NCBI GenBank assembly: GCA_021776095.1
Contig: JAJFGO010000058.1
Coordinates: forward strand, 6,652 to 70,651
From: Kiloniellaceae bacterium
GTDB taxonomy: Bacteria > Pseudomonadota > Alphaproteobacteria > Kiloniellales > J153
DNA: 64,000 nucleotides
Direction of reading: 5' to 3'
Shown piece by piece: positions 1 through 64,000 of the stretch. The notes beneath the pieces are model-generated. The model searched no databases. It was not told where the DNA came from and saw only the letters and a list, made by a program, of their open reading frames with translations. How positions within the stretch are numbered: position 1 is the first letter of the stretch; each line of letters begins with the position of its first letter. The position numbers and the translations under genes were made by a program.

Positions 1-316
1 GCACTTTTTGGTGCGGGTAGTCGCCGACGCCGACCAAGTTGATGTTGGCCTGGCCGTCGATCTGACCGCCGCCGAGAAAGAAGGCATCGATACGGCCTTG
101 GCCGGCGCAGTCGAAAAGCTCCACGCCGGTGTCCGACCAGACTTGGCTTTCGCGGCTTCCCAAGATCGACACCCGCATGTCCCCACCGGCGAGCGCCTGG
201 GCCAGCAAAGCGGCTGAGCCGGGAATCGGCGAGGCCGTGCCGACCGCGACGTGCCGGATTCCTTCGAGAAGCCGCGCGACGGTCACGATAAGGAGCTCTT
301 CGGGCGCGTAGTCCAC
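1..316 (-). CDS. CoA-transferase subunit B, N-terminal part (gene runs off the left edge)
   Basis: Absent from the ORF track because it has no in-window stop. Reading the minus strand from GTG at 316, 7 nt after the TAA of the subunit A gene, gives VDYAPEELLIVTVARLLEGIRHVAVGTASPIPGSAALLAQALAGGDMRVSILGS...IDAFFLGGGQIDGQANINLVGVG. This resembles N-termini of family I (glutaconate/3-oxoacid type) CoA-transferase beta subunits. It lies directly behind a subunit A gene. Confidence 0.6.
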   Translation of the reverse strand, partial: MDYAPEELLIVTVARLLEGIRHVAVGTASPIPGSAALLAQALAGGDMRVSILGSRESQVWSDTGVELFDCAGQGRIDAFFLGGGQIDGQANINLVGVGDYPHQKV

Positions 317-323
317 GATTGGC

Positions 324-1154
324 TTATTCCGCTGCAACGCCGACCCGGCGGACATGGCGGTCCAGATAGTCCACCATGCCGCCTTCGGTGGCGGCGAGGC
401 GCATGTACTCCGCGAAATGCTCGCTGTCTTCCCGGTAGTGGCCGGTCAGGCCCAAGGGCCAGGCGCCGCGCGCCGCCTGGGCGACCGCCGTAATGTAAAT
501 CGATGGTATGGTCGCGGGCCCGTACACCGGATCATCGAGCAGGTTGTCTTCGCGGACCTCCTCGACCGTGGCCAGGGTTTCCTTCGACGCGTGGGCCAGC
601 AGCATCAGCGGTTTGTGCCGGCCGACCCAGACATTGCCGTGACGGTCGGCGAGCGGTGTGTGGAACAGCGCCACGTCCGGCTGAATCGCGCGCACCGCCA
701 TAATCGGGTCGTCGTCGGCGAAGGGATTGGACATGATCGTATAGTCATCCCGGTAGGCGGCCAGGTCCGAGCCGATCAAGCCCCGCATGGGCATGAAGGG
801 GATGCCTTTTTCCGCCGCCTGCAAGCCGGCATAAACGGCGGGGCAGGTGGAATCTTTCAGCTTTATCCGCCCCTCGCGCACGAAGCGGCCGAAACAGGGC
901 GCCTGCCCGTACTCGCCCATGGTGATCCCCGACCCCTCGACCGTCTCGACGCAACCCGCGCCGATCAGGAGGTCCGCCTGCAGGCCGCTGGTTGGGACGA
1001 CGATCAGGTGAAGGTTCTGTGCCTTTCGGCGGATCAAGGCCCGGGTCGCCGCCATGGCGCCCGCGCAATCCGTCTTTGGGATTGCCAGTTTGGCGCCGTT
1101 CGGAATGCGCCGAACGAGGTCGTCGAGGTCTGAACCTATGATTTGGCTGGTCAC
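324..1154 (-). CDS. CoA-transferase subunit A (glutaconate CoA-transferase GctA-like)
   Basis: 276-aa ORF (MTSQIIGSDLDDLVRRIPNGAKLAIPKTDC...). Its length and overall sequence are as I recognise for CoA-transferase alpha subunits. The plus-strand ORFs overlapping it are Arg/Gly-rich antisense artefacts. Confidence 0.7.
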   Translation of the reverse strand: MTSQIIGSDLDDLVRRIPNGAKLAIPKTDCAGAMAATRALIRRKAQNLHLIVVPTSGLQADLLIGAGCVETVEGSGITMGEYGQAPCFGRFVREGRIKLKDSTCPAVYAGLQAAEKGIPFMPMRGLIGSDLAAYRDDYTIMSNPFADDDPIMAVRAIQPDVALFHTPLADRHGNVWVGRHKPLMLLAHASKETLATVEEVREDNLLDDPVYGPATIPSIYITAVAQAARGAWPLGLTGHYREDSEHFAEYMRLAATEGGMVDYLDRHVRRVGVAAE

Positions 1155-1281
1155 CTAAGCGGCTCCACAAAAGCACTTTTCCCGGTATCCTAGGCGCCGA
1201 CAGGCCCCCCAGGCAACGGGCGCTGGAGCGCATGCGGAGGCCAGCCGCTTGCTTTCCCGGGCCGGCGCCCTCGCCGCCGCT

Positions 1282-2136
1282 TTAGGTTGACCGGATGCCG
1301 CGCAGGCGCTCCGAACGGCGGCGCAAGAGCTCCAGCGTCGTCAGCAAGAGGATGCTGATGGCAACCAAGATGGTCGCGACGGCCAGAATGGTCGGCGAAA
1401 TCTGTTCGCGCAGGCCGGTGAACATTTGCCATGGCAGGGTCTTTTGACCGGCCGAGCCCAGGAACAGCACCACGACCACTTCGTCGAACGAGGTGATGAA
1501 GGCGAACAAGGCACCGGATATCACCCCCGGCACGATCAAGGGCAGTTGCACCTTGAAGAAGGTCGTGACCGGATCCGCGCCCATATTGGCCGCCGCGCGC
1601 ACTAGGCTCTTGTCGAAGCCGACCAGGGTCGCGGTCACCGTGATAATCACGAAGGGCGTTCCCAGCGCCGCATGGGCCAAAACCACCCCCAAATAGGTGC
1701 CTTGCAGGCCGATCCGCGAATAAAAGAAATACATGCCGGCCGCGGATATGATCAGCGGCACGATCATCGGCGAGATCAGGATCGCCATGATCGCCGAACG
1801 GAACGGCACATGGCTTTGCGACAGCCCGATGGCTGCGAGGGTTCCGATACTCGTGGCCAGCAGGGTCGCGACCGGCGCGATGGTCACGGAATTCTTCAGC
1901 GCATTGTTCCAGTCGGGATTGGTGAAGAAATCCGCGTAGTTTTTTAGGCTGTATCCGGCCGGATCGAAGCTAAGCATCTCCGGCGTGAAGGTAAAGAACG
2001 GTAGGGAGTTGAAACTCAACGGCACGATCACGATGATCGGAAAGATGAGAAAGAAGAATATCAGACCGCAAATTATCCTGAAGGTGTAATGCCAGGTGCG
2101 TTGCGCGGTTGAGGTATAGGGGGGTAATGCGGCCAT
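1282..2136 (-). CDS. ABC transporter permease (PotC/PotI-like)
   Basis: 284 aa with multiple hydrophobic spans. EAA-loop-like segment SLVRAAANMGADPVTTFFKVQLPLIVPG. The ATG is 6 nt after the stop of the preceding permease gene. Confidence 0.85.
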   Translation of the reverse strand: MAALPPYTSTAQRTWHYTFRIICGLIFFFLIFPIIVIVPLSFNSLPFFTFTPEMLSFDPAGYSLKNYADFFTNPDWNNALKNSVTIAPVATLLATSIGTLAAIGLSQSHVPFRSAIMAILISPMIVPLIISAAGMYFFYSRIGLQGTYLGVVLAHAALGTPFVIITVTATLVGFDKSLVRAAANMGADPVTTFFKVQLPLIVPGVISGALFAFITSFDEVVVVLFLGSAGQKTLPWQMFTGLREQISPTILAVATILVAISILLLTTLELLRRRSERLRGIRST

Positions 2137-2142
2137 GATCTG

Positions 2143-3405
2143 CTACCCAAGCTTCACGTTGTCGATGCCGACAATCTTGTCGTAAACGTAGAAAAGCGCG
2201 ATCACCATGACCAGCAACATAACGCCGAGCGCCGCAGCCAAGCCCCAGTTCAAGGAGCTGGATATGTGATAGGCGATCCGGTTCGAGATGAAGATACCTG
2301 AGGTGCCGCCGACCAACTCCGGTGTGATGTAGAAACCGATGGACAGGATAAATGCCAGAATCGAACCGGCGCCGATGCCCGGTATGGTCTGCGGGAAATA
2401 GACCCGCCAGAACGCCGTCCAGTCGTTTGCGCCCATGCTTTTGGCCGCGCGCACATAAGTCGGCGATATGGTCTTCATGACCGAAAACAAGGGTAGGATC
2501 ATGAAGGGCAGAAGAATGTGAGTCATGGCGATGATCGTGCCGGTCTGATTATTGATCATCACCAACCTGCCCGCGTCGTTCACCAGGCCGACCCAAACCA
2601 AAATATCGTTGATCACCCCTTGTTGCTGCAGCAGGACTTTCCAAGCGGAGGTTCGCACCAAGAGAGATGTCCAGAACGGCAGCAGGACCAGGATCATCAG
2701 TATATTGGACGTCTTGACCGGCAAATTGGCCAAGAGAAACGCGATCGGATAGCCGAGCAAGAGGCACGAGAGCATTATGCTCACGCTCAGAAATATGGTT
2801 CGTTGAAACAGGAACAAATAAATCCGTTCGTCCTCAGGTTTGAAACTGACGCCCCCGGCAGTGCTTTCGGCGTCAAGCGCATTTAGAAAATACCCGCCGG
2901 TATAACGTGGACCGAACTGCTTTATCGTCCGCCAATACTCGATGTCGCCCCATTTCTTATCGACCTTGATGAACTGTTCCTTGAAGTTTTCGTCCTTCAT
3001 TTTTTTGACGCGGCGGCCGGTTTTACGAAACATGCTGGACGCACCCGAAATCTCGTAGTTCAAGCGGGAGCCCAAGCGTGTATGGGTCTTCTCCTTGGTC
3101 GCTTCCAGCAGGTCGACATGTAGGGCCGCGAAGGTTGCCTCGCCCGGCGTTTCGCCTGACGCAGGATCCCAATCGGCAAGCGATTCTATGGTATGCGGAA
3201 TGGTATCGCGAACGATCCCGTTCTCTACCGACCGCCAAAGCATGTCGCCAATCGGAAGAACGAAGGTGATCAGAATGAAAACCAGGAGCGGCGCGATGAG
3301 CAAGAACGCGCGCAGCTTTTCCCGGCGCAGCGCCTTGGCCAAGCTTGTCTTGAGCGGCACGCCATCTTGAGTGAGTACCGGCCCGTTGCTAGTTGCTTCA
3401 CTCAT
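2143..3405 (-). CDS. ABC transporter permease (PotB/PotH-like, long N-terminal extension)
   Basis: 420 aa. EAA-loop-like TYVRAAKSMGANDWTAFWRVYFPQTIPG. Polytopic. Lies in an operon with the SBP and ATPase. Confidence 0.85.
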   Translation of the reverse strand: MSEATSNGPVLTQDGVPLKTSLAKALRREKLRAFLLIAPLLVFILITFVLPIGDMLWRSVENGIVRDTIPHTIESLADWDPASGETPGEATFAALHVDLLEATKEKTHTRLGSRLNYEISGASSMFRKTGRRVKKMKDENFKEQFIKVDKKWGDIEYWRTIKQFGPRYTGGYFLNALDAESTAGGVSFKPEDERIYLFLFQRTIFLSVSIMLSCLLLGYPIAFLLANLPVKTSNILMILVLLPFWTSLLVRTSAWKVLLQQQGVINDILVWVGLVNDAGRLVMINNQTGTIIAMTHILLPFMILPLFSVMKTISPTYVRAAKSMGANDWTAFWRVYFPQTIPGIGAGSILAFILSIGFYITPELVGGTSGIFISNRIAYHISSSLNWGLAAALGVMLLVMVIALFYVYDKIVGIDNVKLG

Positions 3406-3439
3406 TAGTCATGGTCTTTCGCGGATGATGCGTCGGTGA

Positions 3440-3467
3440 GGAGCAGGGCGCCGGAGCGCCCCGCTCC
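3440..3467 (-). other. Intercistronic stem-loop downstream of the SBP gene
   Basis: GGAGCAGGGCGC / GCGCCCCGCTCC arms (12 bp, 1 mismatch) around a 4-nt loop. It sits in the 81-nt gap between the SBP and permease genes. Confidence 0.3.
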
Positions 3468-3486
3468 ATACCGTTCAATCGGGCTG

Positions 3487-4578
3487 CTATTTCGCCAACC
3501 AGGCCTGGAATTTTCCATCCAGATCGTCACGGTTGTCGGCCCACCATTCGTAATTGTAGAGGAAGGTGTTCTTGGCATTTTCGGGATCGGTCGGCATATG
3601 CGGCGCCATTTCGATCCCAAGCTCCGCATGCTTCCCAACCAAGGGCGCGGAGGATTTGCGGGCCGGCCCATAGGAAATGTACTTAGCCTGATCCGCTAGA
3701 CGCTGGGTGTCTGTCGCGAACATGATGTAGTCCTTGGCCCGGGCCAGACGTTCCGGCGACAGACCCTTCGGGATGATCCAACCGTCGAGGTCGAAGACTT
3801 GGGCGTCCCAAAGCATCGCAACGGGCTGCTTCTGCTCTTCGATCAGCGCGAACAGACGGCCGTTGTAGGTGGAACCCATGACCACTTCGCCGTCGGCCAG
3901 AAGCTGCGGGGTTTCCGATCCCGACGACCACCAGACGACCTGATCCTTGATGGTGCCCAACTTGGCCAGGGCCTGGTCAACCCCCGCTGGTGTGGACAGA
4001 ACGTCATAGACCTGGTCCTTCGGAACGCCATCGCAGAGCAAGGCCCACTCGACGTTGTTGATCGCGCGCTTTTCGAGCGCGCGCTTGCCCGGATATTTCT
4101 GCAGATCGAAAACCGCGCAAATGTCGGTCGGCGGCGTGCTGACCTTGTCAGTGCGGTACCCGAATGTGGTGGAATAAACGATCTGCGGAATGAAGCATTC
4201 CGATACCAGTAATTCGCCGAAATCGTCCGCCGCCGAGGTGCCGTCGGGCGCCTTGGCAAGTTCGGTATCCGGGTTGATGACTTCAGCCAGGCCTTCGTCG
4301 CACAGCCGCATGGCGTCGGCCGCGACCACATCGACCACATCCCAGGTCACGTTACCGGCCTCGTTCATGGCGCGGAGCTTTGCCACCGCCTCCGCCGAGG
4401 ATTCGTCGTTAATGATTTTCACGCCCGGGTTTTTCGCCATGTATGGCTTGTGATAGGCGTTGTTCTGAGAGGCGGAATAGGCGCCGCCCCATGATACGAT
4501 GGTCATGTCGTCTGCAATCGCCGCGGACGACGCGAACGCCACCCCAACGGTTGCAAGTAGCAAGTTTTTCATTTTCAT
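3487..4578 (-). CDS. ABC transporter periplasmic substrate-binding protein (PotD/PotF-type fold)
   Basis: 363 aa. Sec signal peptide MKMKNLLLATVGVAFASSAAIA. IVSWGGAY start typical of family-1 extracellular solute-binding proteins. Confidence 0.85.
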   Translation of the reverse strand: MKMKNLLLATVGVAFASSAAIADDMTIVSWGGAYSASQNNAYHKPYMAKNPGVKIINDESSAEAVAKLRAMNEAGNVTWDVVDVVAADAMRLCDEGLAEVINPDTELAKAPDGTSAADDFGELLVSECFIPQIVYSTTFGYRTDKVSTPPTDICAVFDLQKYPGKRALEKRAINNVEWALLCDGVPKDQVYDVLSTPAGVDQALAKLGTIKDQVVWWSSGSETPQLLADGEVVMGSTYNGRLFALIEEQKQPVAMLWDAQVFDLDGWIIPKGLSPERLARAKDYIMFATDTQRLADQAKYISYGPARKSSAPLVGKHAELGIEMAPHMPTDPENAKNTFLYNYEWWADNRDDLDGKFQAWLAK

Positions 4579-4685
4579 CGACTCACTCCCTGTATTTTCT
4601 AGGACCTGAGGAATCTCTCAAGGTTTTGGATGCGCGCCCGGTTTCATGTTGGCAAAAGGTCGGGCGCGAGTTTCGTGATTCGTGA

Positions 4686-5780
4686 CTAGGATACCAAATC
4701 AAGCGCCTTGCAGTCGCTTGCGGACCAGCCCAACTTGGCAACTTCGCCTTCGGCGAAGATGCGCCTATCACCGCGATTTCTAACTTTCGCGATGAACCCA
4801 CTGTTGCCGGCCACATTCATGCGGACACGAATGTGGTCGCCCAGATAAATCAACTCCTCGATCTTGCCTTCCAACATATTGTCCATCTCCACCGCGGGAT
4901 CCAGCTCTACCCGTTCCGGCCGGAGCGATATGGTGGTTCCGTCGCCTACCGCGTCCACATTCATCTTGTCGGCCCTTAATATCGTGCCGTCTGTGATCTT
5001 CACGGTGCAAACGTCGTTGGAAATTTCGATCACTTCCCCGTTCAGCTTATTGTTCTCGCCGATGAACTGCGCGACGAAGGAATTTTGCGGATCTTCATAC
5101 AGGTGGTCCGGGCTGGACAGCTGTTGAATCACGCCGTCGTTGAACACCGCCACCCGGTCCGACATGGTCAGGGCTTCGGTCTGATCATGGGTGACGTAGA
5201 CGATCGTGACGCCCAAGTTTTCGTGAATGTGCTTGATCTCGTACTGCATCTGCTCGCGCAGCTGCTTGTCCAGCGCGCCGAGCGGCTCGTCCATCAAGAC
5301 TAAATCGGGTTCGAACACGAGCGCGCGCGCGACCGCGACGCGCTGCTGCTGCCCGCCCGACAATTGCGCCGGGCGCCGGGAGCCGAAATCGCCCAACTCC
5401 ACCATGTCCAGGGCGCGCTGGACTTTCGTTTCGACCTCGGCCTTGGCAACCTTGCGAACCTGAAGCGGAAACGCCAGATTCTCCGCCACCGTCATGTGCG
5501 GAAACAGGGCATAGTTCTGGAACACCATGCCGATGCCGCGCTTGTGCGGCGGCACATTGTTAATTGACATGTCGCCCAGGTATATTTCACCGTTGGTGGC
5601 CGGCTCGAAACCCGCCAACATCATCAGGCAGGTTGTCTTGCCGGAGCCCGAGGGGCCCAACATGGTCAGGAATTCGCCCTTGGCGATATCCAGGTTTAGG
5701 TCTTTGACGACGAGGGTTTCGCCATCATAGCTCTTTTGTACCTTGCTAAAGCGTACAAAAGCGTCATCCGTCGCTGGCAT
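4686..5780 (-). CDS. ABC transporter ATP-binding protein (PotA-like)
   Basis: Walker A GPSGSGKTT. Signature LSGGQQQRVAVARAL. Walker B LVLMDEPLGALD. C-terminal TOBE-like regulatory domain. Confidence 0.9.
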   Translation of the reverse strand: MPATDDAFVRFSKVQKSYDGETLVVKDLNLDIAKGEFLTMLGPSGSGKTTCLMMLAGFEPATNGEIYLGDMSINNVPPHKRGIGMVFQNYALFPHMTVAENLAFPLQVRKVAKAEVETKVQRALDMVELGDFGSRRPAQLSGGQQQRVAVARALVFEPDLVLMDEPLGALDKQLREQMQYEIKHIHENLGVTIVYVTHDQTEALTMSDRVAVFNDGVIQQLSSPDHLYEDPQNSFVAQFIGENNKLNGEVIEISNDVCTVKITDGTILRADKMNVDAVGDGTTISLRPERVELDPAVEMDNMLEGKIEELIYLGDHIRVRMNVAGNSGFIAKVRNRGDRRIFAEGEVAKLGWSASDCKALDLVS

Positions 5781-5977
5781 TGATTTCTTCGACCACCCTG
5801 TAAGTCTCAGTTATTTGTATCGGACCCCCCGGTAATTCCGGCCTGATCCCGAGAGGTCCAGCCGTTAAAGCCAACCAGTTCCTCCCTCCTCTATCCAATA
5901 GTGTCTACTTAGTTAGGTCAATAAAAGGTTCGCCTTCTAACGTTAAAATGACCGATTTTGTGCGATATTCCAATAAT

Positions 5978-7222
5978 TCAATGGCTTACCCCTAGGATGT
6001 TGTGCTCGGGGCCAAATGGAAATTCGGTAATATTCTCCGCGCCCTCTTCGGTTACCACCAAGATATCGTGTTCCCGGTAGCCCCCGGCGCCCGCTATGCC
6101 TTCCGGCACCGTGATCATCGGTTCCATGGAAACGACCATGTTGGGCTGCAAGACGGTCTCCACGTCCTCCCGCAATTCCACGCCTGCTTCCCGGCCGTAG
6201 TAGTGCGACAGCACGCCGAAGGAATGGCCATAGCCGAAGGACCGGAATTGCAGGAGATCGTGCCGCCGGTAGATCTCGTTCAGCTCCTTGGCGATATCGC
6301 AGCATTTTGCACCCGGCTGGATCAGCTTAAGGCCCGCGCGGTGTACCTCGCAGTTGATCTGCCAGAGGCGCAGATGTTCCTCGGAGGCATGCTCGCAAAA
6401 CAAGGTGCGCTCCAAGGCGGTGTAGTAGCCGAAAATCATCGGAAAACAGTTGAGGGAGAGGATATCGCCGGCCTCAACCTTCTTGTTGGTGACCGGATTG
6501 TGGGCGCCGTCCGTGTTGAGCCCCGATTGAAACCAGGTCCAAGTGTCCATCAACTCGACCTGGGGATAGCTGCGGGCGATCTCGCGGATCATGGCTTGGG
6601 TCGAGGCCATGGCGACCTCTTCCTCGCCCACGCCCGGCGCGACGGCCTTGGCGCAGGCGGCGCCGCCCAGGTCCGCGATGCGTGCGCCGTCCCGGATTAG
6701 CTTGATCTCCTCGTCCGATTTGATCGCGCGCATCCACATGGACGCCTGGGCGACATCGACAAACTCGGCGTCTGGAAAGGCGTCCTGCAACAGCCGGAAA
6801 TAGTCGAGACTGACATGATCGTGTTCGATCCCGATCCGCCTGGTTTTAGCCGCAAGGCCCTGTAACGCGAAAAAGAAATTGTCCCGCCGCCAGTCGGTGT
6901 AGGTTACGTTCTCGCCGTGGGTACGCCGCCAGGGCTGACCGCCGTCGATACCTGCCGACACCGTGGTTGCCGTGTTGTGATCGATCACGCAGGCATATTT
7001 GCGCCCAAAATAGCAGTACAAAAATCCCGAATAATAGTTGATGCCATGCAGGCTGGTCAGGATGCACAGTTCGATGTCGTTGGCGGCCATGTGGGCGCGC
7101 AACTCGTTTTGCCGCCGGTCCATCTCGGCGCCGGAAAACGGCGAATAAACCTTATCGCCATTGCGCCATTCCACGGTCCGGTGCATGCCGGTCTGTGGAT
7201 CGACAATGCCGTTCGACAGCAT
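5978..7222 (-). CDS. Creatinase (creatine amidinohydrolase, M24 fold)
   Basis: 414 aa. Long blocks match the Pseudomonas putida creatinase sequence as I remember it: GIDGGQPWRR, MDTWTWFQSGLNTDGAHNPVT, GDILSLNCFPMIFGYYTALERTLF, FGYGHSFGVLSHYYGREAGVELRED, MVVSMEPMI..PEG..GAGGYREHDILV, GAENITEFPFGPE. Confidence 0.85.
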   Translation of the reverse strand: MLSNGIVDPQTGMHRTVEWRNGDKVYSPFSGAEMDRRQNELRAHMAANDIELCILTSLHGINYYSGFLYCYFGRKYACVIDHNTATTVSAGIDGGQPWRRTHGENVTYTDWRRDNFFFALQGLAAKTRRIGIEHDHVSLDYFRLLQDAFPDAEFVDVAQASMWMRAIKSDEEIKLIRDGARIADLGGAACAKAVAPGVGEEEVAMASTQAMIREIARSYPQVELMDTWTWFQSGLNTDGAHNPVTNKKVEAGDILSLNCFPMIFGYYTALERTLFCEHASEEHLRLWQINCEVHRAGLKLIQPGAKCCDIAKELNEIYRRHDLLQFRSFGYGHSFGVLSHYYGREAGVELREDVETVLQPNMVVSMEPMITVPEGIAGAGGYREHDILVVTEEGAENITEFPFGPEHNILGVSH

Positions 7223-7398
7223 TTATTGTGCTCCGACCTACCCTGCTGACTGTAGAATTTCCACGCTTGGGCGTTTAATCCGCGCAATCCCGCGACCGCC
7301 ATTGTCCTGTTTGCGACGACTCACAAAAAACCATGCCAAGGGCAGCGCAAAGGCGCAGAGCCGGCGGTGGCGAGGCGGTGTGGATAGGGTCATAGTTC

Positions 7399-8337
7399 AT
7401 GCTCCTTACACTGGATCCAATGGACGCCTTGGCGCAATTCGGCATGAAATACTGGACCTACCTGGCGGCCCATTGGCGGGGACGGCAGAGTCTAGCTTGG
7501 TCGTTTTGGATCAATCTGGTTCTCCTGCGGGCGCTTATCCTCTTGGCGCAGGACGGACTGAGCCCGGATGAGGGCAGCGATTACAGCACCCAAGGCCCGC
7601 TCGTGCTGGGGCTGAGCTTCGGGATTCACGGGATCGTCTTCCTCTGGCAGGTCGTGGGGGTCCTGCGCGCCGCGGAGGCCCATATCCGGGCCAAAGGCGC
7701 CATGGCGAATGTCTGGGGCGCGCAGTTGGGCGCACTGATTGCCTTCTGGTTGACCGCCTCCTACGCCTTCGACAGCTGGCAGATGACCCTGCCGGCCCCG
7801 GGCGAAGACAACTTCCTCGCCCGCATGGACCGCGAACATGCCAGTAAATACCGGCTCGATGTCGCCACGGACGGCCGCACGCTGTCGATCGCGGGCACCA
7901 TCGAACTGGGAATTACCCGGAATCTGACCGCGCGGCTCGACCAATTTCCGGAGATCCGGATCATCGCCCTTAATAGCAGTGGCGGGAATATTTACGAAGC
8001 CCGCGGCCTATCGAAGCTGATCCGCGACAGACGGCTCGACACCCGGGTCGAGGACCTCTGCATCTCGGCCTGCACGACCGTTTTCATCGGCGGGCAACGC
8101 CGGTCCTTGAAACGCGGCGCTCGTCTCGGTTTTCACCAATACTGGATAGACGCCGACTATAATGTTTTGACCGCCGATCCTGTCGCCGAACAGGATCGCG
8201 ATCGCGCGCTCTATGCGGCGCGCCATGTGGAACCCTGGTTCCAAGCCAAGATGTTCGAACGCGGCGCCGACGATATGTGGTTCCCCTCCTTTGAGGACCT
8301 GGTGCGGGCCGGCGTTGTCACCGAGGTCTTGAATTGA
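7399..8337 (+). CDS. Membrane protein with C-terminal ClpP/periplasmic-serine-protease-like domain (COG3904-like), function unknown
   Basis: 312 aa. The N-terminal half has about 3-4 hydrophobic spans. The C-terminal half (LNSSGGNIYEARGLSKLIRDRRLDTRVEDLCISACTTVFIGGQRRSL) resembles predicted periplasmic ClpP-fold proteins. A hairpin terminator follows. Confidence 0.5.
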   Translation: MLLTLDPMDALAQFGMKYWTYLAAHWRGRQSLAWSFWINLVLLRALILLAQDGLSPDEGSDYSTQGPLVLGLSFGIHGIVFLWQVVGVLRAAEAHIRAKGAMANVWGAQLGALIAFWLTASYAFDSWQMTLPAPGEDNFLARMDREHASKYRLDVATDGRTLSIAGTIELGITRNLTARLDQFPEIRIIALNSSGGNIYEARGLSKLIRDRRLDTRVEDLCISACTTVFIGGQRRSLKRGARLGFHQYWIDADYNVLTADPVAEQDRDRALYAARHVEPWFQAKMFERGADDMWFPSFEDLVRAGVVTEVLN

Positions 8338-8371
8338 GGCCCGGCTTCGCTGTCCGGGGCGCCGCCGGGCA

Positions 8372-8400
8372 AAACCCGCTTGAGCCGGTGAAGCGGGTTT
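8372..8400 (+). terminator. Rho-independent-type terminator hairpin
   Basis: AAACCCGCTT-GAGCCGGTG-AAGCGGGTTT: a perfect 10-bp stem and 9-nt loop, A-tract before and TTT after. It lies 35 nt after the stop of the 7399-8337 gene. Confidence 0.6.
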
Positions 8401-8414
8401 CGTAGCGTCCTCCC

Positions 8415-9905
8415 ATGAGAAACCCCTTTCGGAATTGCGGTCTTTGGCCCTGGATCCGCCACGTGGCGGCGATGCGCCGTGGCAAAATCTGCGCCAATGC
8501 AATTGCCCTCGCGTTGCCGTTGAGCGCCGCCGCCCTAGGCGATGCCCTGGCCCACACGTCGGAGCGCGCGGTGCTCATGCTGTTGCCGACGGACTACTAC
8601 CTGATCGGTGGCGCGATCGCCGTCGCCTGTACCTTCGCGGTACTGGGCTTCATGCCCGCGCACATCCTGGGCAGGATTTTCGTACACGATACCGAGGCGC
8701 CGGCCCAGGCGCCGCCGCGACCTGAAAACGGGCGCCGATATGCCGTCAGCGGTTTGTCGTTCTTGATCTTCGCGTTCTTGATCTATGGCGGATTCGCCGG
8801 CAGTCGGGATCCCTTGGCCAATCCCTTGCCCTTGACGATTTGGACCCTGGGATGGGTCGGGTTAACCCTGGCCCATGCTCTTTTCGGGAACTTTTGGCAC
8901 TGGATTAATCCCTGGAGCGGCCCCTATCGAATCGTCACCGCCTTGATACGTCGCGATGAGGAGCGCCCGCCATTGAGCCTGCCGAAGGGCCTCGGCCATC
9001 TGCCCGCGATCCTGGGTCTGTTCGCCGTCGGCTGGTTCGAGCTGGTCGACCTGGCGCCCGACGATCCCGGCCGCCTGGCCTGGGCGGCGGGAGCCTATTG
9101 GTCGATCACATTCGGCGCCATGTTGGCATTCGGCGAGGCCGAATGGCGATCTCGGGGCGAGTGTTTTTCGATCTTTTTTCGCTTCGTTTCACTTTTGGCG
9201 CCGTTTGCGCGAAACGGCGCCGGCCGAATTGTGCCGGTGGTCCCGGGCGCGCGCGTCCTCGCCGCGCCACCACCACCGCTGAGCGCGGTGCTCTTTATCC
9301 TGCTCGCCCTGGCGACGGTGTCGTTCGATGGTTTGAACAAAACCTTCTGGTATTTGGATTTGATCGGCATAAACCCGCTTGCATTTCCAGGCCGTTCTGC
9401 CGTCGTTTGGCCGAATACTTTCGGTTTGATTGGCATGTTCGGCGCCATGGCCGGCCTCTTTTGCTTTTGCGTCGCTGTTGGCGCCCGGGCCGCCGGCGCG
9501 AAGAATCCTTGGGCCGGCCTCGGGTGCCTTGTGCTGGCACTCTTGCCGATCTCTCTCGCCTACCACTTTTCCCATTACTTGACGGTGCTGCTGGTCAATC
9601 TGCAATACGCCCTGGCCGCGGCGACCGACCCGCTGGGCATGGGACTGGACCTGTTGGGACTTGGGCGCTTTCACGTCACCACGTCATTCCTGGCCGACCA
9701 TCGCAGCGTGGAGGTGATCTGGAATCTGGTGGCTGGCGTCATTGTCATCGGCCATCTTTGGGCGGTCGTCCTGGCCCATGCGATCGCGCTTCGTTTGCAC
9801 GACACGCCGCGCCGCGCCGCGAATTCTCAGGTCCCCTTGGCCGCCTTGATGGTCGCCTACACGGTCTTTGGCTTGTGGCTCTTGTCGACTCCGACGGGCG
9901 CGTGA
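8415..9905 (+). CDS. Polytopic integral membrane protein, function unknown
   Basis: 496 aa with more than 10 hydrophobic spans. A signal-like N-terminus ends ...AAALGDALA-HTSERAV. An alternative ATG at 8472 (MRRGKICANAIALALPLSAAALG) is plausible because the upstream terminator ends only 15 nt before 8415. Confidence 0.55.
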   Translation: MRNPFRNCGLWPWIRHVAAMRRGKICANAIALALPLSAAALGDALAHTSERAVLMLLPTDYYLIGGAIAVACTFAVLGFMPAHILGRIFVHDTEAPAQAPPRPENGRRYAVSGLSFLIFAFLIYGGFAGSRDPLANPLPLTIWTLGWVGLTLAHALFGNFWHWINPWSGPYRIVTALIRRDEERPPLSLPKGLGHLPAILGLFAVGWFELVDLAPDDPGRLAWAAGAYWSITFGAMLAFGEAEWRSRGECFSIFFRFVSLLAPFARNGAGRIVPVVPGARVLAAPPPPLSAVLFILLALATVSFDGLNKTFWYLDLIGINPLAFPGRSAVVWPNTFGLIGMFGAMAGLFCFCVAVGARAAGAKNPWAGLGCLVLALLPISLAYHFSHYLTVLLVNLQYALAAATDPLGMGLDLLGLGRFHVTTSFLADHRSVEVIWNLVAGVIVIGHLWAVVLAHAIALRLHDTPRRAANSQVPLAALMVAYTVFGLWLLSTPTGA

Positions 9906-10015
9906 CCGGGCGGTCGATTTCGCTGGATTCCAGGTCCGGCAGGGCACTAACATATTGTGGGAAAAGTAAATGTCGCTTCGGCGCAAACCAACAAGGCACC
10001 TTGGGAGGGCAAGAC

Positions 10016-11323
10016 ATGGTTGAATCGGTGAGGCCAAAACGCAAACAGCCGGTGAGCGGCGTTACACGCCGCAAAGCCTTGGTCGGTTTGGGCGGCGCGG
10101 CGGTTTCCGGCGTCTTGCCGGGTTTCGTGCGCTATGCGCAGGCTCAGTCCTCGGCCCCGATCAAGATTGGCTTCCAGGTTCATCGCACGGGCATCGGCGC
10201 GTCCTATGGCCGTTGGTATGATCGAACCACAAAGGCAGCGGCCCTCCTGATCAACGAATCGGGCGGCATCAACGGGCGCCCGGTTGAGATCATCGCCGAA
10301 GACGACGGCACGGATCCCAAACGCGGCGCCGAGGTCGTGGAGAAATTCGCCACCCAACATGGCGCCGATGTCGCCTTCGGCACCTTGTTCAGCCATGTGG
10401 TCATCGGCTCCGCGCCGCGCGCCGGGGAACTGAAGATCCCGTATTTCGTGGTTAGCGAGGGGCATCACGTCGCCTCTGGCATGCTGAACCGCTATACACT
10501 GCAGCCCGGCATCACGGACGTAAAAAGCCAGGTCCAGTCCATGGCGCCTTGGGTCGCCGCTAATCTGGGTAAGAAGGTCACCATGATTTACCCGGATTTC
10601 GCGTTCGGCCACGATCATCGGGATTATTTCTCGGCCGCCATGGCGGCGCAGGGCGGGGAGGTCATCGGCAAGATCGCGATTCCCCCGACCGAAAGCTCGT
10701 TCTTCAAATATTTCCCGAAGATCCCGCGCGGCACCGACGTCCTCTACCATGTTATGGTCGGCCCCGGCGTGCTGACCTTCGTCAAGGAAATGGGTGAGTT
10801 CTTCGGTTCCAAGCGGCCGGAGATATTCGGCTTCATCGATTCGCTGGAGGCGGTAAACATCAACAGCCCGGGGCTGGAATTCCTGGAGGGCAGCTATTTC
10901 TGGGAAGGCAATCCGCGCTACGCCCAAGCGCAATCGACCAAGTTCGACGCCTTTTACCGCGCCAAGGTAGGTGTGGACGCGACCGGCGCCAGCGTCAACG
11001 ACCCGAAGGACATCTCGACCTACGCCCACATGTTCGGATGCTGGGAAACGCTTCACGTCATCAAGCAGGGCATGGAATCGGCCGGCTATCGCGGCCCGGG
11101 CGACCGCGCCAAGCTGATCGAAGCGGTCGAATCCATCACCGACATGGCGGCCAGCCAGGCCCACCCGCAGGGCGCCAAGCTCTTCAACGGCAAAACCCAT
11201 CAGGTCTTTGGGCACCAGTACATATCGCAGGTCGGCGGCGGCAAGCTCAACGTCGTGCACAGGACTGCGATCGAGGACGGCTTTTACAAAGACGAAGTCG
11301 ACTACACCTCTCAACCGCTCTGA
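10016..11323 (+). CDS. Liv-type (branched-chain amino acid family) ABC substrate-binding protein, twin-arginine signal
   Basis: Internal ATG of the 741-aa track ORF, preceded by GGGAGGG. Begins MVESVRPKRKQPVSGVTRRKALVGLGGAAVSGVLPGFVRYAQA (Tat-like RRKAL). Then IKIGFQVHRTG...INGRPVEIIAEDDGTDPKRG, typical of LivJ/K-fold SBPs. Confidence 0.85.
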   Translation: MVESVRPKRKQPVSGVTRRKALVGLGGAAVSGVLPGFVRYAQAQSSAPIKIGFQVHRTGIGASYGRWYDRTTKAAALLINESGGINGRPVEIIAEDDGTDPKRGAEVVEKFATQHGADVAFGTLFSHVVIGSAPRAGELKIPYFVVSEGHHVASGMLNRYTLQPGITDVKSQVQSMAPWVAANLGKKVTMIYPDFAFGHDHRDYFSAAMAAQGGEVIGKIAIPPTESSFFKYFPKIPRGTDVLYHVMVGPGVLTFVKEMGEFFGSKRPEIFGFIDSLEAVNINSPGLEFLEGSYFWEGNPRYAQAQSTKFDAFYRAKVGVDATGASVNDPKDISTYAHMFGCWETLHVIKQGMESAGYRGPGDRAKLIEAVESITDMAASQAHPQGAKLFNGKTHQVFGHQYISQVGGGKLNVVHRTAIEDGFYKDEVDYTSQPL

Positions 11324-11342
11324 GCGGACACGTTTTCTGGGG

Positions 11343-11361
11343 CGGAGGATACCGGCCTCCG
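11343..11361 (+). other. Short stem-loop after the SBP gene
   Basis: CGGAGG-ATACCGG-CCTCCG (6-bp stem) followed by a T/C-rich tract. Weak. Confidence 0.2.
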
Positions 11362-11407
11362 TCCCGGTTTCCTTTCCCGATACGCCGCCTGTCAGGGGAC
11401 AACCGCG

Positions 11408-12289
11408 TTGGATTTCGGTCCCTATTTTCTGTTAGCCACGCTTGAAGGCGCCGTCGGCGCGGCGGTGCTGGCGCTGACCGCCCTCGGCCTGTCGCTGGTC
11501 TTCGGGGTCATGCGGATCGTCAATGTCGCCCACGGTGCGTTCTTTATGCTGGGCGCCATTATCGCGTGGTGGGTCGCCGATACGCTCGGCGCTGGCCCTA
11601 TGCTCAGCTTTCTCGCCGCTTTGATTATCAGTCCCCTGGCCGTCGGTGCCGTGGCCGTGTTGGCGGAACGCCTGATCCTGCGACGGCTGAACTACAATCC
11701 CGAAAGCACCATCGTCGCCACCATCGGTTTGCTTTACGTCATCGAGCAGGTTGCGCTGATGACCTATGGGCCGGACGCTAGGCCGGTCGTGGCGCCCATT
11801 GACTTTCGGGTCCAACTGCCCTGGTTCGGGTATTCCGGCTACAAGCTTCTGGTGATCGCGGCGTCCATCGTCGTGATGTTGGCGGTTTGGTGGGGGCTGA
11901 CCCGGACCCGGATCGGGCTGATGATGCGCGCGACCCAATTCGATTCCGAAACCGCGCGCGCCTTCGCGATTCCCGTCGACCGGGTCTATGGCGGCGTCTT
12001 CGCCTTCGGCGCCATGTTGGCGGCTATCGGGGCCGTATTGGTGGTGCCGATCCAACAGGCCCATTACCTCATGGGCAACGACCCGCTGCTGCTGTCCTTC
12101 ATTGTGGTTATCATCGGCGGCCTGGGCAGCTTGAGGGGGACCGTTCTCGCGGCCGTCATAATCGGGTTGAGCGACGGCATTATCTCGGTCTTCTTCTCGC
12201 CGACCCTCGCTAAGATTATCGCCACCCTTGTTGTCGCCATGATCCTGGTCATACGGCCGAAGGGTTTGTTCGGCACCCAATCCGCATGA
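11408..12289 (+). CDS. Branched-chain-type ABC permease (LivH-like)
   Basis: 293 aa, polytopic. TTG start with AGGGGA about 10 nt upstream. Typical LivH N-terminus (LSLVFGVMRIVNVAHGAFFMLGA). Confidence 0.85.
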   Translation: MDFGPYFLLATLEGAVGAAVLALTALGLSLVFGVMRIVNVAHGAFFMLGAIIAWWVADTLGAGPMLSFLAALIISPLAVGAVAVLAERLILRRLNYNPESTIVATIGLLYVIEQVALMTYGPDARPVVAPIDFRVQLPWFGYSGYKLLVIAASIVVMLAVWWGLTRTRIGLMMRATQFDSETARAFAIPVDRVYGGVFAFGAMLAAIGAVLVVPIQQAHYLMGNDPLLLSFIVVIIGGLGSLRGTVLAAVIIGLSDGIISVFFSPTLAKIIATLVVAMILVIRPKGLFGTQSA

Positions 12290-13236
12290 GATCACGCTGG
12301 GCCAACAAAGCGACCGTCCTACATGTGGGCGTGATCGCGGTTCTTTTCGCGCTTCAGTTCGTATTGCCCGAATACCACCATGTGAATCTTGCCAGGGTCA
12401 TGGTTCTGGCCAGCTTCGCCATGGGCTACAATATCGCCTTCGGCTATACTGGCCTATTGAGCCTGGGCCACGCCATGTTCTTCGCGGCTGGGCTCTACGC
12501 GGCCGGGCTCATGGCGCAGTTTGCCGGCGTCAGTGCGGCGGGCGGTCTCCTCCTAGGCGTCGCGGCTGGTTTGGCCTTGGCCGCGGCGGTCGGTTGCCTG
12601 GCCCTGCGCACCACCGGCGTCTCTTTCATGATCGTCACCCTCATGTTCGCCCAGGCGGCGTTTCTGGCGACCTTCTATTTCGGCGAATATACCCGCGGGG
12701 ACGAGGGTTTCGTGATCCCGTCCCATCTGCGCCATCTGTTCGGGCTTTTCCTGGCCGAGCCGGCCACACGCTATTTCGTGGCGCTGTCCCTGTTCGCCCT
12801 GTGCCTGGCGATCAGCTTCGCCGTCGCCCGTTCGTCCATGGGGCGCGTCCTGGCGGCTATCCGGGAAAACGAGGAACGGACCCGGATGCTGGGCTACAAC
12901 GTCTTTCTATATAAGCTTGTGGCTTTGACGATCTCGGGCGCCATGTCTGGCCTAGTTGGGGCCGCTTACGGGATGCTCTTCGGCTACGTCGGCGCGACCT
13001 TCGCGTCGATCCAATATTCGATTTTTCCGCTGCTCTGGGTCTTGATGGGCGGCGCCGCCACGGTCCTGGGGCCGTTCGTCGGCACCTTGCTGATGTTCTA
13101 TCTGGTGGACATCAGCAGCGGCTTCACCTCCGCCAACATGTTGATCGTTGGCCTGGCCTTGATCGGTTTGATCCTGTTCTTTCCCAAGGGGATCCTGGGA
13201 AGCCTCCGCGAGCGGGCCGCGCCATGGCTGCCATGA
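12286..13236 (+). CDS. Branched-chain-type ABC permease (LivM-like)
   Basis: 316 aa, polytopic. ATGA start/stop overlap with the preceding gene. GYTGLLSLGHAMFFAAG motif. Confidence 0.85.
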   Translation: MRSRWANKATVLHVGVIAVLFALQFVLPEYHHVNLARVMVLASFAMGYNIAFGYTGLLSLGHAMFFAAGLYAAGLMAQFAGVSAAGGLLLGVAAGLALAAAVGCLALRTTGVSFMIVTLMFAQAAFLATFYFGEYTRGDEGFVIPSHLRHLFGLFLAEPATRYFVALSLFALCLAISFAVARSSMGRVLAAIRENEERTRMLGYNVFLYKLVALTISGAMSGLVGAAYGMLFGYVGATFASIQYSIFPLLWVLMGGAATVLGPFVGTLLMFYLVDISSGFTSANMLIVGLALIGLILFFPKGILGSLRERAAPWLP

Positions 13237-13958
13237 CCTTGCTCTCCACCGAGAACCTGTCGAAGCAGTTCGGCGGCTTGCGGGCCGTGGACTCGGTCAG
13301 TTTCACCTTCCTCGAGGGCGAGATTCGCGCGCTCATCGGCCCGAACGGGGCCGGCAAGACCACTTTCGTCAACCTTCTGTCTGGGCGCATTCCGCCGACC
13401 GAGGGGCGGGTCGTTTTCGCCGGCGAGGACGTCACCCGGCTTCCCGCTCACGCCCGGGTCAACCGCGGGATCGCCTACACGTTCCAGATCACCAGCGTTT
13501 TCGCCGGCATGTCGGCCATGGACAACGTCAAGCTTTCCGCCCAAAGGCGCTTGTCGAAAGGACTGTTCGGCCCGGACCCGGCGTTGTTGGAGCGCGTCGC
13601 CCTGAGCGCCCTCGAGCGGGTTGGGCTTGCTGCGCGGCGGGACGAGATCGCCGGGAACTTGAGCTATGGACATCAACGGCTTCTCGAAGTCGCCATGGGG
13701 CTTGGCCTGGACCCAAAGCTTCTGATTCTCGACGAACCCACCCAGGGCCTTTCGGACGAAGAGATCGCGGTTTTTGTCACCTTGGTGAAGGAGATCGCGC
13801 AGAATGCCTCTATCCTGCTGATCGAACACAACATGGATGTGGTGATGGGCCTGGCCCACACTATCACGGTCTTGGATCGGGGCCGCATTCTGGCGCAAGG
13901 GACTCCGGATGAAATCCGGCGTAACGAGGCGGTGAGACGGGCGTATCTGGGCAAGTGA
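13224..13958 (+). CDS. ABC ATP-binding protein (LivG-like)
   Basis: Walker A GPNGAGKTT. LSYGHQRLLEVAMGL. LILDEPTQGL. An in-frame ATG at 13233 (ATGA overlap) is an alternative start. Confidence 0.9.
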   Translation: MAAMTLLSTENLSKQFGGLRAVDSVSFTFLEGEIRALIGPNGAGKTTFVNLLSGRIPPTEGRVVFAGEDVTRLPAHARVNRGIAYTFQITSVFAGMSAMDNVKLSAQRRLSKGLFGPDPALLERVALSALERVGLAARRDEIAGNLSYGHQRLLEVAMGLGLDPKLLILDEPTQGLSDEEIAVFVTLVKEIAQNASILLIEHNMDVVMGLAHTITVLDRGRILAQGTPDEIRRNEAVRRAYLGK

Positions 13959-14659
13959 TGCTGACGGTCGAAAACATAAACTGCTTCTACGGCCACACCC
14001 AGGTGTTGCGGGATTTTTCACTCGCGGCTGAGGCGGGGCGGATTCTTTGTGTCATGGGGCGCAACGGGGCCGGCAAGACCACGGCGCTCAAATCCATCAT
14101 GGGCCTGGTACGCCCACGTAGCGGGCGGGTGATGATCGACGGGGTCGATATCGCGGCCCTACAGGCCGAGGAAGCGCCTCGGCACGGCATTGGCTACGTG
14201 CCGCAAGGCCGGCGCCTGTTTTCCGAACTGACCGTGGGGGATAATCTGGAAATCGGCCTGATGGCACGGGGGTCCGGCGATGATGTTAAAGAACATACGC
14301 TGGATTTCTTCCCGGCTCTGCGCGAGCGGCTGGACCAACGGGCCGGCACCTTGTCGGGCGGCGAACAGCAGATGCTGGCGATTGCGCGGGCGCTGTGTCT
14401 GGAACCGACAGTCTTGCTTCTGGATGAGCCGACCGAGGGCCTGATGCCCTCCATGATCGCGCGCATCCGGGACGTGGTGCTAGAGTTGAAAAGCCAGGGC
14501 GTCGCCGTGATCCTGGTCGAACAGCGGGTCGATGCCGTCCTGCAGATTGCCGACCGGGTGCTGTTCGTGGAAAACGGACGCAGCCGCGATACGGTCGAGG
14601 CCGAAGCCCTGCGGGACTCGCCGGACATGCTCGACCGTTACCTCGGCATGGGTCATTGA
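13958..14659 (+). CDS. ABC ATP-binding protein (LivF-like)
   Basis: GRNGAGKTT. LSGGEQQMLAIARAL. LLLDEPTEGL. The ATG at 13958 overlaps the upstream TGA; the track start at 13955 is an in-frame GTG. Confidence 0.9.
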   Translation: MLTVENINCFYGHTQVLRDFSLAAEAGRILCVMGRNGAGKTTALKSIMGLVRPRSGRVMIDGVDIAALQAEEAPRHGIGYVPQGRRLFSELTVGDNLEIGLMARGSGDDVKEHTLDFFPALRERLDQRAGTLSGGEQQMLAIARALCLEPTVLLLDEPTEGLMPSMIARIRDVVLELKSQGVAVILVEQRVDAVLQIADRVLFVENGRSRDTVEAEALRDSPDMLDRYLGMGH

Positions 14660-14726
14660 TGGATTCATCAAGCTGCGGCGCATAAGGACCTTTGCGGCAA
14701 CGCGGCGAAATTAGGGAGGAACGGCC

Positions 14727-15902
14727 ATGGCGGACTCGGCACATAAACTGGTCATCAAGAACATCGGGCTGATCCTATCCGGGGCTTTGGAAAAACCGAT
14801 CATCGAGGGCGACACGGTGGTGGCGGTCGGCGGCAAGATTGCCGCGGTCGGATACGAGAAGGACCTCGATACGGATCAGCCGGATAGCTTGATCGATGCC
14901 CATGGTGTCGCCCTCTCGCCGGGCCTGATCGACAGCCACGTGCATCCGGTCATCGGCGATTACACACCGCGCCAGCAGCAGCTGAACTGGATCGACTCCT
15001 GTTTGCACGGTGGCGTCACCACCATGATCTCAGCGGGCGAGGTGCACATGCCGGGCCGGCCCAAGGATATCGTCGGGCTCAAGGCCATGGCCATCGCGTC
15101 TCAACGCTGGTACGAGAATTTCCGCCCCTCCGGGGTCAAAGTCCTGGCCGGAGCGCCGGTCATCGAAGAGGGCATGGAAGAGCAGGACTTCAAGGACATG
15201 GCCGAGGCTGGCGTGACGCTGCTGGGCGAAGTCGGCTTAGGTTCGGTCAAGGCCGGGGACAAGGCCAAGCAGATGGTGGCCTGGGCGCGCAAATACGGAA
15301 TTCAATCCACCATCCATACCGGCGGCCCGTCGATTCCCGGCTCCGGCCTGATCGACAAGGACGTGGTACTGGAGGCGGACGCCGACATCATCGGCCACAT
15401 CAACGGCGGTCATACCGCGCTGCCCGACGATCAGATCGTCTGCTTGTGCGAAAGGTGCGGGCGCGGGATCGAGCTCGTGCACAACGGGAACGAGCGGGCC
15501 GCACTACTTGCCATGCGCACCGCCTTCGAGTTGAAGCAGTCGGAACGGGTGATCCTGGGCACCGATGCGCCGGCCGGTTCGGGCGTGCAGCCGCTCGGCA
15601 TCCTGCGCATGATCGCCATGCTGTCGTCGCTCGGCGACGTGCCGGCGGAAATCGCCTTTTGCTTTGCCACCGGCAATACTGCGCGCATGCGCGGGCTTGA
15701 TTGCGGCTTGATCGAGGCCGGCAAGTCCGCCGACTTTATCCTGATCGATACCGCCCAGCACGCGCCGGGCAAGGACATGTTGGAGTCGATCCACCAAGGC
15801 AATCTGCCCGGCGTCGGCATGACCGTGATCGACGGCGTGGCGCGCTCCGCGCGGTCCCGCAATACGCCGCCGGCGACGAGACTGCCGGAACAGGTGACAT
15901 AG
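14727..15902 (+). CDS. ena: Enamidase-type amidohydrolase (6-oxo-1,4,5,6-tetrahydronicotinate amidohydrolase-like)
   Basis: 391 aa with GGGAGGA SD. Metal-binding DSHVHP motif. The overall sequence (KNIGLILSG..., GPSIPGSGLIDKD, IIGHINGGHTALPDD, LGTDAPAGSGVQPLG) is what I recognise as the enamidase subfamily. Genomic context includes hnr. Confidence 0.7.
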   Translation: MADSAHKLVIKNIGLILSGALEKPIIEGDTVVAVGGKIAAVGYEKDLDTDQPDSLIDAHGVALSPGLIDSHVHPVIGDYTPRQQQLNWIDSCLHGGVTTMISAGEVHMPGRPKDIVGLKAMAIASQRWYENFRPSGVKVLAGAPVIEEGMEEQDFKDMAEAGVTLLGEVGLGSVKAGDKAKQMVAWARKYGIQSTIHTGGPSIPGSGLIDKDVVLEADADIIGHINGGHTALPDDQIVCLCERCGRGIELVHNGNERAALLAMRTAFELKQSERVILGTDAPAGSGVQPLGILRMIAMLSSLGDVPAEIAFCFATGNTARMRGLDCGLIEAGKSADFILIDTAQHAPGKDMLESIHQGNLPGVGMTVIDGVARSARSRNTPPATRLPEQVT

Positions 15903-15920
15903 AGCCGCGCCGCGTGGGGG

Positions 15921-16508
15921 CTAACGCAAGCCGTCCTCGCCCTTGGCTTCTTCGGCGGTCAAGCCGCCGACGCGGGGCAAGGGACGCCCCGAATCCGTGA
16001 CCGAGATTGCGACCATGATCTCGTTAGCGCGGGGCGCGTCGTTGATGCGCACTTCCATGCCGTCGAAGTGGGAGCGCACATAGGCCGCGTCCTTGTGGCC
16101 CAGAGGGATGTCGAGCGGCTGGCCCATGGAGCCCATCTTTTTTGACGAGGGCACCAGGGCGGCGCCTTTCTCGACCTCGGCGCGTAACGGTTTGCCCAGG
16201 CGTGGATGTAGAATCGCCGCCGCGTGCTCCAGCTCGCCGTTCTCGCCGACCATGGCGGCCTTGCCATAGCTTTCCGCCTGCCGAGGTTCGATGCCCAGGG
16301 CCTCGACGCATCGCCGGCCCAGCACACCGCCCAATTCCTCACCGACGGCCATCAGTTCTTCCAGGTCTTCTTGATATCGGCCCGCAAAGGGATTTTCGAT
16401 CACCGCCACAGCCGCCGCGCGGCGGGTCGGGGGCGAGATATCCTTGCCGATTTCCTTGCGGGTCTCTTCCACAATGGTGACGATCTTGCGGATCTTTGCT
16501 TGGGTCAT
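15921..16508 (-). CDS. Amino-acid-synthesis family protein (AA_synth/DUF1185), copy 2
   Basis: 195 aa with VIENPFAGRY, GELEHAA, YVRSHFDG.EV.INDAPR and a GEDGLR C-terminus. Paralog of the upstream gene. ATGA-type 4-nt overlap with it. Confidence 0.7.
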   Translation of the reverse strand: MTQAKIRKIVTIVEETRKEIGKDISPPTRRAAAVAVIENPFAGRYQEDLEELMAVGEELGGVLGRRCVEALGIEPRQAESYGKAAMVGENGELEHAAAILHPRLGKPLRAEVEKGAALVPSSKKMGSMGQPLDIPLGHKDAAYVRSHFDGMEVRINDAPRANEIMVAISVTDSGRPLPRVGGLTAEEAKGEDGLR

Positions 16509-17089
16509 CTCAGCCCATCCTCTCCTTTGATCTCGCTGGCCTTCAATCCACCGGCGCGGTTGTGGATACGCGGCCCGGTCGTCATGACTAGGGCGACCAG
16601 CATTTCATTCTTTCGGGGCGCGTCGTTGATGCCGACTTCGATTCCGTCGAAGTGCGAGCGGACATAGGAGGCGTTGGTATGGGTCACCGGAATGTCGAGC
16701 CGGGTGCCGGGCCCGCCGACCTTTTTCGACGAGGCGACGATGGCCTTGGAATTCGGGATCAGCTCGCGCATGGAATAGCCGCCCGGCGCGTGCCAGAGGG
16801 CGGCATGTTCCAATTCTCCCGCCTCGCCGACGATAGCGCCCTTGCCATAGCCTTCCACAATGGAGGCGTCGCCGCCCAGGGCGTCGATCAAATCCTGAGC
16901 CATCTTCAGGCCGAGCGGTTTCAAATCGTCGATAAAGCCGACAATGTCCTCGACATAGCGTCCGGCGAAGGGGTTTTCGATGACCGTGCAAACCGCCGCC
17001 CGCCTCAAGGGCAGCGCGGCCACGGGCCCGCCCTCGTGAAAAATCTCGTCGATGGTGATCACCGACTTCCTGACAACAACCTCAGGCAT
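16505..17089 (-). CDS. Amino-acid-synthesis family protein (AA_synth/DUF1185), copy 1
   Basis: 194 aa carrying the same conserved blocks as copy 2. 8-nt overlap with the upstream UPF0280 gene. Confidence 0.7.
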   Translation of the reverse strand: MPEVVVRKSVITIDEIFHEGGPVAALPLRRAAVCTVIENPFAGRYVEDIVGFIDDLKPLGLKMAQDLIDALGGDASIVEGYGKGAIVGEAGELEHAALWHAPGGYSMRELIPNSKAIVASSKKVGGPGTRLDIPVTHTNASYVRSHFDGIEVGINDAPRKNEMLVALVMTTGPRIHNRAGGLKASEIKGEDGLR

Positions 17090-17948
17090 GAATCAGGCTC
17101 TCCACCTTTTGTTCGCCTTGCGATAGCCTCGCGGGCTCCATCTTATCGACCGCCCGGACTTCGCCCTGAAGACATAACCTGGCTGCGACGATCAAGCCAC
17201 GGCGGCGCATATCTTGCGCCAGCTTCGCGCCCCGGTCGAGGGCCGTGGCCTTCTGATCCGCGCTGAGCGGATCGACCCTGACCGTCACAAGCCGTTCGCC
17301 CAGATCGCTATCGGGCGATAGATCCCGTGCGGGCGCACGGCGGACCGCGGGCGCGCCGGGCAGGTCGACCGCATTGGCGATCAGGGTCGCCGCCGCATCC
17401 GCCGCCGCGGCACTCTCCGCCAGTACGCTCACGGCGTCGGCGATACCCAAACTGTGGCTGCGTCCGCGCCAGCCGCTGGTCGCGATGCCGCGTATCGGGT
17501 CCTGGCTGGATATGGTCACCGTTTCCAAGCCCTCGCCGGAGGCCACGCCCAGGGTAAAAGCCTCGCCCTGATTGAGGTATAAGGCGATGTCGCCGCCATT
17601 GTTGACATAGGCCCGGCGCAAGCGCCGGCCGTGGCGAAGTTCCGCCAAAATATGATCGGCGACCGCGCCAGCGACCGCCGCCATGGGGGTCACAAACATC
17701 CTGGCGTGGGGCGCGACGGCGCGGCGCATTCGCTGCGCGACCGGGCCCCTGGGCACGGCGGCCCCTGGGCCCAGGGTTGCCCGCAGGATCGACAACTCCG
17801 CGACCAGGGTTTCCAAGACGGGCTCGAAGGCTCGATTGGCTTGGCCATAGGCGGCGGCGACATCTTCGGGACTTCCGCTTGCCTCCACGATCAAATCGAT
17901 CGGCCCATGTTGCAAATGAAGCCGCTTGCCGTCCAGTAGCAGAGCCAT
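17082..17948 (-). CDS. UPF0280 family protein (ApbE-like fold)
   Basis: Started at the internal ATG (MALLLDGKRLHLQHGPIDLIVEA...), 26 nt after the hnr stop. The track start at 18029 would overlap hnr by 55 nt. VNNGGDIALY and TSGWRGRSHSLGIADAV blocks look like UPF0280/ApbE-like proteins. Confidence 0.6.
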   Translation of the reverse strand: MALLLDGKRLHLQHGPIDLIVEASGSPEDVAAAYGQANRAFEPVLETLVAELSILRATLGPGAAVPRGPVAQRMRRAVAPHARMFVTPMAAVAGAVADHILAELRHGRRLRRAYVNNGGDIALYLNQGEAFTLGVASGEGLETVTISSQDPIRGIATSGWRGRSHSLGIADAVSVLAESAAAADAAATLIANAVDLPGAPAVRRAPARDLSPDSDLGERLVTVRVDPLSADQKATALDRGAKLAQDMRRRGLIVAARLCLQGEVRAVDKMEPARLSQGEQKVESLIHA

Positions 17949-17974
17949 CTGTGGGCCGCACTGGCGGAAGGCGC

Positions 17975-19498
17975 TCACTTGTCGAGATCCGGATCGGCCC
18001 AGCCGTAGTTCCCGGCACGAGTCGGCCAAGGATTGTCCTGGCCCTGGCGAATGCGGACTTGACCTTTCAAGACATGATCGTTTTGCGGTCCGGTGACGCC
18101 CTTGGCCGCTTCTTCGATCGGCACCACGTGGTCCATATGGCCGCCCAGGGTTTCGTAGTCTTCGCGCCGCATGGTGAATTCGATCGGCGCCACCAGGGCG
18201 GGCGTCGGAACATAGCCGAAGGCTTGCTCCGGCATACGGGTGACGTCGGCCATGATGGTGATGCCGCCGCCCGGCCAGACATAGGCCGGCGCCCCGCCAC
18301 AGGTAATGTGGGTCAGCATCTGTTTGACCGAGCGGGTCAACTTAACCGGGTTTTCGGTCACCCCGGCGCGCAACGATCCGCCCGCGCCGCCCATGAACAG
18401 GACCGAGCATAGGGCCGGTTCGCAATTCTCCTCGATCCGCCGAACCGAAGGCAGCAATCGCTCCGGCATCTCCAACTGTTGGGGGATCAAGTCTTCGTCG
18501 AGTTCGAAGTACGCAAACTGCTCCCCGGTGGTGGACACCATGAGTAAGGACTGGCCGGGGCGGGCTACCTTCGGATTGAATGGGTCGAGGATCAGCAAGG
18601 GATCGTCGATATCGGTGCCGCCCCAGCCGGTGCCCGGCTCCGCGACCTGAAAATAGCGGCCCGGCGTGGAGCGCCGCCCCTTGACCCTGATGCCGGTGGC
18701 CTGCCAGCCGATCACCTTACCGGCCTGATGTTCCGACATGACTCCGGTGATGTGATCGTCGACCACCACCACCTCGTCGACCAAGCCCTTCCATTGCGAG
18801 GCGAACATTCCGACCGTCGCAGATCCGCAACCGACTCGCATGCGCTGTTCCTCGACACCGTTGATGATCGGCGCCTTGCCGGCCTCGACCACCACCGTCG
18901 AGCCGTCGTCGATGGTCATCTCGACGGGTTTCCGATTGCACAGGTCCATGAGCGACTGACAGGTCACGCGGCCTTCCTTCTTTCCGCCGCCGGTCAGGTG
19001 ATGTACGCCCCCGATGGACAGCATCTGGGAGCCGTACTCGCCGGTGGTCACATGGCCGATCGGCTCGCCGTCCACACGCACCGGGTTTTGTTCGGGGCCC
19101 AGGTGCCGGTCGGTGTCGATCTTCACCTTGGCGCCGCAATAGCTGAAAATGCCTTCGGTCACGACCGTGATCATGTCGATTCCGCTGACCTCGCGGGACA
19201 CGATGAAGGGTGCCGGCTTGTAATCCGGGTAGGTGGTGCCGGCGCCGATCGCGGTGACGAAGGCCTCGCCCGGGGTCACAACCTCGCCGTCCCAGTCCTT
19301 GCCCAGGTCCAAAAACGGCACCAGCTTGCCGCTGTCTTCCTGGCGTCGTTCGATGAGGACCAGCGGATCGACCCGGACCAGTTGCCCGCCTTCGTTGGCG
19401 TAGCGGTCGCAGGCGCCGGCCCGCCCGTCGGCGATGTAGCACATCACCGGGCAGGCATCGCAGCGGATCTTTTCAACCGCCGGCTTGTCCTTGCTCAT
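17975..19498 (-). CDS. hnr: 6-hydroxynicotinate reductase-like iron-sulfur flavoprotein
   Basis: 507 aa. N-terminal Cys cluster KIRCDACPVMCYIADGRAGACDRY. Further Cys residues follow (CGAKV, VTCQSL, VGCGSATVG, ITCGGAPAY). Recognised as the Hnr family. Neighbours are enamidase and a Mo-hydroxylase. Confidence 0.7.
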   Translation of the reverse strand: MSKDKPAVEKIRCDACPVMCYIADGRAGACDRYANEGGQLVRVDPLVLIERRQEDSGKLVPFLDLGKDWDGEVVTPGEAFVTAIGAGTTYPDYKPAPFIVSREVSGIDMITVVTEGIFSYCGAKVKIDTDRHLGPEQNPVRVDGEPIGHVTTGEYGSQMLSIGGVHHLTGGGKKEGRVTCQSLMDLCNRKPVEMTIDDGSTVVVEAGKAPIINGVEEQRMRVGCGSATVGMFASQWKGLVDEVVVVDDHITGVMSEHQAGKVIGWQATGIRVKGRRSTPGRYFQVAEPGTGWGGTDIDDPLLILDPFNPKVARPGQSLLMVSTTGEQFAYFELDEDLIPQQLEMPERLLPSVRRIEENCEPALCSVLFMGGAGGSLRAGVTENPVKLTRSVKQMLTHITCGGAPAYVWPGGGITIMADVTRMPEQAFGYVPTPALVAPIEFTMRREDYETLGGHMDHVVPIEEAAKGVTGPQNDHVLKGQVRIRQGQDNPWPTRAGNYGWADPDLDK

Positions 19499-19511
19499 GT
19501 CGCACCCTCGG

Positions 19512-22256
19512 TCATTCGCCTATCGCCTTTATGGCGGCGCGAACTTTGTCCGGCGTGGCGGGCAGGTCGCGGACCAGCGCGCCGGTGGCGTCGCGGATCG
19601 CGTTCAGGATCGCCGGCGCCGTGGGAATCAGGACATGCTCGCCCAAACCTTTTGCGCCGTAAGGGCCTTCCGCGTCGGCCACTTCGACAATGATATTCTC
19701 CACTTCCGGCACATCGCCGAAAGTGGGAATGAGATAGTCGTGCAGGTTTTCCGTGCGACCGGGAATGTAGTCTTCCATCAAGGCCATGCCGATGCCCTGA
19801 ACCGACCCGCCTTCGATCTGCCCCTCGATCAGCACCGGATTTATAGCGCGCCCAACGTCGTGCGCCGTGCTCAGTCGTTCGAGCTTTACCGTCCCCAGTG
19901 CGGTATCGACGGTCAGTTCCATGATCTGTGCGCCGTAGCCGAAGACCGCGTAAGGCACACCCTGGCCGTCCTCGTCCAGGGGTTTGGTCGGTGGATCGTA
20001 AGTTTCCTCGCCGCGAAAGGCGTAGCCGAACTTGTCCAGGGGCAGGCGCGACAAATCGATCTCAGCGACCGCCGCACCGTCGGTCAACTCGATACGGCCG
20101 GGCTTGAAAAGCAAACCTGCGCCGCTCGATACATTGCCATGACGAAGAATTTCTCGTCGCAAAGAGTCGCCGGCTAGTTTGGCCGCTGAACCGCTGACAT
20201 AGGTTTGGCGCGACGCCGATGTTTTTCCCGCGTCCGGCGTCAAATCGGTGTCGCAGCCGACAAGTTCCAGGTCGTGGACCGGGACGCCCACGGCATCGGC
20301 AGCGATCTGGGCAATCACCGTATTCGCGCCCTGGCCGATATCCGACGCCCCCTGATGCAAGACCACGCCGCCGTCCGGCCTTACCCCTATGCGGATCGTC
20401 GAGGGGTTCGGCAGCGAGGTGTTGCCGCAGCCATACCAGCAGGACGCGATCCCGATGCCGCGCCGCAAGCCCGTGCCGTTGGCCCGCCGGTTGAAGCCAC
20501 TCGCCGCGCCTTGGGCGCGCGCCCAGGCCGGTTTGAGGGCCTCCAGGCACGCGGTAATGCCGACCCCGCTCTCGAACACCTGCCCCGTCACGGTCGCTTG
20601 GCCGTCCAAGAGCGCGTTACGAAGGCGAAACTCCAGGCGGTCCATGCCGAGCGCAACCGCCAGTTCGTCATAGAGGCATTCCTGCGCGATGGCCGATTGC
20701 GGCACGCCGAATCCGCGGAAGGCGCCGGACGGCGGGCAGTTGGTATGAATCGCCGCGCTACGCGCTACATAATTGGGCGTGAAGTAGGGCCCGGAGGCAT
20801 GAACCGGTACGCGGTTGGCCACGGTCGGGCCCCAAGAGGCGTAGGCGCCGGTATTGAAAACTCCGTCGAATTCAAACGCGGTGATTTTCCCTGTTTCGTC
20901 GCAGCCGATCCTTGCGGTCATCTCGGAAGGATGCCGCTTGGTGGTCGATTGCATGGATTCCTGGCGGCTATAGGTCAGGGCTGCCGGACGGTTTAGGTGC
21001 CAGGCGGCGATTGCCATATAGGGCTGCAGGGAAACGTCGAGCTTGGAGCCGAAGCCGCCGCCGCAGGCGCTCGGTACGATGCGGACTTGCGCCGGGTCGA
21101 TGCCCATGATTTCGGCGAGCGACTCCCGGTCCATATGGGGCGCTTGGGTCGAGGCGAAGACCTCGATGCGGTCCCCGACGCGGCGCGCGAAACCGGCTTC
21201 CGGTTCGATATAGGCGTGCTCGACGAAGGGCGTCGAGAATCGGCCTTCGGCGACATGGGCCGCCTGGGCGAATCCGGCCGCCACATCGCCCCGCGCCACA
21301 TAGCCGCGGATCAGGACGTTTTCGTCGCGGCCGTCATGCAGCCGGGGGGCATCCGGGGCTTGCGCTTCGACCGGGGTCAAAACGTGGGGTAAAGGCACCC
21401 ATGTAATCGGGAATCGGTTCAGGTCAAGCAGCTTCATGGCGGCGCGCTCACCGGCGACGGCGGCCACCGCCTCGCCGCGATAACGGGCAGCCTTTTCCGC
21501 GAAGACAGGCTGATCGGCGAAGGGCGGGATAACCCCGAAACAGTTTCGGCCGGCGATATCCGCCGCAGTGAACACCGCCAGGACGCCGGGATGATCCGTG
21601 ACGAAACCGGCAAGGTCGCCAAAGCTAAAGGCCGCATGGTGATGCGGGCTGCGCAGAACCCGGACCACGACCGCGTCGTCCGGCGTGGCGTCCGCGCCGA
21701 AGAGCTCGGTTCCCGCCACCTTGGGTTCGCCGTCCAAACGGCGGACTGACGCGCCCACACCGGCGCCCGCCGGGGGCGATACCTCGCTACCATTGAAGCC
21801 GGTCGCATACACCACCGCATCGACGATTTTGCGATAGCCGGTGCAGCGGCATAAAACGCCGCCAAGAGCATCGGCCACCTGGTCCCGGGTCGGATGGGGT
21901 GTGCGCTGGAGCAGCGCGGCTGCGGAGACCAGCATGCCCGGCGTGCAGATGCCGCATTGGGCCGCGCCGAAATGCAGGAACGAATTTTGCAGTGGCGACA
22001 ACGTGCCATTCGCCTTCAAGCCTTCGACCGTGGTGACCTTCGCACCCTCTACTTGCCCAGCGGGGACTAGGCAGGCGCAACAGGCTTCGCCGTCGATCAG
22101 CACGGTGCAGGCGCCGCAGTCGCCGGCGTCGCATCCCACCTTGGTGCCGGTCTGCCCCAAACTATCCCGCAGCACGGTGGATAGACGGTCGCTTGGCGCG
22201 ACCTTGGCGCGAACCGGCACCTCGTTCAGATCGAAGCTGACCTCAATACCGCTCAT
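19512..22256 (-). CDS. Fused [2Fe-2S] + molybdopterin-binding hydroxylase subunit (xanthine dehydrogenase family; probable nicotinate dehydrogenase)
   Basis: 914 aa. N-terminal GCDAGDCGACTV and CRCTGYRKI 2Fe-2S motifs. These are followed by about 750 aa of aldehyde oxidase/xanthine dehydrogenase a/b-hammerhead and Mo-cofactor domains. Confidence 0.85.
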   Translation of the reverse strand: MSGIEVSFDLNEVPVRAKVAPSDRLSTVLRDSLGQTGTKVGCDAGDCGACTVLIDGEACCACLVPAGQVEGAKVTTVEGLKANGTLSPLQNSFLHFGAAQCGICTPGMLVSAAALLQRTPHPTRDQVADALGGVLCRCTGYRKIVDAVVYATGFNGSEVSPPAGAGVGASVRRLDGEPKVAGTELFGADATPDDAVVVRVLRSPHHHAAFSFGDLAGFVTDHPGVLAVFTAADIAGRNCFGVIPPFADQPVFAEKAARYRGEAVAAVAGERAAMKLLDLNRFPITWVPLPHVLTPVEAQAPDAPRLHDGRDENVLIRGYVARGDVAAGFAQAAHVAEGRFSTPFVEHAYIEPEAGFARRVGDRIEVFASTQAPHMDRESLAEIMGIDPAQVRIVPSACGGGFGSKLDVSLQPYMAIAAWHLNRPAALTYSRQESMQSTTKRHPSEMTARIGCDETGKITAFEFDGVFNTGAYASWGPTVANRVPVHASGPYFTPNYVARSAAIHTNCPPSGAFRGFGVPQSAIAQECLYDELAVALGMDRLEFRLRNALLDGQATVTGQVFESGVGITACLEALKPAWARAQGAASGFNRRANGTGLRRGIGIASCWYGCGNTSLPNPSTIRIGVRPDGGVVLHQGASDIGQGANTVIAQIAADAVGVPVHDLELVGCDTDLTPDAGKTSASRQTYVSGSAAKLAGDSLRREILRHGNVSSGAGLLFKPGRIELTDGAAVAEIDLSRLPLDKFGYAFRGEETYDPPTKPLDEDGQGVPYAVFGYGAQIMELTVDTALGTVKLERLSTAHDVGRAINPVLIEGQIEGGSVQGIGMALMEDYIPGRTENLHDYLIPTFGDVPEVENIIVEVADAEGPYGAKGLGEHVLIPTAPAILNAIRDATGALVRDLPATPDKVRAAIKAIGE

Positions 22257-22266
22257 GTCGCCGGCC

Positions 22267-23100
22267 TCACGGCAAACAGCCGAGAAGGCCGCGCCGGACC
22301 AACTCGCAAGCCGCTTCGCTGCGGTATCCGGTGCTCGCGCGCACGTCGTCTATGGGCGATAAAGGGCCGAAGTGCGCCGGCGATACGATCCCGGCCAAGG
22401 TCTCGTCGCAAGGCTTCCCGATCAGCGCCTGTTCCAAACCCTCCATACGCTGCGCGACCGCCGAGCAGGCCCCGACCGAGACCCGCGCGTCGCCTACCTT
22501 GCCACCGTCACCGGCTTCCAGGCGGGCCGCCACCATGGCGATGGAAATGACCAGGTACTTCCTGGCCCCCAGTTTGATGAAATGCGACCGTCCCTGCGCC
22601 GCCCCGGCCGGGATTGCAAATCCGGTCACGATCTCGTCCGGCCGTAGGGCGGTCGCGCGGTTGCCCAGAACGAAGTCCGAAAGGGCAACCTGGCGTTTGC
22701 CTTGCGCCGAGTCGGTTTCCACGACCGCATCTAGAGCCAGCAACGGCGGCACCCCATCGGCGGCCGGCGAGGCATTGCAGATATTCCCCGCCACCGTGGC
22801 TCGGTTTTGGATCTGCACTGAGCCGACTTCCCGCGCGGCCAGTTTCAGCGCGTCGAAGGCGGGCGGCAGATCGGCGGTTATCACGTCGCTCCAGGTGGTC
22901 AGGGCGCCGATGCGCCAGCCGTCGTCGTCGTCGCGCCTAATTCCGCGCAATCCCTCAACGGCCGAGATGTCCAGAACCGCCTCGTTGACTGCCCGGTCGC
23001 GCAGGCCCGGATAGAAATCGGTGCCACCGGCAAGGACCGTCCACCGGTTCTCCGCCAAGAGCGATAGCGCCGCATCTACTGTCGTCGGCCGCGCGTACAT
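22267..23100 (-). CDS. FAD-binding subunit of the molybdenum hydroxylase (CoxM/XdhB-like)
   Basis: 277 aa. LAGGTDFYPGL FAD-binding block and a CO-dehydrogenase flavoprotein C-terminal-like region. First gene of the minus-strand operon. Confidence 0.85.
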   Translation of the reverse strand: MYARPTTVDAALSLLAENRWTVLAGGTDFYPGLRDRAVNEAVLDISAVEGLRGIRRDDDDGWRIGALTTWSDVITADLPPAFDALKLAAREVGSVQIQNRATVAGNICNASPAADGVPPLLALDAVVETDSAQGKRQVALSDFVLGNRATALRPDEIVTGFAIPAGAAQGRSHFIKLGARKYLVISIAMVAARLEAGDGGKVGDARVSVGACSAVAQRMEGLEQALIGKPCDETLAGIVSPAHFGPLSPIDDVRASTGYRSEAACELVRRGLLGCLP

Positions 23101-23362
23101 GTCGCCTTTCCCCGCAAACGAGCGTCTCGGGTTCGAACGCCAACGATAGATCGCGAACTCCCGTCATCGGCGCCCGGAGGCAATCATACAGCACGGCGGT
23201 GTCGGCGCAAAATGGTCCGAGGCAGGCAGGGAGACGACGCAGAACTTTGGGCTCACGGCCTTGACGGCGGCGGCCGTGCGGGTTCAGAGTCTCGATGCGC
23301 GCCAGGGCAAATTCGATGAAATTTTGAAAAACCTGAACCGTCGGAAGGACGGCTAGGCAAGG

Positions 23363-24295
23363 ATGGCAAGCCACTTGATCGGCGAAACGACGCGCGGTGT
23401 ATTTCCCATTTCAGCCACGCCGTTTACCGACGACGGGTCGCTCGATCTCGAGTCCGTCGATAGCCTGGTCGATTTCTATCTTAAGTGCGGTGCGCACGGG
23501 CTGACCATCTTAGGCATGATGGGCGAGGCGCCGAAGCTCAGCGAAGCGGAATCCCTCGCCGTCGTCGAGCGGGTGATGCGGCGGGTTGACGGCCAGGTGC
23601 CGGTGATCGTCGGGGTCAGCAATCCTGGCGTCAGAGGCCTTGCCGGCCTATCGAAAGCCTCCATGGACATAGGCGCGGCCGGGGTGATGATCGCGCCGCC
23701 GCCAGGTCTGAAAACGGAAGCTCATGTGCTCGGCTATTTCGACACGGTGTTCGAGGCGCTCGGCCCGGAAATTCCGGTCTGCTTTCAGGACTTCCCGACC
23801 AGCACTGGCGTGCATATTTCCGTCGACACGTTCTTGAAGCTGGTCGAATATCACCCGAGCCTAGTCATGCTCAAGCACGAGGATTTCCCGGCCCTGCGGA
23901 AGCTTACGGCCATACGCACGGCTGGCGATCTGGTGGAGAACCGGCGGATTTCCATCTTGGTGGCCAACGCCGGGCTCTACTATCCGCTGGAAATGCGTCG
24001 CGGGGCCGACGGTGTGATGACCGGCTTTGCTTTTCCAGACATGCTGGTCAAAGTTTACCAGCTTTTCGAAAACAACGATCCCGAGGCCGCCGAAGATCTC
24101 TACGATCTCTATTTGCCGTTGTTGCGTTACGAGTATCAAACCGGCTTCGGGCTGGCCATCCGCAAGGAAATCCTGCGCCGCCGCGGCGCCATTCGCTGCG
24201 CCGCGACGCGCGCGCCAGGGCCGGCCATGAACGCCGACGAGCACGCCGAACTGACTATCTTGATGGACCGTCTGGAGCGAAAGCTAGGGCGCTAG
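23363..24295 (+). CDS. Dihydrodipicolinate synthase-family class I aldolase/lyase
   Basis: 310 aa. RGVFPISATPF N-terminus, GLTILGMMGE, and the VMLKHEDFP lysine region typical of the DapA/NAL family. Its TAG stop lies inside the first arm of the downstream repeat. Confidence 0.8.
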   Translation: MASHLIGETTRGVFPISATPFTDDGSLDLESVDSLVDFYLKCGAHGLTILGMMGEAPKLSEAESLAVVERVMRRVDGQVPVIVGVSNPGVRGLAGLSKASMDIGAAGVMIAPPPGLKTEAHVLGYFDTVFEALGPEIPVCFQDFPTSTGVHISVDTFLKLVEYHPSLVMLKHEDFPALRKLTAIRTAGDLVENRRISILVANAGLYYPLEMRRGADGVMTGFAFPDMLVKVYQLFENNDPEAAEDLYDLYLPLLRYEYQTGFGLAIRKEILRRRGAIRCAATRAPGPAMNADEHAELTILMDRLERKLGR

Positions 24296-24455
24296 AGTAT
24301 ATTCCGATCATATTGAACCATTTGACCGGATTTTCGCGCCCGCTGGACGTCGTTGCGACCCACTAGCGGTCAACCAGACCGCGGCGTGGGCCGCACCTAG
24401 CCAGCAGACGCGAAAATCCGGTCAAATGGTTCAATATGATCGGAACATGCTCTAG
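24292..24455. repeat. MITE-like element: 47-bp terminal inverted repeats (2 mismatches) around a 70-bp spacer
   Basis: Left arm 24292-24338 is CTAGAGTATATTCCGATCATATTGAACCATTTGACCGGATTTTCGCG. Right arm 24409-24455 is its reverse complement except at two positions. No ORF lies inside. Confidence 0.75.
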
Positions 24456-24561
24456 CCGTTGGGCTCGGGCTCTACCCGGATCGTTCGCCGTGTTTCCTGA
24501 GCCCTCGACCCTTATGCGCGCTAACCCGGCCTTGGGGCGGTAACGATTGCGCCGGCGGCGC

Positions 24562-26397
24562 TCAGTCGAGCTCGAAGGCGTCCTTGTAGTTGAGCTTGAG
24601 AGCCGGGTCCTGATCTTCCTTCTCGAGGTAGCAGTCGCCGACCACGAGGACTTCGATGTCGGATCCCATGAAACAGCGGAAGGCGTCTTCGGGCGTGCAC
24701 ACGATCGGCTCGCCGCGCACGTTGAAACTGGTGTTGATGACCACCGGACAGCCGGTTTTGGCTTTGAACGCGCTGATCAGCGCGTGATAGCGCGGGTTGG
24801 TCTGGGCATGCACCGTTTGAATGCGGGCCGAGTAGTCCACGTGGGTGATCGCCGGGATCTCCGATCGTGGAACATTGAGCTTATCGATGCCGAACAGCGC
24901 CTTCTCATCGTCGGTCATGGCAATGCGCCGGTCTTCCCGGACGCCGGCGACCATCAGCATATAGGGGCTGTCGCCGTCCATTTCGAACCACTCGGCAACA
25001 TCCTCGCGCAGCACCGAGGGCGCGAAGGGGCGGAAGGATTCGCGGTATTTGACCCGAAGGTTCAGCGTCTTCTGCATGGTCGGTGAGCGCGGGTCGCCCA
25101 GGATCGAACGGCCGCCAAGGGCGCGCGGGCCAAATTCCATCCGGCCCTGGAACCAGCCGACCGCCTTTTCCGCGGCCAAGGCGGCCGCGGTCTTATCAAT
25201 CGTTTCCGCGCTCGAAAGAACGGTGAACTTCGCGCCGGCCGCCGTTAGGCGGGCCTCGATATCGTCCTGCGCGAACGCGGGGCCCAGGTAAGCCCCTTTC
25301 ATGCTGTCCGCCGCCCCGTTGAGCTTGCGCGGTTGACCCTGGAAATGGTGATAGGTAACGAGGGCCGCGCCCAAGGCGCCGCCGGCGTCGCCGGCCGCGG
25401 GCTGAACCCATATGTTTTCGAAACAGTTTTCACGCAGGAGCTTGCCGTTCGCCACGCAATTTAGGGCAACGCCGCCCGCCAAACATAGGTTCTTTTCGCC
25501 GGTTTCCGTCGCGATCGAACGGCCGAGCCGCAACACCACCTCTTCGGTGACGTCCTGGATCGAGGCGGCGATATCCATCTCCCGCTGGGTCAGAGGGGTT
25601 TCCGGGTCGCGTGCGGGTGCACCAAAAAGCTCATCGAACTTTTGGTTGGTCATGCGCAACCCAGTGCAATAGTCGAAATAGGAGAGATCGAGGCGGAACG
25701 AGCCGTCCTCCTTTACATCGATCACATTGTCGAGGATCAGTTTCGAATACTTCGGTTCGCCGTAAGGCGCCAGGCCCATAACTTTGTATTCGCCCGAATT
25801 CACCCGGAACCCGGTGTAGTACGTGAAGGCCGAATAGAGCAGCCCCAGCGAATGGGGAAAGTAAATCTCTCGCATCATCTCGACCGAATTGTCCCGGCCT
25901 TGGCTGAGCGACGTCGTGGTCCATTCTCCGACCCCGTCCATGGTCAGGACCGCCGCGCTCTGAAACGGCGAGGGATAAAACGCGCTGGCCGCGTGGCTTT
26001 GGTGATGCTCCGCGAACAGCAGGCGTTCCTCCCAATCGAATTCCGGCGCATGGCTTTGCAGCTTCTTGCGAAGAAGCGACTTTTGGAAAAGCTTTTCCTT
26101 GAGCCACAGAGGCATCGCCATACGGAAGGATTGGAACCCCTGGGGCGCGTAGGCCACATAGGTTTCAAGAAGGCGCTCGAACTTGAGAAAGGGTTTGTCG
26201 TAAAAGGCCACGAAATCGACGTCCGACAACGCCATGCCGGCTTCCGCTAGGCAGTATTCGATCGCATGAGTCGGGAAATCGGGGTCGTGCTTTTTCCGGG
26301 TAAAGCGCTCTTCCTGTGCCGCGGCCACGATATTCCCATCCTCGATCAGCGCTGCCGCGCTGTCGTGATAAAAGGCCGATAGGCCAAGCACCCGCAT
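24562..26397 (-). CDS. Carbamoyltransferase (NodU/CmcH/SxtI family)
   Basis: 611 aa. The N-terminus MRVLGLSAFYHDSAAALIEDGNIVAAAQEERFTRKKHD is the hallmark of this family. Full-length two-domain architecture. Confidence 0.9.
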   Translation of the reverse strand: MRVLGLSAFYHDSAAALIEDGNIVAAAQEERFTRKKHDPDFPTHAIEYCLAEAGMALSDVDFVAFYDKPFLKFERLLETYVAYAPQGFQSFRMAMPLWLKEKLFQKSLLRKKLQSHAPEFDWEERLLFAEHHQSHAASAFYPSPFQSAAVLTMDGVGEWTTTSLSQGRDNSVEMMREIYFPHSLGLLYSAFTYYTGFRVNSGEYKVMGLAPYGEPKYSKLILDNVIDVKEDGSFRLDLSYFDYCTGLRMTNQKFDELFGAPARDPETPLTQREMDIAASIQDVTEEVVLRLGRSIATETGEKNLCLAGGVALNCVANGKLLRENCFENIWVQPAAGDAGGALGAALVTYHHFQGQPRKLNGAADSMKGAYLGPAFAQDDIEARLTAAGAKFTVLSSAETIDKTAAALAAEKAVGWFQGRMEFGPRALGGRSILGDPRSPTMQKTLNLRVKYRESFRPFAPSVLREDVAEWFEMDGDSPYMLMVAGVREDRRIAMTDDEKALFGIDKLNVPRSEIPAITHVDYSARIQTVHAQTNPRYHALISAFKAKTGCPVVINTSFNVRGEPIVCTPEDAFRCFMGSDIEVLVVGDCYLEKEDQDPALKLNYKDAFELD

Positions 26398-26414
26398 TCC
26401 TTGGCCCGCCCGTA

Positions 26415-26564
26415 TCAGAAAATCGTGTAGATGAAGGGCGCGACCGCGGAGCCCTGGGTGAGGATCACCAGCCCGCCAAACACCAGCATCATGATGACGA
26501 TGGGCATCAACCAGAATTTCTTGCGGATACGCATAAAGGACCAGAGTTCTCTTAGGAAGGACAT
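26415..26564 (-). CDS. Small single-TM protein, DUF5989/SxtK-like
   Basis: 49 aa starting at the internal ATG of the 159-aa track ORF: MSFLRELWSFMRIRKKFWLMPIVIMMLVFGGLVILTQGSAVAPFIYTIF. This matches the small protein I recall always accompanying SxtJ and carbamoyltransferase. It lies 8 nt after the sxtJ-like stop and 17 nt before the carbamoyltransferase ATG. Confidence 0.6.
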   Translation of the reverse strand: MSFLRELWSFMRIRKKFWLMPIVIMMLVFGGLVILTQGSAVAPFIYTIF

Positions 26565-26572
26565 GGCTGCTC

Positions 26573-27013
26573 TCAGAATTGGTTTTTCATGGTTTCGGGC
26601 GCGGGCCCCGGCGGGTCGCGGCGTATCCAATAGGACGCGGCCGTCTTGTCGATCTTTCGCCGCAAAGGGTCCTTGCCCAGGGCCATCATGACCAACGCCG
26701 TGGGTGTCACCGCCAGAAAGAACACCAAGCCCATGATGATCGGATTGGTGATCTTGTGCAGCAGAAGCCCGAGTTTCGTCCACAGCCGGTTGAGTGGCGC
26801 CAGTACGCCTGGCCGGATAAGCGCCGCCACGAGGAACACCGCGGCGACCGCAAGGGCCCAAACACGGGGCGTCGCGCCGCCGAGCAGGGGCCAAAGCCCA
26901 ATAATCAGAAAAACCACGGTAAAGACCACCCCGAAGGCGCGGTCGGACGAGGTCTTAACCGCCTCGTCCCGGGTCAGGGATTCGTGCAAAGCGTTGGTCT
27001 TACTGCTGGTCAT
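26573..27013 (-). CDS. SxtJ-family membrane protein
   Basis: 146 aa with 3-4 TM spans (SDRAFGVVFTVVFLIIGLWPLL...). Position and sequence are as in SxtJ homologues next to carbamoyltransferases. Confidence 0.65.
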   Translation of the reverse strand: MTSSKTNALHESLTRDEAVKTSSDRAFGVVFTVVFLIIGLWPLLGGATPRVWALAVAAVFLVAALIRPGVLAPLNRLWTKLGLLLHKITNPIIMGLVFFLAVTPTALVMMALGKDPLRRKIDKTAASYWIRRDPPGPAPETMKNQF

Positions 27014-27067
27014 TAGTTGAAACGGCCGTTACGACGGTATCCGGGCTGCTTTTTATATTCGAAAACG

Positions 27068-27103
27068 TTACCAGTCCAATAAATTACCAGAATAGTATTA
27101 CCC
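27068..27103 (-). promoter_or_regulatory. Direct repeats in the AT-rich leader of the sxtJ-like operon
   Basis: On the plus strand, TTACCAG occurs at 27068 and 27084 (16-bp period) and TTACCC at 27098. On the coding strand these read GGGTAA/CTGGTAA x2, 55-95 nt upstream of the ATG. Confidence 0.25.
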
Positions 27104-27169
27104 TGTTTAGATCAATTCCTAAACCTGCATTAACCTACCGCTTGAGGGAAGCTGCCCGTGCTGCGGCGC

Positions 27170-27520
27170 TCAATTCGGCGTGGGTTTGACTGGCGGGTCC
27201 GCAGGGCCGATTCCTGGCCCCAATATCTCTTTCAAGACAGCCAAGACCTTATTCGCCACCACCCGGTTGCCCTCCTCGTTGTGGTGGCCCAAGTCGAAGG
27301 CGACCCGTGAATAGAACCCTGACGTGGCCGACTCCTCCGGCAAGGGGTCGGCCACGTGAAGCCCGAGTTCGCTGGCCATGGCCAGAACCTCGGCTTTTGG
27401 TGGAAATCTTGGCGTTGGTTTCGGCCCGGCGGGCTTGGCGCTCCGTGCGCGGCAACGGGCCTCGCGTATCAGCCTCGTCAAGTGACCTGACGTAGAACAG
27501 CGCTCAGCGGATTGGGCCAC
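27170..27520 (-). pseudogene. Possible remnant of an SGNH/GDSL-type hydrolase (C-terminal half only)
   Basis: In the 116-aa ORF, the tail FDLGHHNEEGNRVVANKVLAVLKEIL looks like SGNH block V (D-x-x-H followed by G..L.A). I found no block I GDS region in any frame upstream. Confidence 0.3.
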
Positions 27521-27580
27521 TATTACCGTCGGTCGAACAGCGGAACCCTCAATTGTATTGAGTGTTGCGCGCCTGCCATA

Positions 27581-28861
27581 TCATTCGGCGGCTTGTTGCC
27601 CAGCCGAAATTCGGCCCCGCGGTTCCTTGTGGAACTGTCCGTCCTTCATGATGGCAAGCAGATTGTCGGCATCTTGAAGGATGGCGATGTCCCGGGCCGG
27701 ATTGCCGTCGACCAGGATGAGGTCGGCCAGATAGCCCTCGGCCACTTGCCCCACATCCAGGCCCATCAATTCCCCGCCCAGGGCGGTCGCGGCGTGGATC
27801 GCCTCGAGCGGCGCGTAATCGAGGAGCTTCACGAAATGCTCCATGTCGCGGGCGTTGGTGCCAATTGGGTTCCAGGCGAAACCGTAGTCGCCGCCCGGCA
27901 GGACGCGCACGCCGCGCTTTTTCAAGGCCTTCATATTCTCGATACCACGTTCCCCCTCGCGCCGGAAATAGAGCGCAACCGGGTGGTCGTAGTCGATGCC
28001 GTAGGCCTTGCCCTCGCCTTGGCCGGTGATATGGGCCATACCGATGGTCGGCGCGACGAAGATGCGCTCTTTCTGCGCCTCAAGCATGTCCAGCGCTTCC
28101 TCGTCCGAGAGGGTACAGTGGTAGAGCACGTTCACGCCTTGGCGCAGGGACATCTTGACGCTTTCCGCGGAGCGCGCATGGGCGGCTACGTTCTTGCCCC
28201 GGCTGCGCCCGACCTCGCACACGGCGGCGACCTCCTCCTCGTTCATGATGGTCTCGTGGGCCCGGGCGAAGGGGATGAACTCGTCCCCCGCCGGATTGAT
28301 CTTCAGGGTGTCAACGCCCTCGCGGACCATCTCTCGCGCGACCTTGCGGAATTCGTCCGCGCCGTCGCAGGTGATGGCGAAGGTTTCCCGGTGAATATGG
28401 CGGCGGCGCACGTCGCCCAGGCCGCTGGTCGGGGTCAATTCCGGGCTCGCCGCACGCATGCGTGGGCCGGGAATCTCGCCGGCGTCGATCGCATTGCGGA
28501 TCACCACATCGAGGCGCGCCTTGGCCGCCGCCGCGCTGAATAAAGACGTAAAGCCCTGATCCAGCATGACCTTGGCGAATTTCATCGACTGGAGCGTGTG
28601 CTCCTCCGGCGGTAAATCGCCGAGGGATTCGAGGTCCGGCGTATTGCAGAAGGAAATATGCGCATGGGCCTCGACCAAGCCGGGCATCAAGGTGGCGCCG
28701 CCGCCGTCGACAATCGTCGCGCCATCTGCCTGACCCGTCGAAACGGCTCCGGCCTCGCCGACCGTTTTTATGCGGTTGTTCTCGACCAGGACCTGGCCGG
28801 CGAAAGGCTCGGCGGTGCTGCCATCGATGATCTGAACGTTGGTGAAAAGTGTCGCGCCCAA
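27581..28861 (-). CDS. Amidohydrolase-family metallohydrolase, substrate unknown
   Basis: 426 aa. TTG start with GGGGAGGA SD 7 nt upstream. N-terminal FTNVQIIDGS...LMPGLVEAHAHI (HxH) is typical of the amidohydrolase superfamily. Confidence 0.8.
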   Translation of the reverse strand: MGATLFTNVQIIDGSTAEPFAGQVLVENNRIKTVGEAGAVSTGQADGATIVDGGGATLMPGLVEAHAHISFCNTPDLESLGDLPPEEHTLQSMKFAKVMLDQGFTSLFSAAAAKARLDVVIRNAIDAGEIPGPRMRAASPELTPTSGLGDVRRRHIHRETFAITCDGADEFRKVAREMVREGVDTLKINPAGDEFIPFARAHETIMNEEEVAAVCEVGRSRGKNVAAHARSAESVKMSLRQGVNVLYHCTLSDEEALDMLEAQKERIFVAPTIGMAHITGQGEGKAYGIDYDHPVALYFRREGERGIENMKALKKRGVRVLPGGDYGFAWNPIGTNARDMEHFVKLLDYAPLEAIHAATALGGELMGLDVGQVAEGYLADLILVDGNPARDIAILQDADNLLAIMKDGQFHKEPRGRISAGQQAAE

Positions 28862-28993
28862 GATGCCATCCTCCCCTTATGCGGCCTGTTTCCCAGTGCC
28901 ACGGTCCCGGATTATTGCCCAAAGATTCTGAGCACTGGAGGAGAAAGCTTAACGTCGATCCGCCAGGCGGGTAAAGCGGCCGGGACATATTTC

Positions 28994-29034
28994 TTGACAA
29001 AAGTTTAGTTTAGTGACTTCAATTTACTAAACTA
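28994..29034 (+). promoter_or_regulatory. Putative sigma70-type promoter overlapped by a palindromic operator
   Basis: TTGACA at 28994-28999 and a possible -10 TTCAAT at 29018-29023. A perfect 9-bp inverted repeat, TAGTTTAGT (29006-29014) / ACTAAACTA (29026-29034), has an 11-bp spacer. It sits in an AT-rich island between divergent genes. Confidence 0.45.
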
Positions 29035-29142
29035 GCAATGGGTGAATCAACCCTGGAGTACCGGGGAACAAGAACGGAATTGCGGATTCCTGCGCGAAGA
29101 TTCCGTATCGGCCCTAACAACACAAACGGGAGGAGTTAACAA

Positions 29143-30462
29143 ATGCAACGTTGGAAATTGTGCCTTGCGGCGGCCGGATTCGGTGTTGCCGTGGCGGGTT
29201 CGTCCGCCGCCCAGGCCGAGGATTTGACGCTGTGCTGGGCGGCCTGGGACCCGGCAAATGCGTTGGCGGAATTGGGTAAGGATTTCACTGCCGAAAGCGG
29301 CATCAAGATGAACTACGAGTTCGTGCCCTGGACGAACTTCGCGGATCGCTTCATCAACGAACTGAACTCCGGCGGCAAACTCTGCGATCTCCTGATCGGC
29401 GACAGCCAGTGGATCGGCGGCTCGGCGACTTACGGCCATTACATCAAGCTGAATGACTTCTTCGATAAAGAAGGCATCTCCATGGACGATTTCGCTCCGG
29501 CCACGGTTTACGCCTATTCGACATGGCCCAAGGGCACGCCAAACTATTGGGCCTTGCCGGCGATGGGCGATGCCTTGGGCTGGATCTATCGTAAGGACTG
29601 GTTCGCGCGTCCGGACCTGCGTAAGGAATTCAAGGCTAAATACGGCCACGATTTGGAGGTTCCGAAGAACTGGGTCGAGCTCAAGCATATCGGCGAGTTT
29701 TTCCAGGGCCGCGATATCGATGGCAAGAAGGTCTACGGCATGGGGATCTATACCGAGCGCGGCTCGGAAGGGATTACCATGGGCGTGACCGCGGCCTTGT
29801 ATGCCTGGGGTTTTCAATACGAAGACCCGAATAAGCCCTATAGCATGGAAGGTTTTGTCAACTCGCCGGACGCGGTTGAGGCGCTGGAGTTCTACAAGTC
29901 GCTTTACAAATGTTGCGTGCCTCCGGGCCATTCGGACGCCTACATGGTCGCCAATCTGGACGCCTATAAGTCGGGACAGGTTGCCATGCAGATGAACTGG
30001 TTCGCCTTCATGCCCGGTATTGCCAAGGACGAGGACGTCGGTGGCGACAAGTCCGGTTTCTTCGTCAATCCGGCGCAAAAGGTCGCGGCCTCCACTTTGG
30101 GCGGCCAGGGCATTTCGGTTGTGTCCTATTCGGATAAAAAGGAATTGGCCCTGAAGTACATCAAGTGGTTCGCCAAGCCCGACGTGCAGAAGAAGTGGTG
30201 GGCGTTGGGTGGTTATTCGGCGTCCAAGGCGGTGCTTGACGATCCGAACTTCCCCAATACCGCGCCCTTCGCCGCCGATTTCCTGAAGGCGATGGATGGG
30301 GTCAAGGACTTCTGGCAGGAGCCGACCTATGCCGAGCTCCTGCAATCCATGCAGAAGCGGGTGCACGACTACGTGGTCGCCGATAAGGGCACCGCGCAGG
30401 AGGCGCTCGACAAGATGATCGTGGACTGGACCGAGGTCTTCGAGGACGACGGTAAGCTCTAG
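29143..30462 (+). CDS. Sugar/polyol-type ABC substrate-binding protein (family 1)
   Basis: 439 aa with GGGAGGA SD. Signal peptide MQRWKLCLAAAGFGVAVAGSSAAQA. Confidence 0.85.
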   Translation: MQRWKLCLAAAGFGVAVAGSSAAQAEDLTLCWAAWDPANALAELGKDFTAESGIKMNYEFVPWTNFADRFINELNSGGKLCDLLIGDSQWIGGSATYGHYIKLNDFFDKEGISMDDFAPATVYAYSTWPKGTPNYWALPAMGDALGWIYRKDWFARPDLRKEFKAKYGHDLEVPKNWVELKHIGEFFQGRDIDGKKVYGMGIYTERGSEGITMGVTAALYAWGFQYEDPNKPYSMEGFVNSPDAVEALEFYKSLYKCCVPPGHSDAYMVANLDAYKSGQVAMQMNWFAFMPGIAKDEDVGGDKSGFFVNPAQKVAASTLGGQGISVVSYSDKKELALKYIKWFAKPDVQKKWWALGGYSASKAVLDDPNFPNTAPFAADFLKAMDGVKDFWQEPTYAELLQSMQKRVHDYVVADKGTAQEALDKMIVDWTEVFEDDGKL

Positions 30463-30489
30463 CTTTCCGCCCGGCGAATTTGTTCGCGC

Positions 30490-30520
30490 GGCCGGCCGGG
30501 CTATAATGGCCCGGCCGGCC
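30490..30520 (+). other. Intercistronic GC-rich stem-loop after the SBP gene
   Basis: GGCCGGCCGGGC-TATAATG-GCCCGGCCGGCC: a perfect 12-bp stem with no U-tract. Confidence 0.4.
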
Positions 30521-30531
30521 CCCCGGGACCG

Positions 30532-31527
30532 ATGTCCCATGTCTCTTTGCGTCAGGCGCACTGCACGGACAGGATCATGACGGATCGTGTTGTCATATCG
30601 ACTGCCGCGCACGCGGCGGCCATGACCCCGGCCGGGATCGCCCGCCGCGTACGTGGGTTGTCCGACCGCGCGATCGCTTGGCTCTTCATTACGCCGACGA
30701 TCGTCCTCTTGCTGGCGATCAATATCTTTCCCCTGATCTGGACGGTCTATCTGTCCTTCACGAATTACCGTGCCAACCGGCCGGGCCGCCCGGTCGATTG
30801 GATTGGCACGCGGAATTACGAGCGTTTGCTCAACAACGAGGATATCTGGGGTTATCTGCAGGCGACCGCGCACTTCGTAACCTGGACCATGGTGATCCAG
30901 GTGGTTCTTGGTCTCGGCCTGGCGTTGCTCATCAACCGAAATTTCAAGGGCGCCAGCTTCTGGACCACGATTATCCTGATTCCCATGATGCTGTCGCCGG
31001 CCGTTGTCGGCACATTTTGGACCTATCTCTATCAGCCGCAGACCGGGATCTTCAGTTACATCGTCAACGCCGTGGTGGAGGTCGGGCCCATCGATATGAT
31101 CGGCTCCGTGGGCTTGGCGCCCTGGTCGATCATTATCGTCGATACCTGGATGTGGACGCCCTACATCATGCTGCTGTGCTTGGCGGGTCTGCGCTCGATT
31201 CCCGATTACCTCTACGAAGCCGCCGAGATCGACCGCGCCAATGCCTGGCAGAAGTTCTGGTACATTACGCTGCCGCGCGTCCTGCCCTTCCTCATGCTGG
31301 CGGTGCTTTTCCGTGGCATCGAGAACTTCAAGATGTTCGATTTGGTGGTCGAGTTGACTTCGGGCGGACCTGGATCGACCACGGAGCTCGCCTCGATCAA
31401 TCTCAAGCGCGAAGCCTTCGAAAAGTGGCGCACGGGCTACTCGTCGGCCTTCGCCGTTATACTCTTCGTCACGGTGTTCGGGCTCGGCAATATTTACGTT
31501 AAGGCGCTCAATAAGGTGAAGCAATGA
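30532..31527 (+). CDS. Carbohydrate ABC transporter permease (MalF/UgpA-like)
   Basis: EAA loop YLYEAAEIDRANAWQKFWYITLPRVLP. Start uncertain: in-frame ATGs at 30577 and 30622 are alternatives. Confidence 0.85.
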   Translation: MSHVSLRQAHCTDRIMTDRVVISTAAHAAAMTPAGIARRVRGLSDRAIAWLFITPTIVLLLAINIFPLIWTVYLSFTNYRANRPGRPVDWIGTRNYERLLNNEDIWGYLQATAHFVTWTMVIQVVLGLGLALLINRNFKGASFWTTIILIPMMLSPAVVGTFWTYLYQPQTGIFSYIVNAVVEVGPIDMIGSVGLAPWSIIIVDTWMWTPYIMLLCLAGLRSIPDYLYEAAEIDRANAWQKFWYITLPRVLPFLMLAVLFRGIENFKMFDLVVELTSGGPGSTTELASINLKREAFEKWRTGYSSAFAVILFVTVFGLGNIYVKALNKVKQ

Positions 31528-32480
31528 GTATCGCCGCGACATCCGCGCACTCGGTTGCCGAGTCGAAGGCGGCGGGCAAATGGGTGGCTGGCGTTCTGGT
31601 CGTCGCCTATGCTTTGGTCGCGGTTGTGCCGCTGGTCTGGATTTTCCTGACCGGGTTCAAATCGCCGCCCGATTCCATCTCCTATCCGCCCAAGGTGGTC
31701 TTCGAACCCAGCCTCGAGGGCTATGTGAACCTCTTCACCAACCGTTCGCGTCAGACACCGGAATATATCGAGAGCCTGGGGCCGGCGGAGACCTGGTACG
31801 ACGGGATCGCACGCAAGCGGAACATGGTCATAACCGGGCCGTCGCGCTTCATCGACCGTTACATGAACTCGGTTACGATTGGATTCGGGTCGACCTTTCT
31901 AGCGGTCTTTCTCGGTACGCTCGCGGCCTACGGATTCTCCCGCTTCAAGGTGCCTTTGAAGGATGATCTTCTGTTTTTCATCCTCTCGACCCGCATGATG
32001 CCACCCATCGCGGTCGCGATACCGATATTTCTGATGTACCGGACGCTGGGACTCTCCGACACGGTCCTAGGCATGATCCTGCTCTATACTGCGGTCAATG
32101 TCTCGCTGGCGGTCTGGCTGCTCAAGGGCTTTATCGACGAAATTCCGCGCGAATACGAAGAGGCCGCGGTGGTCGACGGCTACACCCGGTTTCAGGCGTT
32201 CATCAAAGTGGTCCTGCCCCAGATGCGCGCCGGTATCGCGGCGACCGCCATCTTCTGCCTGATCTTCGCCTGGAACGAGTATGCCTTTGCCTTGCTGCTG
32301 ACCAGTGGCAACGCGCAGACCGCACCACCCTTCATTCCGATCATCATTGGTGAGGGCGGGCTCGACTGGCCGGCGGTCGCGGCGGGCACGACGCTGTTCA
32401 TTCTGCCGATCGTGTTCTTTACGGTGCTGCTGCGCAACCAACTTCTGCGCGGGATCACCTTCGGCGCGGTGCGCAAATGA
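31524..32480 (+). CDS. Carbohydrate ABC transporter permease (MalG/UgpE-like)
   Basis: EAA loop EYEEAAVVDGYTRFQAFIKVVLPQMRAG. ATGA overlap with the upstream gene. Confidence 0.85.
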   Translation: MSIAATSAHSVAESKAAGKWVAGVLVVAYALVAVVPLVWIFLTGFKSPPDSISYPPKVVFEPSLEGYVNLFTNRSRQTPEYIESLGPAETWYDGIARKRNMVITGPSRFIDRYMNSVTIGFGSTFLAVFLGTLAAYGFSRFKVPLKDDLLFFILSTRMMPPIAVAIPIFLMYRTLGLSDTVLGMILLYTAVNVSLAVWLLKGFIDEIPREYEEAAVVDGYTRFQAFIKVVLPQMRAGIAATAIFCLIFAWNEYAFALLLTSGNAQTAPPFIPIIIGEGGLDWPAVAAGTTLFILPIVFFTVLLRNQLLRGITFGAVRK

Positions 32481-32677
32481 GCGCCGAGACGAAAAAGCGC
32501 GGCGGCGTCGCACGCTGGTTCCGGCGCGGCCCTTGGGAAAACGCGGCAACGGCGTTGATTGCGCTGGGTGTGTTCATGCTGATGCAATCTTTGTCGATAC
32601 AACTATTCAGCTATTCCTTCGCGACTATCCTGGCCGGTACCATCGGTTTCGTGATCGTCAGTCATTTTCCGGAGTAG
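32477..32677 (+). CDS. Small two-TM membrane protein embedded in the ABC operon
   Basis: 66 aa, MSAETKKRGGVARWFRRGPWENAATALIALGVFMLMQSLSIQLFSYSFATILAGTIGFVIVSHFPE. ATGA overlap with the permease stop, and it ends 4 nt before the ATPase ATG. Positionally analogous to the small DUF2160-type subunit of rhizobial glycerol ABC transporters. Confidence 0.55.
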   Translation: MSAETKKRGGVARWFRRGPWENAATALIALGVFMLMQSLSIQLFSYSFATILAGTIGFVIVSHFPE

Positions 32678-32681
32678 GGAC

Positions 32682-33779
32682 ATGGCGGAAATCCGGATCG
32701 AAAACCTGTTCAAGTCCTTCGGCGATTTCGTCGCCGTACGGGACTCCAGTTTCACTGTGCGCGATGGTGAATTCTTCGTCATGCTCGGCCCCTCTGGCTG
32801 TGGCAAGACCACGACCTTGCGTATGATCGCCGGCTTGGAAATGCCGAGCGCCGGGCGAATCTTTTTGGACGGCGAGGAAGTCACCTTCAATCGCGCCAGC
32901 CACCGCGACCTCGCGTTCGTGTTTCAGCTGTTCGCCCTCTATCCGCACATGAACGTGCGCAAGAACATCTCCTTCCCCTTGCGCATGGAGGGCCTGCCGC
33001 GGCGCGAGGTTCGCGAGCGCACGGACGAGGTCGCGCGTATGCTGCAGATCGATCACCTGCTCAACCGTCCGGTGACTGGGCTGTCGAGCGGCGACCGACA
33101 GCGCGTCGCTCTCGGTCGCGCCATTGTGCGCCGCGCCAAGGCGTTTCTCATGGACGAGCCGCTCGGCGCCCTAGACGCGGAGTTCCGGGAGATGATGTGC
33201 GAGGAACTGCGCTTGCTCCACGACCGGGTCGGCGCGACCCAGGTCTACGTGACTCACGATCAGATCGAGGCGATGTCCATGGCCGACCGGATTTGCGTGA
33301 TGGACAAGGGGGAGGTTCTGCAAATCGCTCCGCCTGCGGAGATTTATGCCCGCCCGGCCACGCGCTTTGTCGCCGGCTTTATCGGCAGCCCGGCGATGAA
33401 TTTTCTGCCCGCCATGGGCGGTCTGGAGGTCGGTGCGACGGCGGTGCGCGTCAACGGCTCGGTGATTGCGGTGCCCCGCCTGCACGAAAGCCTCGATCAT
33501 GAGGCGGCGGTTTTGGGCGTGCGGCCGGAGAATATTGGCATCGCCGACGAGGGAGCCCTGAAGGGCCGGGTCTTCGCGGTCGAATATATGGGTTCGCGCC
33601 AGTTGATCACTGTGGATACGGACGCCGGTCGCCTGCGTGTGCGCGCGCCCAATACGGTGCGGGTCGACTTCGGTGAAAACGTCGGCCTGAATTTCGACTC
33701 GAAGCGAGTGGTGGTATTCGATCCCGCGACCAACCGGGCGCTAGCCAGCGATCTCTATGCAGGGGTGTCCGATGGCTGA
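32682..33779 (+). CDS. ABC ATP-binding protein (MalK/UgpC-like) 1
   Basis: GPSGCGKTTTLRMIAG, LSSGDRQRVALGRAIV, FLMDEPLGALD, and a C-terminal TOBE-like domain. Confidence 0.9.
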   Translation: MAEIRIENLFKSFGDFVAVRDSSFTVRDGEFFVMLGPSGCGKTTTLRMIAGLEMPSAGRIFLDGEEVTFNRASHRDLAFVFQLFALYPHMNVRKNISFPLRMEGLPRREVRERTDEVARMLQIDHLLNRPVTGLSSGDRQRVALGRAIVRRAKAFLMDEPLGALDAEFREMMCEELRLLHDRVGATQVYVTHDQIEAMSMADRICVMDKGEVLQIAPPAEIYARPATRFVAGFIGSPAMNFLPAMGGLEVGATAVRVNGSVIAVPRLHESLDHEAAVLGVRPENIGIADEGALKGRVFAVEYMGSRQLITVDTDAGRLRVRAPNTVRVDFGENVGLNFDSKRVVVFDPATNRALASDLYAGVSDG

Positions 33780-34827
33780 GGTGGCGCTTCAGGGAATTGC
33801 CAAGGCCTTCGGTGATACGATGGCTGTGGACGATCTTGACCTCACGATACATAGCGGTGAGTTCGTCGTGCTTCTGGGCCCGACCGGGGCCGGAAAGACA
33901 ACGACTCTGCGCCTGATCGCCGGGTTGGAGAAGGCGGATTCCGGAAGTATCTCGATCGATGGCACCGACGTGACCGCGCTGCCGCCGATGGTGCGCAATG
34001 TCGCCTTCGTCTTTCAACAGTACTCGCTTTACCCGCACTACAGCGCCTACGAGAACCTGGCCTTTCCACTAAAGGCACCGGGCCAGGGTTTGACCAAGGA
34101 TCAGATCGACCTGCGCGTGCAAGAGATCGCTAAGGTCTTGCACATCGACGGAAAACTGAAAAATCGGGCAACGCAACTGTCCGGCGGCGAGATGCAACGG
34201 GTCGCCATCGGCCGGGCGCTGGTGCGTGAGCCGACCATATTCCTCATGGACGAGCCCTTGTCGTCGCTGGACGCCAAGCTGCGGGAGGAACTTCGGGTCG
34301 AACTGAAACGCATTCAGCGCGATCTGGGCGCGACCATTCTCTATGTCACCCACGACCAACTAGAGGCCATGACCCTGGCCGACCGGATCGGCGTACTGTC
34401 CGAGGGCCGCCTGGTCCAACTCGGCACGCCCCGGGCGATTTACGAATCGCCCCGCAACGTCTATGTCGCGCGCCGGCTGGGCAGTCCGCAAATCAACCTC
34501 TTGGAGGTGGCGCTGCTACGCTTGGAGAGTGCCCCCCGGGGCACCGCCTTGGTCGGGGTGCGGCCGGAGGATGTACGGCTGCGCCGGGAAGGCGGCGTCG
34601 CCGCGACGGTCTTGGCCGTCGAGCATCTGGGTGTGGAGACGGTAGTCCTGCTCGAGGTCGAGGGAACCCAGGTCCACGCGCTGCTTGGCGCGGCCGATGC
34701 CCTCAAGGTGGGTGAGCTGGTTTCCATAGACGTGCGCGATGGCGCTGCGATCTACTTCGACGCCCAGGGCGAGCGGATCGCCACGGATCCCACCGGCGAC
34801 GTGCGGGAGGCGGCCTATGGCACCTGA
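33772..34827 (+). CDS. ABC ATP-binding protein (MalK/UgpC-like) 2
   Basis: GPTGAGKTTTLRLIAG, LSGGEMQRVAIGRAL, FLMDEPLSSLD. The ATG at 33772 overlaps the upstream stop; the track start at 33757 is in frame. Confidence 0.9.
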   Translation: MAEVALQGIAKAFGDTMAVDDLDLTIHSGEFVVLLGPTGAGKTTTLRLIAGLEKADSGSISIDGTDVTALPPMVRNVAFVFQQYSLYPHYSAYENLAFPLKAPGQGLTKDQIDLRVQEIAKVLHIDGKLKNRATQLSGGEMQRVAIGRALVREPTIFLMDEPLSSLDAKLREELRVELKRIQRDLGATILYVTHDQLEAMTLADRIGVLSEGRLVQLGTPRAIYESPRNVYVARRLGSPQINLLEVALLRLESAPRGTALVGVRPEDVRLRREGGVAATVLAVEHLGVETVVLLEVEGTQVHALLGAADALKVGELVSIDVRDGAAIYFDAQGERIATDPTGDVREAAYGT

Positions 34828-35428
34828 GCTCATGCGCGCCATTTGCGACGAGGTGGTGACCCGGATCCTGGCCAACGCCGACGAGCTGACCGACTTGGAT
34901 CAGGCAATCGGTGACGGCGACCACGGCATCAACATGAAACGTGGCTTCGAGGCCATCGCCGCACAGGCCGAGGAAATTTGCGGCCTGCCGCCTGGCGCGG
35001 CGCTGCAAAAGGCGGGCATGACCCTGGTCATGAAGATTGGCGGCGCCTCCGGGCCGCTCTATGGCTCCATGTTCATTGCCATGGGTAAGGCGATGACGGC
35101 GCCGCCGGATAGCCAGGAAGACCTAGCGGCGAGCCTCGCCGAAGGGGTCGAGGCGGTGAAAAAACGGGGCAAGTCCCAGGCAGGGGAGAAGACCATGCTC
35201 GATGTAATGGTGCCGGTATTGGCGGCTATAGACCAACCGACCGACGATCCTTTGAACGCGGCCCGGCAGGCGGCCGATCGCGGGCTGGAGGCGACCAAGG
35301 ATATGCTAGCGACCAAGGGCCGCGCCTCCTTTCTCGGCGAGCGCTCAATCGGTCACCTCGATCCCGGTGCGCGCTCCTCGGCGCTTCTGGTCCATGCGGT
35401 CTGTGACGTACTCGAGGGCCGAGCATGA
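34817..35428 (+). CDS. dhaL: Dihydroxyacetone kinase ADP-binding subunit DhaL
   Basis: Internal ATG overlapping the upstream stop. LDQAIGDGDHGINMKRGF is the DhaL signature. Confidence 0.85.
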   Translation: MAPELMRAICDEVVTRILANADELTDLDQAIGDGDHGINMKRGFEAIAAQAEEICGLPPGAALQKAGMTLVMKIGGASGPLYGSMFIAMGKAMTAPPDSQEDLAASLAEGVEAVKKRGKSQAGEKTMLDVMVPVLAAIDQPTDDPLNAARQAADRGLEATKDMLATKGRASFLGERSIGHLDPGARSSALLVHAVCDVLEGRA

Positions 35429-35814
35429 GCGAGCATGTAGCGATCGTAATCGTGTCCCACTCGCCCGATGTGGCCAAGGGCGCGGCCGACATGGTGCGGC
35501 AAATGGTCGGGTCCGAGGTCTCGGTCGCTTGGTGCGGGGGCGATCCGACCGGGCAACTGGGCACCGATGTCGCCGCGATCCAGGCGGCCATACGAAGCGT
35601 CAACGGCCCCATGGGCGTGGCTGTCCTGGTCGATTTGGGTGGCGCCGAAACTAACAGTGAAATGGCGATCGAGATGATGGCCGACGAGTTGCAGGGTGGC
35701 GTGGTTATCTGCAATGCGCCGATTGTCGAGGGCGCGGTCATGGCCGCGACCGAGGCTGCCGGCGGGGCCGCGCTGGATGCGGTTCGGGCCACGGCGGAGG
35801 AGTTCCTGTCATGA
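35425..35814 (+). CDS. dhaM: DhaM-type phosphoryl donor (PTS EIIA-mannose-like domain only)
   Basis: 129 aa. IVIVSHSPDVAKGAADMV contains the phospho-His region. ATGA overlap with dhaL. Confidence 0.8.
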   Translation: MSEHVAIVIVSHSPDVAKGAADMVRQMVGSEVSVAWCGGDPTGQLGTDVAAIQAAIRSVNGPMGVAVLVDLGGAETNSEMAIEMMADELQGGVVICNAPIVEGAVMAATEAAGGAALDAVRATAEEFLS

Positions 35815-36119
35815 CCGACGCGGCTCAGGAAACCTCGCCTGAGACCGCGCCGGTGACCGGCGAGGCGGTGGTGCGCGATCCGACCGGCCTGCACGCGCGA
35901 CCGGCGGTAAAACTTACCAAGCTGGCCAAGGGTTTCGATGCGACCATCGAAATCCGGGACGAGCGAAACGACAGATGGATCAACGCGAAATCGCCCAATG
36001 CAGTGATGAAGCTAAGGGTGGCGTCGGGCGACAGCCTCTCGATCCGGGCGCGCGGCGCTGGCGCCGGGCCGGCGGTTGCCGCCATGGTGGCCTTGATCGA
36101 GCGTAACTTCGATGGTTGA
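35811..36119 (+). CDS. HPr-family phosphocarrier protein
   Basis: 102 aa. The GLHARPAVKLTKLAKGF active-site His region follows an N-terminal extension of roughly 25 aa. Confidence 0.8.
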   Translation: MTDAAQETSPETAPVTGEAVVRDPTGLHARPAVKLTKLAKGFDATIEIRDERNDRWINAKSPNAVMKLRVASGDSLSIRARGAGAGPAVAAMVALIERNFDG

Positions 36120-37734
36120 GCCCGAGGGCGAGCGTGTCATCGAGGGGATTGCCGCGGCCGAGGGGCTGGCGGTCGGACCGATTGTGTTCCAGCACACGGC
36201 AAGCCTGGGCCATCGCGCGGCGGGGTCTCCGCTAGAGGAACGCGAGGCCTTGAACGCGGCGATGGCCGAGGCGAGCCGGGAGATCGGCGTCTTGGTCGCC
36301 GGCGCCGACAAACTCGCCGCTGAGATCTTGGAATTTCAAGGCGCCCTGCTGGAGGATGAAGACCTTCTGGGCGCGGTCCTCGGTCAACTCGATGCGGGCG
36401 GTGCCGCGCACGACGCCTGGGCCGAGACGATCGACGGCGAGGTCGCGGAATACCGTGCCGGCGACGACGAGTATTTTAGGGCCCGGGCCGAGGACTTGCT
36501 CGACCTCAAGACCCGGGTTCTGAGGCGCCTGCACGGCGCGGCGGCCTGTGACTTGCCACCGGCGGCCGAGGACGGCATTTTGGTCGCCGAGGACCTGACG
36601 CCGTCGCGCTTCCTGGAACTCGACTGGTCGCTGCTGCGCGGTGCGGCCATTCAAGGTGGCAGTCCGACCAGTCATGTGGCGATCCTGGCGCGCGCGCGCG
36701 GCATTCCCTTGGTGGTTGGCCTCGATGCGGAGCTCGACGATTGCATACAGGGCGCCCCCGCGGTGCTCGATGCAAAAACCGGCCGGCTCGTGATCGCGCC
36801 CAATAAAGGCACCCTGGCGAGAATAAAGCGTGCGCAGGCCGCCTTGGCCTCGGAGCGGTGCGCGGCCGAGGCCCTGGTGGACCGGCCGGCCGTCCTAACG
36901 ACGGGCGACACCGTTCAGGTGCTCATCAACGTGGACGATCCGGCGATCCTCGAGGCCACCGTGCCGGCGCATTGCGACGGAATCGGCCTGACCCGGACCG
37001 AATTCTTGTTCCGCGACGGGCACCTGCCCGGAGAGGACGCGCAATTCGAGGCCTACCGGCGCCTGATCGTTTGGGCCGGTGGGCGGTCGGTGACGATCCG
37101 CACCTTGGACGCCGGGGGCGACAAGCCGATTCCGGGCGTAACCCCGATCGGGGAGACGAATCCCTTCCTGGGTGTGCGGGGGCTTCGACTTTCGCTCCAG
37201 ACACCGGCGCTCTTTGCCGTGCAGTTGAGGGCTTTAGCGCGGGCCGCGGCCCTGGGCCCGCTCAAGGTTATGGTGCCCATGGTCACCGTGCCGCAGGAAA
37301 TGGATCGGGTCCGAGCGCTTTTGAACGATACCCTCGCGGGCCTGGCCGCCAAGGGGGTCGCGCACGCGCGACCCGCGTTGGGCATGATGGTCGAGGTGCC
37401 GGTCGCGGCCATGACCGCCGATCGCTTCGATGTGGATTTCTTCTCCATCGGCTCCAACGACTTGGTGCAATACCTAACCGCCTGCGCACGCGACAATCCC
37501 GCGGTCGCGCCGCTCGCCGATCCGCGCAACCCGGCGGTCCTGGAGCTGATTCGCCGGGTCGTGGAGGCCGCGCGCGCGAAAGGGGTTGAGGTCAGCTTGT
37601 GCGGCGACATGGCGTCGGACCCGGATCTGGTGCCGCTTTTGCTGGATTGCGGGCTCAGGTCGATCTCCGTGGCGCCGGCGCTGATTGGCCGGGTCAAGCT
37701 CGCGATCCAGCGCCACGGTGGAGGGGCGGGCTGA
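36112..37734 (+). CDS. ptsI: Phosphoenolpyruvate-protein phosphotransferase (PTS enzyme I)
   Basis: 540 aa. GGSPTSHVAILARARGIP (catalytic His), LTRTEFLF, and a PEP-utilising C-terminal domain with SIGSNDLVQY. Confidence 0.85.
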   Translation: MVEPEGERVIEGIAAAEGLAVGPIVFQHTASLGHRAAGSPLEEREALNAAMAEASREIGVLVAGADKLAAEILEFQGALLEDEDLLGAVLGQLDAGGAAHDAWAETIDGEVAEYRAGDDEYFRARAEDLLDLKTRVLRRLHGAAACDLPPAAEDGILVAEDLTPSRFLELDWSLLRGAAIQGGSPTSHVAILARARGIPLVVGLDAELDDCIQGAPAVLDAKTGRLVIAPNKGTLARIKRAQAALASERCAAEALVDRPAVLTTGDTVQVLINVDDPAILEATVPAHCDGIGLTRTEFLFRDGHLPGEDAQFEAYRRLIVWAGGRSVTIRTLDAGGDKPIPGVTPIGETNPFLGVRGLRLSLQTPALFAVQLRALARAAALGPLKVMVPMVTVPQEMDRVRALLNDTLAGLAAKGVAHARPALGMMVEVPVAAMTADRFDVDFFSIGSNDLVQYLTACARDNPAVAPLADPRNPAVLELIRRVVEAARAKGVEVSLCGDMASDPDLVPLLLDCGLRSISVAPALIGRVKLAIQRHGGGAG

Positions 37735-37735
37735 C

Positions 37736-38167
37736 ATGAGCGATGGGCCCGACGCGCGCTCCCGAACAGAGCAGGCGGTGGTCGCCTACAAGACGCTGTT
37801 GCGGGAATTCATCGACCGCCGGCCGTCCGGCACTCGCCAGAGGTTGGCGGTGGCCCTGGGCACGCACAAAAGCTTCATTTCCCAGATCACCAACCCGGCC
37901 TACCGGATCCCGTTGCCCGCGCAGCACGTGGCGACCATCTTCAAGATTTGCCACTTCGCGCCGGAGGAGCGCAGCGCCTTCATGGAGCCCTTTCGGGCGG
38001 CCCACCCCAACCAGGCCAAAGCCCTGGAGGTCGAAAGTCGGGGTGGCAGCCGAATCCTTGAAATCGAAATTCCGTCGTTCCAAGATCCGGCCCGCCAAGA
38101 GCGCGTCGCCGAAACCATTCAAGCGGTCGCCAAAAGAATCATTGCCCTTGCGGCCGAAGGCAATTGA
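37736..38167 (+). CDS. XRE-like helix-turn-helix protein, putative regulator
   Basis: 143 aa from an ATG 1 nt after the ptsI stop. RQRLAVALGTHKSFISQITN resembles an XRE-family HTH. Located between ptsI and dhaK. Confidence 0.45.
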   Translation: MSDGPDARSRTEQAVVAYKTLLREFIDRRPSGTRQRLAVALGTHKSFISQITNPAYRIPLPAQHVATIFKICHFAPEERSAFMEPFRAAHPNQAKALEVESRGGSRILEIEIPSFQDPARQERVAETIQAVAKRIIALAAEGN

Positions 38168-38198
38168 GCGCTCCGCTTCAATCAGGGAGGCATGAGAC

Positions 38199-39185
38199 AT
38201 GAAGAAACTCCTCAACAAAGTTGACGATGCCCTGGCCGACAGCCTCAACGGCTTCGGCGCTGCCCACCGGGATCTGGTTTCGGTCAACCTGGAGCCGAGG
38301 TTCGTGACCCGTGCCGGCGGCACGCCCAAGGGTAAGGTGGCCTTGATCTCCGGCGGTGGCTCCGGTCACGAGCCCTTGCATGCGGGTTTCGTGGGCACCG
38401 GCATGCTTGACGCCGCCTGTCCCGGCGAGGTTTTTACCTCCCCGACACCGGACCAGATGCTGGCCGCGGCCCAGGCGGTCGAGGCCCCGGCCGGCGTCCT
38501 CTTCATCGTTAAGAATTACTCCGGCGATGTCATGAATTTCGAGATGGCCGCCGAAATGATGGAGGGACCCAATGCGACTGTTCTCACCAACGACGATGTC
38601 GCGGTGGAGGATTCGCTTTACACCCAAGGCCGGCGCGGCGTGGCCGGCACCATCGTGGTCGAGAAGGTCGTCGGGGCCGCGGCCGAGGCCGGCGCGGACC
38701 TGGCGGCCTGCAAGGCCTTGGGAGACCGGGTCAACGCCGCCAGCGGCACCATGGGCGTCGCCCTGACCAGCTGTACCGTGCCCGCCGCCGGCAAGCCGAC
38801 TTTCGATTTGGGCGCGGACGAGATGGAAATGGGAGTCGGAATCCATGGCGAGCCGGGACGGCGCCGGGTCAAGATCATGGCGGCGAAGGAGATCGCGGCC
38901 GAGATGGTCGAGGCTATAGCCGCTGCCCTCGAACCCAAGTCCACGGACCCGGTCATCCTTCTGGTCAACGGCATGGGCGGCACGCCGCTAATGGAGCTCT
39001 ATGTGGTCTATGGCGCGGCGCGGCGCCTATGCGAGGACCGGGGGCTCAAGGTCGCGCGCTCCCTGGTCGGGAACTATTGCACCTCGCTGGACATGGCGGG
39101 CTGTTCGATTTCCCTGACCAAAGCGGACGACGAAATACTGAAGCTCTGGGACGCGCCGGTCCATACCGCCGCCCTGCGCTGGTAA
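38199..39185 (+). CDS. dhaK: Dihydroxyacetone kinase substrate-binding subunit DhaK
   Basis: 328 aa with AGGGAGG SD. LISGGGSGHEPLHAGFVG signature. Confidence 0.9.
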   Translation: MKKLLNKVDDALADSLNGFGAAHRDLVSVNLEPRFVTRAGGTPKGKVALISGGGSGHEPLHAGFVGTGMLDAACPGEVFTSPTPDQMLAAAQAVEAPAGVLFIVKNYSGDVMNFEMAAEMMEGPNATVLTNDDVAVEDSLYTQGRRGVAGTIVVEKVVGAAAEAGADLAACKALGDRVNAASGTMGVALTSCTVPAAGKPTFDLGADEMEMGVGIHGEPGRRRVKIMAAKEIAAEMVEAIAAALEPKSTDPVILLVNGMGGTPLMELYVVYGAARRLCEDRGLKVARSLVGNYCTSLDMAGCSISLTKADDEILKLWDAPVHTAALRW

Positions 39186-39352
39186 GGCAAGGCGTTGGCG
39201 CGAATCACCGAAGTTAATTGCTGAGGCCTATGTGGCCACGTCGTTCGCCGAACCTGTGGCGTGGGATGGGCTTTGGGGGCTCTTTTCCAGGGCGATGTCG
39301 ATCAGACGCGGCAGGATGCGCCGAATGCCGACACGGCTCCAGTTAGGAGAGT

Positions 39353-40264
39353 CTACAGCCGCTCCGCATGTGCTGTCTCGCCAGCGCCGGTGCTGCGGGC
39401 GACGGTAATGCCGATGTCCGATGGGGTTGGCGCCACATGTACGCCGACTTCCTGGAGTATCCTGACTTTCTCGTCGGCACTCTCGCCGAAGGCGGAAATG
39501 ATCGCTCCAGCGTGCCCCATGCGCCGCCCTTTGGGTGCGGTCAACCCGGCCACGTAGGCAATGACCGGCTTGGTCATGTAATCGCGGATGTAGCTAGCCG
39601 CCGCGGATTCCTGCGGCCCCCCGATTTCGCCGATCATAACCACGGCATCGGTTTCCGGATCGGCCTGGAACAGCTCCAGGATATCTTTGAAGGAACTGCC
39701 GTTGATCGGGTCGCCGCCAATTCCGACGCTGGTCGACACGCCGAGGCCCAGGGCCTGCATCTGCGAGGCTGCCTCGTAGCCCAGAGTGCCCGAACGTCCG
39801 ACGATGCCGATCCGCCCCGGCGCGTAGATGTGCGGCGGCATGATTCCCATCATGGCCTGGCCAGGCGAGATCACTCCCGCGCAATTCGGCCCAATTAGGC
39901 GCATGCGCTGTTCCTTCTTGTAGCGGCGCATGTAGCGTTTTACCTGGATCATGTCGCCGGCGGGGATGCCGTCGGTGATTGCCACGCAGACCTCGATCCC
40001 GGCGTCGGCCGCTTCCATGATCGCATCAGCCGCGAAGGGCGGCGGCACGAACAGGAGGCTCGCCTTGGCACCGGTATCGCGCACCGCATCCTTGACCGAG
40101 TTGAAGACCGGCAGGCCGAGGTGGACCGTCCCACCCTTGCCCGGCGTCACGCCGCCGACGACCTTGGTGCCGTAGGCAGCCATTTCTTCGGTGTGGAAGC
40201 TGGCGATACGCCCCGTGACGCCCTGCACGATGACCGGGGTCGTGCGGTTGAGAAGAATGCTCAT
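39353..40264 (-). CDS. mtkB: Malate-CoA ligase (malate thiokinase) alpha subunit-like; succinyl-CoA synthetase alpha family
   Basis: 303 aa. The family is certain: [42 protein letters not shown]. Blocks [13 protein letters not shown] and [11 protein letters not shown] match my memory of Methylobacterium MtkB better than SucD. Confidence 0.65.
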
Positions 40265-41469
40265 GCCACCTGCTCCTTTGCACGGACCGTATCTCGGTTA
40301 GTGCGGCCTTCACGCCAGGCGGCGACGACTTTTTCCGCGGCCTCGGCCAGGGTCGCGGCCGCGATGATGGGGCGGCCGCTGGTCTCGAGGATCGTGCGGC
40401 CCTCCTCGACATTCGTACCCGCCAGACGCACCACCAGCGGAACGGACATCTCGACCTTGTCGAGCGCCTGGACGATGCCACTGGCGACCCAGTCGCAGCG
40501 ATTGATGCCGGCAAAAATGTTGACAAGCAAAGCCTCGACTCGTTCGTCCGAGAGCACCACGTTGAAGGCCTTGGCCACGCGTTCGGGCGTCGCGCCGCCG
40601 CCGATGTCGAGGAAATTGGCCGGCTCGCCCCCGGCGTGTTTGATCATGTCCATGGTCGCCATGGCCAGGCCGGCGCCGTTAATGATGCAGCCGATGGCGC
40701 CGTCCAGGCCGACATAGCTCAGGCCCCGGTCGGTCGCGCGGGTTTCGCGCGCGTCCTCTTGCGATTTGTCGCGCAATTCGGAGATCTCCGGCCGGCGGAA
40801 CAAGGCGTTATCGTCGAAGGTCATCTTGGCGTCGAGCGCCACGAGGCTGCCGTCCGCCGCCACAGCCAGCGGATTGATCTCGACCATGGTCGCGTCAAGG
40901 TCGCGGAACGCCCGGTAGCAGCCCAGGATCGTCTTTACGCCCTGCGCGACTTGTGTGGACTCCAGGCCCAGCGCAAAGGCGATCTCGCGCGCCTGAAAGG
41001 CCTGCATGCCGACCGCCGGCTCGACGCTGACGCGCACGATACTCTCCGGCCGCTCGCGCGAGATTTCCTCGATTTCCATGCCGCCGGCCCGCGAGGCGAC
41101 GACCATGACCCGCTCAGTGTCGCGGTCGAGTACGAAGCCCAGGTATAGCTCCGTCTCGACATTAGTGGCGGCTTCGACATAGAGACGGTAGACGACCTTG
41201 CCGGCGGGGCCGGTTTGGTGCGTGACCAAGCGTCTGCCGAGCAGCGAATCGGCCGCGTCCCAGACCTGATGCTCGTCGGTGCAGAACTTGATCCCGCCGG
41301 CCTTACCGCGCGCACCGGAATGAACTTGCGCCTTGACGACCCAGCCGGCGCCGCCGATCTCGCGCGCACGATAGGCCGCTTGTTCGGGGCTGTAGGCCAA
41401 CCCGCCGCGCGGGATCGGCACGCCGAAATTGGCGAGCAGTTCCTTGGCCTGATATTCGTGAATGTCCAT
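40261..41469 (-). CDS. mtkA: Malate-CoA ligase beta subunit-like; succinyl-CoA synthetase beta family
   Basis: 402 aa. [12 protein letters not shown] start. [23 protein letters not shown], and [13 protein letters not shown] (SucC usually has NIFGGI.RCD) resemble MtkA as I recall it. Confidence 0.65.
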
Positions 41470-41518
41470 GACGCACCTCCCGGTCGGGTGGGCCGAGCTT
41501 TATCGGGTTCTTTTTGGG

Positions 41519-42724
41519 TTACATGCTGGCGGCGGACGCCAGCGGCATGTCCACGGGCCGGGCCGTCTGGCGGTAGTACTCCTGCGCGGCGGCAACCCCG
41601 CTGCCTAATTCCACCGCGATACCCAGGTCTCGCATCGCCATCTCGCTGCCCGCGATCGCGGTCAAGAGCGTCAGATCGTTAAGGTCGCCCAGATGCCCGA
41701 TCCGGAACACCTTGCCGGCCACCTTGGACAGGCCGAGCCCGAGCGACAGGTTGTAGCGCAGGTAGGCCAGCCGTACGACCGCGTTGCCGTCGAAACCCTC
41801 GGGCACGCAAATCGCGCTAACCGTGTCGGAGTACCACTTGGCTTCCTTGGCGCAGAGCTTCAGGCCCCAGGCGCCGACCGCGCGGCGCACGCCCTCGGCA
41901 AGGCGATGGTGGCGCGCGAATACGTTCTCCAGGCCCTCCTCGAGCAGCAGGTCGATCGAGGCGCGCAGACCGTGGAAAAGAGTGGTCGCCGGTGTATAGG
42001 GGAAAAAGCCGTCCTTGTTAGTGCGCATCATGTCGCCGAAATCGAAGAAACAGCGCGGGCACTTGGCCGACTCGTAGGCGGTCAGCGCCTTCTGGCTCGC
42101 GGCGACGATGGCGAGACCGGTCGGCAGCATGAAGCCTTTCTGCGAGCCGCTGACCGCGAGGTCCACGCCCCATTCGTCCATCCGGAAATCGATGCTGGCG
42201 ATCGAGCTAACGCCATCGACGTAGAGCATGGCCGGGTGCCCCGTCGCGTCCATGGCTCGGCGCACGCCGGCCACGTCGCTGGTCACGCCGGTCGCGGTCT
42301 CGTTCTGGCACACCAGAACGGCCTTGATCTCGTGCCTTTTGTCGGCGGCCAGGTGCTCGCCGAAAACATCGACCGGTACGCCCCGACCCCATTCGACGTC
42401 GACGACTTCGACTTCGAGCCCATGGCGCTGGCACAAATCGATCCAGAGGTGCGAGAACTGCCCGAAGCGGGCGGCCAGCACCTTGTCGCCCGGCGACAGC
42501 GTATTGGTGATTGCGGCTTCCCAACCGCCGGTGCCGGAACCGGGAAACAGGAAAACCTGTCCGGTTTCGGTCTTGAAGATCTTTTTCAAGTCGCGAAACA
42601 GCCCCAGCGAGAAGTCCGGAAAGTCGGGCGCGCGCTGATCCTGCATCGGTACGTCCATGGCCCGGCGGATCGCGTCCGGCACGTTCGTTGGACCGGGGAT
42701 GAAAAGGGCGTTTCGTCCAGGCAT
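41519..42724 (-). CDS. sga: Serine-glyoxylate / alanine-glyoxylate-type class V aminotransferase
   Basis: 401 aa. N-terminal LFIPGPTNVPDAIRRAM and FLFPGSGTGGWEAA. The SGSQKGFMLP lysine motif is typical of SGAT/AGXT. Confidence 0.75.
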   Translation of the reverse strand: MPGRNALFIPGPTNVPDAIRRAMDVPMQDQRAPDFPDFSLGLFRDLKKIFKTETGQVFLFPGSGTGGWEAAITNTLSPGDKVLAARFGQFSHLWIDLCQRHGLEVEVVDVEWGRGVPVDVFGEHLAADKRHEIKAVLVCQNETATGVTSDVAGVRRAMDATGHPAMLYVDGVSSIASIDFRMDEWGVDLAVSGSQKGFMLPTGLAIVAASQKALTAYESAKCPRCFFDFGDMMRTNKDGFFPYTPATTLFHGLRASIDLLLEEGLENVFARHHRLAEGVRRAVGAWGLKLCAKEAKWYSDTVSAICVPEGFDGNAVVRLAYLRYNLSLGLGLSKVAGKVFRIGHLGDLNDLTLLTAIAGSEMAMRDLGIAVELGSGVAAAQEYYRQTARPVDMPLASAASM

Positions 42725-42779
42725 GATGTCTCTCCTTGTTTCGGCGTCTGCGTTTTGGCGCAGGCGCCCGACGTTCGCG

Positions 42780-43307
42780 TCAATAAACGTTCCGGTCGAC
42801 CCAGCGGATGGCGCTCGCGAAATCCCACGACGCCCCGGCAGCGGGCCGATCGCTCGCGCGCAGTTCCAACGCCTGCTTCATTTCCGCGCCGACCTGGGTG
42901 GGGCTTGCGGCGACGGCGACGCCCATGCCGCTCAGCGCCCGAAGAGTCCTCTGCCGGCGGCCATGCGCGAAGGAAACGACGTTCTCCGGCTTCGCCGCCG
43001 GTTCGCGCCACTCGCCCGGCTCTTGCCCGAAACATACGACAACGGGCTTGCGCCAAGCCTCGGCGGCCAGGAGCGCCAGTTCCGCGTCGCCGAATCGCGC
43101 GTTCTCGTCCACGACCAGCACGACACCCTCGATCTTGGCATCGCCGAGTAAGAGGCGCAGGCATGCCAAGGGGCTCGGAGTCGAAAGGTCATCGACCGAA
43201 AGGGTCCTATCGGTGGCCGGATTTCGGCCAAGATCGATGGCGCCGGGGCGCGCGGCGAACAGCGGCGGTAATTTCCCGGCCATGGACAAGACAGCGATCA
43301 CCGGCAC
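42780..43307 (-). CDS. Stand-alone degenerate SucD C-terminal (CoA-ligase flavodoxin-like) domain protein, function unknown
   Basis: 175 aa. GTG start preceded by AGGTAGGAAGGA. By eye it is collinear with the second half of SucD/MtkB: IAVLSMAG ~ IGIVSRSG; EGVVLVVDENAR ~ [10 protein letters not shown]; RKPVVVCFG ~ KPVV.YIAG; MGVAVAASPTQVG ~ AGV.V...P..IG. First gene of the sga-mtkAB operon. Confidence 0.4.
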   Translation of the reverse strand: MPVIAVLSMAGKLPPLFAARPGAIDLGRNPATDRTLSVDDLSTPSPLACLRLLLGDAKIEGVVLVVDENARFGDAELALLAAEAWRKPVVVCFGQEPGEWREPAAKPENVVSFAHGRRQRTLRALSGMGVAVAASPTQVGAEMKQALELRASDRPAAGASWDFASAIRWVDRNVY

Positions 43308-43447
43308 ATCCTTCCTACCTTCTTGGCGCGGCCCGATTTGTTTAGCGGCCCGGCCTTTCGGCTGTTAAGCATTACTAGATTTATTGCATCACCCTATCCA
43401 GCCCATGTAAATTGCACTAATTGTAATGGCATTCATGAGTTATTCTG

Positions 43448-44380
43448 ATGGCAAGTCTCAGGTCGAAGTTGCCCCCGCCGAACAGCTTGGTCGCCTTCGA
43501 AGCGGCGGCCCGGCACCTCAATTTCACGCGGGCGGCCCGGGAGCTTGGCGTCACCCAGGCCGCCGTTAGCCGCCAGATGCAGATTCTGGAGGACCACTTC
43601 GGCGCCGCCTTGTTTCGGCGGCAACCGCGGGCCCTGCAACTGACCCCGGCTGGGCGCCGGTTTCAGGCCGCCGTGACTATGGGCCTGGAACACATCGCCA
43701 ATACGGCCGCCGAGCTGCGCCGGGTGAAGCGCACCGGCGACATCACGGTGTCGACCAGCGTAACCTTTGCTTCCTATTGGCTGATGTCGCGGGTCGCGAA
43801 GTTCCGCGCCGCCCATCCGGAAATCGAACTGCGCCTCGTCGCCTCCGCGCCGGTCTCGGACCTGGCGATCGCGGGAATCGATCTGGCGGTACGCTACGGC
43901 CGCGGAGACTGGCCCAATGTCAAGGCTATTCACTTGCTCGACAACGAGGTCTTTCCGGTTTGCGCGCCCGGTTATCTGAAGGGGCGCCCGCTCTTGCTCC
44001 ATCCACGCGAACTGCTCGGCGAGACCCTGCTGCACCTAGTCGAGCACGACCGTAACTGGGTGACCTGGAATGCCTGGCTCAAGGCGGCCGGCGCCGGGGG
44101 TATGCCGTCGAAGCGTGGCATCGAGTTCGATAACTATTTGGTGCTGGTGCACGCCGCCCTGGACGGCCAAGGCATCGCCCTGGGCGGCGGGCGCCTGGCG
44201 GGCGATTTCCTGGCGTCCGGTGACCTAATCCGTCCGATCGACGCGAAGCTCAGCTCCGGCCAAGCTTTCTATCTGCTGATGCCCAAGGAGGTGCCGCTGA
44301 GTCGCCCCGCCGAGATGTTTCGCGACTGGATCCTGGCCGAGTCGGCGCAAGGTAAAATCGATCCTCCCGCCGAGACCTGA
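43448..44380 (+). CDS. LysR-family transcriptional regulator (GcvA-like)
   Basis: 310 aa with N-terminal HTH LVAFEAAARHLNFTRAARELGVTQAAVSRQMQILE. Divergent from the sga-mtkAB operon. Confidence 0.85.
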   Translation: MASLRSKLPPPNSLVAFEAAARHLNFTRAARELGVTQAAVSRQMQILEDHFGAALFRRQPRALQLTPAGRRFQAAVTMGLEHIANTAAELRRVKRTGDITVSTSVTFASYWLMSRVAKFRAAHPEIELRLVASAPVSDLAIAGIDLAVRYGRGDWPNVKAIHLLDNEVFPVCAPGYLKGRPLLLHPRELLGETLLHLVEHDRNWVTWNAWLKAAGAGGMPSKRGIEFDNYLVLVHAALDGQGIALGGGRLAGDFLASGDLIRPIDAKLSSGQAFYLLMPKEVPLSRPAEMFRDWILAESAQGKIDPPAET

Positions 44381-44560
44381 TACAGGCCGGCATTTCGGGG
44401 GGCGCCGAACGGCGGTTTTCCGACCCAATCATCGCCTCGAAACTCAGGCGTCTTCCAATGGGCTCACTCGTGCTGCACTATTTGTAGGTTAGAATGGAAT
44501 GCGCCGATCCAAATGCCCGGCGGCCAGATAGGCAGGGGGAACCGTTAGGGGGAGACCTTC

Positions 44561-45337
44561 ATGGAGCTGCAATTGCGCGACAAGCGCGTCCTGGTTACAG
44601 CGGGTGCTGCGGGCATCGGCCGCGCCATCGTCGAGACCTGCCGCGCCGCCGGTGCGCGCCTGTACGTCTGCGATATCGATGCCGCGGCCCTGGACTCCTT
44701 ACGCGCCGAGGATCCGGAGATCGGTACCAGCCTCTGCGATGTGGCCGACAGCGCGGCGGTCGGGCGCCTGTTCGATGAGGTCAATGCCGCCTTGGGCGGG
44801 CTCGACGCGCTGGTCAACAACGCCGGGATCGCCGGCCCAACAAAGCCGGTCGAGGAAATCGCCGATGAGGAATGGGAGCGCACCCTGGCGATCAACATCA
44901 CTGGCCAGTTCTATTGCGCACGCCGTGCCGTGCCCCTGCTCAAGGCCGCCGGCGGCGGCGCCATCGTCAACATGTCCTCGGCGGCCGGCCGCTTCGGCTA
45001 TCCCTTGCGCAGCCCCTATGCGGCATCCAAGTGGGCGGCGGTTGGTTTCAGCCATACCCTGGCGGTCGAGCTGGGCCCGCAAAACATTCGCGTCAATGCA
45101 ATTCTGCCTGGGCCGGTCGCTGGCGAGCGGATCGACGGTGTGATTTGCGCCAAGGCCAAGCAGCGCGGTGTCGAGGAATCGGTCATGCGCGACGTCTACC
45201 TGGATATGTCGGGCATGCATCAGTTCGTGACCGCCGAGGATGTGGCCGAGATGGTGCTCTACCTTCTGTCCGATGCCGGCCGGCGGATCTCGGGGCAAGC
45301 GATCGGCGTCGATGCCGCGACCTACTATGTGCGTTGA
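44561..45337 (+). CDS. Short-chain dehydrogenase/reductase (SDR)
   Basis: 258 aa. VLVTAGAAGIGRAI cofactor motif, NNAG, and catalytic S...YAASKWA. Confidence 0.85.
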   Translation: MELQLRDKRVLVTAGAAGIGRAIVETCRAAGARLYVCDIDAAALDSLRAEDPEIGTSLCDVADSAAVGRLFDEVNAALGGLDALVNNAGIAGPTKPVEEIADEEWERTLAINITGQFYCARRAVPLLKAAGGGAIVNMSSAAGRFGYPLRSPYAASKWAAVGFSHTLAVELGPQNIRVNAILPGPVAGERIDGVICAKAKQRGVEESVMRDVYLDMSGMHQFVTAEDVAEMVLYLLSDAGRRISGQAIGVDAATYYVR

Positions 45338-45340
45338 ATT

Positions 45341-45482
45341 CTAGAGCGGCATCCGGTCCATTGGACTCGCTTTCAGCGATCCAAGGGGCCGGATAAAGCT
45401 GCGCTACCTCATTGAAGAGTAGAGCAATTTCATCTGAACGAATCGAACCGTATCGGTTCCATTCGTTCAGATATTGCTCTAG
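45341..45482. repeat. Composite CTAGAGC-type palindromic repeat (three ~30-nt units; the last two form a long hairpin)
   Basis: Unit 1 at 45341 (CTAGAGCGGCATCCGGTCCATTGGAC). Units 2 and 3 (45420-45482) form AGAGCAAT..ATCTGAACGAAT.GAACCG-TAT-CGGTTC.ATTCGTTCAGATATTGCTCT. The unit sequence is related to the arms of the 24292-24455 element. Confidence 0.6.
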
Positions 45483-46411
45483 CCGCCATCGCGGGCTCGC
45501 ACGGCGGCCCGCACGTGATCTACCGTGAGGCCGCAGCAGCCGCCGAGGATCCGCACGCCGGACTCGATCCAGTCGCGGCAGAAGGTCTCGAACCTTTGCG
45601 GTGCGATTATGTCGACGAAGCGCCAATCCGGCATCTCGAAGTAGCCTGAATCTGGATAGGCCATGAGGGGCCCGTCGAAATGCCGGCGCACCGATTGCAG
45701 TGACTCGGCGACCAATTCGGCGCCGCTGTGCATGACGCCGGCGGCATCTACGCCTTGCTTTGGGATCAGGCATGTCACGTCGTCGAGCGGCAGATCTTCG
45801 CCTTGATGGAAGCTAACCGCGCGGCCATCCGCCGCGCGGCGCGCGCTGAACCCGAACCAGACCGGGAGGCCGGTCGCCAGGGCAGCGTCCAGAGCAAAGC
45901 GAATCCGTGCCGGGTGATACATCATCTCCAGGATGATCAACTCGCAGCCGGCGGCAGCGAGGATCTGGGCTAATTCCTCAAAGGCGGCTGCGATCTCCCC
46001 ATCGCTGGGCAGTTTCGCGGGATCGACCGAATCCGTGCCCTCGGCCACCGGCACCATGTGCGAGAGCGAGCCGGCGACCACCACCGGTCCACCACCGGGC
46101 GCGGTGTCGCGCGCCCGCAACGCCGCCTCGACGGCGCGCCGGTTGATTTCCTCGACCTGGTTAGCATAGCCGGCGCGCGACAGCATGAGGCGCGACGAGG
46201 CGAAGGTGTTGGCGGTGACGACCTCGGCCCCGGCCGCGATATAGTCTGCGTGAATTTCGCTTAGCATCTTGTCGTTTTGCAAGGTTGCCGCGCCGCACCA
46301 GGCGGCCGGATCCATGGATGCGCCACGGCGCTGTAGCTCGGTGCCAGTGGCGCCGTCCAGGATGACCACCTCGCCGGCGTCCAGGCGCTGCTTCAAAAGA
46401 TTGTAGGCCAC
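45479..46411 (-). CDS. Homocysteine S-methyltransferase family protein
   Basis: DGATGTELQRRG N-terminal block and the C-terminal Zn site ILGGCCGLTVDHV. I prefer the GTG at 46411 (AGGAG 9 nt upstream, giving MAYNLLKQRLDAGEVVILDG). The track ATG at 46513 would add 34 aa. Confidence 0.8.
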   Translation of the reverse strand: MAYNLLKQRLDAGEVVILDGATGTELQRRGASMDPAAWCGAATLQNDKMLSEIHADYIAAGAEVVTANTFASSRLMLSRAGYANQVEEINRRAVEAALRARDTAPGGGPVVVAGSLSHMVPVAEGTDSVDPAKLPSDGEIAAAFEELAQILAAAGCELIILEMMYHPARIRFALDAALATGLPVWFGFSARRAADGRAVSFHQGEDLPLDDVTCLIPKQGVDAAGVMHSGAELVAESLQSVRRHFDGPLMAYPDSGYFEMPDWRFVDIIAPQRFETFCRDWIESGVRILGGCCGLTVDHVRAAVRARDGG

Positions 46412-46527
46412 GATGTTTCGCTCCTGCCGTATCGGCCGAGTGTGATCGAGGCGCTGGAAAAGGTCAAAGCGGTTGGGAAGCCCTCGTACGGCGGACGAGA
46501 AGCTCAAATTCATGGATAGCGATGGTT

Positions 46528-47013
46528 TCAGTTTCGCGCGCGCCGGTTGATCTCGTCGTGCCGTGCGCGAATTTGCTGGGGCCAGGAGGCCTTGATAAAC
46601 GCGAGAACGGCCAGGATCTCGCGATCGGTCAATTCGTTCTCATAGCCTGGCATGTCGCTTTGATAGCCGCCTCCGGCGATGGCGACGGGGCCGAATTTGG
46701 TGAGTTCGAAGAGCTGCCGGTCGCCGTGGTGCCAGGTGTGCCCGGAGGGGTCGTGCGGCGGCGCCGGCAAGCGGCCATCCGCGCGGCGCTCTCGCCAGTT
46801 CGCCTGGCCCTCCAGGTTAGCACCGTGGCAGGCGGCGCATTGCGCTGCGTACACCTTCATTCCCAAGGCAACCGTGTTGGCGTTTCCATAGTCGATCACC
46901 AGGTCCGGTGTCGAACGACCGAATTGCCAATAGAGCCCGAAGGCCAGTGCGGCGATCGCAAAAAGTGCGATTAGTGGCAGTCCGGCCCTTCGTCCCGCGC
47001 GCACCATGGTCAA
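46528..47013 (-). CDS. Membrane-anchored monohaem c-type cytochrome
   Basis: 161 aa. N-terminal TM anchor, one CAACHG haem site, and PPHDPSGHTWHH. Start overlaps the cueR stop. Confidence 0.75.
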   Translation of the reverse strand: MTMVRAGRRAGLPLIALFAIAALAFGLYWQFGRSTPDLVIDYGNANTVALGMKVYAAQCAACHGANLEGQANWRERRADGRLPAPPHDPSGHTWHHGDRQLFELTKFGPVAIAGGGYQSDMPGYENELTDREILAVLAFIKASWPQQIRARHDEINRRARN

Positions 47014-47411
47014 TGAGGCACCATAACGCCGCCGGCTAAATCGTCCAGGATCGGGCAGTCGGGCCGGCTATCGCCGTGACAGGATACGATCAGGTCGGAC
47101 AACGCGGCACGCATGCCGCGCAGTTCGTTGATCTTGCGATCGATGTCGCTCAGGCGCGATTGTGCGAGCTGCTTCACTTCGGCGCTGGCGCGGTTTCTAT
47201 CCTCGTAAAGCGATAGCAGGCTGCGGCAATCGTCGACCGAAAAGCCGAGGCCCCGGGCACGCTGCAGAAACCGCAACTTGTGAATATGCTCGTCGTCATA
47301 ACGGCGGTAACCATTGCCCCAGCGATCCGCCACGACGAGGCCTATGGACTCGTAATAGCGAATGGCCTTGGCCGACAGTCCACTCGCTTCCGAAGCTTGC
47401 CCGATGTTCAT
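47010..47411 (-). CDS. cueR: Cu(I)-responsive MerR-family regulator CueR
   Basis: 133 aa. [28 protein letters not shown]. The C-terminal [11 protein letters not shown] (C-x7-C) is the CueR metal loop. Confidence 0.85.
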
Positions 47412-49744
47412 AGCTTAACACTCCTCAACCTTAGCGCGTTGCCCACCACGGATACCGACGACAGGCTCATGGCCGCGGCGGCGACCATGGGCGACAACAG
47501 AATGCCGAAGACCGGGAATAGCACGCCGGCGGCGATCGGCACGCCGGCGGCATTGTAGATGAAGGCGAAGAACAGGTTTTGACCTATGTTGCGCATGGTC
47601 GCGTGGGCCAGCCGCCGGGCCCGCACGATGCCGTTCAGATCGCCCTTCACCAATGTCAGGCCGGCGCTCTCGATCGCGACGTCGGCACCGGTTCCCATGG
47701 CGATCCCCACGTCCGCTTGGGCCAGGGCGGGCGCGTCGTTCACCCCGTCGCCCGCCATAGCGACCTTGGCGCCCTGCGCCTGCAGGTCCTTAACGATACG
47801 GACCTTGTCTTCCGGCAGCACGTCGGCGCGGATCTCGTCGATGCCGAGCCGAGCCGCCACCGCCTTGGCCGTGCGCTCATTGTCGCCGGTCGCCATGACG
47901 ATACGCAGGCCCTCGGCACGCAGCGCCTTTAAGGCCTCCGTTGTTGTTTCCTTGACCGGATCGGCGACGCTCACAAGGCCCGCGAGCCGCCCCTCGACCA
48001 CGACGAACATGACCGTCTCGCCCTGGTCACGGCGCCGGTTCGCCACGTCGCCGGAACGTCCGACATCGAGCCCCATGTCGGCAATCAGCTTGGCGTTGCC
48101 GAGCGCGGCGACCTTGCCCTCGATCCTAGCTTTCACGCCCTTGCCGGGAATCGCCTGGAAACCCTCGGCCTTGGACAGGCTGATGTTTCGCGCCTCGGCC
48201 CCCGCCACGATGGCTTCGGCGAGTGGGTGCTCGCTGCCTCGTTCGAGCGAGGCGGCCATACGTAGTAGCTCGGACTCCTCGATCCCTTCTTCCGGGAGCA
48301 CGGCGACAAGCTTGGGCTTTCCCTCGGTCAGGGTGCCGGTCTTGTCGACGATCAGAGTGTCTACCTTGGCGAAGCGCTCAAGGGCTTCGGCGTTCTTGAT
48401 CAGCACGCCAGCCTGCGCGCCGCGCCCCGTGGCAGTCATGATGGACATGGGGGTGGCGAGACCCAGGGCGCAGGGGCAAGCGATGATCAAGACCGAGACC
48501 GCTGCCACCAAAGCATAGGCCATGGCCGGCGCCGGACCCCAGATCGACCAGGCGGTGAAGGCCACGACCGCGACCACGACGACCGTCGGCACGAAATAAC
48601 CCGCGACCTGGTCCGCCAGTTTTTGAATCGGCGCGCGGCTGCGTTGCGCCTGGGCGACCATGTCGACGATCCGCGACAGCACCGTATCGGCGCCGACACG
48701 CTCGGCCGCCATGACGAAGGATCCCGTGCCATTGATCGTGGCGCCGGTCACAGGGTCGCCGGCCGATTTTTCGACCGGCACGGGCTCGCCGGTCAGCATG
48801 GATTCATCGAGCGATGAATGCCCTTCCACGACGATACCGTCGACCGGTACCTTGTCGCCTGGTCGCACCCGGAGGTGGTCTCCGACCTGAACGTCCTCGA
48901 GCGGCCTCTCCGCTTCGCTGCCATCCGGCAGGACGACCCGCGCGGTTTTTGGCGCCAGGTCCATGAGCGCGCGGATCGCGCCGCCGGTTCGTTCGCGGGC
49001 GCCCAGTTCCAATAGCTGACCCAGCAGCACGAGCACCACAATGACGGCGCCGGCCTCGAAATAGACCCCGACATGGCCTTCGGCATCGCGGAAGCCGGCC
49101 GGAAAAATCCCCGGCGCAAGGGTTGCCGCCACGCTAAACCCATAGGCCGCGCCGACCCCCATGGCGATCAGGGTGAACATATTCAGGTTGCGGCTCATCA
49201 CCGACTTCCAGCCGCGGACGAAAAATGGCCAGCCGGACCAGAGAATGACGGGTGTCGCGAGAGCGAACTCGGCCCAAATCGCCGGCCCTTCGCCGATCCA
49301 CTCACGTATGGGCAGACCGATGAGAGGTCCCATGGTGAGCACGAGGACCGGGACCGTCAGGATCGCGCCGATCCAGAAGCGGCGTGTGAAATCCACCATT
49401 TCCGGGTTGGGGCCCGCGTCCGCGGACGGTACCCCCATGGGCTCCAGCGCCATGCCGCAGATCGGGCAGTCGTCCGGTCCGTCCTCAACGATCTCAGGGT
49501 GCATGGGGCAGGTGTAGGTGGTTCCCGCCGGCATGGGGTCCGGCGCAGGCCGCCCGTTCAGATACTTGGCGGGTTCGCCTTCGAACCGCTCCCGGCACGG
49601 CGCTGAGCAAAAGTAGAAGCGCTGGCCCGCGTGTTCGGCGACATGCTTGGCGGCCGTGCGCGCGACGCTCATGCCGCAGACCGGGTCTTGGGCCCGGTCA
49701 GACTCTTCTGGTTCGTGATCGTGCCGGCACCCGTGCTCAGCCAT
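47408..49744 (-). CDS. copA: Copper-translocating P1B-type ATPase
   Basis: 778 aa with CPC ([12 protein letters not shown]), DKTGTLT and GDGVNDAP. N-terminal TRASH/YHS-like DPVCGMSV...[11 protein letters not shown] plus YTCPMHPE...CPICGM. No classical GMxCxxC HMA domain. Confidence 0.9.
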
Positions 49745-49798
49745 GGGCCGATAACCTCTTTCCCTTTTGGCGACCGCAGGGGGCCGCCCAGGGATCCC

Positions 49799-49829
49799 AA
49801 GATAGACCTTCCCCTCACTGGAAGGTCAA
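49799..49829 (-). promoter_or_regulatory. CueR-type promoter/operator of copA
   Basis: The minus strand reads TTGACC-ttccagtgaggggaaggtc-TATCTT. That gives a -35 and -10 separated by 19 bp (MerR-class spacing). The spacer holds the perfect dyad GACCTTCC-N7-GGAAGGTC (49805-49827), almost identical to the E. coli PcopA operator. It lies about 55 nt upstream of the copA ATG. Confidence 0.8.
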
Positions 49830-49899
49830 GGGCGTACGGGGCGCGAGCGGCACGGGGTTGCGCCCGGGATCAATTTCGAACGCGGCCCGCGGGGTCGGA

Positions 49900-51261
49900 T
49901 TATTCTGCCGCCGCCGAAGGCTTAACCTGCAAATAGCTTTCGAGGGAATCGTCCAGGGCCTCGACCCATGGGGTGTGATGCTTGGGCGCCATGGTGCCGG
50001 TCATCACGGACTTATAGCCGTTGTCCCGGAAACCCATGATGTTTTCCTTCTTGTGCTTCTTCCACTGGAAGAATGCCTCGTTCGCCCCCTCTATATCGAA
50101 GCTGGGATAGTCCGTTTCGGCGATCAACTCTCCGGTATAGGCGCCCTGATAGCGGATCGCGCCATAGTCGTCCTCCAAGGCGTCCTCTGCGGCGACCCGG
50201 GCCTCCACATCGGCGACCATCGTCCCTTTAGACGGCACCTCTATCCGGCCCATGATGACGTCGCGCACGTACCAAGCCTGGGCATCGAACATGTTGAAGG
50301 TGTACCACTGGTCCTGCATGCCCAGATAAAACAGCTTCGGGTTGTGAACCCAGGCAACGCCCTTGTAGAGGTCGGCCGTGGCCAGACGGTTGGCGGTGCG
50401 CAGCTGCAGATTGCTGGCCATAAACGGGAAATGATGCTGGTAGCCGGTGCATAGGATGATGGCATCGACGTCCTTGCTCGTTCCGTCCTTGAAGTGGGCG
50501 GTGTTCTTTTCGACCCGCTGCAACAGTGGCACTTCCGACCAATTGTCCGGCCAGTTGTAGCCCATGGGGGCGGTCCGGTGGCTGATGGTCACCGACTTGC
50601 AGCCGTATTTCCAGCATTGCGACCCGATGTCTTCGGCCGAATAGCTGGTGCCGATGATTAGGATATTCTTGCCTTTGAATTCCAGCGCGTCGCGGAAATC
50701 GTGGGCATGAAGCACCCGGCCGTTGAAAGCCTCGAAGCCTTCGAATTGCGGTACGTTGGGGGTCGAGAAATGACCGCTGGCCACGACCACATGATCGAAG
50801 ATCTCGTTGATCTCCTTGTCGTTGACCAGATCATGGGCGACCAGGCGAAAATTTCCCTTTTGGTCGTCGTACTCGACCCATCGCACCGGGGTCCGGAAGC
50901 GGATCGACCGGCGCACGTCGGCCTTTTCCACCCGGCCCTTGATGTAATCGAACAAGACGGCCCTGGGCGGGTAGGAGGCGATCGCCTTTCCGAAATGTTC
51001 CTCGAAGGTGTAGTCGGCGAATTCCAGGCCTTCCTTGGGACCGTTGGACCAAAGGTACCTGTACATGCTGCAGTGGACCGGCTCGCCGTATTCGTCGAGG
51101 CCGGTGCGCCAAGTGTAATTCCACAGGCCGCCCCAGTCCGCCTGCGATTCAAAACAAACGATCTCAGGCGTATCGGCGCCCTTAGAGGCTGCCGATTGAA
51201 AGGCGCGCAGTTGCGCAAGTCCCGAGGGGCCGGCCCCAATTACCGCTACACGCTTTGTCAT
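49900..51261 (-). CDS. tmm: Flavin-containing monooxygenase, bacterial trimethylamine monooxygenase (Tmm) type
   Basis: 453 aa with GGGAGGA SD. FAD site [12 protein letters not shown] motif [16 protein letters not shown] site [10 protein letters not shown]. Length and N-terminus ([22 protein letters not shown]) are as in characterised Tmm. Confidence 0.8.
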
Positions 51262-51319
51262 TTGCTTTGTCCTCCCGTTCAGGTCTTCGGTTTGGCATAC
51301 GGTCCCAAACCAATCTCAA

Positions 51320-51338
51320 CCAATATTCGGCATATTGG
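51320..51338. promoter_or_regulatory. Palindrome in the tmm / ABC divergent control region
   Basis: CCAATAT-TCGGC-ATATTGG, with perfect 7-bp arms. It lies 59 nt upstream of the tmm ATG in a 300-bp AT-rich intergenic region. Confidence 0.3.
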
Positions 51339-51561
51339 TACATTTTCGGATGGATATCGCAAGAGTCTCCTGCCGTCATTACCTAGTCCAACCCCAGAAA
51401 TCAGCGAAATTCCGACTTTCTAGTTTTCAACTAGCTCAATTTTCGTTAGCGTCGGAGGTGCGGTAAAAACACCAAAGAGATAATTGGTCTGAAATTGGTC
51501 GTTCAGTCGAACCATAAAAGACCGAACACAAACAATCCAAATTTTCGTTGGGAGGAAAGCC

Positions 51562-52866
51562 ATGATCGTCAAGTTTATCAAGGACGGCATAAGCCGTCGA
51601 AGATTTTTGGGTTCGACGGCGTCATTGGCCGGCTTGAGCGCGCTGAGCGCAGGATTGCCGGGCGCGGCGCTCGCCGCCGGGAAGGTCGTGAAAATCGGCT
51701 TTCTGGCCCCTTTGACAGGACCGGTCGCCGCCTGGGGTAAACCCGGCCTGGACGGCTGTCAGATTTGGGCCGAGTGGGTCAACAATGCGGGCGGCATCAA
51801 GATCGGCGGCGAAGGCCACAAGGTCGAATTCATCGGCTACGACAACGAGTACGACCCTGCGAAAGCACGTGCCGGGGCGACCAAGCTCATTCGCGAAGAC
51901 GGGGTGAAGTTCGTCATGATGCTGGGCGGCGACACTTGGCCTGGCGCGCAGCCGGTCGCGGACAAGACCGGTATGCTGTTTTCGACCCTGCTGCCCTCCG
52001 ACCTTGGCCCCGATACGTCGACTCTGATCGCGCCGGCGGAGGTTCACCCCATCTACAACGTCACCGGGGTGGAATGGCTGGCCGAGACCAAGCCGGACTT
52101 GAAGACCGCGGTCATGTGCGCCCAGGACGACGCCCTTGGCCTGCCATCGGTCGCGACCTATTTGGCCGCCTTCGAGGCCGCCGGTATCCAGATGCAGGGC
52201 GATCCGCTGCTGTTCGATCCGGCGACCACCGATTTCGCGCCGGTCGTGACCAAACTGCTGTCGACTAATCCGCAGATCGTCTGTCTCGACACCTGCTATT
52301 CCGACTATGTCCACCCGATTACGGAACAGCTGTTCCAACAAGGCTTCAAGGGACAGATCATCTCCTGCACTGCAGATTTCTACGATCAGATGATTGCCAA
52401 GACCTCGAAGGAATTCATGGAAGGTTTCATCTTCCAATTCCCCGACTTCGACGATCCGGCCTTGAACGCATCTAACATCAATTTCCAGAACCCGAACGGC
52501 TTCTTTGAGGAATACAACAAGCGCCATCCCGGCGAATGGGGTGCGGTGAGTTGGGAATACGCCTCGATCATGGACCTCTGGAAGGCCGCCGCGGAAAAAG
52601 CCGATTCGGTCGAGCCAGATGCCGTACTCGCCGCCATGACCAAGAGCGGCAAGGGCGACCACGCTTTCGGAAGGGCCGACTGGTGGGGCAAGGATTTGTT
52701 CGGAATAGACCACGCCCTGGTCGGCGACTGGCCCGTGGTTGCCATCGAAGGCGGCAAGGCCCGGATTAAGGGCTTCAAATCAATCCCGGACTGGTACGCC
52801 AAGCATGGCGAACTTCTGAAGAAGCACATGGCCGCCTACGGCCAGATGTGGAATCAGCGCGGCTGA
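51562..52866 (+). CDS. Liv-type ABC substrate-binding protein, twin-arginine signal
   Basis: 434 aa with GGGAGGA SD. SRRRFLGSTASLAGLSALSAGLPGAALA Tat signal. VKIGFLAPLTGPVAAWG is typical of LivK-fold SBPs. Confidence 0.85.
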   Translation: MIVKFIKDGISRRRFLGSTASLAGLSALSAGLPGAALAAGKVVKIGFLAPLTGPVAAWGKPGLDGCQIWAEWVNNAGGIKIGGEGHKVEFIGYDNEYDPAKARAGATKLIREDGVKFVMMLGGDTWPGAQPVADKTGMLFSTLLPSDLGPDTSTLIAPAEVHPIYNVTGVEWLAETKPDLKTAVMCAQDDALGLPSVATYLAAFEAAGIQMQGDPLLFDPATTDFAPVVTKLLSTNPQIVCLDTCYSDYVHPITEQLFQQGFKGQIISCTADFYDQMIAKTSKEFMEGFIFQFPDFDDPALNASNINFQNPNGFFEEYNKRHPGEWGAVSWEYASIMDLWKAAAEKADSVEPDAVLAAMTKSGKGDHAFGRADWWGKDLFGIDHALVGDWPVVAIEGGKARIKGFKSIPDWYAKHGELLKKHMAAYGQMWNQRG

Positions 52867-52881
52867 TCGCTGGTGTCTTTG

Positions 52882-52907
52882 TGCAGCGCGGCCGCGGCCG
52901 CGCTGCA
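52882..52907 (+). terminator. Perfect 26-nt palindrome/hairpin after the SBP gene (attenuating terminator or mRNA stabiliser)
   Basis: TGCAGCGCGGCC-GC-GGCCGCGCTGCA followed by TTT. Located in the 66-nt gap before the first permease gene. Confidence 0.45.
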
Positions 52908-52932
52908 TTTCCTTCGCGAATGATGTGGGGCC

Positions 52933-53802
52933 ATGGCTGAACTCCTGGTGCAAACCGGGCTGAACGCTCTCTACGCGGCAGCCTACATGTCGCTTATCGC
53001 GGTCGGCCTGGTCTTGATATTCGGGGTCATGGGCATCATCAACTTTGCCCATGGCGAGCTTTTCATGCTCGGCGCTTATGTCGTGGTCGCTCTCTATGCC
53101 GACTTCCAAGTGCCCTATGTCTTGGTTGCGGCGCTTGGACTGGTCTTCGTGGGCTGTGTTGGCGTGGCCATGGAATGGGCCATGTTCCGGCGACTGCGCG
53201 ACAATCCCCTGGGCGGCCTCGTGGCCTCCATCGGCTTCTTGATGATCCTTCAGGCCCTGGTCTCCATGGGTTTTGGCGTGCGCATGGCCCATGTTCCGCC
53301 GGTCACCCAAGAGGTCATTATCTTCTCGGAGCGGGTGCGCCTTCCCGTGCAGCGCCTGATCGTGATTCTGGCCGCCATTGGGTTCCTGACCGCCCTATGG
53401 GCGTTCCTCACCAAAACCCGATTCGGCTGGGCCCTTCGGGCCAGCGCTCAGGACCAGGAGGCGGCCGCCCTCCAAGGTATCTCAATCAACCAGACCGCCG
53501 GGATCGCCATGTTTATCGGCGCGAGCCTAGCCGGTATCGCCGGCGCCCTGACCGCGCCGCTGATCTCGGTCAATCCGCACATGGGGCATTCGGTGATCGT
53601 CGCCGCCTTCATTGTCATCATCGTCGGTGGGGTCGGCTCGTTGGAAGGTGCCGTGCTGGCGGCCGTTATCTATGCCTTCGTGCACACCTTCGTGACCACC
53701 TTCGCCGATGGGGTGATTGCCGATGTTGTTGGCCTTTTGCTGATGCTGGTCGTGCTGATCATCAAACCGACCGGCCTGTTCGGGACGGCCGACCGTGCCT
53801 AG
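52933..53802 (+). CDS. Branched-chain-type ABC permease (LivH-like)
   Basis: 289 aa, polytopic, with a LIFGVMGIINFAHGELFMLGAY block. Confidence 0.85.
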   Translation: MAELLVQTGLNALYAAAYMSLIAVGLVLIFGVMGIINFAHGELFMLGAYVVVALYADFQVPYVLVAALGLVFVGCVGVAMEWAMFRRLRDNPLGGLVASIGFLMILQALVSMGFGVRMAHVPPVTQEVIIFSERVRLPVQRLIVILAAIGFLTALWAFLTKTRFGWALRASAQDQEAAALQGISINQTAGIAMFIGASLAGIAGALTAPLISVNPHMGHSVIVAAFIVIIVGGVGSLEGAVLAAVIYAFVHTFVTTFADGVIADVVGLLLMLVVLIIKPTGLFGTADRA

Positions 53803-54748
53803 AGGTCTCGCTTGGCTGTTGCTGGCGTTGGTTCTCGTCGCCCTGCCTCATGGTTTGAGCTTTTCGCAGCAAGAGATTCTGGTCTTCCTGACCATCAACG
53901 TGCTCCTGGTCGCATCCTACCGGCTCTTGACCCTGACTGGGGAATGGTCGCTCGGCCATGTAGTGATCATGGGTGTGGGGGCTTATGCATCGGCGCTGTT
54001 GTCGAAACGCCTGGGGATTTACGTGCCGGTCGCCATGCTGCTGGGCGCCGGCGTCGCGGCGCTGGTCGCCTATATCCTCAGCTTTCCGCTGTTTCGCATG
54101 AAGGGGTTCTATTTCCTGATTGGCAGTTTCGCGGCGGGCGAGGTCATCCGCCTGCTTTGGAAACGCTTTCGCGATCCCTTTGGCGGGCCCAAGGGGCTGA
54201 AGCGGATCGAGGGCATGCCCGATCTCGACCTCGGCGTCTACGCCTTGGATTTCTTCGAGCCGATCACCTACTACTACTTTGCCGCGGCTGTCGTCGCTTT
54301 TTGCTTGTGGATCATGTGGCGGATCGAGCGATCGCCCGTCGGGCTGACGTTCCATGCAATTCACTGGCAGGACAAACTGGCCGAGGCCTCGGGCGTCAAC
54401 GTGCGCGCCTACCGGACCCGCGCCTTCGTGCTGGCGTCGGGCTTCGCCGGGTTCTCCGGCGCCTTGTTGGCGCACTATATCGGCACCATCAATCCCAATA
54501 GCTTCGATGTGGAACAGATGGTCTTCGTTTTGACCTGGGCCATTGTCGGAGGCACGGCCACCTTCTACGGGCCGATCCTGGGCTGTATCGTGTTGACCGT
54601 GCTGAACGAGATCGTGTTGCGCGAGATGGGTTTCGAGCAGATGCGCCCGCTGGTCTACGGCCTGATCATGATTTTGTCCGTCTTGTTCCTGCCCAAGGGC
54701 TTGGAAAGCGTGGTGCAGCGCGTGCTTTCGGCGCGCAAGACCGGTTAG
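53795..54748 (+). CDS. Branched-chain-type ABC permease (LivM-like)
   Basis: 317 aa, polytopic. The GTG start overlaps the upstream stop. Confidence 0.85.
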   Translation: MPRGLAWLLLALVLVALPHGLSFSQQEILVFLTINVLLVASYRLLTLTGEWSLGHVVIMGVGAYASALLSKRLGIYVPVAMLLGAGVAALVAYILSFPLFRMKGFYFLIGSFAAGEVIRLLWKRFRDPFGGPKGLKRIEGMPDLDLGVYALDFFEPITYYYFAAAVVAFCLWIMWRIERSPVGLTFHAIHWQDKLAEASGVNVRAYRTRAFVLASGFAGFSGALLAHYIGTINPNSFDVEQMVFVLTWAIVGGTATFYGPILGCIVLTVLNEIVLREMGFEQMRPLVYGLIMILSVLFLPKGLESVVQRVLSARKTG

Positions 54749-54759
54749 GGGCGCGAAGC

Positions 54760-55530
54760 ATGAGCCGTCCGCTTCTCGAAGTCGCCAAGCTGACCATGCG
54801 GTTCGGCGGTTTGACCGCTGTGGACGAACTCAGCTTTAGGGTCGAGCAAGGCGCCATCCACGGGCTTATCGGCCCCAACGGCGCCGGCAAGACGACCACC
54901 TTCAATGTGATTTCCGGCTTCTACAAACCGACCGCAGGCGAGGTGCGCCTGCGTGGCGAGGTCATATCGGGTCTGAAAATGAGTCAGGTGGCGCGCCGTG
55001 GCGTGGTTCGAACCTTTCAGCACTCGACCCTGTTTGCCGAACTGACAGTTCGCGAGAATGCCCTGGTTGGCACTCACATGGCGTTTCGACCCAGAATTCT
55101 CTCGGCCCTTTTGGGCTCCGACACACAAGACCGCCGCGCCGCGCAAGCCCGTGCCGAGGAAGCGCTCGACTTCTTTGGCTTGCTTGCGCTTGCCGAGGTG
55201 ATGGCTGGCGATTTGCCGCATGGCCACCAACGCGCCCTGGGCATGGCGGTAGCCTTGGCCGCGCGCCCCGAGATCGTCTTGCTGGACGAACCCTTCACGG
55301 GCATGAATCCCGAAGAAACCCGTGAGATGATGGAATTGATGCGAAAGCTGCGCGATAGCGGCGTCACCATCCTCCTGGTTGAGCATGATATGCACGCGAT
55401 CATGGGTCTGTGCGACCGGATTACCTGCATGAGTTTCGGCAAGCTTCTGGCCGAAGGGAATCCCCAAGAAATCCGCAACCACCCCGAGGTGATTAGGGCC
55501 TATCTGGGAGGCGCGCGCCATGTTGCTTGA
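54760..55530 (+). CDS. ABC ATP-binding protein (LivG-like)
   Basis: GPNGAGKTTTFN, LPHGHQRALGMAVAL, VLLDEPFTGM. Confidence 0.9.
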   Translation: MSRPLLEVAKLTMRFGGLTAVDELSFRVEQGAIHGLIGPNGAGKTTTFNVISGFYKPTAGEVRLRGEVISGLKMSQVARRGVVRTFQHSTLFAELTVRENALVGTHMAFRPRILSALLGSDTQDRRAAQARAEEALDFFGLLALAEVMAGDLPHGHQRALGMAVALAARPEIVLLDEPFTGMNPEETREMMELMRKLRDSGVTILLVEHDMHAIMGLCDRITCMSFGKLLAEGNPQEIRNHPEVIRAYLGGARHVA

Positions 55531-56227
55531 GATGAAGCGGGCGTCCGTCAATTACGGCAGCGTTTCGGCGATTCGCGACATTTCGTTGGCGGTCCCCGAG
55601 GGCGGCATCGTCACCATTATCGGTGGCAACGGTGCGGGCAAGACCACAACCTTGCGGGCGATCTCCGGCCTCGCGCGGGTGGGCGCGGGGGAAATCCACT
55701 TCAACGGCGAGCGGATCGACAAACTTTCCGTCGACAAGATCGTCGGCCGGGGCATCGCCCACGTGCCGGAGGGGCGGCGGGTCTTTCCGGACCTGACGGT
55801 CGAGGAGAACCTGCGCACCGGCGCCTTCCTGCGTCGCGACAAACCCGCGGTCGAGGCAGACTTGGAGAGTGTCTACGGTCGCTTTTCCCGGCTTCGTGAA
55901 CGCCGCAAACAGCTGGCTAAGACCATGTCGGGGGGCGAGCAGCAGATGCTGGCGATCGGCCGCGCCCTGATGTCGAAACCCAAGCTTCTGCTTTTGGACG
56001 AGCCGTCCATGGGCTTGGCGCCGGTGATCGTCGAAGACATCGCTCGCATCATTGAGGAGATCAAGGGCCAAGGCGTGCCCGTCGTGCTGGTCGAACAGAA
56101 CGCCGAACTCGCGCTCGACTTGGCGGACTATGCCTATGTGCTCGAAACCGGCACGTTGGCTTTGGAGGGGCCCGCGGCGGAACTGCATGACAACGCCCAT
56201 GTGCGCGCCGCGTATCTAGGTGTTTGA
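55520..56227 (+). CDS. ABC ATP-binding protein (LivF-like)
   Basis: GGNGAGKTTTLR, MSGGEQQMLAIGRAL, LLLDEPSMGL. Confidence 0.9.
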   Translation: MLLEMKRASVNYGSVSAIRDISLAVPEGGIVTIIGGNGAGKTTTLRAISGLARVGAGEIHFNGERIDKLSVDKIVGRGIAHVPEGRRVFPDLTVEENLRTGAFLRRDKPAVEADLESVYGRFSRLRERRKQLAKTMSGGEQQMLAIGRALMSKPKLLLLDEPSMGLAPVIVEDIARIIEEIKGQGVPVVLVEQNAELALDLADYAYVLETGTLALEGPAAELHDNAHVRAAYLGV

Positions 56228-56243
56228 CGGCAAGGACCCGGAA

Positions 56244-56804
56244 ATGCGCGCCGCGTTGGCCGCCGGCTGGCGCCGGCGCGATCTGTGGTGGGAACGTCTT
56301 CAAGAGCGCGCCAATCGGAATTGGGTCGCAGGCGATCGGGCGCGTGCCCTGACCGGTTTTCGTTTCGCCTACTGGCTGTCTCTCGCAGTATTTCCGCGTA
56401 CCGATCCCCGTCGCGCGACCAGCCTGGCCAACGCGGCCTTTGCGGCGCGCGCGCGCAGCGCATCCGAAAGGGCACAGCGGACCTACCGTGCGGCGCTAAA
56501 TCTGTGGACCACCGCGCCCGCCACGCTCGAGGCATTGCATATCCAACGGCGCGCCCGCAGTTCCCTGTTCCATCTGCGCATGGAAGCCAAGCATTGGGAT
56601 ACCTACAGCGACAATATGAAAACCCGGCTCGGCAAAATCATGGCCGAATCCGAGGCCTGCCTCGCGGCCTTGTCGCGCGGCGAAGCCGTACCTCATCGGC
56701 TGTACTCCCGCTGGTTGGGCGAAAAACCGTCGGTGTTCGACGATACCCGAAAGGTCCTTGCCGCCTGCCTGCTGATCGCGTCCGACGCGCCGCCTGATCG
56801 TTAG
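56244..56804 (+). CDS. Hypothetical helical protein co-transcribed with the ABC operon
   Basis: 186 aa from an ATG with AAGGA 9 nt upstream; the track GTG at 56220 overlaps the livF-like stop. I see no recognisable motif, TM span or signal peptide. Coding is judged only from ORF length, position and Arg/Ala-rich but non-repetitive composition. Confidence 0.4.
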   Translation: MRAALAAGWRRRDLWWERLQERANRNWVAGDRARALTGFRFAYWLSLAVFPRTDPRRATSLANAAFAARARSASERAQRTYRAALNLWTTAPATLEALHIQRRARSSLFHLRMEAKHWDTYSDNMKTRLGKIMAESEACLAALSRGEAVPHRLYSRWLGEKPSVFDDTRKVLAACLLIASDAPPDR

Positions 56805-57841
56805 GGCGCGGGGCGCGGAAAATTCTCGGCGCGGGATTTAGCATCCCGGCGCTCGCGCCAGGCGACGAACACGCCGGCGCCGGCGATCATGGCCATGCCC
56901 AGAAAGGTCAGGGCATCCGGGACATGACGCCACAGGGCAAAACCCCAAAATGTCGCGAAGATCAGGTAGGAATAATCGAACGGCGCGAGCCAACTGGCCT
57001 CGGCGTTTTGGTAGGCCTTGGCGAGGCCGATGTTCGCGGACAGGTTTAAGAACGAACACCCCAGGATGATGGCGAGCACCCAAATCTCCAAAGGATTCCA
57101 ACCGGTGAAAAGATAGGGCCAAGCCCGAGCCAGGCCTTCGAACGGCTCGGCGGCAAAGGCCAGAAGCCCCAAGGCGCTGAGGCCCAGGAACGCGAAGCTG
57201 ACCCCGTAGGCCAGGGTGACCGGCGATTCCGTGCGGCACAGGCGCCGCGTGGTCAAAATGGTTCCCGCATAGCACAGCGCCGCGCACACCGGCATGAGTG
57301 AAACCGGCCGGAACGCGTCGGTGCCAGGCTTTAAGATCAGCAAAGTACCGGTGAAGCCAACCAGGATCGCGGCGATCCGGCGTGGCCCGACGCGCTCGCC
57401 GAGCAGAATCGCGGACAGTACGGCGACGAAAAGTGGAAAGACATAGAGCCCGGCGGCGATTTCCGCGAGGGTTAGGAACGGCATGCCACCGAAAAACAGG
57501 ATCATGGCTGCCGCCAACAGGAGGCTGCGCAGCGTGACCGCCCAGATATTCTGAGGCCGCGGCCCAGCGGTCCCCCAGACGATGCGGGTCACGATCGCCA
57601 GCAAAATCAGATTCGCGGTGGACCGGATCGCCTGGAATTGCCAGAGCGAAACCTCAGAACTGGTGAATTTGGCGAGGCCATCCTGCAGGCCCAGCAAGAA
57701 CAGCGCGCCGACCAGGAGAGCGACGGCCTGCGGTGGCCGATCGGCTGTGGTGCCGGACAGAAAGCCGCTCATGCCTTGCCGGTCTGGTTTGCTCACGTCG
57801 GTATCCTTGGCGATGCAGCGACCGGGGTCTGCGTTGGGCAT
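56801..57841 (-). CDS. DMT-superfamily (EamA-type) transporter
   Basis: About 10 TM spans in two EamA-like halves. Start uncertain: the ATG at 57772 (MSGFLSG...) gives a more typical short N-terminus. Confidence 0.8.
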   Translation of the reverse strand: MPNADPGRCIAKDTDVSKPDRQGMSGFLSGTTADRPPQAVALLVGALFLLGLQDGLAKFTSSEVSLWQFQAIRSTANLILLAIVTRIVWGTAGPRPQNIWAVTLRSLLLAAAMILFFGGMPFLTLAEIAAGLYVFPLFVAVLSAILLGERVGPRRIAAILVGFTGTLLILKPGTDAFRPVSLMPVCAALCYAGTILTTRRLCRTESPVTLAYGVSFAFLGLSALGLLAFAAEPFEGLARAWPYLFTGWNPLEIWVLAIILGCSFLNLSANIGLAKAYQNAEASWLAPFDYSYLIFATFWGFALWRHVPDALTFLGMAMIAGAGVFVAWRERRDAKSRAENFPRPAP

Positions 57842-57850
57842 CTAAGTGGT

Positions 57851-59095
57851 TTAATATCGGCAGGCCGAAGTCGCCTGGTCGGTGCCCAGAGTGTCTAGGT
57901 TATTGGTCTGGTGCAAGAAACCTTCGATCGGGGCTCGTGCGACCACGGCGTTGTGGGTATGCAGCAGAATCGTTTGACGCAACTGCCGATCCCAGGGCCG
58001 AAAGCTGCCTGGGTTCCCTTTGTAGAGATCCAGGTTGATCCGGTCGGATGTCAGGAAGGTGCGCAGCGCCTTCGCGTCGGGCAAACGCGTGTCAGGCGTC
58101 GCCCCGTCCGCGGGCTCGTGACGCAGGATCGCTTCGACGACGGCGCGCACAGCGGCCCAGGCCGCCCACTGAGTTCCGGTCATGTGGTAGTCCGCGCGTT
58201 TCCGGAAGCGTTGATTGAGTTGTGGTGCGCCGTGCCGTTCCCATGTCCAGTGCCAGGCGTCGGCGATCAGGCCTTCGGTACCCACGACCGGGCGCGGCAA
58301 AAGTGTCTGGAACGGTACGTAGCGGCCGAATTCGCCGTGGGTGTCGGCCAGAAAGACAACGTCATAGCCGCGCACGGCGGTCAGCAGGCGGATATTATTT
58401 TGATCGCGGATGCGCGGATCGTTGCTCAACTTGAACGGCCGCACCGCCACAATTTTCAGGCCGAACTTCTTGGCCGAGGCCTGGAAGGCCTTGGCAATCC
58501 GCGCGTCACCGGCTTCCTCGCCCTGCAGGATCAGGATGTTGCCCCAATTCTTGTGTTTCAGGTACTGGGCCAGTGCGTCCATCACCATGGCATCGCTCGG
58601 CAGGGTGTGGAACAACCCTGGAGCGCAGGCCGCACCACGCAGGAAATCGTCGCCATGGCGCACGTTGAATAGGATGTAAGGTTCCGCCGCGAGCGCAGCT
58701 GCGGCTGCCGTCAATTCTTCCAGGGGCAAATCGAGCAGAAAGACGCTGGCGCCGGTCGCGGCCGCGATCTCGCGAACCGCATCCGCCGCATCCTGACTCG
58801 GCGTTAGCATCCTTTCTTCCAGCGCGAACTTCAGGCCCAGAGCGCGGCCCATGACGCGGCTTTCGCGCAGTCCGACACGGGCGCCGTCGAGCGGGCGCTT
58901 GCGATCGCGCAGGATCAGTCCGGTATAGGCCTTGGCCGGCTCGTAGGCGCGGTCCGCCTCGCGGCCCAGGTAGACCAAAGTATAGGATTCCGCCGCGCGC
59001 ACCGTCGCCGGAAGGATTGCAGCGGCCAGCGCACAAACGATAATGAAGGCCACCCGGGCGGGCGCCCGAAATCGGCACCGGAGATCAGCGGTCAT
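57851..59095 (-). CDS. Periplasmic binding protein of the type associated with PQQ-dependent alcohol dehydrogenase systems (Liv-fold)
   Basis: 414 aa. Signal peptide ...VCALAAAILPATVRA. Overall it looks like the quinoprotein-dehydrogenase-associated putative ABC SBP (PedA1-like). Assignment rests on context and recollection, not a search. Confidence 0.55.
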   Translation of the reverse strand: MTADLRCRFRAPARVAFIIVCALAAAILPATVRAAESYTLVYLGREADRAYEPAKAYTGLILRDRKRPLDGARVGLRESRVMGRALGLKFALEERMLTPSQDAADAVREIAAATGASVFLLDLPLEELTAAAAALAAEPYILFNVRHGDDFLRGAACAPGLFHTLPSDAMVMDALAQYLKHKNWGNILILQGEEAGDARIAKAFQASAKKFGLKIVAVRPFKLSNDPRIRDQNNIRLLTAVRGYDVVFLADTHGEFGRYVPFQTLLPRPVVGTEGLIADAWHWTWERHGAPQLNQRFRKRADYHMTGTQWAAWAAVRAVVEAILRHEPADGATPDTRLPDAKALRTFLTSDRINLDLYKGNPGSFRPWDRQLRQTILLHTHNAVVARAPIEGFLHQTNNLDTLGTDQATSACRY

Positions 59096-60101
59096 CGATT
59101 AGAATGCCATAGGGAACCTGCCCGACCGGCACCGATTTGAGCACCTGAAGTCTTTCCGTATCGATGATCGAAAGGTCGTCGGACAGGCCGTTGGCCACGT
59201 AAAGCCGGCGCTCGTCGGCGGTGAGCGCCAGGCCCCAGGCCCGTTTGCCGACCAGGATATAGCGCTCCACCTTGCGCGCCGCCACGTCGACCACGGCCAC
59301 ATGATTGGCCCGCCCCAAGGCGACATAAGCCCGCCGGCCATCGCGCGTGATCAAGAGATCGACCGGCGTCACCTCTTCTTTGCGCATCCCGGTCGGTAGG
59401 AACACTATGTCGTCGATCAATTCGAGGCTGGCGACATCGATGATGTTCACGATACCGGCCAGCTCGGCGGACACCCACAGTTGCTTCTCGTCGGGGGTCA
59501 AGGCGAAGCGGCGCGGCCGGGTGTCGACCAGGATGTCCTTAATTATTTCGCCAGCCACAGTGTCGATAACATGAACTATGTTGGCCGCCTCGGAGGCAAC
59601 GAAGACCAGGCCACCGTCGGCTGTGAACAGCACACCTTCAGGTTCCTCGCCAGTGTCGTAGCCGGCGACAATCTCGCCGGTCTCCAGGTCGAGCACGCTG
59701 GCCTCGGCCTCTTCCTCGTTGGAGATGTAAAGGTGGCGGCCATCGGGGTGGAGATCGAAGGTCTCAGGCTCTTCGATATCGCGATACCGCCGGACCAGGG
59801 CCTTGGTCGCGATATCGTAGACGGCGACCACCGAATCGTCGGCGCAACCGACGAAGAACTGGGTACGATCGCTATTGAAATGAATGCCGCGCGGCCGGGC
59901 GCAGGTTTCCATGGTGGCCACCACCCGGTCGCTGCTGTCGAGCACGCTGATGGTGTTCGACTTTTCGTTGGTCACGAAAATGAGCCCGGTCCCCCTGGCG
60001 CCGGCCGGCAGCGCGGCGCTTAGGCTCAAGACTCCAGCCATCAGAAAGGATAGCAACAGCCTGGCGGAAGCGACTTCGGGGCGACGATGAGTGCCGGTCA
60101 A
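59085..60101 (-). CDS. YVTN-family beta-propeller repeat protein (PQQ-dependent catabolism-associated type)
   Basis: Repeated ...YV.N..S..VSVID... blades (LIFVTNEKSNTISVLD, LYISNEEEAEASVLD, VFVASEAANIVHVID, LWVSAELAGIVNIID, AYVALGRANHVAVVD, LYVANGLSDDLSIID). I prefer the TTG at 60101, with GGAAGGAG 6 nt upstream. The track GTG at 60134 adds 11 aa. Confidence 0.7.
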   Translation of the reverse strand: MTGTHRRPEVASARLLLSFLMAGVLSLSAALPAGARGTGLIFVTNEKSNTISVLDSSDRVVATMETCARPRGIHFNSDRTQFFVGCADDSVVAVYDIATKALVRRYRDIEEPETFDLHPDGRHLYISNEEEAEASVLDLETGEIVAGYDTGEEPEGVLFTADGGLVFVASEAANIVHVIDTVAGEIIKDILVDTRPRRFALTPDEKQLWVSAELAGIVNIIDVASLELIDDIVFLPTGMRKEEVTPVDLLITRDGRRAYVALGRANHVAVVDVAARKVERYILVGKRAWGLALTADERRLYVANGLSDDLSIIDTERLQVLKSVPVGQVPYGILIDDR

Positions 60102-60375
60102 TTCAAACTCCTTCCGGCACTCGCGCCGGCTCACTGACGATTTGGCATCGGTTCAGCCAACAGTCTTGGGTGAAAGGTCTGGTGGGGTCAACCATGCGGC
60201 TCTGAGGCTTGGCTCTAGGTGCTTATTGTATGCGAATAGCTGAGACGGGCGAACCCAACCGTCGTGCGAAAAGCGACTCCACAAGGTCGCCCAAATCGTG
60301 TTTAATCATAGTATTAACAATAACGCGCGCTACGGTTTGGATACTGTGCGCTGCACAAAAATGGGGGAAGCGCTA

Positions 60376-62094
60376 ATGACTGCATTGCGAAATGGTGTCC
60401 AGGGTATTTGCGGCGTTGCCATGGGGGCGGCGCTTTTTCTTTTTCCAGCTGTGCATGCTAACGCGCAGGAGGTGATTGGCGGCACGCTTTATGGCGATAT
60501 GGGTCTAGTCAGCCAGGATATGCTCAGCCGGGCGGCGTCTGACGGCAATAACTTCTTGCATACCAACGGCAATTACAACCAGACGCGGTATTACCCGTCG
60601 CGTCAGATTGACACTGGCAACGTTGGCGAGTTGCGCCCGGCCTGGATTTTCCAGACCGAGGTCGTCGAGACCATGGAAACCACGCCGATCGTGGTCAATG
60701 GCGTGATGTACGCGACCACCGCCTTCAATCACGTTTACGCCCTGAATGCGGCGACCGGCGAGCAGATCTGGCATTACAAGCATAACATGGGTCCGGTCAC
60801 GACCTACTGTTGCGGCCCCAATAACCGCGGCGTCGCGATTTACGACGACCGGGTCTATATGGGCACCTTGGATGCCCGTCTGGTTGCGCTCGACGCCAAG
60901 ACCGGCAAGGTGATCTGGGACAAGGAAATCGCCGATCCGGAGCTGGGTTACAGCGAGACCATGGCGCCGACGGCGGTTAACGGCAAGATCCTGATCGGCA
61001 CCAACGGTGGCGAATATGGCGTTCGGGGTTTCGTCAAGGCTTTCGATGCCAAGAACGGCGATCTTCTTTGGACGTTCCACACCACCGCCGAGAATTCCGT
61101 TGGTGTCTGGGCGACCCGTGACGCCACCGGGCGCGACATGCTGCGTGACGTTGCCGCGGAAAAGGCGGCACTCAAAAAGATGGGCGACCCCTATAAGACC
61201 TTGGGCGGCGGCGTCTGGCAGAACCCGGCGGTCGATCTGGCCAGCAACCGGATCTTTTTCGTGGCCGGCAATCCTTCGCCCGACCTCGACGGTTCACTCC
61301 GGCCCGGCGACAATCTCTACACGAACTCGCTGGTCGCAGTCGATCTCGATACCGGCAAGTACGCCTGTCATTTTCAGTACATCGCCCACGACGTCTGGGA
61401 CCTGGACGCGGTCAGCCCGCCGATCCTGGTCGATGTGGCAGATGCCAGCGGCAAGATGGTGCCGGGCGTGCTGCATGGCGGCAAAACCGGCCATGTCTAT
61501 GTGCACGACCGGAAAGATTGCAGCCTGATCCGCTATTCGGAGGCCATGGTGCCGCAAGAGAACATGTGGGTGCTACCAACCAAGGACGGTGCGCGCATGT
61601 TGCCGGGCGCCAATGGCGGCGTCGAATGGTCGCCCATGGCGGTCGATGCGGACCTGGGATTGACCTACGCCATCAACCTGCATCAGCCCATGACCTATCA
61701 CGTCGAGAGCTCGCCCTATCCCGAGGGGAAATTGTGGCTCGGCGGTGCCTTCAAGGTCATTCCGAACGAGGCCCAGTGGGGCAATGTCACGGCGGTGGAC
61801 TACAACACCGGCAAGATCCGTTGGCAGGTCAAAACCCAGCAGCCGATGATCGGCGGCATTCTGGCCACGGCCGGCGGGTTGGTTTTCACCGGCGAGGGCA
61901 ACGGCCAGTTTAAGGCTTACGATTCCGAGACCGGCAGCTTGCTGTGGAAGTTCCAGGCGGGGGCGGGCGTCAACGCGCCTCCGGCCTCTTACACGGTTGA
62001 CGGCAAGCAATACATCGTTGTCGCTGCCGGCGGGAATACCCAATTGAACTACAAGCGCGGCAACAACATCATTGCCTTCACGCTTGCCGATTAG
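60376..62094 (+). CDS. PQQ-dependent dehydrogenase, methanol/ethanol family, with lanthanide-type D-x-D signature
   Basis: Signal peptide [30 protein letters not shown]. Vicinal Cys-Cys ([10 protein letters not shown]). W-repeat propeller. WDLDAV, with Asp two residues after the catalytic Asp (61399-61407). The track start at 60298 is a GTG far upstream; GGGGGAAG precedes 60376. Confidence 0.85.
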
Positions 62095-62199
62095 AGTCGG
62101 ACACGCCTTCTTTGGCGGGATTGGGGCCGCGATGAGCGGCCCCACTTTCGTGTCCGCCAGGCCTTGGCAATGTTTTTTCGATCCGCTGCGGAGACCCTT

Positions 62200-62802
62200 A
62201 TGACTCGCCAGGTTTACTTGTCCGCCCTTGCGCTGGTTTGCATGCTCGCTCTGTCCGGGACCGGGTCGGCCCGAGCCGAGAGCGTGCCGCCACCCGAGAT
62301 CGCCGAACAGGTTGAGCTATGCAGTGGATGCCACGGTACCGACGGCGTGCCGGTAACCGAAGCCACGCCGATCATCTGGGGCCAGGAGGAGTATTACATT
62401 TACGTCCAGATGCGCGACATCAAGGCCGGACGGCGGGCCAACGAGATCATGTACAGCGTGGTCGCCGACCTTTCCAAGGCCGAGATGCGGGCCCTGGGCA
62501 AGTATTTCGCGCAAAGGCCCTGGCCCAGCACAAGTTTCAAGGCGCAGGAGGGCGACGACGCCATCGCGCACCGCATGGCGTCGGCGGGGCAATGTGCCCA
62601 ATGTCATCTCAGCGCTTTCGACGGCGACAGCCGGGTGCCCCGGGCAGCCGGGCAATTGGCCAGCTATCTGGAAAAGACCATGCTGGATTTCAAGCACAAG
62701 CGGCGCATGAACGCGCCCGATAAGGCCAGTCTTCTCGAAACTTTCGACGACCAAGACATTGCCGCCATGGCCCGCTACCTGGCCTCGCTGCAGGCGCACT
62801 GA
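62200..62802 (+). CDS. Dihaem c-type cytochrome (c4-like)
   Basis: Two CxxCH sites (CSGCHG, CAQCHL). Signal peptide MTRQVYLSALALVCMLALSGTGSARA. GGAG lies 6 nt upstream of the 62200 ATG. Confidence 0.75.
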   Translation: MTRQVYLSALALVCMLALSGTGSARAESVPPPEIAEQVELCSGCHGTDGVPVTEATPIIWGQEEYYIYVQMRDIKAGRRANEIMYSVVADLSKAEMRALGKYFAQRPWPSTSFKAQEGDDAIAHRMASAGQCAQCHLSAFDGDSRVPRAAGQLASYLEKTMLDFKHKRRMNAPDKASLLETFDDQDIAAMARYLASLQAH

Positions 62803-62809
62803 GGGGCGG

Positions 62810-63751
62810 CTAGTCGCGCAATGCCTGGCGGACCCGATCGGCGCTGGCGAGGTCGCGGGCACTTTTTCCTGCCTTGTCGCGTTGCGTGGGATCGGCGCCC
62901 CGTGCCAGAAGATAGCCAACGACCGCCGCATGGCCCCGTTCAGCCGCGATCATTAGGGCCGTGCGTCCACGATCGTCGGCAGGGCTGAGGTCGGCGCCGC
63001 GCTCGACTAATAGGCGAACCACCGCCAAACCCTCCACCTCGGGCACGTCGTTGCTGTGTCCAGCGGCCCACATCAAGGCGGTCAGGTCGTGGCCATAGCG
63101 CCGGTCGAGATCGGTTCCAGAGTCGAGCAGCCGGGTGACGATGGCGCCGTAACCGCGCCCGGCGGCATAGACCAGCGGGCCCTTGCCGGTCGAGTCCAGG
63201 GCCGTGGGGTCAGCACCGGCCATCAGCAGCAGGCGCACCAAGCGCGCATTGCCATTGAAACTGGCCGCGATGAGCGGTGTGATCCCCTTGACGTTGACCG
63301 CGTTGGGGTCCGCGCCGGCCTTTAAGAGAAGCTTGACGGTCTTGCGTTCGTTGGCGATGGCGGCTTTGACCAGGGCGGTGTTACCCGCCAGGTTCCGGAA
63401 ATCGATTTTGGAACCGCGGGCCATGAAGAACTCAACCAATTCCTCGTGCCCGGCTCCGGCGGCGATCAGAAGGACGTTGTTGCCGAAGCGGTTACGCGCC
63501 TCGATCGACGCGCCACGCTCGATCAATTCGCCGGCCAAATGCAGGCAGCCGCGGCTGGCGGCATCGAATAGGAAGAAGTTGAGATCGCGGGCTTCGCCCG
63601 CCCCACTCTTGACCGTGTAGTCCAGGCGCAGGTCCTGGCAGATCCGAGTTTCGTTGTCCGGCGGCGCCGCGCGCGGGGCGGCACCCATGAGGCCCATTAG
63701 GGCAGATGCCAACCAAAGGCCGCAGAGCATAAGTCTGGTCACGCTTCTCAT
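62810..63751 (-). CDS. Secreted/periplasmic ankyrin-repeat protein
   Basis: 313 aa with an N-terminal signal peptide. About 7 tandem repeats of about 33 aa (G.T.L..AA..GH..VV..LL..GAD). Confidence 0.8.
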   Translation of the reverse strand: MRSVTRLMLCGLWLASALMGLMGAAPRAAPPDNETRICQDLRLDYTVKSGAGEARDLNFFLFDAASRGCLHLAGELIERGASIEARNRFGNNVLLIAAGAGHEELVEFFMARGSKIDFRNLAGNTALVKAAIANERKTVKLLLKAGADPNAVNVKGITPLIAASFNGNARLVRLLLMAGADPTALDSTGKGPLVYAAGRGYGAIVTRLLDSGTDLDRRYGHDLTALMWAAGHSNDVPEVEGLAVVRLLVERGADLSPADDRGRTALMIAAERGHAAVVGYLLARGADPTQRDKAGKSARDLASADRVRQALRD

Positions 63752-63952
63752 GATCCCTCTCTAGTCCGAAACCGGGTCGCCCGATTTCGGGGGCGCTGTT
63801 TCGGCAAGGCTAGCATCGGCCGCCGGGCTTCGGAAGGGGCGCTTGGCGCCTCCGGCGGGCTTCGCCGCCGGATTTTTCTGGGCAGGCGCCCGCCCGGGCG
63901 ATAGCCTTGCGGTCCCTTTCGTTCCGGCGGTGCCATAACGAGGTCTGCGACT

Positions 63953-64000
63953 ATGAACCAACCGAAACAACTTTCCGGCGTGTTCGCCCCGGTCATCACG
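63953..64000 (+). CDS. Start of a DHDPS-family (DapA-like) gene, truncated by the window edge
   Basis: ATG with ACGAGG about 10 nt upstream. MNQPKQLSGVFAPVIT resembles the GVF..(I/V)TPF N-terminus of DapA-family proteins. Only 16 codons are visible. Confidence 0.3.
   Translation, partial: MNQPKQLSGVFAPVIT

Follow-up and report, generated by a model that had tools for sequence, protein, structure and literature searches.

The window analysed here, a 64,000-nt stretch of contig JAJFGO010000058.1 from an uncultured Kiloniellaceae bacterium, belongs to a biofilm-metagenome MAG with methylotroph-type genes, and the stretch was found in metagenome DNA runs only. Within it, two operons converge. 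On the plus strand, a six-gene operon (10017-15902) carries Liv-type ABC importer genes and ends with an enamidase gene (ena). On the minus strand, a translationally coupled operon encodes the FAD subunit and the fused 2Fe-2S/Mo-cofactor subunit of a Mo-hydroxylase, a homologue of 6-hydroxynicotinate reductase (Hnr), a UPF0280 protein and two DUF1185 paralogues. The features are as follows (window coordinates).

10017..11323, plus strand: Liv-type periplasmic substrate-binding protein (Peripla_BP_6, 1.2e-47; twin-arginine signal TRRKAL), presumed to be the nicotinate/6-hydroxynicotinate binding component
11408..12289, plus strand: LivH-like ABC permease (BPD_transp_2, 4e-33)
12286..13236, plus strand: LivM-like ABC permease (BPD_transp_2, 1e-34)
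13224..13958, plus strand: LivG-like ABC ATPase (ABC_tran, 2.5e-29; BCA_ABC_TP_C)
13955..14659, plus strand: LivF-like ABC ATPase (ABC_tran, 1e-33)
14727..15902, plus strand: enamidase, Ena (PDB 2VUN, 363.6 bits; 46% to Eubacterium barkeri Ena)
15921..16508, minus strand: DUF1185/AA_synth paralogue b (PF06684, 3.6e-74)
16505..17089, minus strand: DUF1185/AA_synth paralogue a (PF06684, 1.3e-68)
17082..17978, minus strand: UPF0280 protein (PRK04334 / PF27030 AbpE_bact), ApbE fold (NF003322, 2.5e-112)
17975..19498, minus strand: Hnr, short alphaproteobacterial form, 507 aa (41% to E. barkeri Hnr)
19512..22256, minus strand: fused 2x[2Fe-2S] + molybdopterin Mo-hydroxylase subunit, 914 aa (Fer2, Fer2_2, Ald_Xan_dh_C, MoCoBD_1 at 4e-74, MoCoBD_2)
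22267..23100, minus strand: Mo-hydroxylase FAD subunit (FAD_binding_5, 1.6e-40; CO_deh_flav_C)
23183..23195, minus strand: CGTGCTGTATGAT, an extended -10-like sequence and candidate promoter, ~85 nt 5' of the FAD gene

A sequence-only reading of this DNA had already placed the FAD subunit, fused subunit, 507-aa and amidohydrolase ORFs at the positions above, and the Pfam and NCBIfam matches are strong (FAD_binding_5, MoCoBD_1, AA_synth at 3.6e-74 and 1.3e-68, PRK04334). Its 18-bp convergent gap is likewise exact when counted from both stop codons (ena TAG, 15900-15902; DUF1185 b, 15921-15923). The unit extends past the span that it drew, 14727-23100: ena closes the plus-strand operon that begins at 10017 and includes the ABC importer. 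In minus-strand order, the junctions of the second operon are gaps of 10 and 13 nt and overlaps of 4, 8 and 4 nt, and GC3 is 0.76–0.83 for every gene. For UPF0280 the start codon is GTG 17978, which overlaps the stop codon of hnr as GTGA, and the product has 298 aa; this start replaces a TTG that had given a 315-aa ORF. The binding-protein gene starts at ATG 10017 with a GGGAGGG ribosome-binding site just 5', and it has a called orthologue of 439 aa in L025 (L numbers denote the related loci compared), an 89%-related syntenic locus that shows identical gene order and 71–94% identity per protein. A divergent DHDPS-like gene (23363-24295), considered as a 2-formylglutarate enzyme, was rejected as a cluster member because it is missing from L025 and from every other locus, and a 496-aa membrane protein (8415-9905) was left out because it is conserved beside the binding protein in L025 only. 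The region 45479-49744, considered as a second Mo-hydroxylase, really encodes a P-type ATPase, a MerR regulator, a cytochrome c and a methyltransferase.

We consider it likely (probability about 0.85) that this locus encodes nicotinate uptake and the first three steps of reductive nicotinate catabolism; the activity in this uncultured organism is what we infer from homology, from synteny and from biochemistry published for related organisms. Specifically, the Tat-exported Liv-type binding protein and the ABC transporter would import nicotinate (or 6-hydroxynicotinate), the xanthine-dehydrogenase-family Mo-hydroxylase (FAD plus fused 2x[2Fe-2S]/Mo-cofactor subunits) would hydroxylate C6, Hnr, an iron–sulfur flavoprotein, would reduce 6-hydroxynicotinate to 1,4,5,6-tetrahydro-6-oxonicotinate (THON), and enamidase would open THON to 2-formylglutarate and ammonium. 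Later catabolism would be encoded elsewhere, probably via glutarate and glutaryl-CoA as in Azorhizobium; no glutaryl-CoA dehydrogenase, CoA-transferase III or aldehyde dehydrogenase occurs in the window. The reductive route was also the proposal of the sequence-only reading, and direct comparison with the E. barkeri locus, whose biochemistry has been characterised, now finds homologues of all three enzymes. None of the ~55 window ORFs scanned is of the nicC/nicX type, in keeping with its observation, and the window likewise yielded neither a gene for the steps after 2-formylglutarate nor an obvious Hnr reductant, both of which it had described as not evident.

The enamidase aligns without gaps to PDB 2VUN (residues 7–386 against 3–382; E 1.2e-107), with the next PDB chain at 5e-7, and its 46% identity to E. 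barkeri Ena by BLASTP extends over the full length. HVH71, GEVGLG167, HTGG197, HINGG224 and DAP280 are identical in the window protein and 2VUN; we take these motifs to supply the metal ligands (HxH, a strand-4 acidic residue, two His and Asp) of the binuclear-metal amidohydrolase superfamily. The predicted reaction of Ena is the conversion of THON to 2-formylglutarate and NH4+.

Hnr matches its E. barkeri counterpart over 463 aa (E 1e-110), and >100 close homologues are among the matches listed, many of them carrying the name 6-hydroxynicotinate reductase. Across 15 sequences from three phyla, 124 alignment columns are invariant. To call the protein Cys-rich, as had been done, is an overstatement for 11 Cys in 507 aa; six of these (C13, C16, C20, C30, C224, and C359) are invariant, as is the cluster-site motif C13-x2-C16-x3-C20-x9-C30, and GCGSAT223-228 is present. 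Hnr has no Pfam match, no PDB sequence match and no FMN_bind-type domain, and its model (pLDDT 73.8, moderate) gave no PDB match at E < 0.27 in a fold search. While residues 2–56 of E. barkeri Hnr match Fer4 families, this N-terminal 2x[4Fe-4S] ferredoxin-like domain is absent from the window Hnr and all six alphaproteobacterial homologues, which begin right at the 4-Cys motif and have an extra 16-aa insert and a ~45-aa C-terminal tail, both of low confidence in the model. Electrons must therefore come by another route, and the donor is predicted to differ from that of the anaerobe enzyme, being either a separate ferredoxin or, directly, the co-translated Mo-hydroxylase. The characterised Hnr reportedly contains a covalent flavin; as the window protein is without the two [4Fe-4S] clusters, neither this flavin nor EC 1.3.7.1 (ferredoxin-dependent) can be assumed for it. 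The one indirect pointer is the ApbE-fold gene that comes after hnr.

The Mo-hydroxylase is presumed to be nicotinate dehydrogenase. Pfam domains for the FAD subunit, the 2x[2Fe-2S] part and the Mo-cofactor part of the xanthine dehydrogenase family are all present, and the 914-aa polypeptide spans the equivalents of E. barkeri NdhS (1–151), NdhL (167–583) and NdhM (598–911) at 44, 36 and 38% identity, respectively, with 31% between the FAD subunit and NdhF. The chains of 3HRD give the best summed PDB match (583 bits), and the best single chain is 1DGJ, a Desulfovibrio aldehyde oxidoreductase (415 bits). At 31–44% identity to Ndh and with a differing subunit architecture, the substrate is not readable from sequence.

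The UPF0280 protein is 33% identical to the product of the gene after hnr in E. barkeri. With its AF2 model (pLDDT 86.5), Foldseek ranks 1–40 hold DUF375 (2O34) and then only ApbE/Ftp/FmnB proteins, at probabilities of 0.97–1.00, and TM-scores against ApbE structures are 0.33–0.52 at 12–16% identity. The fold is like that of the ApbE/Ftp/FmnB FAD:protein FMN transferases (PF02424; 6NXI, 4XGV, 4IFU, and 7ESA). In a weak profile match (E 0.03) to V. cholerae ApbE, NGGDIA and ADAxAT of UPF0280 line up as candidate counterparts of the GGD/E-I and (T/A)AD-x-x-AT segments; the window protein scores below the Pfam ApbE threshold and the E. barkeri orthologue above it (29.3 bits, cut-off 25.6). Inspection of the N-terminus MSAFRQCGPQMALLLDGKRLHLQHGP shows neither a hydrophobic signal peptide nor a lipobox, which argues for a cytoplasmic protein, whereas ApbE usually has an export signal or lipoprotein anchor. 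Known ApbE targets are extracytoplasmic FMN_bind-type domains with an [ST]GA[ST] site. We lean, by a little, toward a role for UPF0280 in attaching covalent flavin to Hnr.

Both DUF1185 paralogues cover profile positions 1–175 of 175 in PF06684 (b, 248.4 bits; a, 230.3 bits). Paralogue b matches PDB 2QTP (SPO0826) at 330 bits (2.9e-98) and is 53% identical to the product of the DUF1185 gene after ena in E. barkeri; paralogue a is 49% identical to b and 47% to the E. barkeri protein. A member of the same Pfam family, TgnF, reportedly stimulates succinate semialdehyde oxidation in the trigonelline pathway of Acinetobacter baylyi (Perchat 2018, cited in PMC7913881), in which a pyridine-3-carboxylate ring is likewise opened to give a formyl/semialdehyde dicarboxylate; stimulation, with no defined reaction, is all that is reported of it. 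Tentatively, the pair could work at the ring-opening step or immediately after it, with the enamine or the 2-formyl-dicarboxylate product as its substrate.

As a whole, the cluster is one more ordinary example of a published nicotinate cluster type, this time from an uncultured alphaproteobacterium. For aerobic Alphaproteobacteria, biochemical knowledge of the reductive THON route dates from 1989–1992. The cluster type itself, known since 2006/2012, is not new, and the sequence-only reading overlooked this literature. Nicotinate clusters have been described in A. caulinodans (AZC_2790-2804), B. japonicum (blr3818-3830), R. palustris HaA2 (RPB_1658-1671) and Bradyrhizobiaceae SG-6C (Shettigar 2012; PMC3511419, Fig. 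4), where they comprise the first three steps, a putative ABC transporter and conserved unknowns; as cited in PMC3511419, the type is also attributed to Alhapel 2006, and a citation in PMC9304392 takes the A. caulinodans route through THON. Compared by description, these four alphaproteobacterial, aerobic-type loci have the same content as the window (ndh, hnr, ena, ABC transporter, conserved unknowns) and differ from it in host, here the biofilm MAG. The nicotinate-fermentation locus of E. barkeri (NdhFSLM, Hnr, Ena; PDB 3HRD, 2VUN) is homologous in its first three enzymes (31–46%); it, too, has a DUF1185 gene, and its hnr is likewise followed by an ApbE-like gene. However, its NdhS, NdhL and NdhM are separate whereas the FeS and Mo subunits are fused in the window, the N-terminal 2x[4Fe-4S] domain is on its Hnr and not on the window Hnr, its DUF1185 gene is not duplicated, its importer is a PTS_EIIC_2-type carrier instead of an ABC system, and its B12-dependent lower pathway (hgd, hmd, mgm, mii, dmd, dml) has no counterpart in the window cluster.

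Bacillota and Proteobacteria have in common a module of Ena, Hnr, UPF0280 and DUF1185. The four genes are contiguous in 11 of the 20 Bacillota loci and in one locus of a "Deltaproteobacteria" MAG, and in a further five cases, E. barkeri among them, all four lie in one locus. The three small genes have thus long accompanied Hnr and Ena and did not join them locally. The order FAD, MoFeS, Hnr, UPF0280, DUF1185 is repeated in L027, L028, L030 and L032. Some relatives carry further genes: a VanA-like Rieske oxygenase in L030 and L031, and a QRPTase-like/SIR2_2/glycosyltransferase-3 set in L027 and L028.

Might the same enzymes serve a different pyridine or N-heterocyclic carboxylate, such that nicotinate is not the physiological substrate here? 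Mo-hydroxylase specificity is unpredictable at 31–44% identity, the Liv-type ABC importer is no known nicotinate carrier, and the extra Rieske and QRPTase-like genes of the relatives hint at other entry substrates. Yet no characterised relative of Hnr or Ena is known to use another substrate, the sole family members with biochemistry act on 6-hydroxynicotinate and THON, the Ndh chains are the best summed PDB match, and SG-6C, with the same cluster type and an ABC transporter, grows on nicotinate and 6-hydroxynicotinate (PMC3511419). We regard a different substrate as very unlikely and retain the nicotinate route. Within that route, the two electrons taken from nicotinate at the Mo site could pass via 2Fe-2S/FAD directly to Hnr, turning nicotinate and H2O into THON without need of a donor or acceptor from outside. 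Consistent with such coupling, the alphaproteobacterial Hnr has lost its 2x[4Fe-4S] input domain, its insert and tail have the low model confidence that docking segments could show, and the window encodes no other redox partner; moreover, the gene immediately behind that of the Mo subunit is hnr in seven of eight alphaproteobacterial loci (the window, L025, L027, L028, and L030–L032), and the two genes overlap in four (L027, L028, L030, and L031). The exception, L029, has an hnr with no Mo-hydroxylase nearby, which speaks against the coupling, as does the Azorhizobium nicotinate hydroxylase, which reportedly feeds the respiratory chain. An aldehyde:ferredoxin oxidoreductase gene adjoins the operons of L027 and L030, and L027 also has ferredoxin and 2-oxoacid:ferredoxin oxidoreductase genes; these neighbors point to ferredoxin as donor, and Hnr fusions to a GltD-like NAD(P)H module in other lineages show external donors to be the norm. 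We judge a redox-neutral unit to be unlikely.

The roles proposed above for UPF0280 and DUF1185 face the alternative that both are structural subunits or chaperones of Hnr, neither flavin transferase nor ring-product enzyme. Both are translationally coupled to hnr, the window UPF0280 has no significant Pfam ApbE match, and DUF1185 is kept with hnr in L027 and L028, whose operons have no enamidase nearby. On the contrary, the hnr of L031 has no adjoining UPF0280 gene, as would be expected if UPF0280 were a maturation factor working in trans, and where the module is split (E. barkeri, L002–L004, L007, and L008) DUF1185 stays with ena and UPF0280 with hnr. The stimulation of an aldehyde-oxidation step by TgnF, as described in PMC7913881, also fits poorly with an Hnr subunit. 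We judge the subunit or chaperone reading unlikely and prefer flavin attachment for UPF0280.

A bolder combination would have UPF0280 flavinylate Hnr, the Mo-hydroxylase feed the ferredoxin-domain-less Hnr and the DUF1185 pair process the enamine or 2-formylglutarate—as TgnF may do in trigonelline catabolism—jointly making a self-contained machine that takes nicotinate to THON without net redox input. We rate this combination as decidedly improbable; if true, it would give functions to two long-unknown families and account for how a cell that respires oxygen can carry out a step that is ferredoxin-dependent in anaerobes. The remaining value of the locus lies in UPF0280 and DUF1185, widespread families without a defined reaction, and in an Hnr without Pfam model or structural relative; cultured carriers (Azorhizobium, Bradyrhizobium, and Ruegeria) make the helper roles and the reductant of the short Hnr directly testable.

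Between the upstream region and its L025 counterpart, CGTGCTGTATGAT is the longest unbroken conserved run (12 of 13 bases identical), and the remaining 3' part aligns just in patches; this offers a weak hint of a promoter element, and a promoter and terminator scan gave a site count not above that of shuffled sequence. No MarR/LysR regulator adjoins the cluster here, and L027, L028, L029 and L030 have a MarR gene 0.1–6 kb past the last operon gene.

The ORF list and family scans resolve the locus into two convergent operons, which together form a functional unit spanning 10017 to 23100 with the following genes:

22267-23100, minus strand: FAD subunit of a Mo-hydroxylase (FAD_binding_5, CO_deh_flav_C)
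19512-22256, minus strand: 914-aa protein joining two 2Fe-2S domains to the molybdopterin domains
17975-19498, minus strand: 507-aa Hnr-like (6-hydroxynicotinate reductase-like) protein, no Pfam or NCBIfam model
17082-17978, minus strand: UPF0280/PRK04334 protein, start GTG 17978
16505-17089, minus strand: PF06684 (AA_synth/DUF1185) paralogue a
15921-16508, minus strand: PF06684 (AA_synth/DUF1185) paralogue b
from ATG 10017, plus strand: Liv-type binding protein with a Tat signal
plus-strand operon: two permeases and two ATPases of the ABC transporter
14727-15902, plus strand: 391-aa amidohydrolase (enamidase, Ena)

The minus-strand genes are tightly packed (in gene order, gaps of 10 and 13 nt followed by overlaps of GTGA, 8 nt and ATGA), and the two DUF1185 paralogues share 49% identity. 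For the UPF0280 gene, an upstream TTG start was rejected in favor of GTG 17978. As the gene map and stop codon positions place only 18 bp between the stops of the two operons, the sequence-only description of a minus-strand operon converging on an amidohydrolase is confirmed. A DHDPS/NAL-family gene (23363-24295), separated by 262 bp from the divergently oriented minus-strand operon, is not counted as a member of the system because it is conserved in none of the related loci, including the 89%-related locus L025, which otherwise has the same gene order.

Assignment of these genes to nicotinate hydroxylation, reduction and ring opening is borne out by comparison with the Eubacterium barkeri VPI 5359 locus, which we retrieved by way of the 2VUN sequence. 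There, LysR is followed in turn by Hnr, an ApbE-like gene, Hgd, NdhF/S/L/M (nicotinate dehydrogenase), a carrier of the PTS_EIIC_2 type, Ena, a DUF1185 gene and the B12-dependent lower pathway. The window's 507-aa protein (17975-19498) matches E. barkeri Hnr at 41% identity over 463 aa (E 1e-110), and the amidohydrolase (14727-15902) matches Ena at 46%, aligning over its full length with E. barkeri enamidase in the PDB (2VUN; 1.2e-107, the next-best PDB chain reaching 5e-7). The remaining counterparts are the Mo/FeS fusion (44, 36 and 38% to NdhS, NdhL and NdhM), the FAD subunit (31% to NdhF), UPF0280 (33% to the ApbE-like gene 3' of hnr) and DUF1185 b and a (53 and 47% to the gene 3' of ena). 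Among PDB entries, the Mo subunit scores highest against nicotinate dehydrogenase (3HRD) when its three chains are summed (583 bits vs. 415 for the best single chain). Family scans of the window ORFs found neither nicC/nicX, as the sequence-only reading had stated, nor glutarate-branch genes within the window.

Shettigar et al. (2012, PMC3511419) describe a cluster of this type as conserved in Azorhizobium caulinodans ORS571, Bradyrhizobium japonicum USDA110, Rhodopseudomonas palustris HaA2 and strain SG-6C, the last of which grows on both nicotinate and 6-hydroxynicotinate and has an Hnr 42% identical to that of E. barkeri. That paper credits the proteobacterial clusters to Alhapel 2006, and the route through THON (1,4,5,6-tetrahydro-6-oxonicotinate) and enamidase has been summarized for E. 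barkeri as well as A. caulinodans (PMC9304392). The interpretation is thus right and not new: the window cluster, from a biofilm metagenome assembly, is genuine and was read correctly, but is of an already described type. A look for RNA data on this stretch yielded none. Interest is low overall, and moderate only for the unassigned helper proteins and the electron donor of Hnr, which is missing from the window.

These helpers belong to a conserved four-gene module: with exceptions, Ena, Hnr, UPF0280 and DUF1185 keep company in the loci compared, of which 20 from Bacillota and one from a 'Deltaproteobacteria' MAG were collected around Ena, and seven distinct alphaproteobacterial ones around Hnr (L025 and L026, two assemblies of one place, counted once). 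Where the module is split (E. barkeri and L002-L004), UPF0280 stays with hnr and DUF1185 with ena; in L007 and L008, DUF1185 lies 3' of ena, and hnr and UPF0280 are missing from those short contigs. The exceptions are L027 and L028 (no ena within 10 kb), L029 (hnr and UPF0280 only) and L031 (hnr without UPF0280, and a second hnr copy in the same genome).

For UPF0280, a Foldseek search with a confident predicted structure (pLDDT 86.5) ranked DUF375 (2O34) first, with nothing but flavin transferases of the ApbE/Ftp/FmnB group filling the rest of the top 40, and the modeled protein has an ApbE fold. In the family profile, NGGDIA and ADAxAT align weakly with GGEIRL and TADGLAT of Vibrio cholerae ApbE. 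Since Hnr reportedly carries a covalently bound flavin, this fold would make a dedicated cytoplasmic flavin transferase the most economical role for UPF0280. Candidate attachment residues in Hnr are T228 within GCGSAT and T88 within GAGT.

The DUF1185 family owes its "amino acid synthesis" name only to neighboring Liv-type transporter genes (PMC2954203), which in this cluster type encode a putative nicotinate importer. The one hint of function is second-hand: in trigonelline catabolism, a pathway that likewise opens a pyridine-3-carboxylate ring, oxidation of succinate semialdehyde is reported to be stimulated by the homologue TgnF (cited in PMC7913881); by this analogy, DUF1185 may, with low confidence, be placed at or just after ring opening. 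SPO0826 of Ruegeria pomeroyi (PDB 2QTP, a structural-genomics target) is a near-orthologue of DUF1185 b (330 bits) and adjoins Liv-type ABC genes SPO0822-0825 (PMC2954203), and R. pomeroyi DSS-3, a tractable test organism, therefore probably carries the same cluster.

Hnr itself occurs in two forms: all aligned anaerobe proteins have an N-terminal 2x[4Fe-4S] ferredoxin domain, whereas all alphaproteobacterial ones, including that of the window, lack it and have in its place a 16-aa insert and a ~45-aa C-terminal tail (both low-confidence regions of the predicted structure). Six cysteines (C13/C16/C20/C30, C224 and C359) and a GCGSA(T/S) motif are invariant, and a fold search with the model found no structural relative in the PDB. 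Library-wide, only 305 clusters (50% identity) were recovered at E <= 1e-30; the N-terminal domain is present in most diverse full-length clusters, while the short form, a compact clade, falls in very few clusters but has thousands of close variants.

Gene content suggests that the electron donors of Hnr differ among lineages. In two cluster representatives (P0131, 969 aa; P0135, 982 aa), Hnr continues at its C-terminus into an NAD(P)H-oxidoreductase module of the GltD/NfnB-like kind (Fer4_20 + Pyr_redox_2), a clue that NAD(P)H may feed Hnr in some lineages. In two alphaproteobacterial relatives (L027:1406-6374 and L030:4654-6414), an aldehyde:ferredoxin oxidoreductase gene (AFOR_N/AFOR_C) lies directly upstream of the FAD-subunit gene and could represent an aldehyde oxidation from which low-potential electrons flow back to Hnr; the L027 region also encodes a 7Fe-type ferredoxin, a 2-oxoacid:ferredoxin oxidoreductase, an acyl-CoA dehydrogenase and a CoA_transf_3 protein. 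None of these, nor the GltD-like module, is found in the window, where the candidate reductants of Hnr are a ferredoxin encoded elsewhere and the adjacent Mo-hydroxylase itself.

Relatives carry further genes at these loci. In two of them, the DUF1185 genes are separated from the Liv-type transporter by a VanA-like Rieske oxygenase (L030:13581-14648, L031:12195-13280), which could be a demethylase supplying a methylated nicotinate derivative to the pathway. By the operon in L027:13621-21415 and L028:15567-21515, a recurring set of MarR, SIR2_2, a QRPTase-like protein, a TRAP (DctM) transporter and a 678-aa guanylate-kinase/glycosyltransferase-3/PYNP_C fusion looks related to pyridine nucleotides. 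In the window, 7399-9905 encodes two membrane proteins without a Pfam family (312 aa, with a weak ClpP-like match, and a polytopic 496 aa), the larger of which has a counterpart in L025 (78% identity), likewise beside the gene for the binding protein, and was seen in none of the more distant loci. Elsewhere in the window, a NodU/CmcH-type carbamoyltransferase (611 aa) adjoins an SxtJ-like small membrane protein (24562-27013); a sugar-type ABC importer is followed on one strand by DhaL, a PEP-utilizing enzyme I homologue and DhaK (29143-39185); and an FMO-like (trimethylamine-monooxygenase-like) gene at 49900-51261 adjoins a second Liv-type transporter. Two methylotroph-type stretches (39353-42724 and 57851-62802) hold a succinyl-CoA-ligase pair resembling malate thiokinase, a class-V aminotransferase and a PQQ-dependent (MxaF/XoxF-like) dehydrogenase accompanied by cytochrome c, along with one binding-protein-like and one beta-propeller gene.
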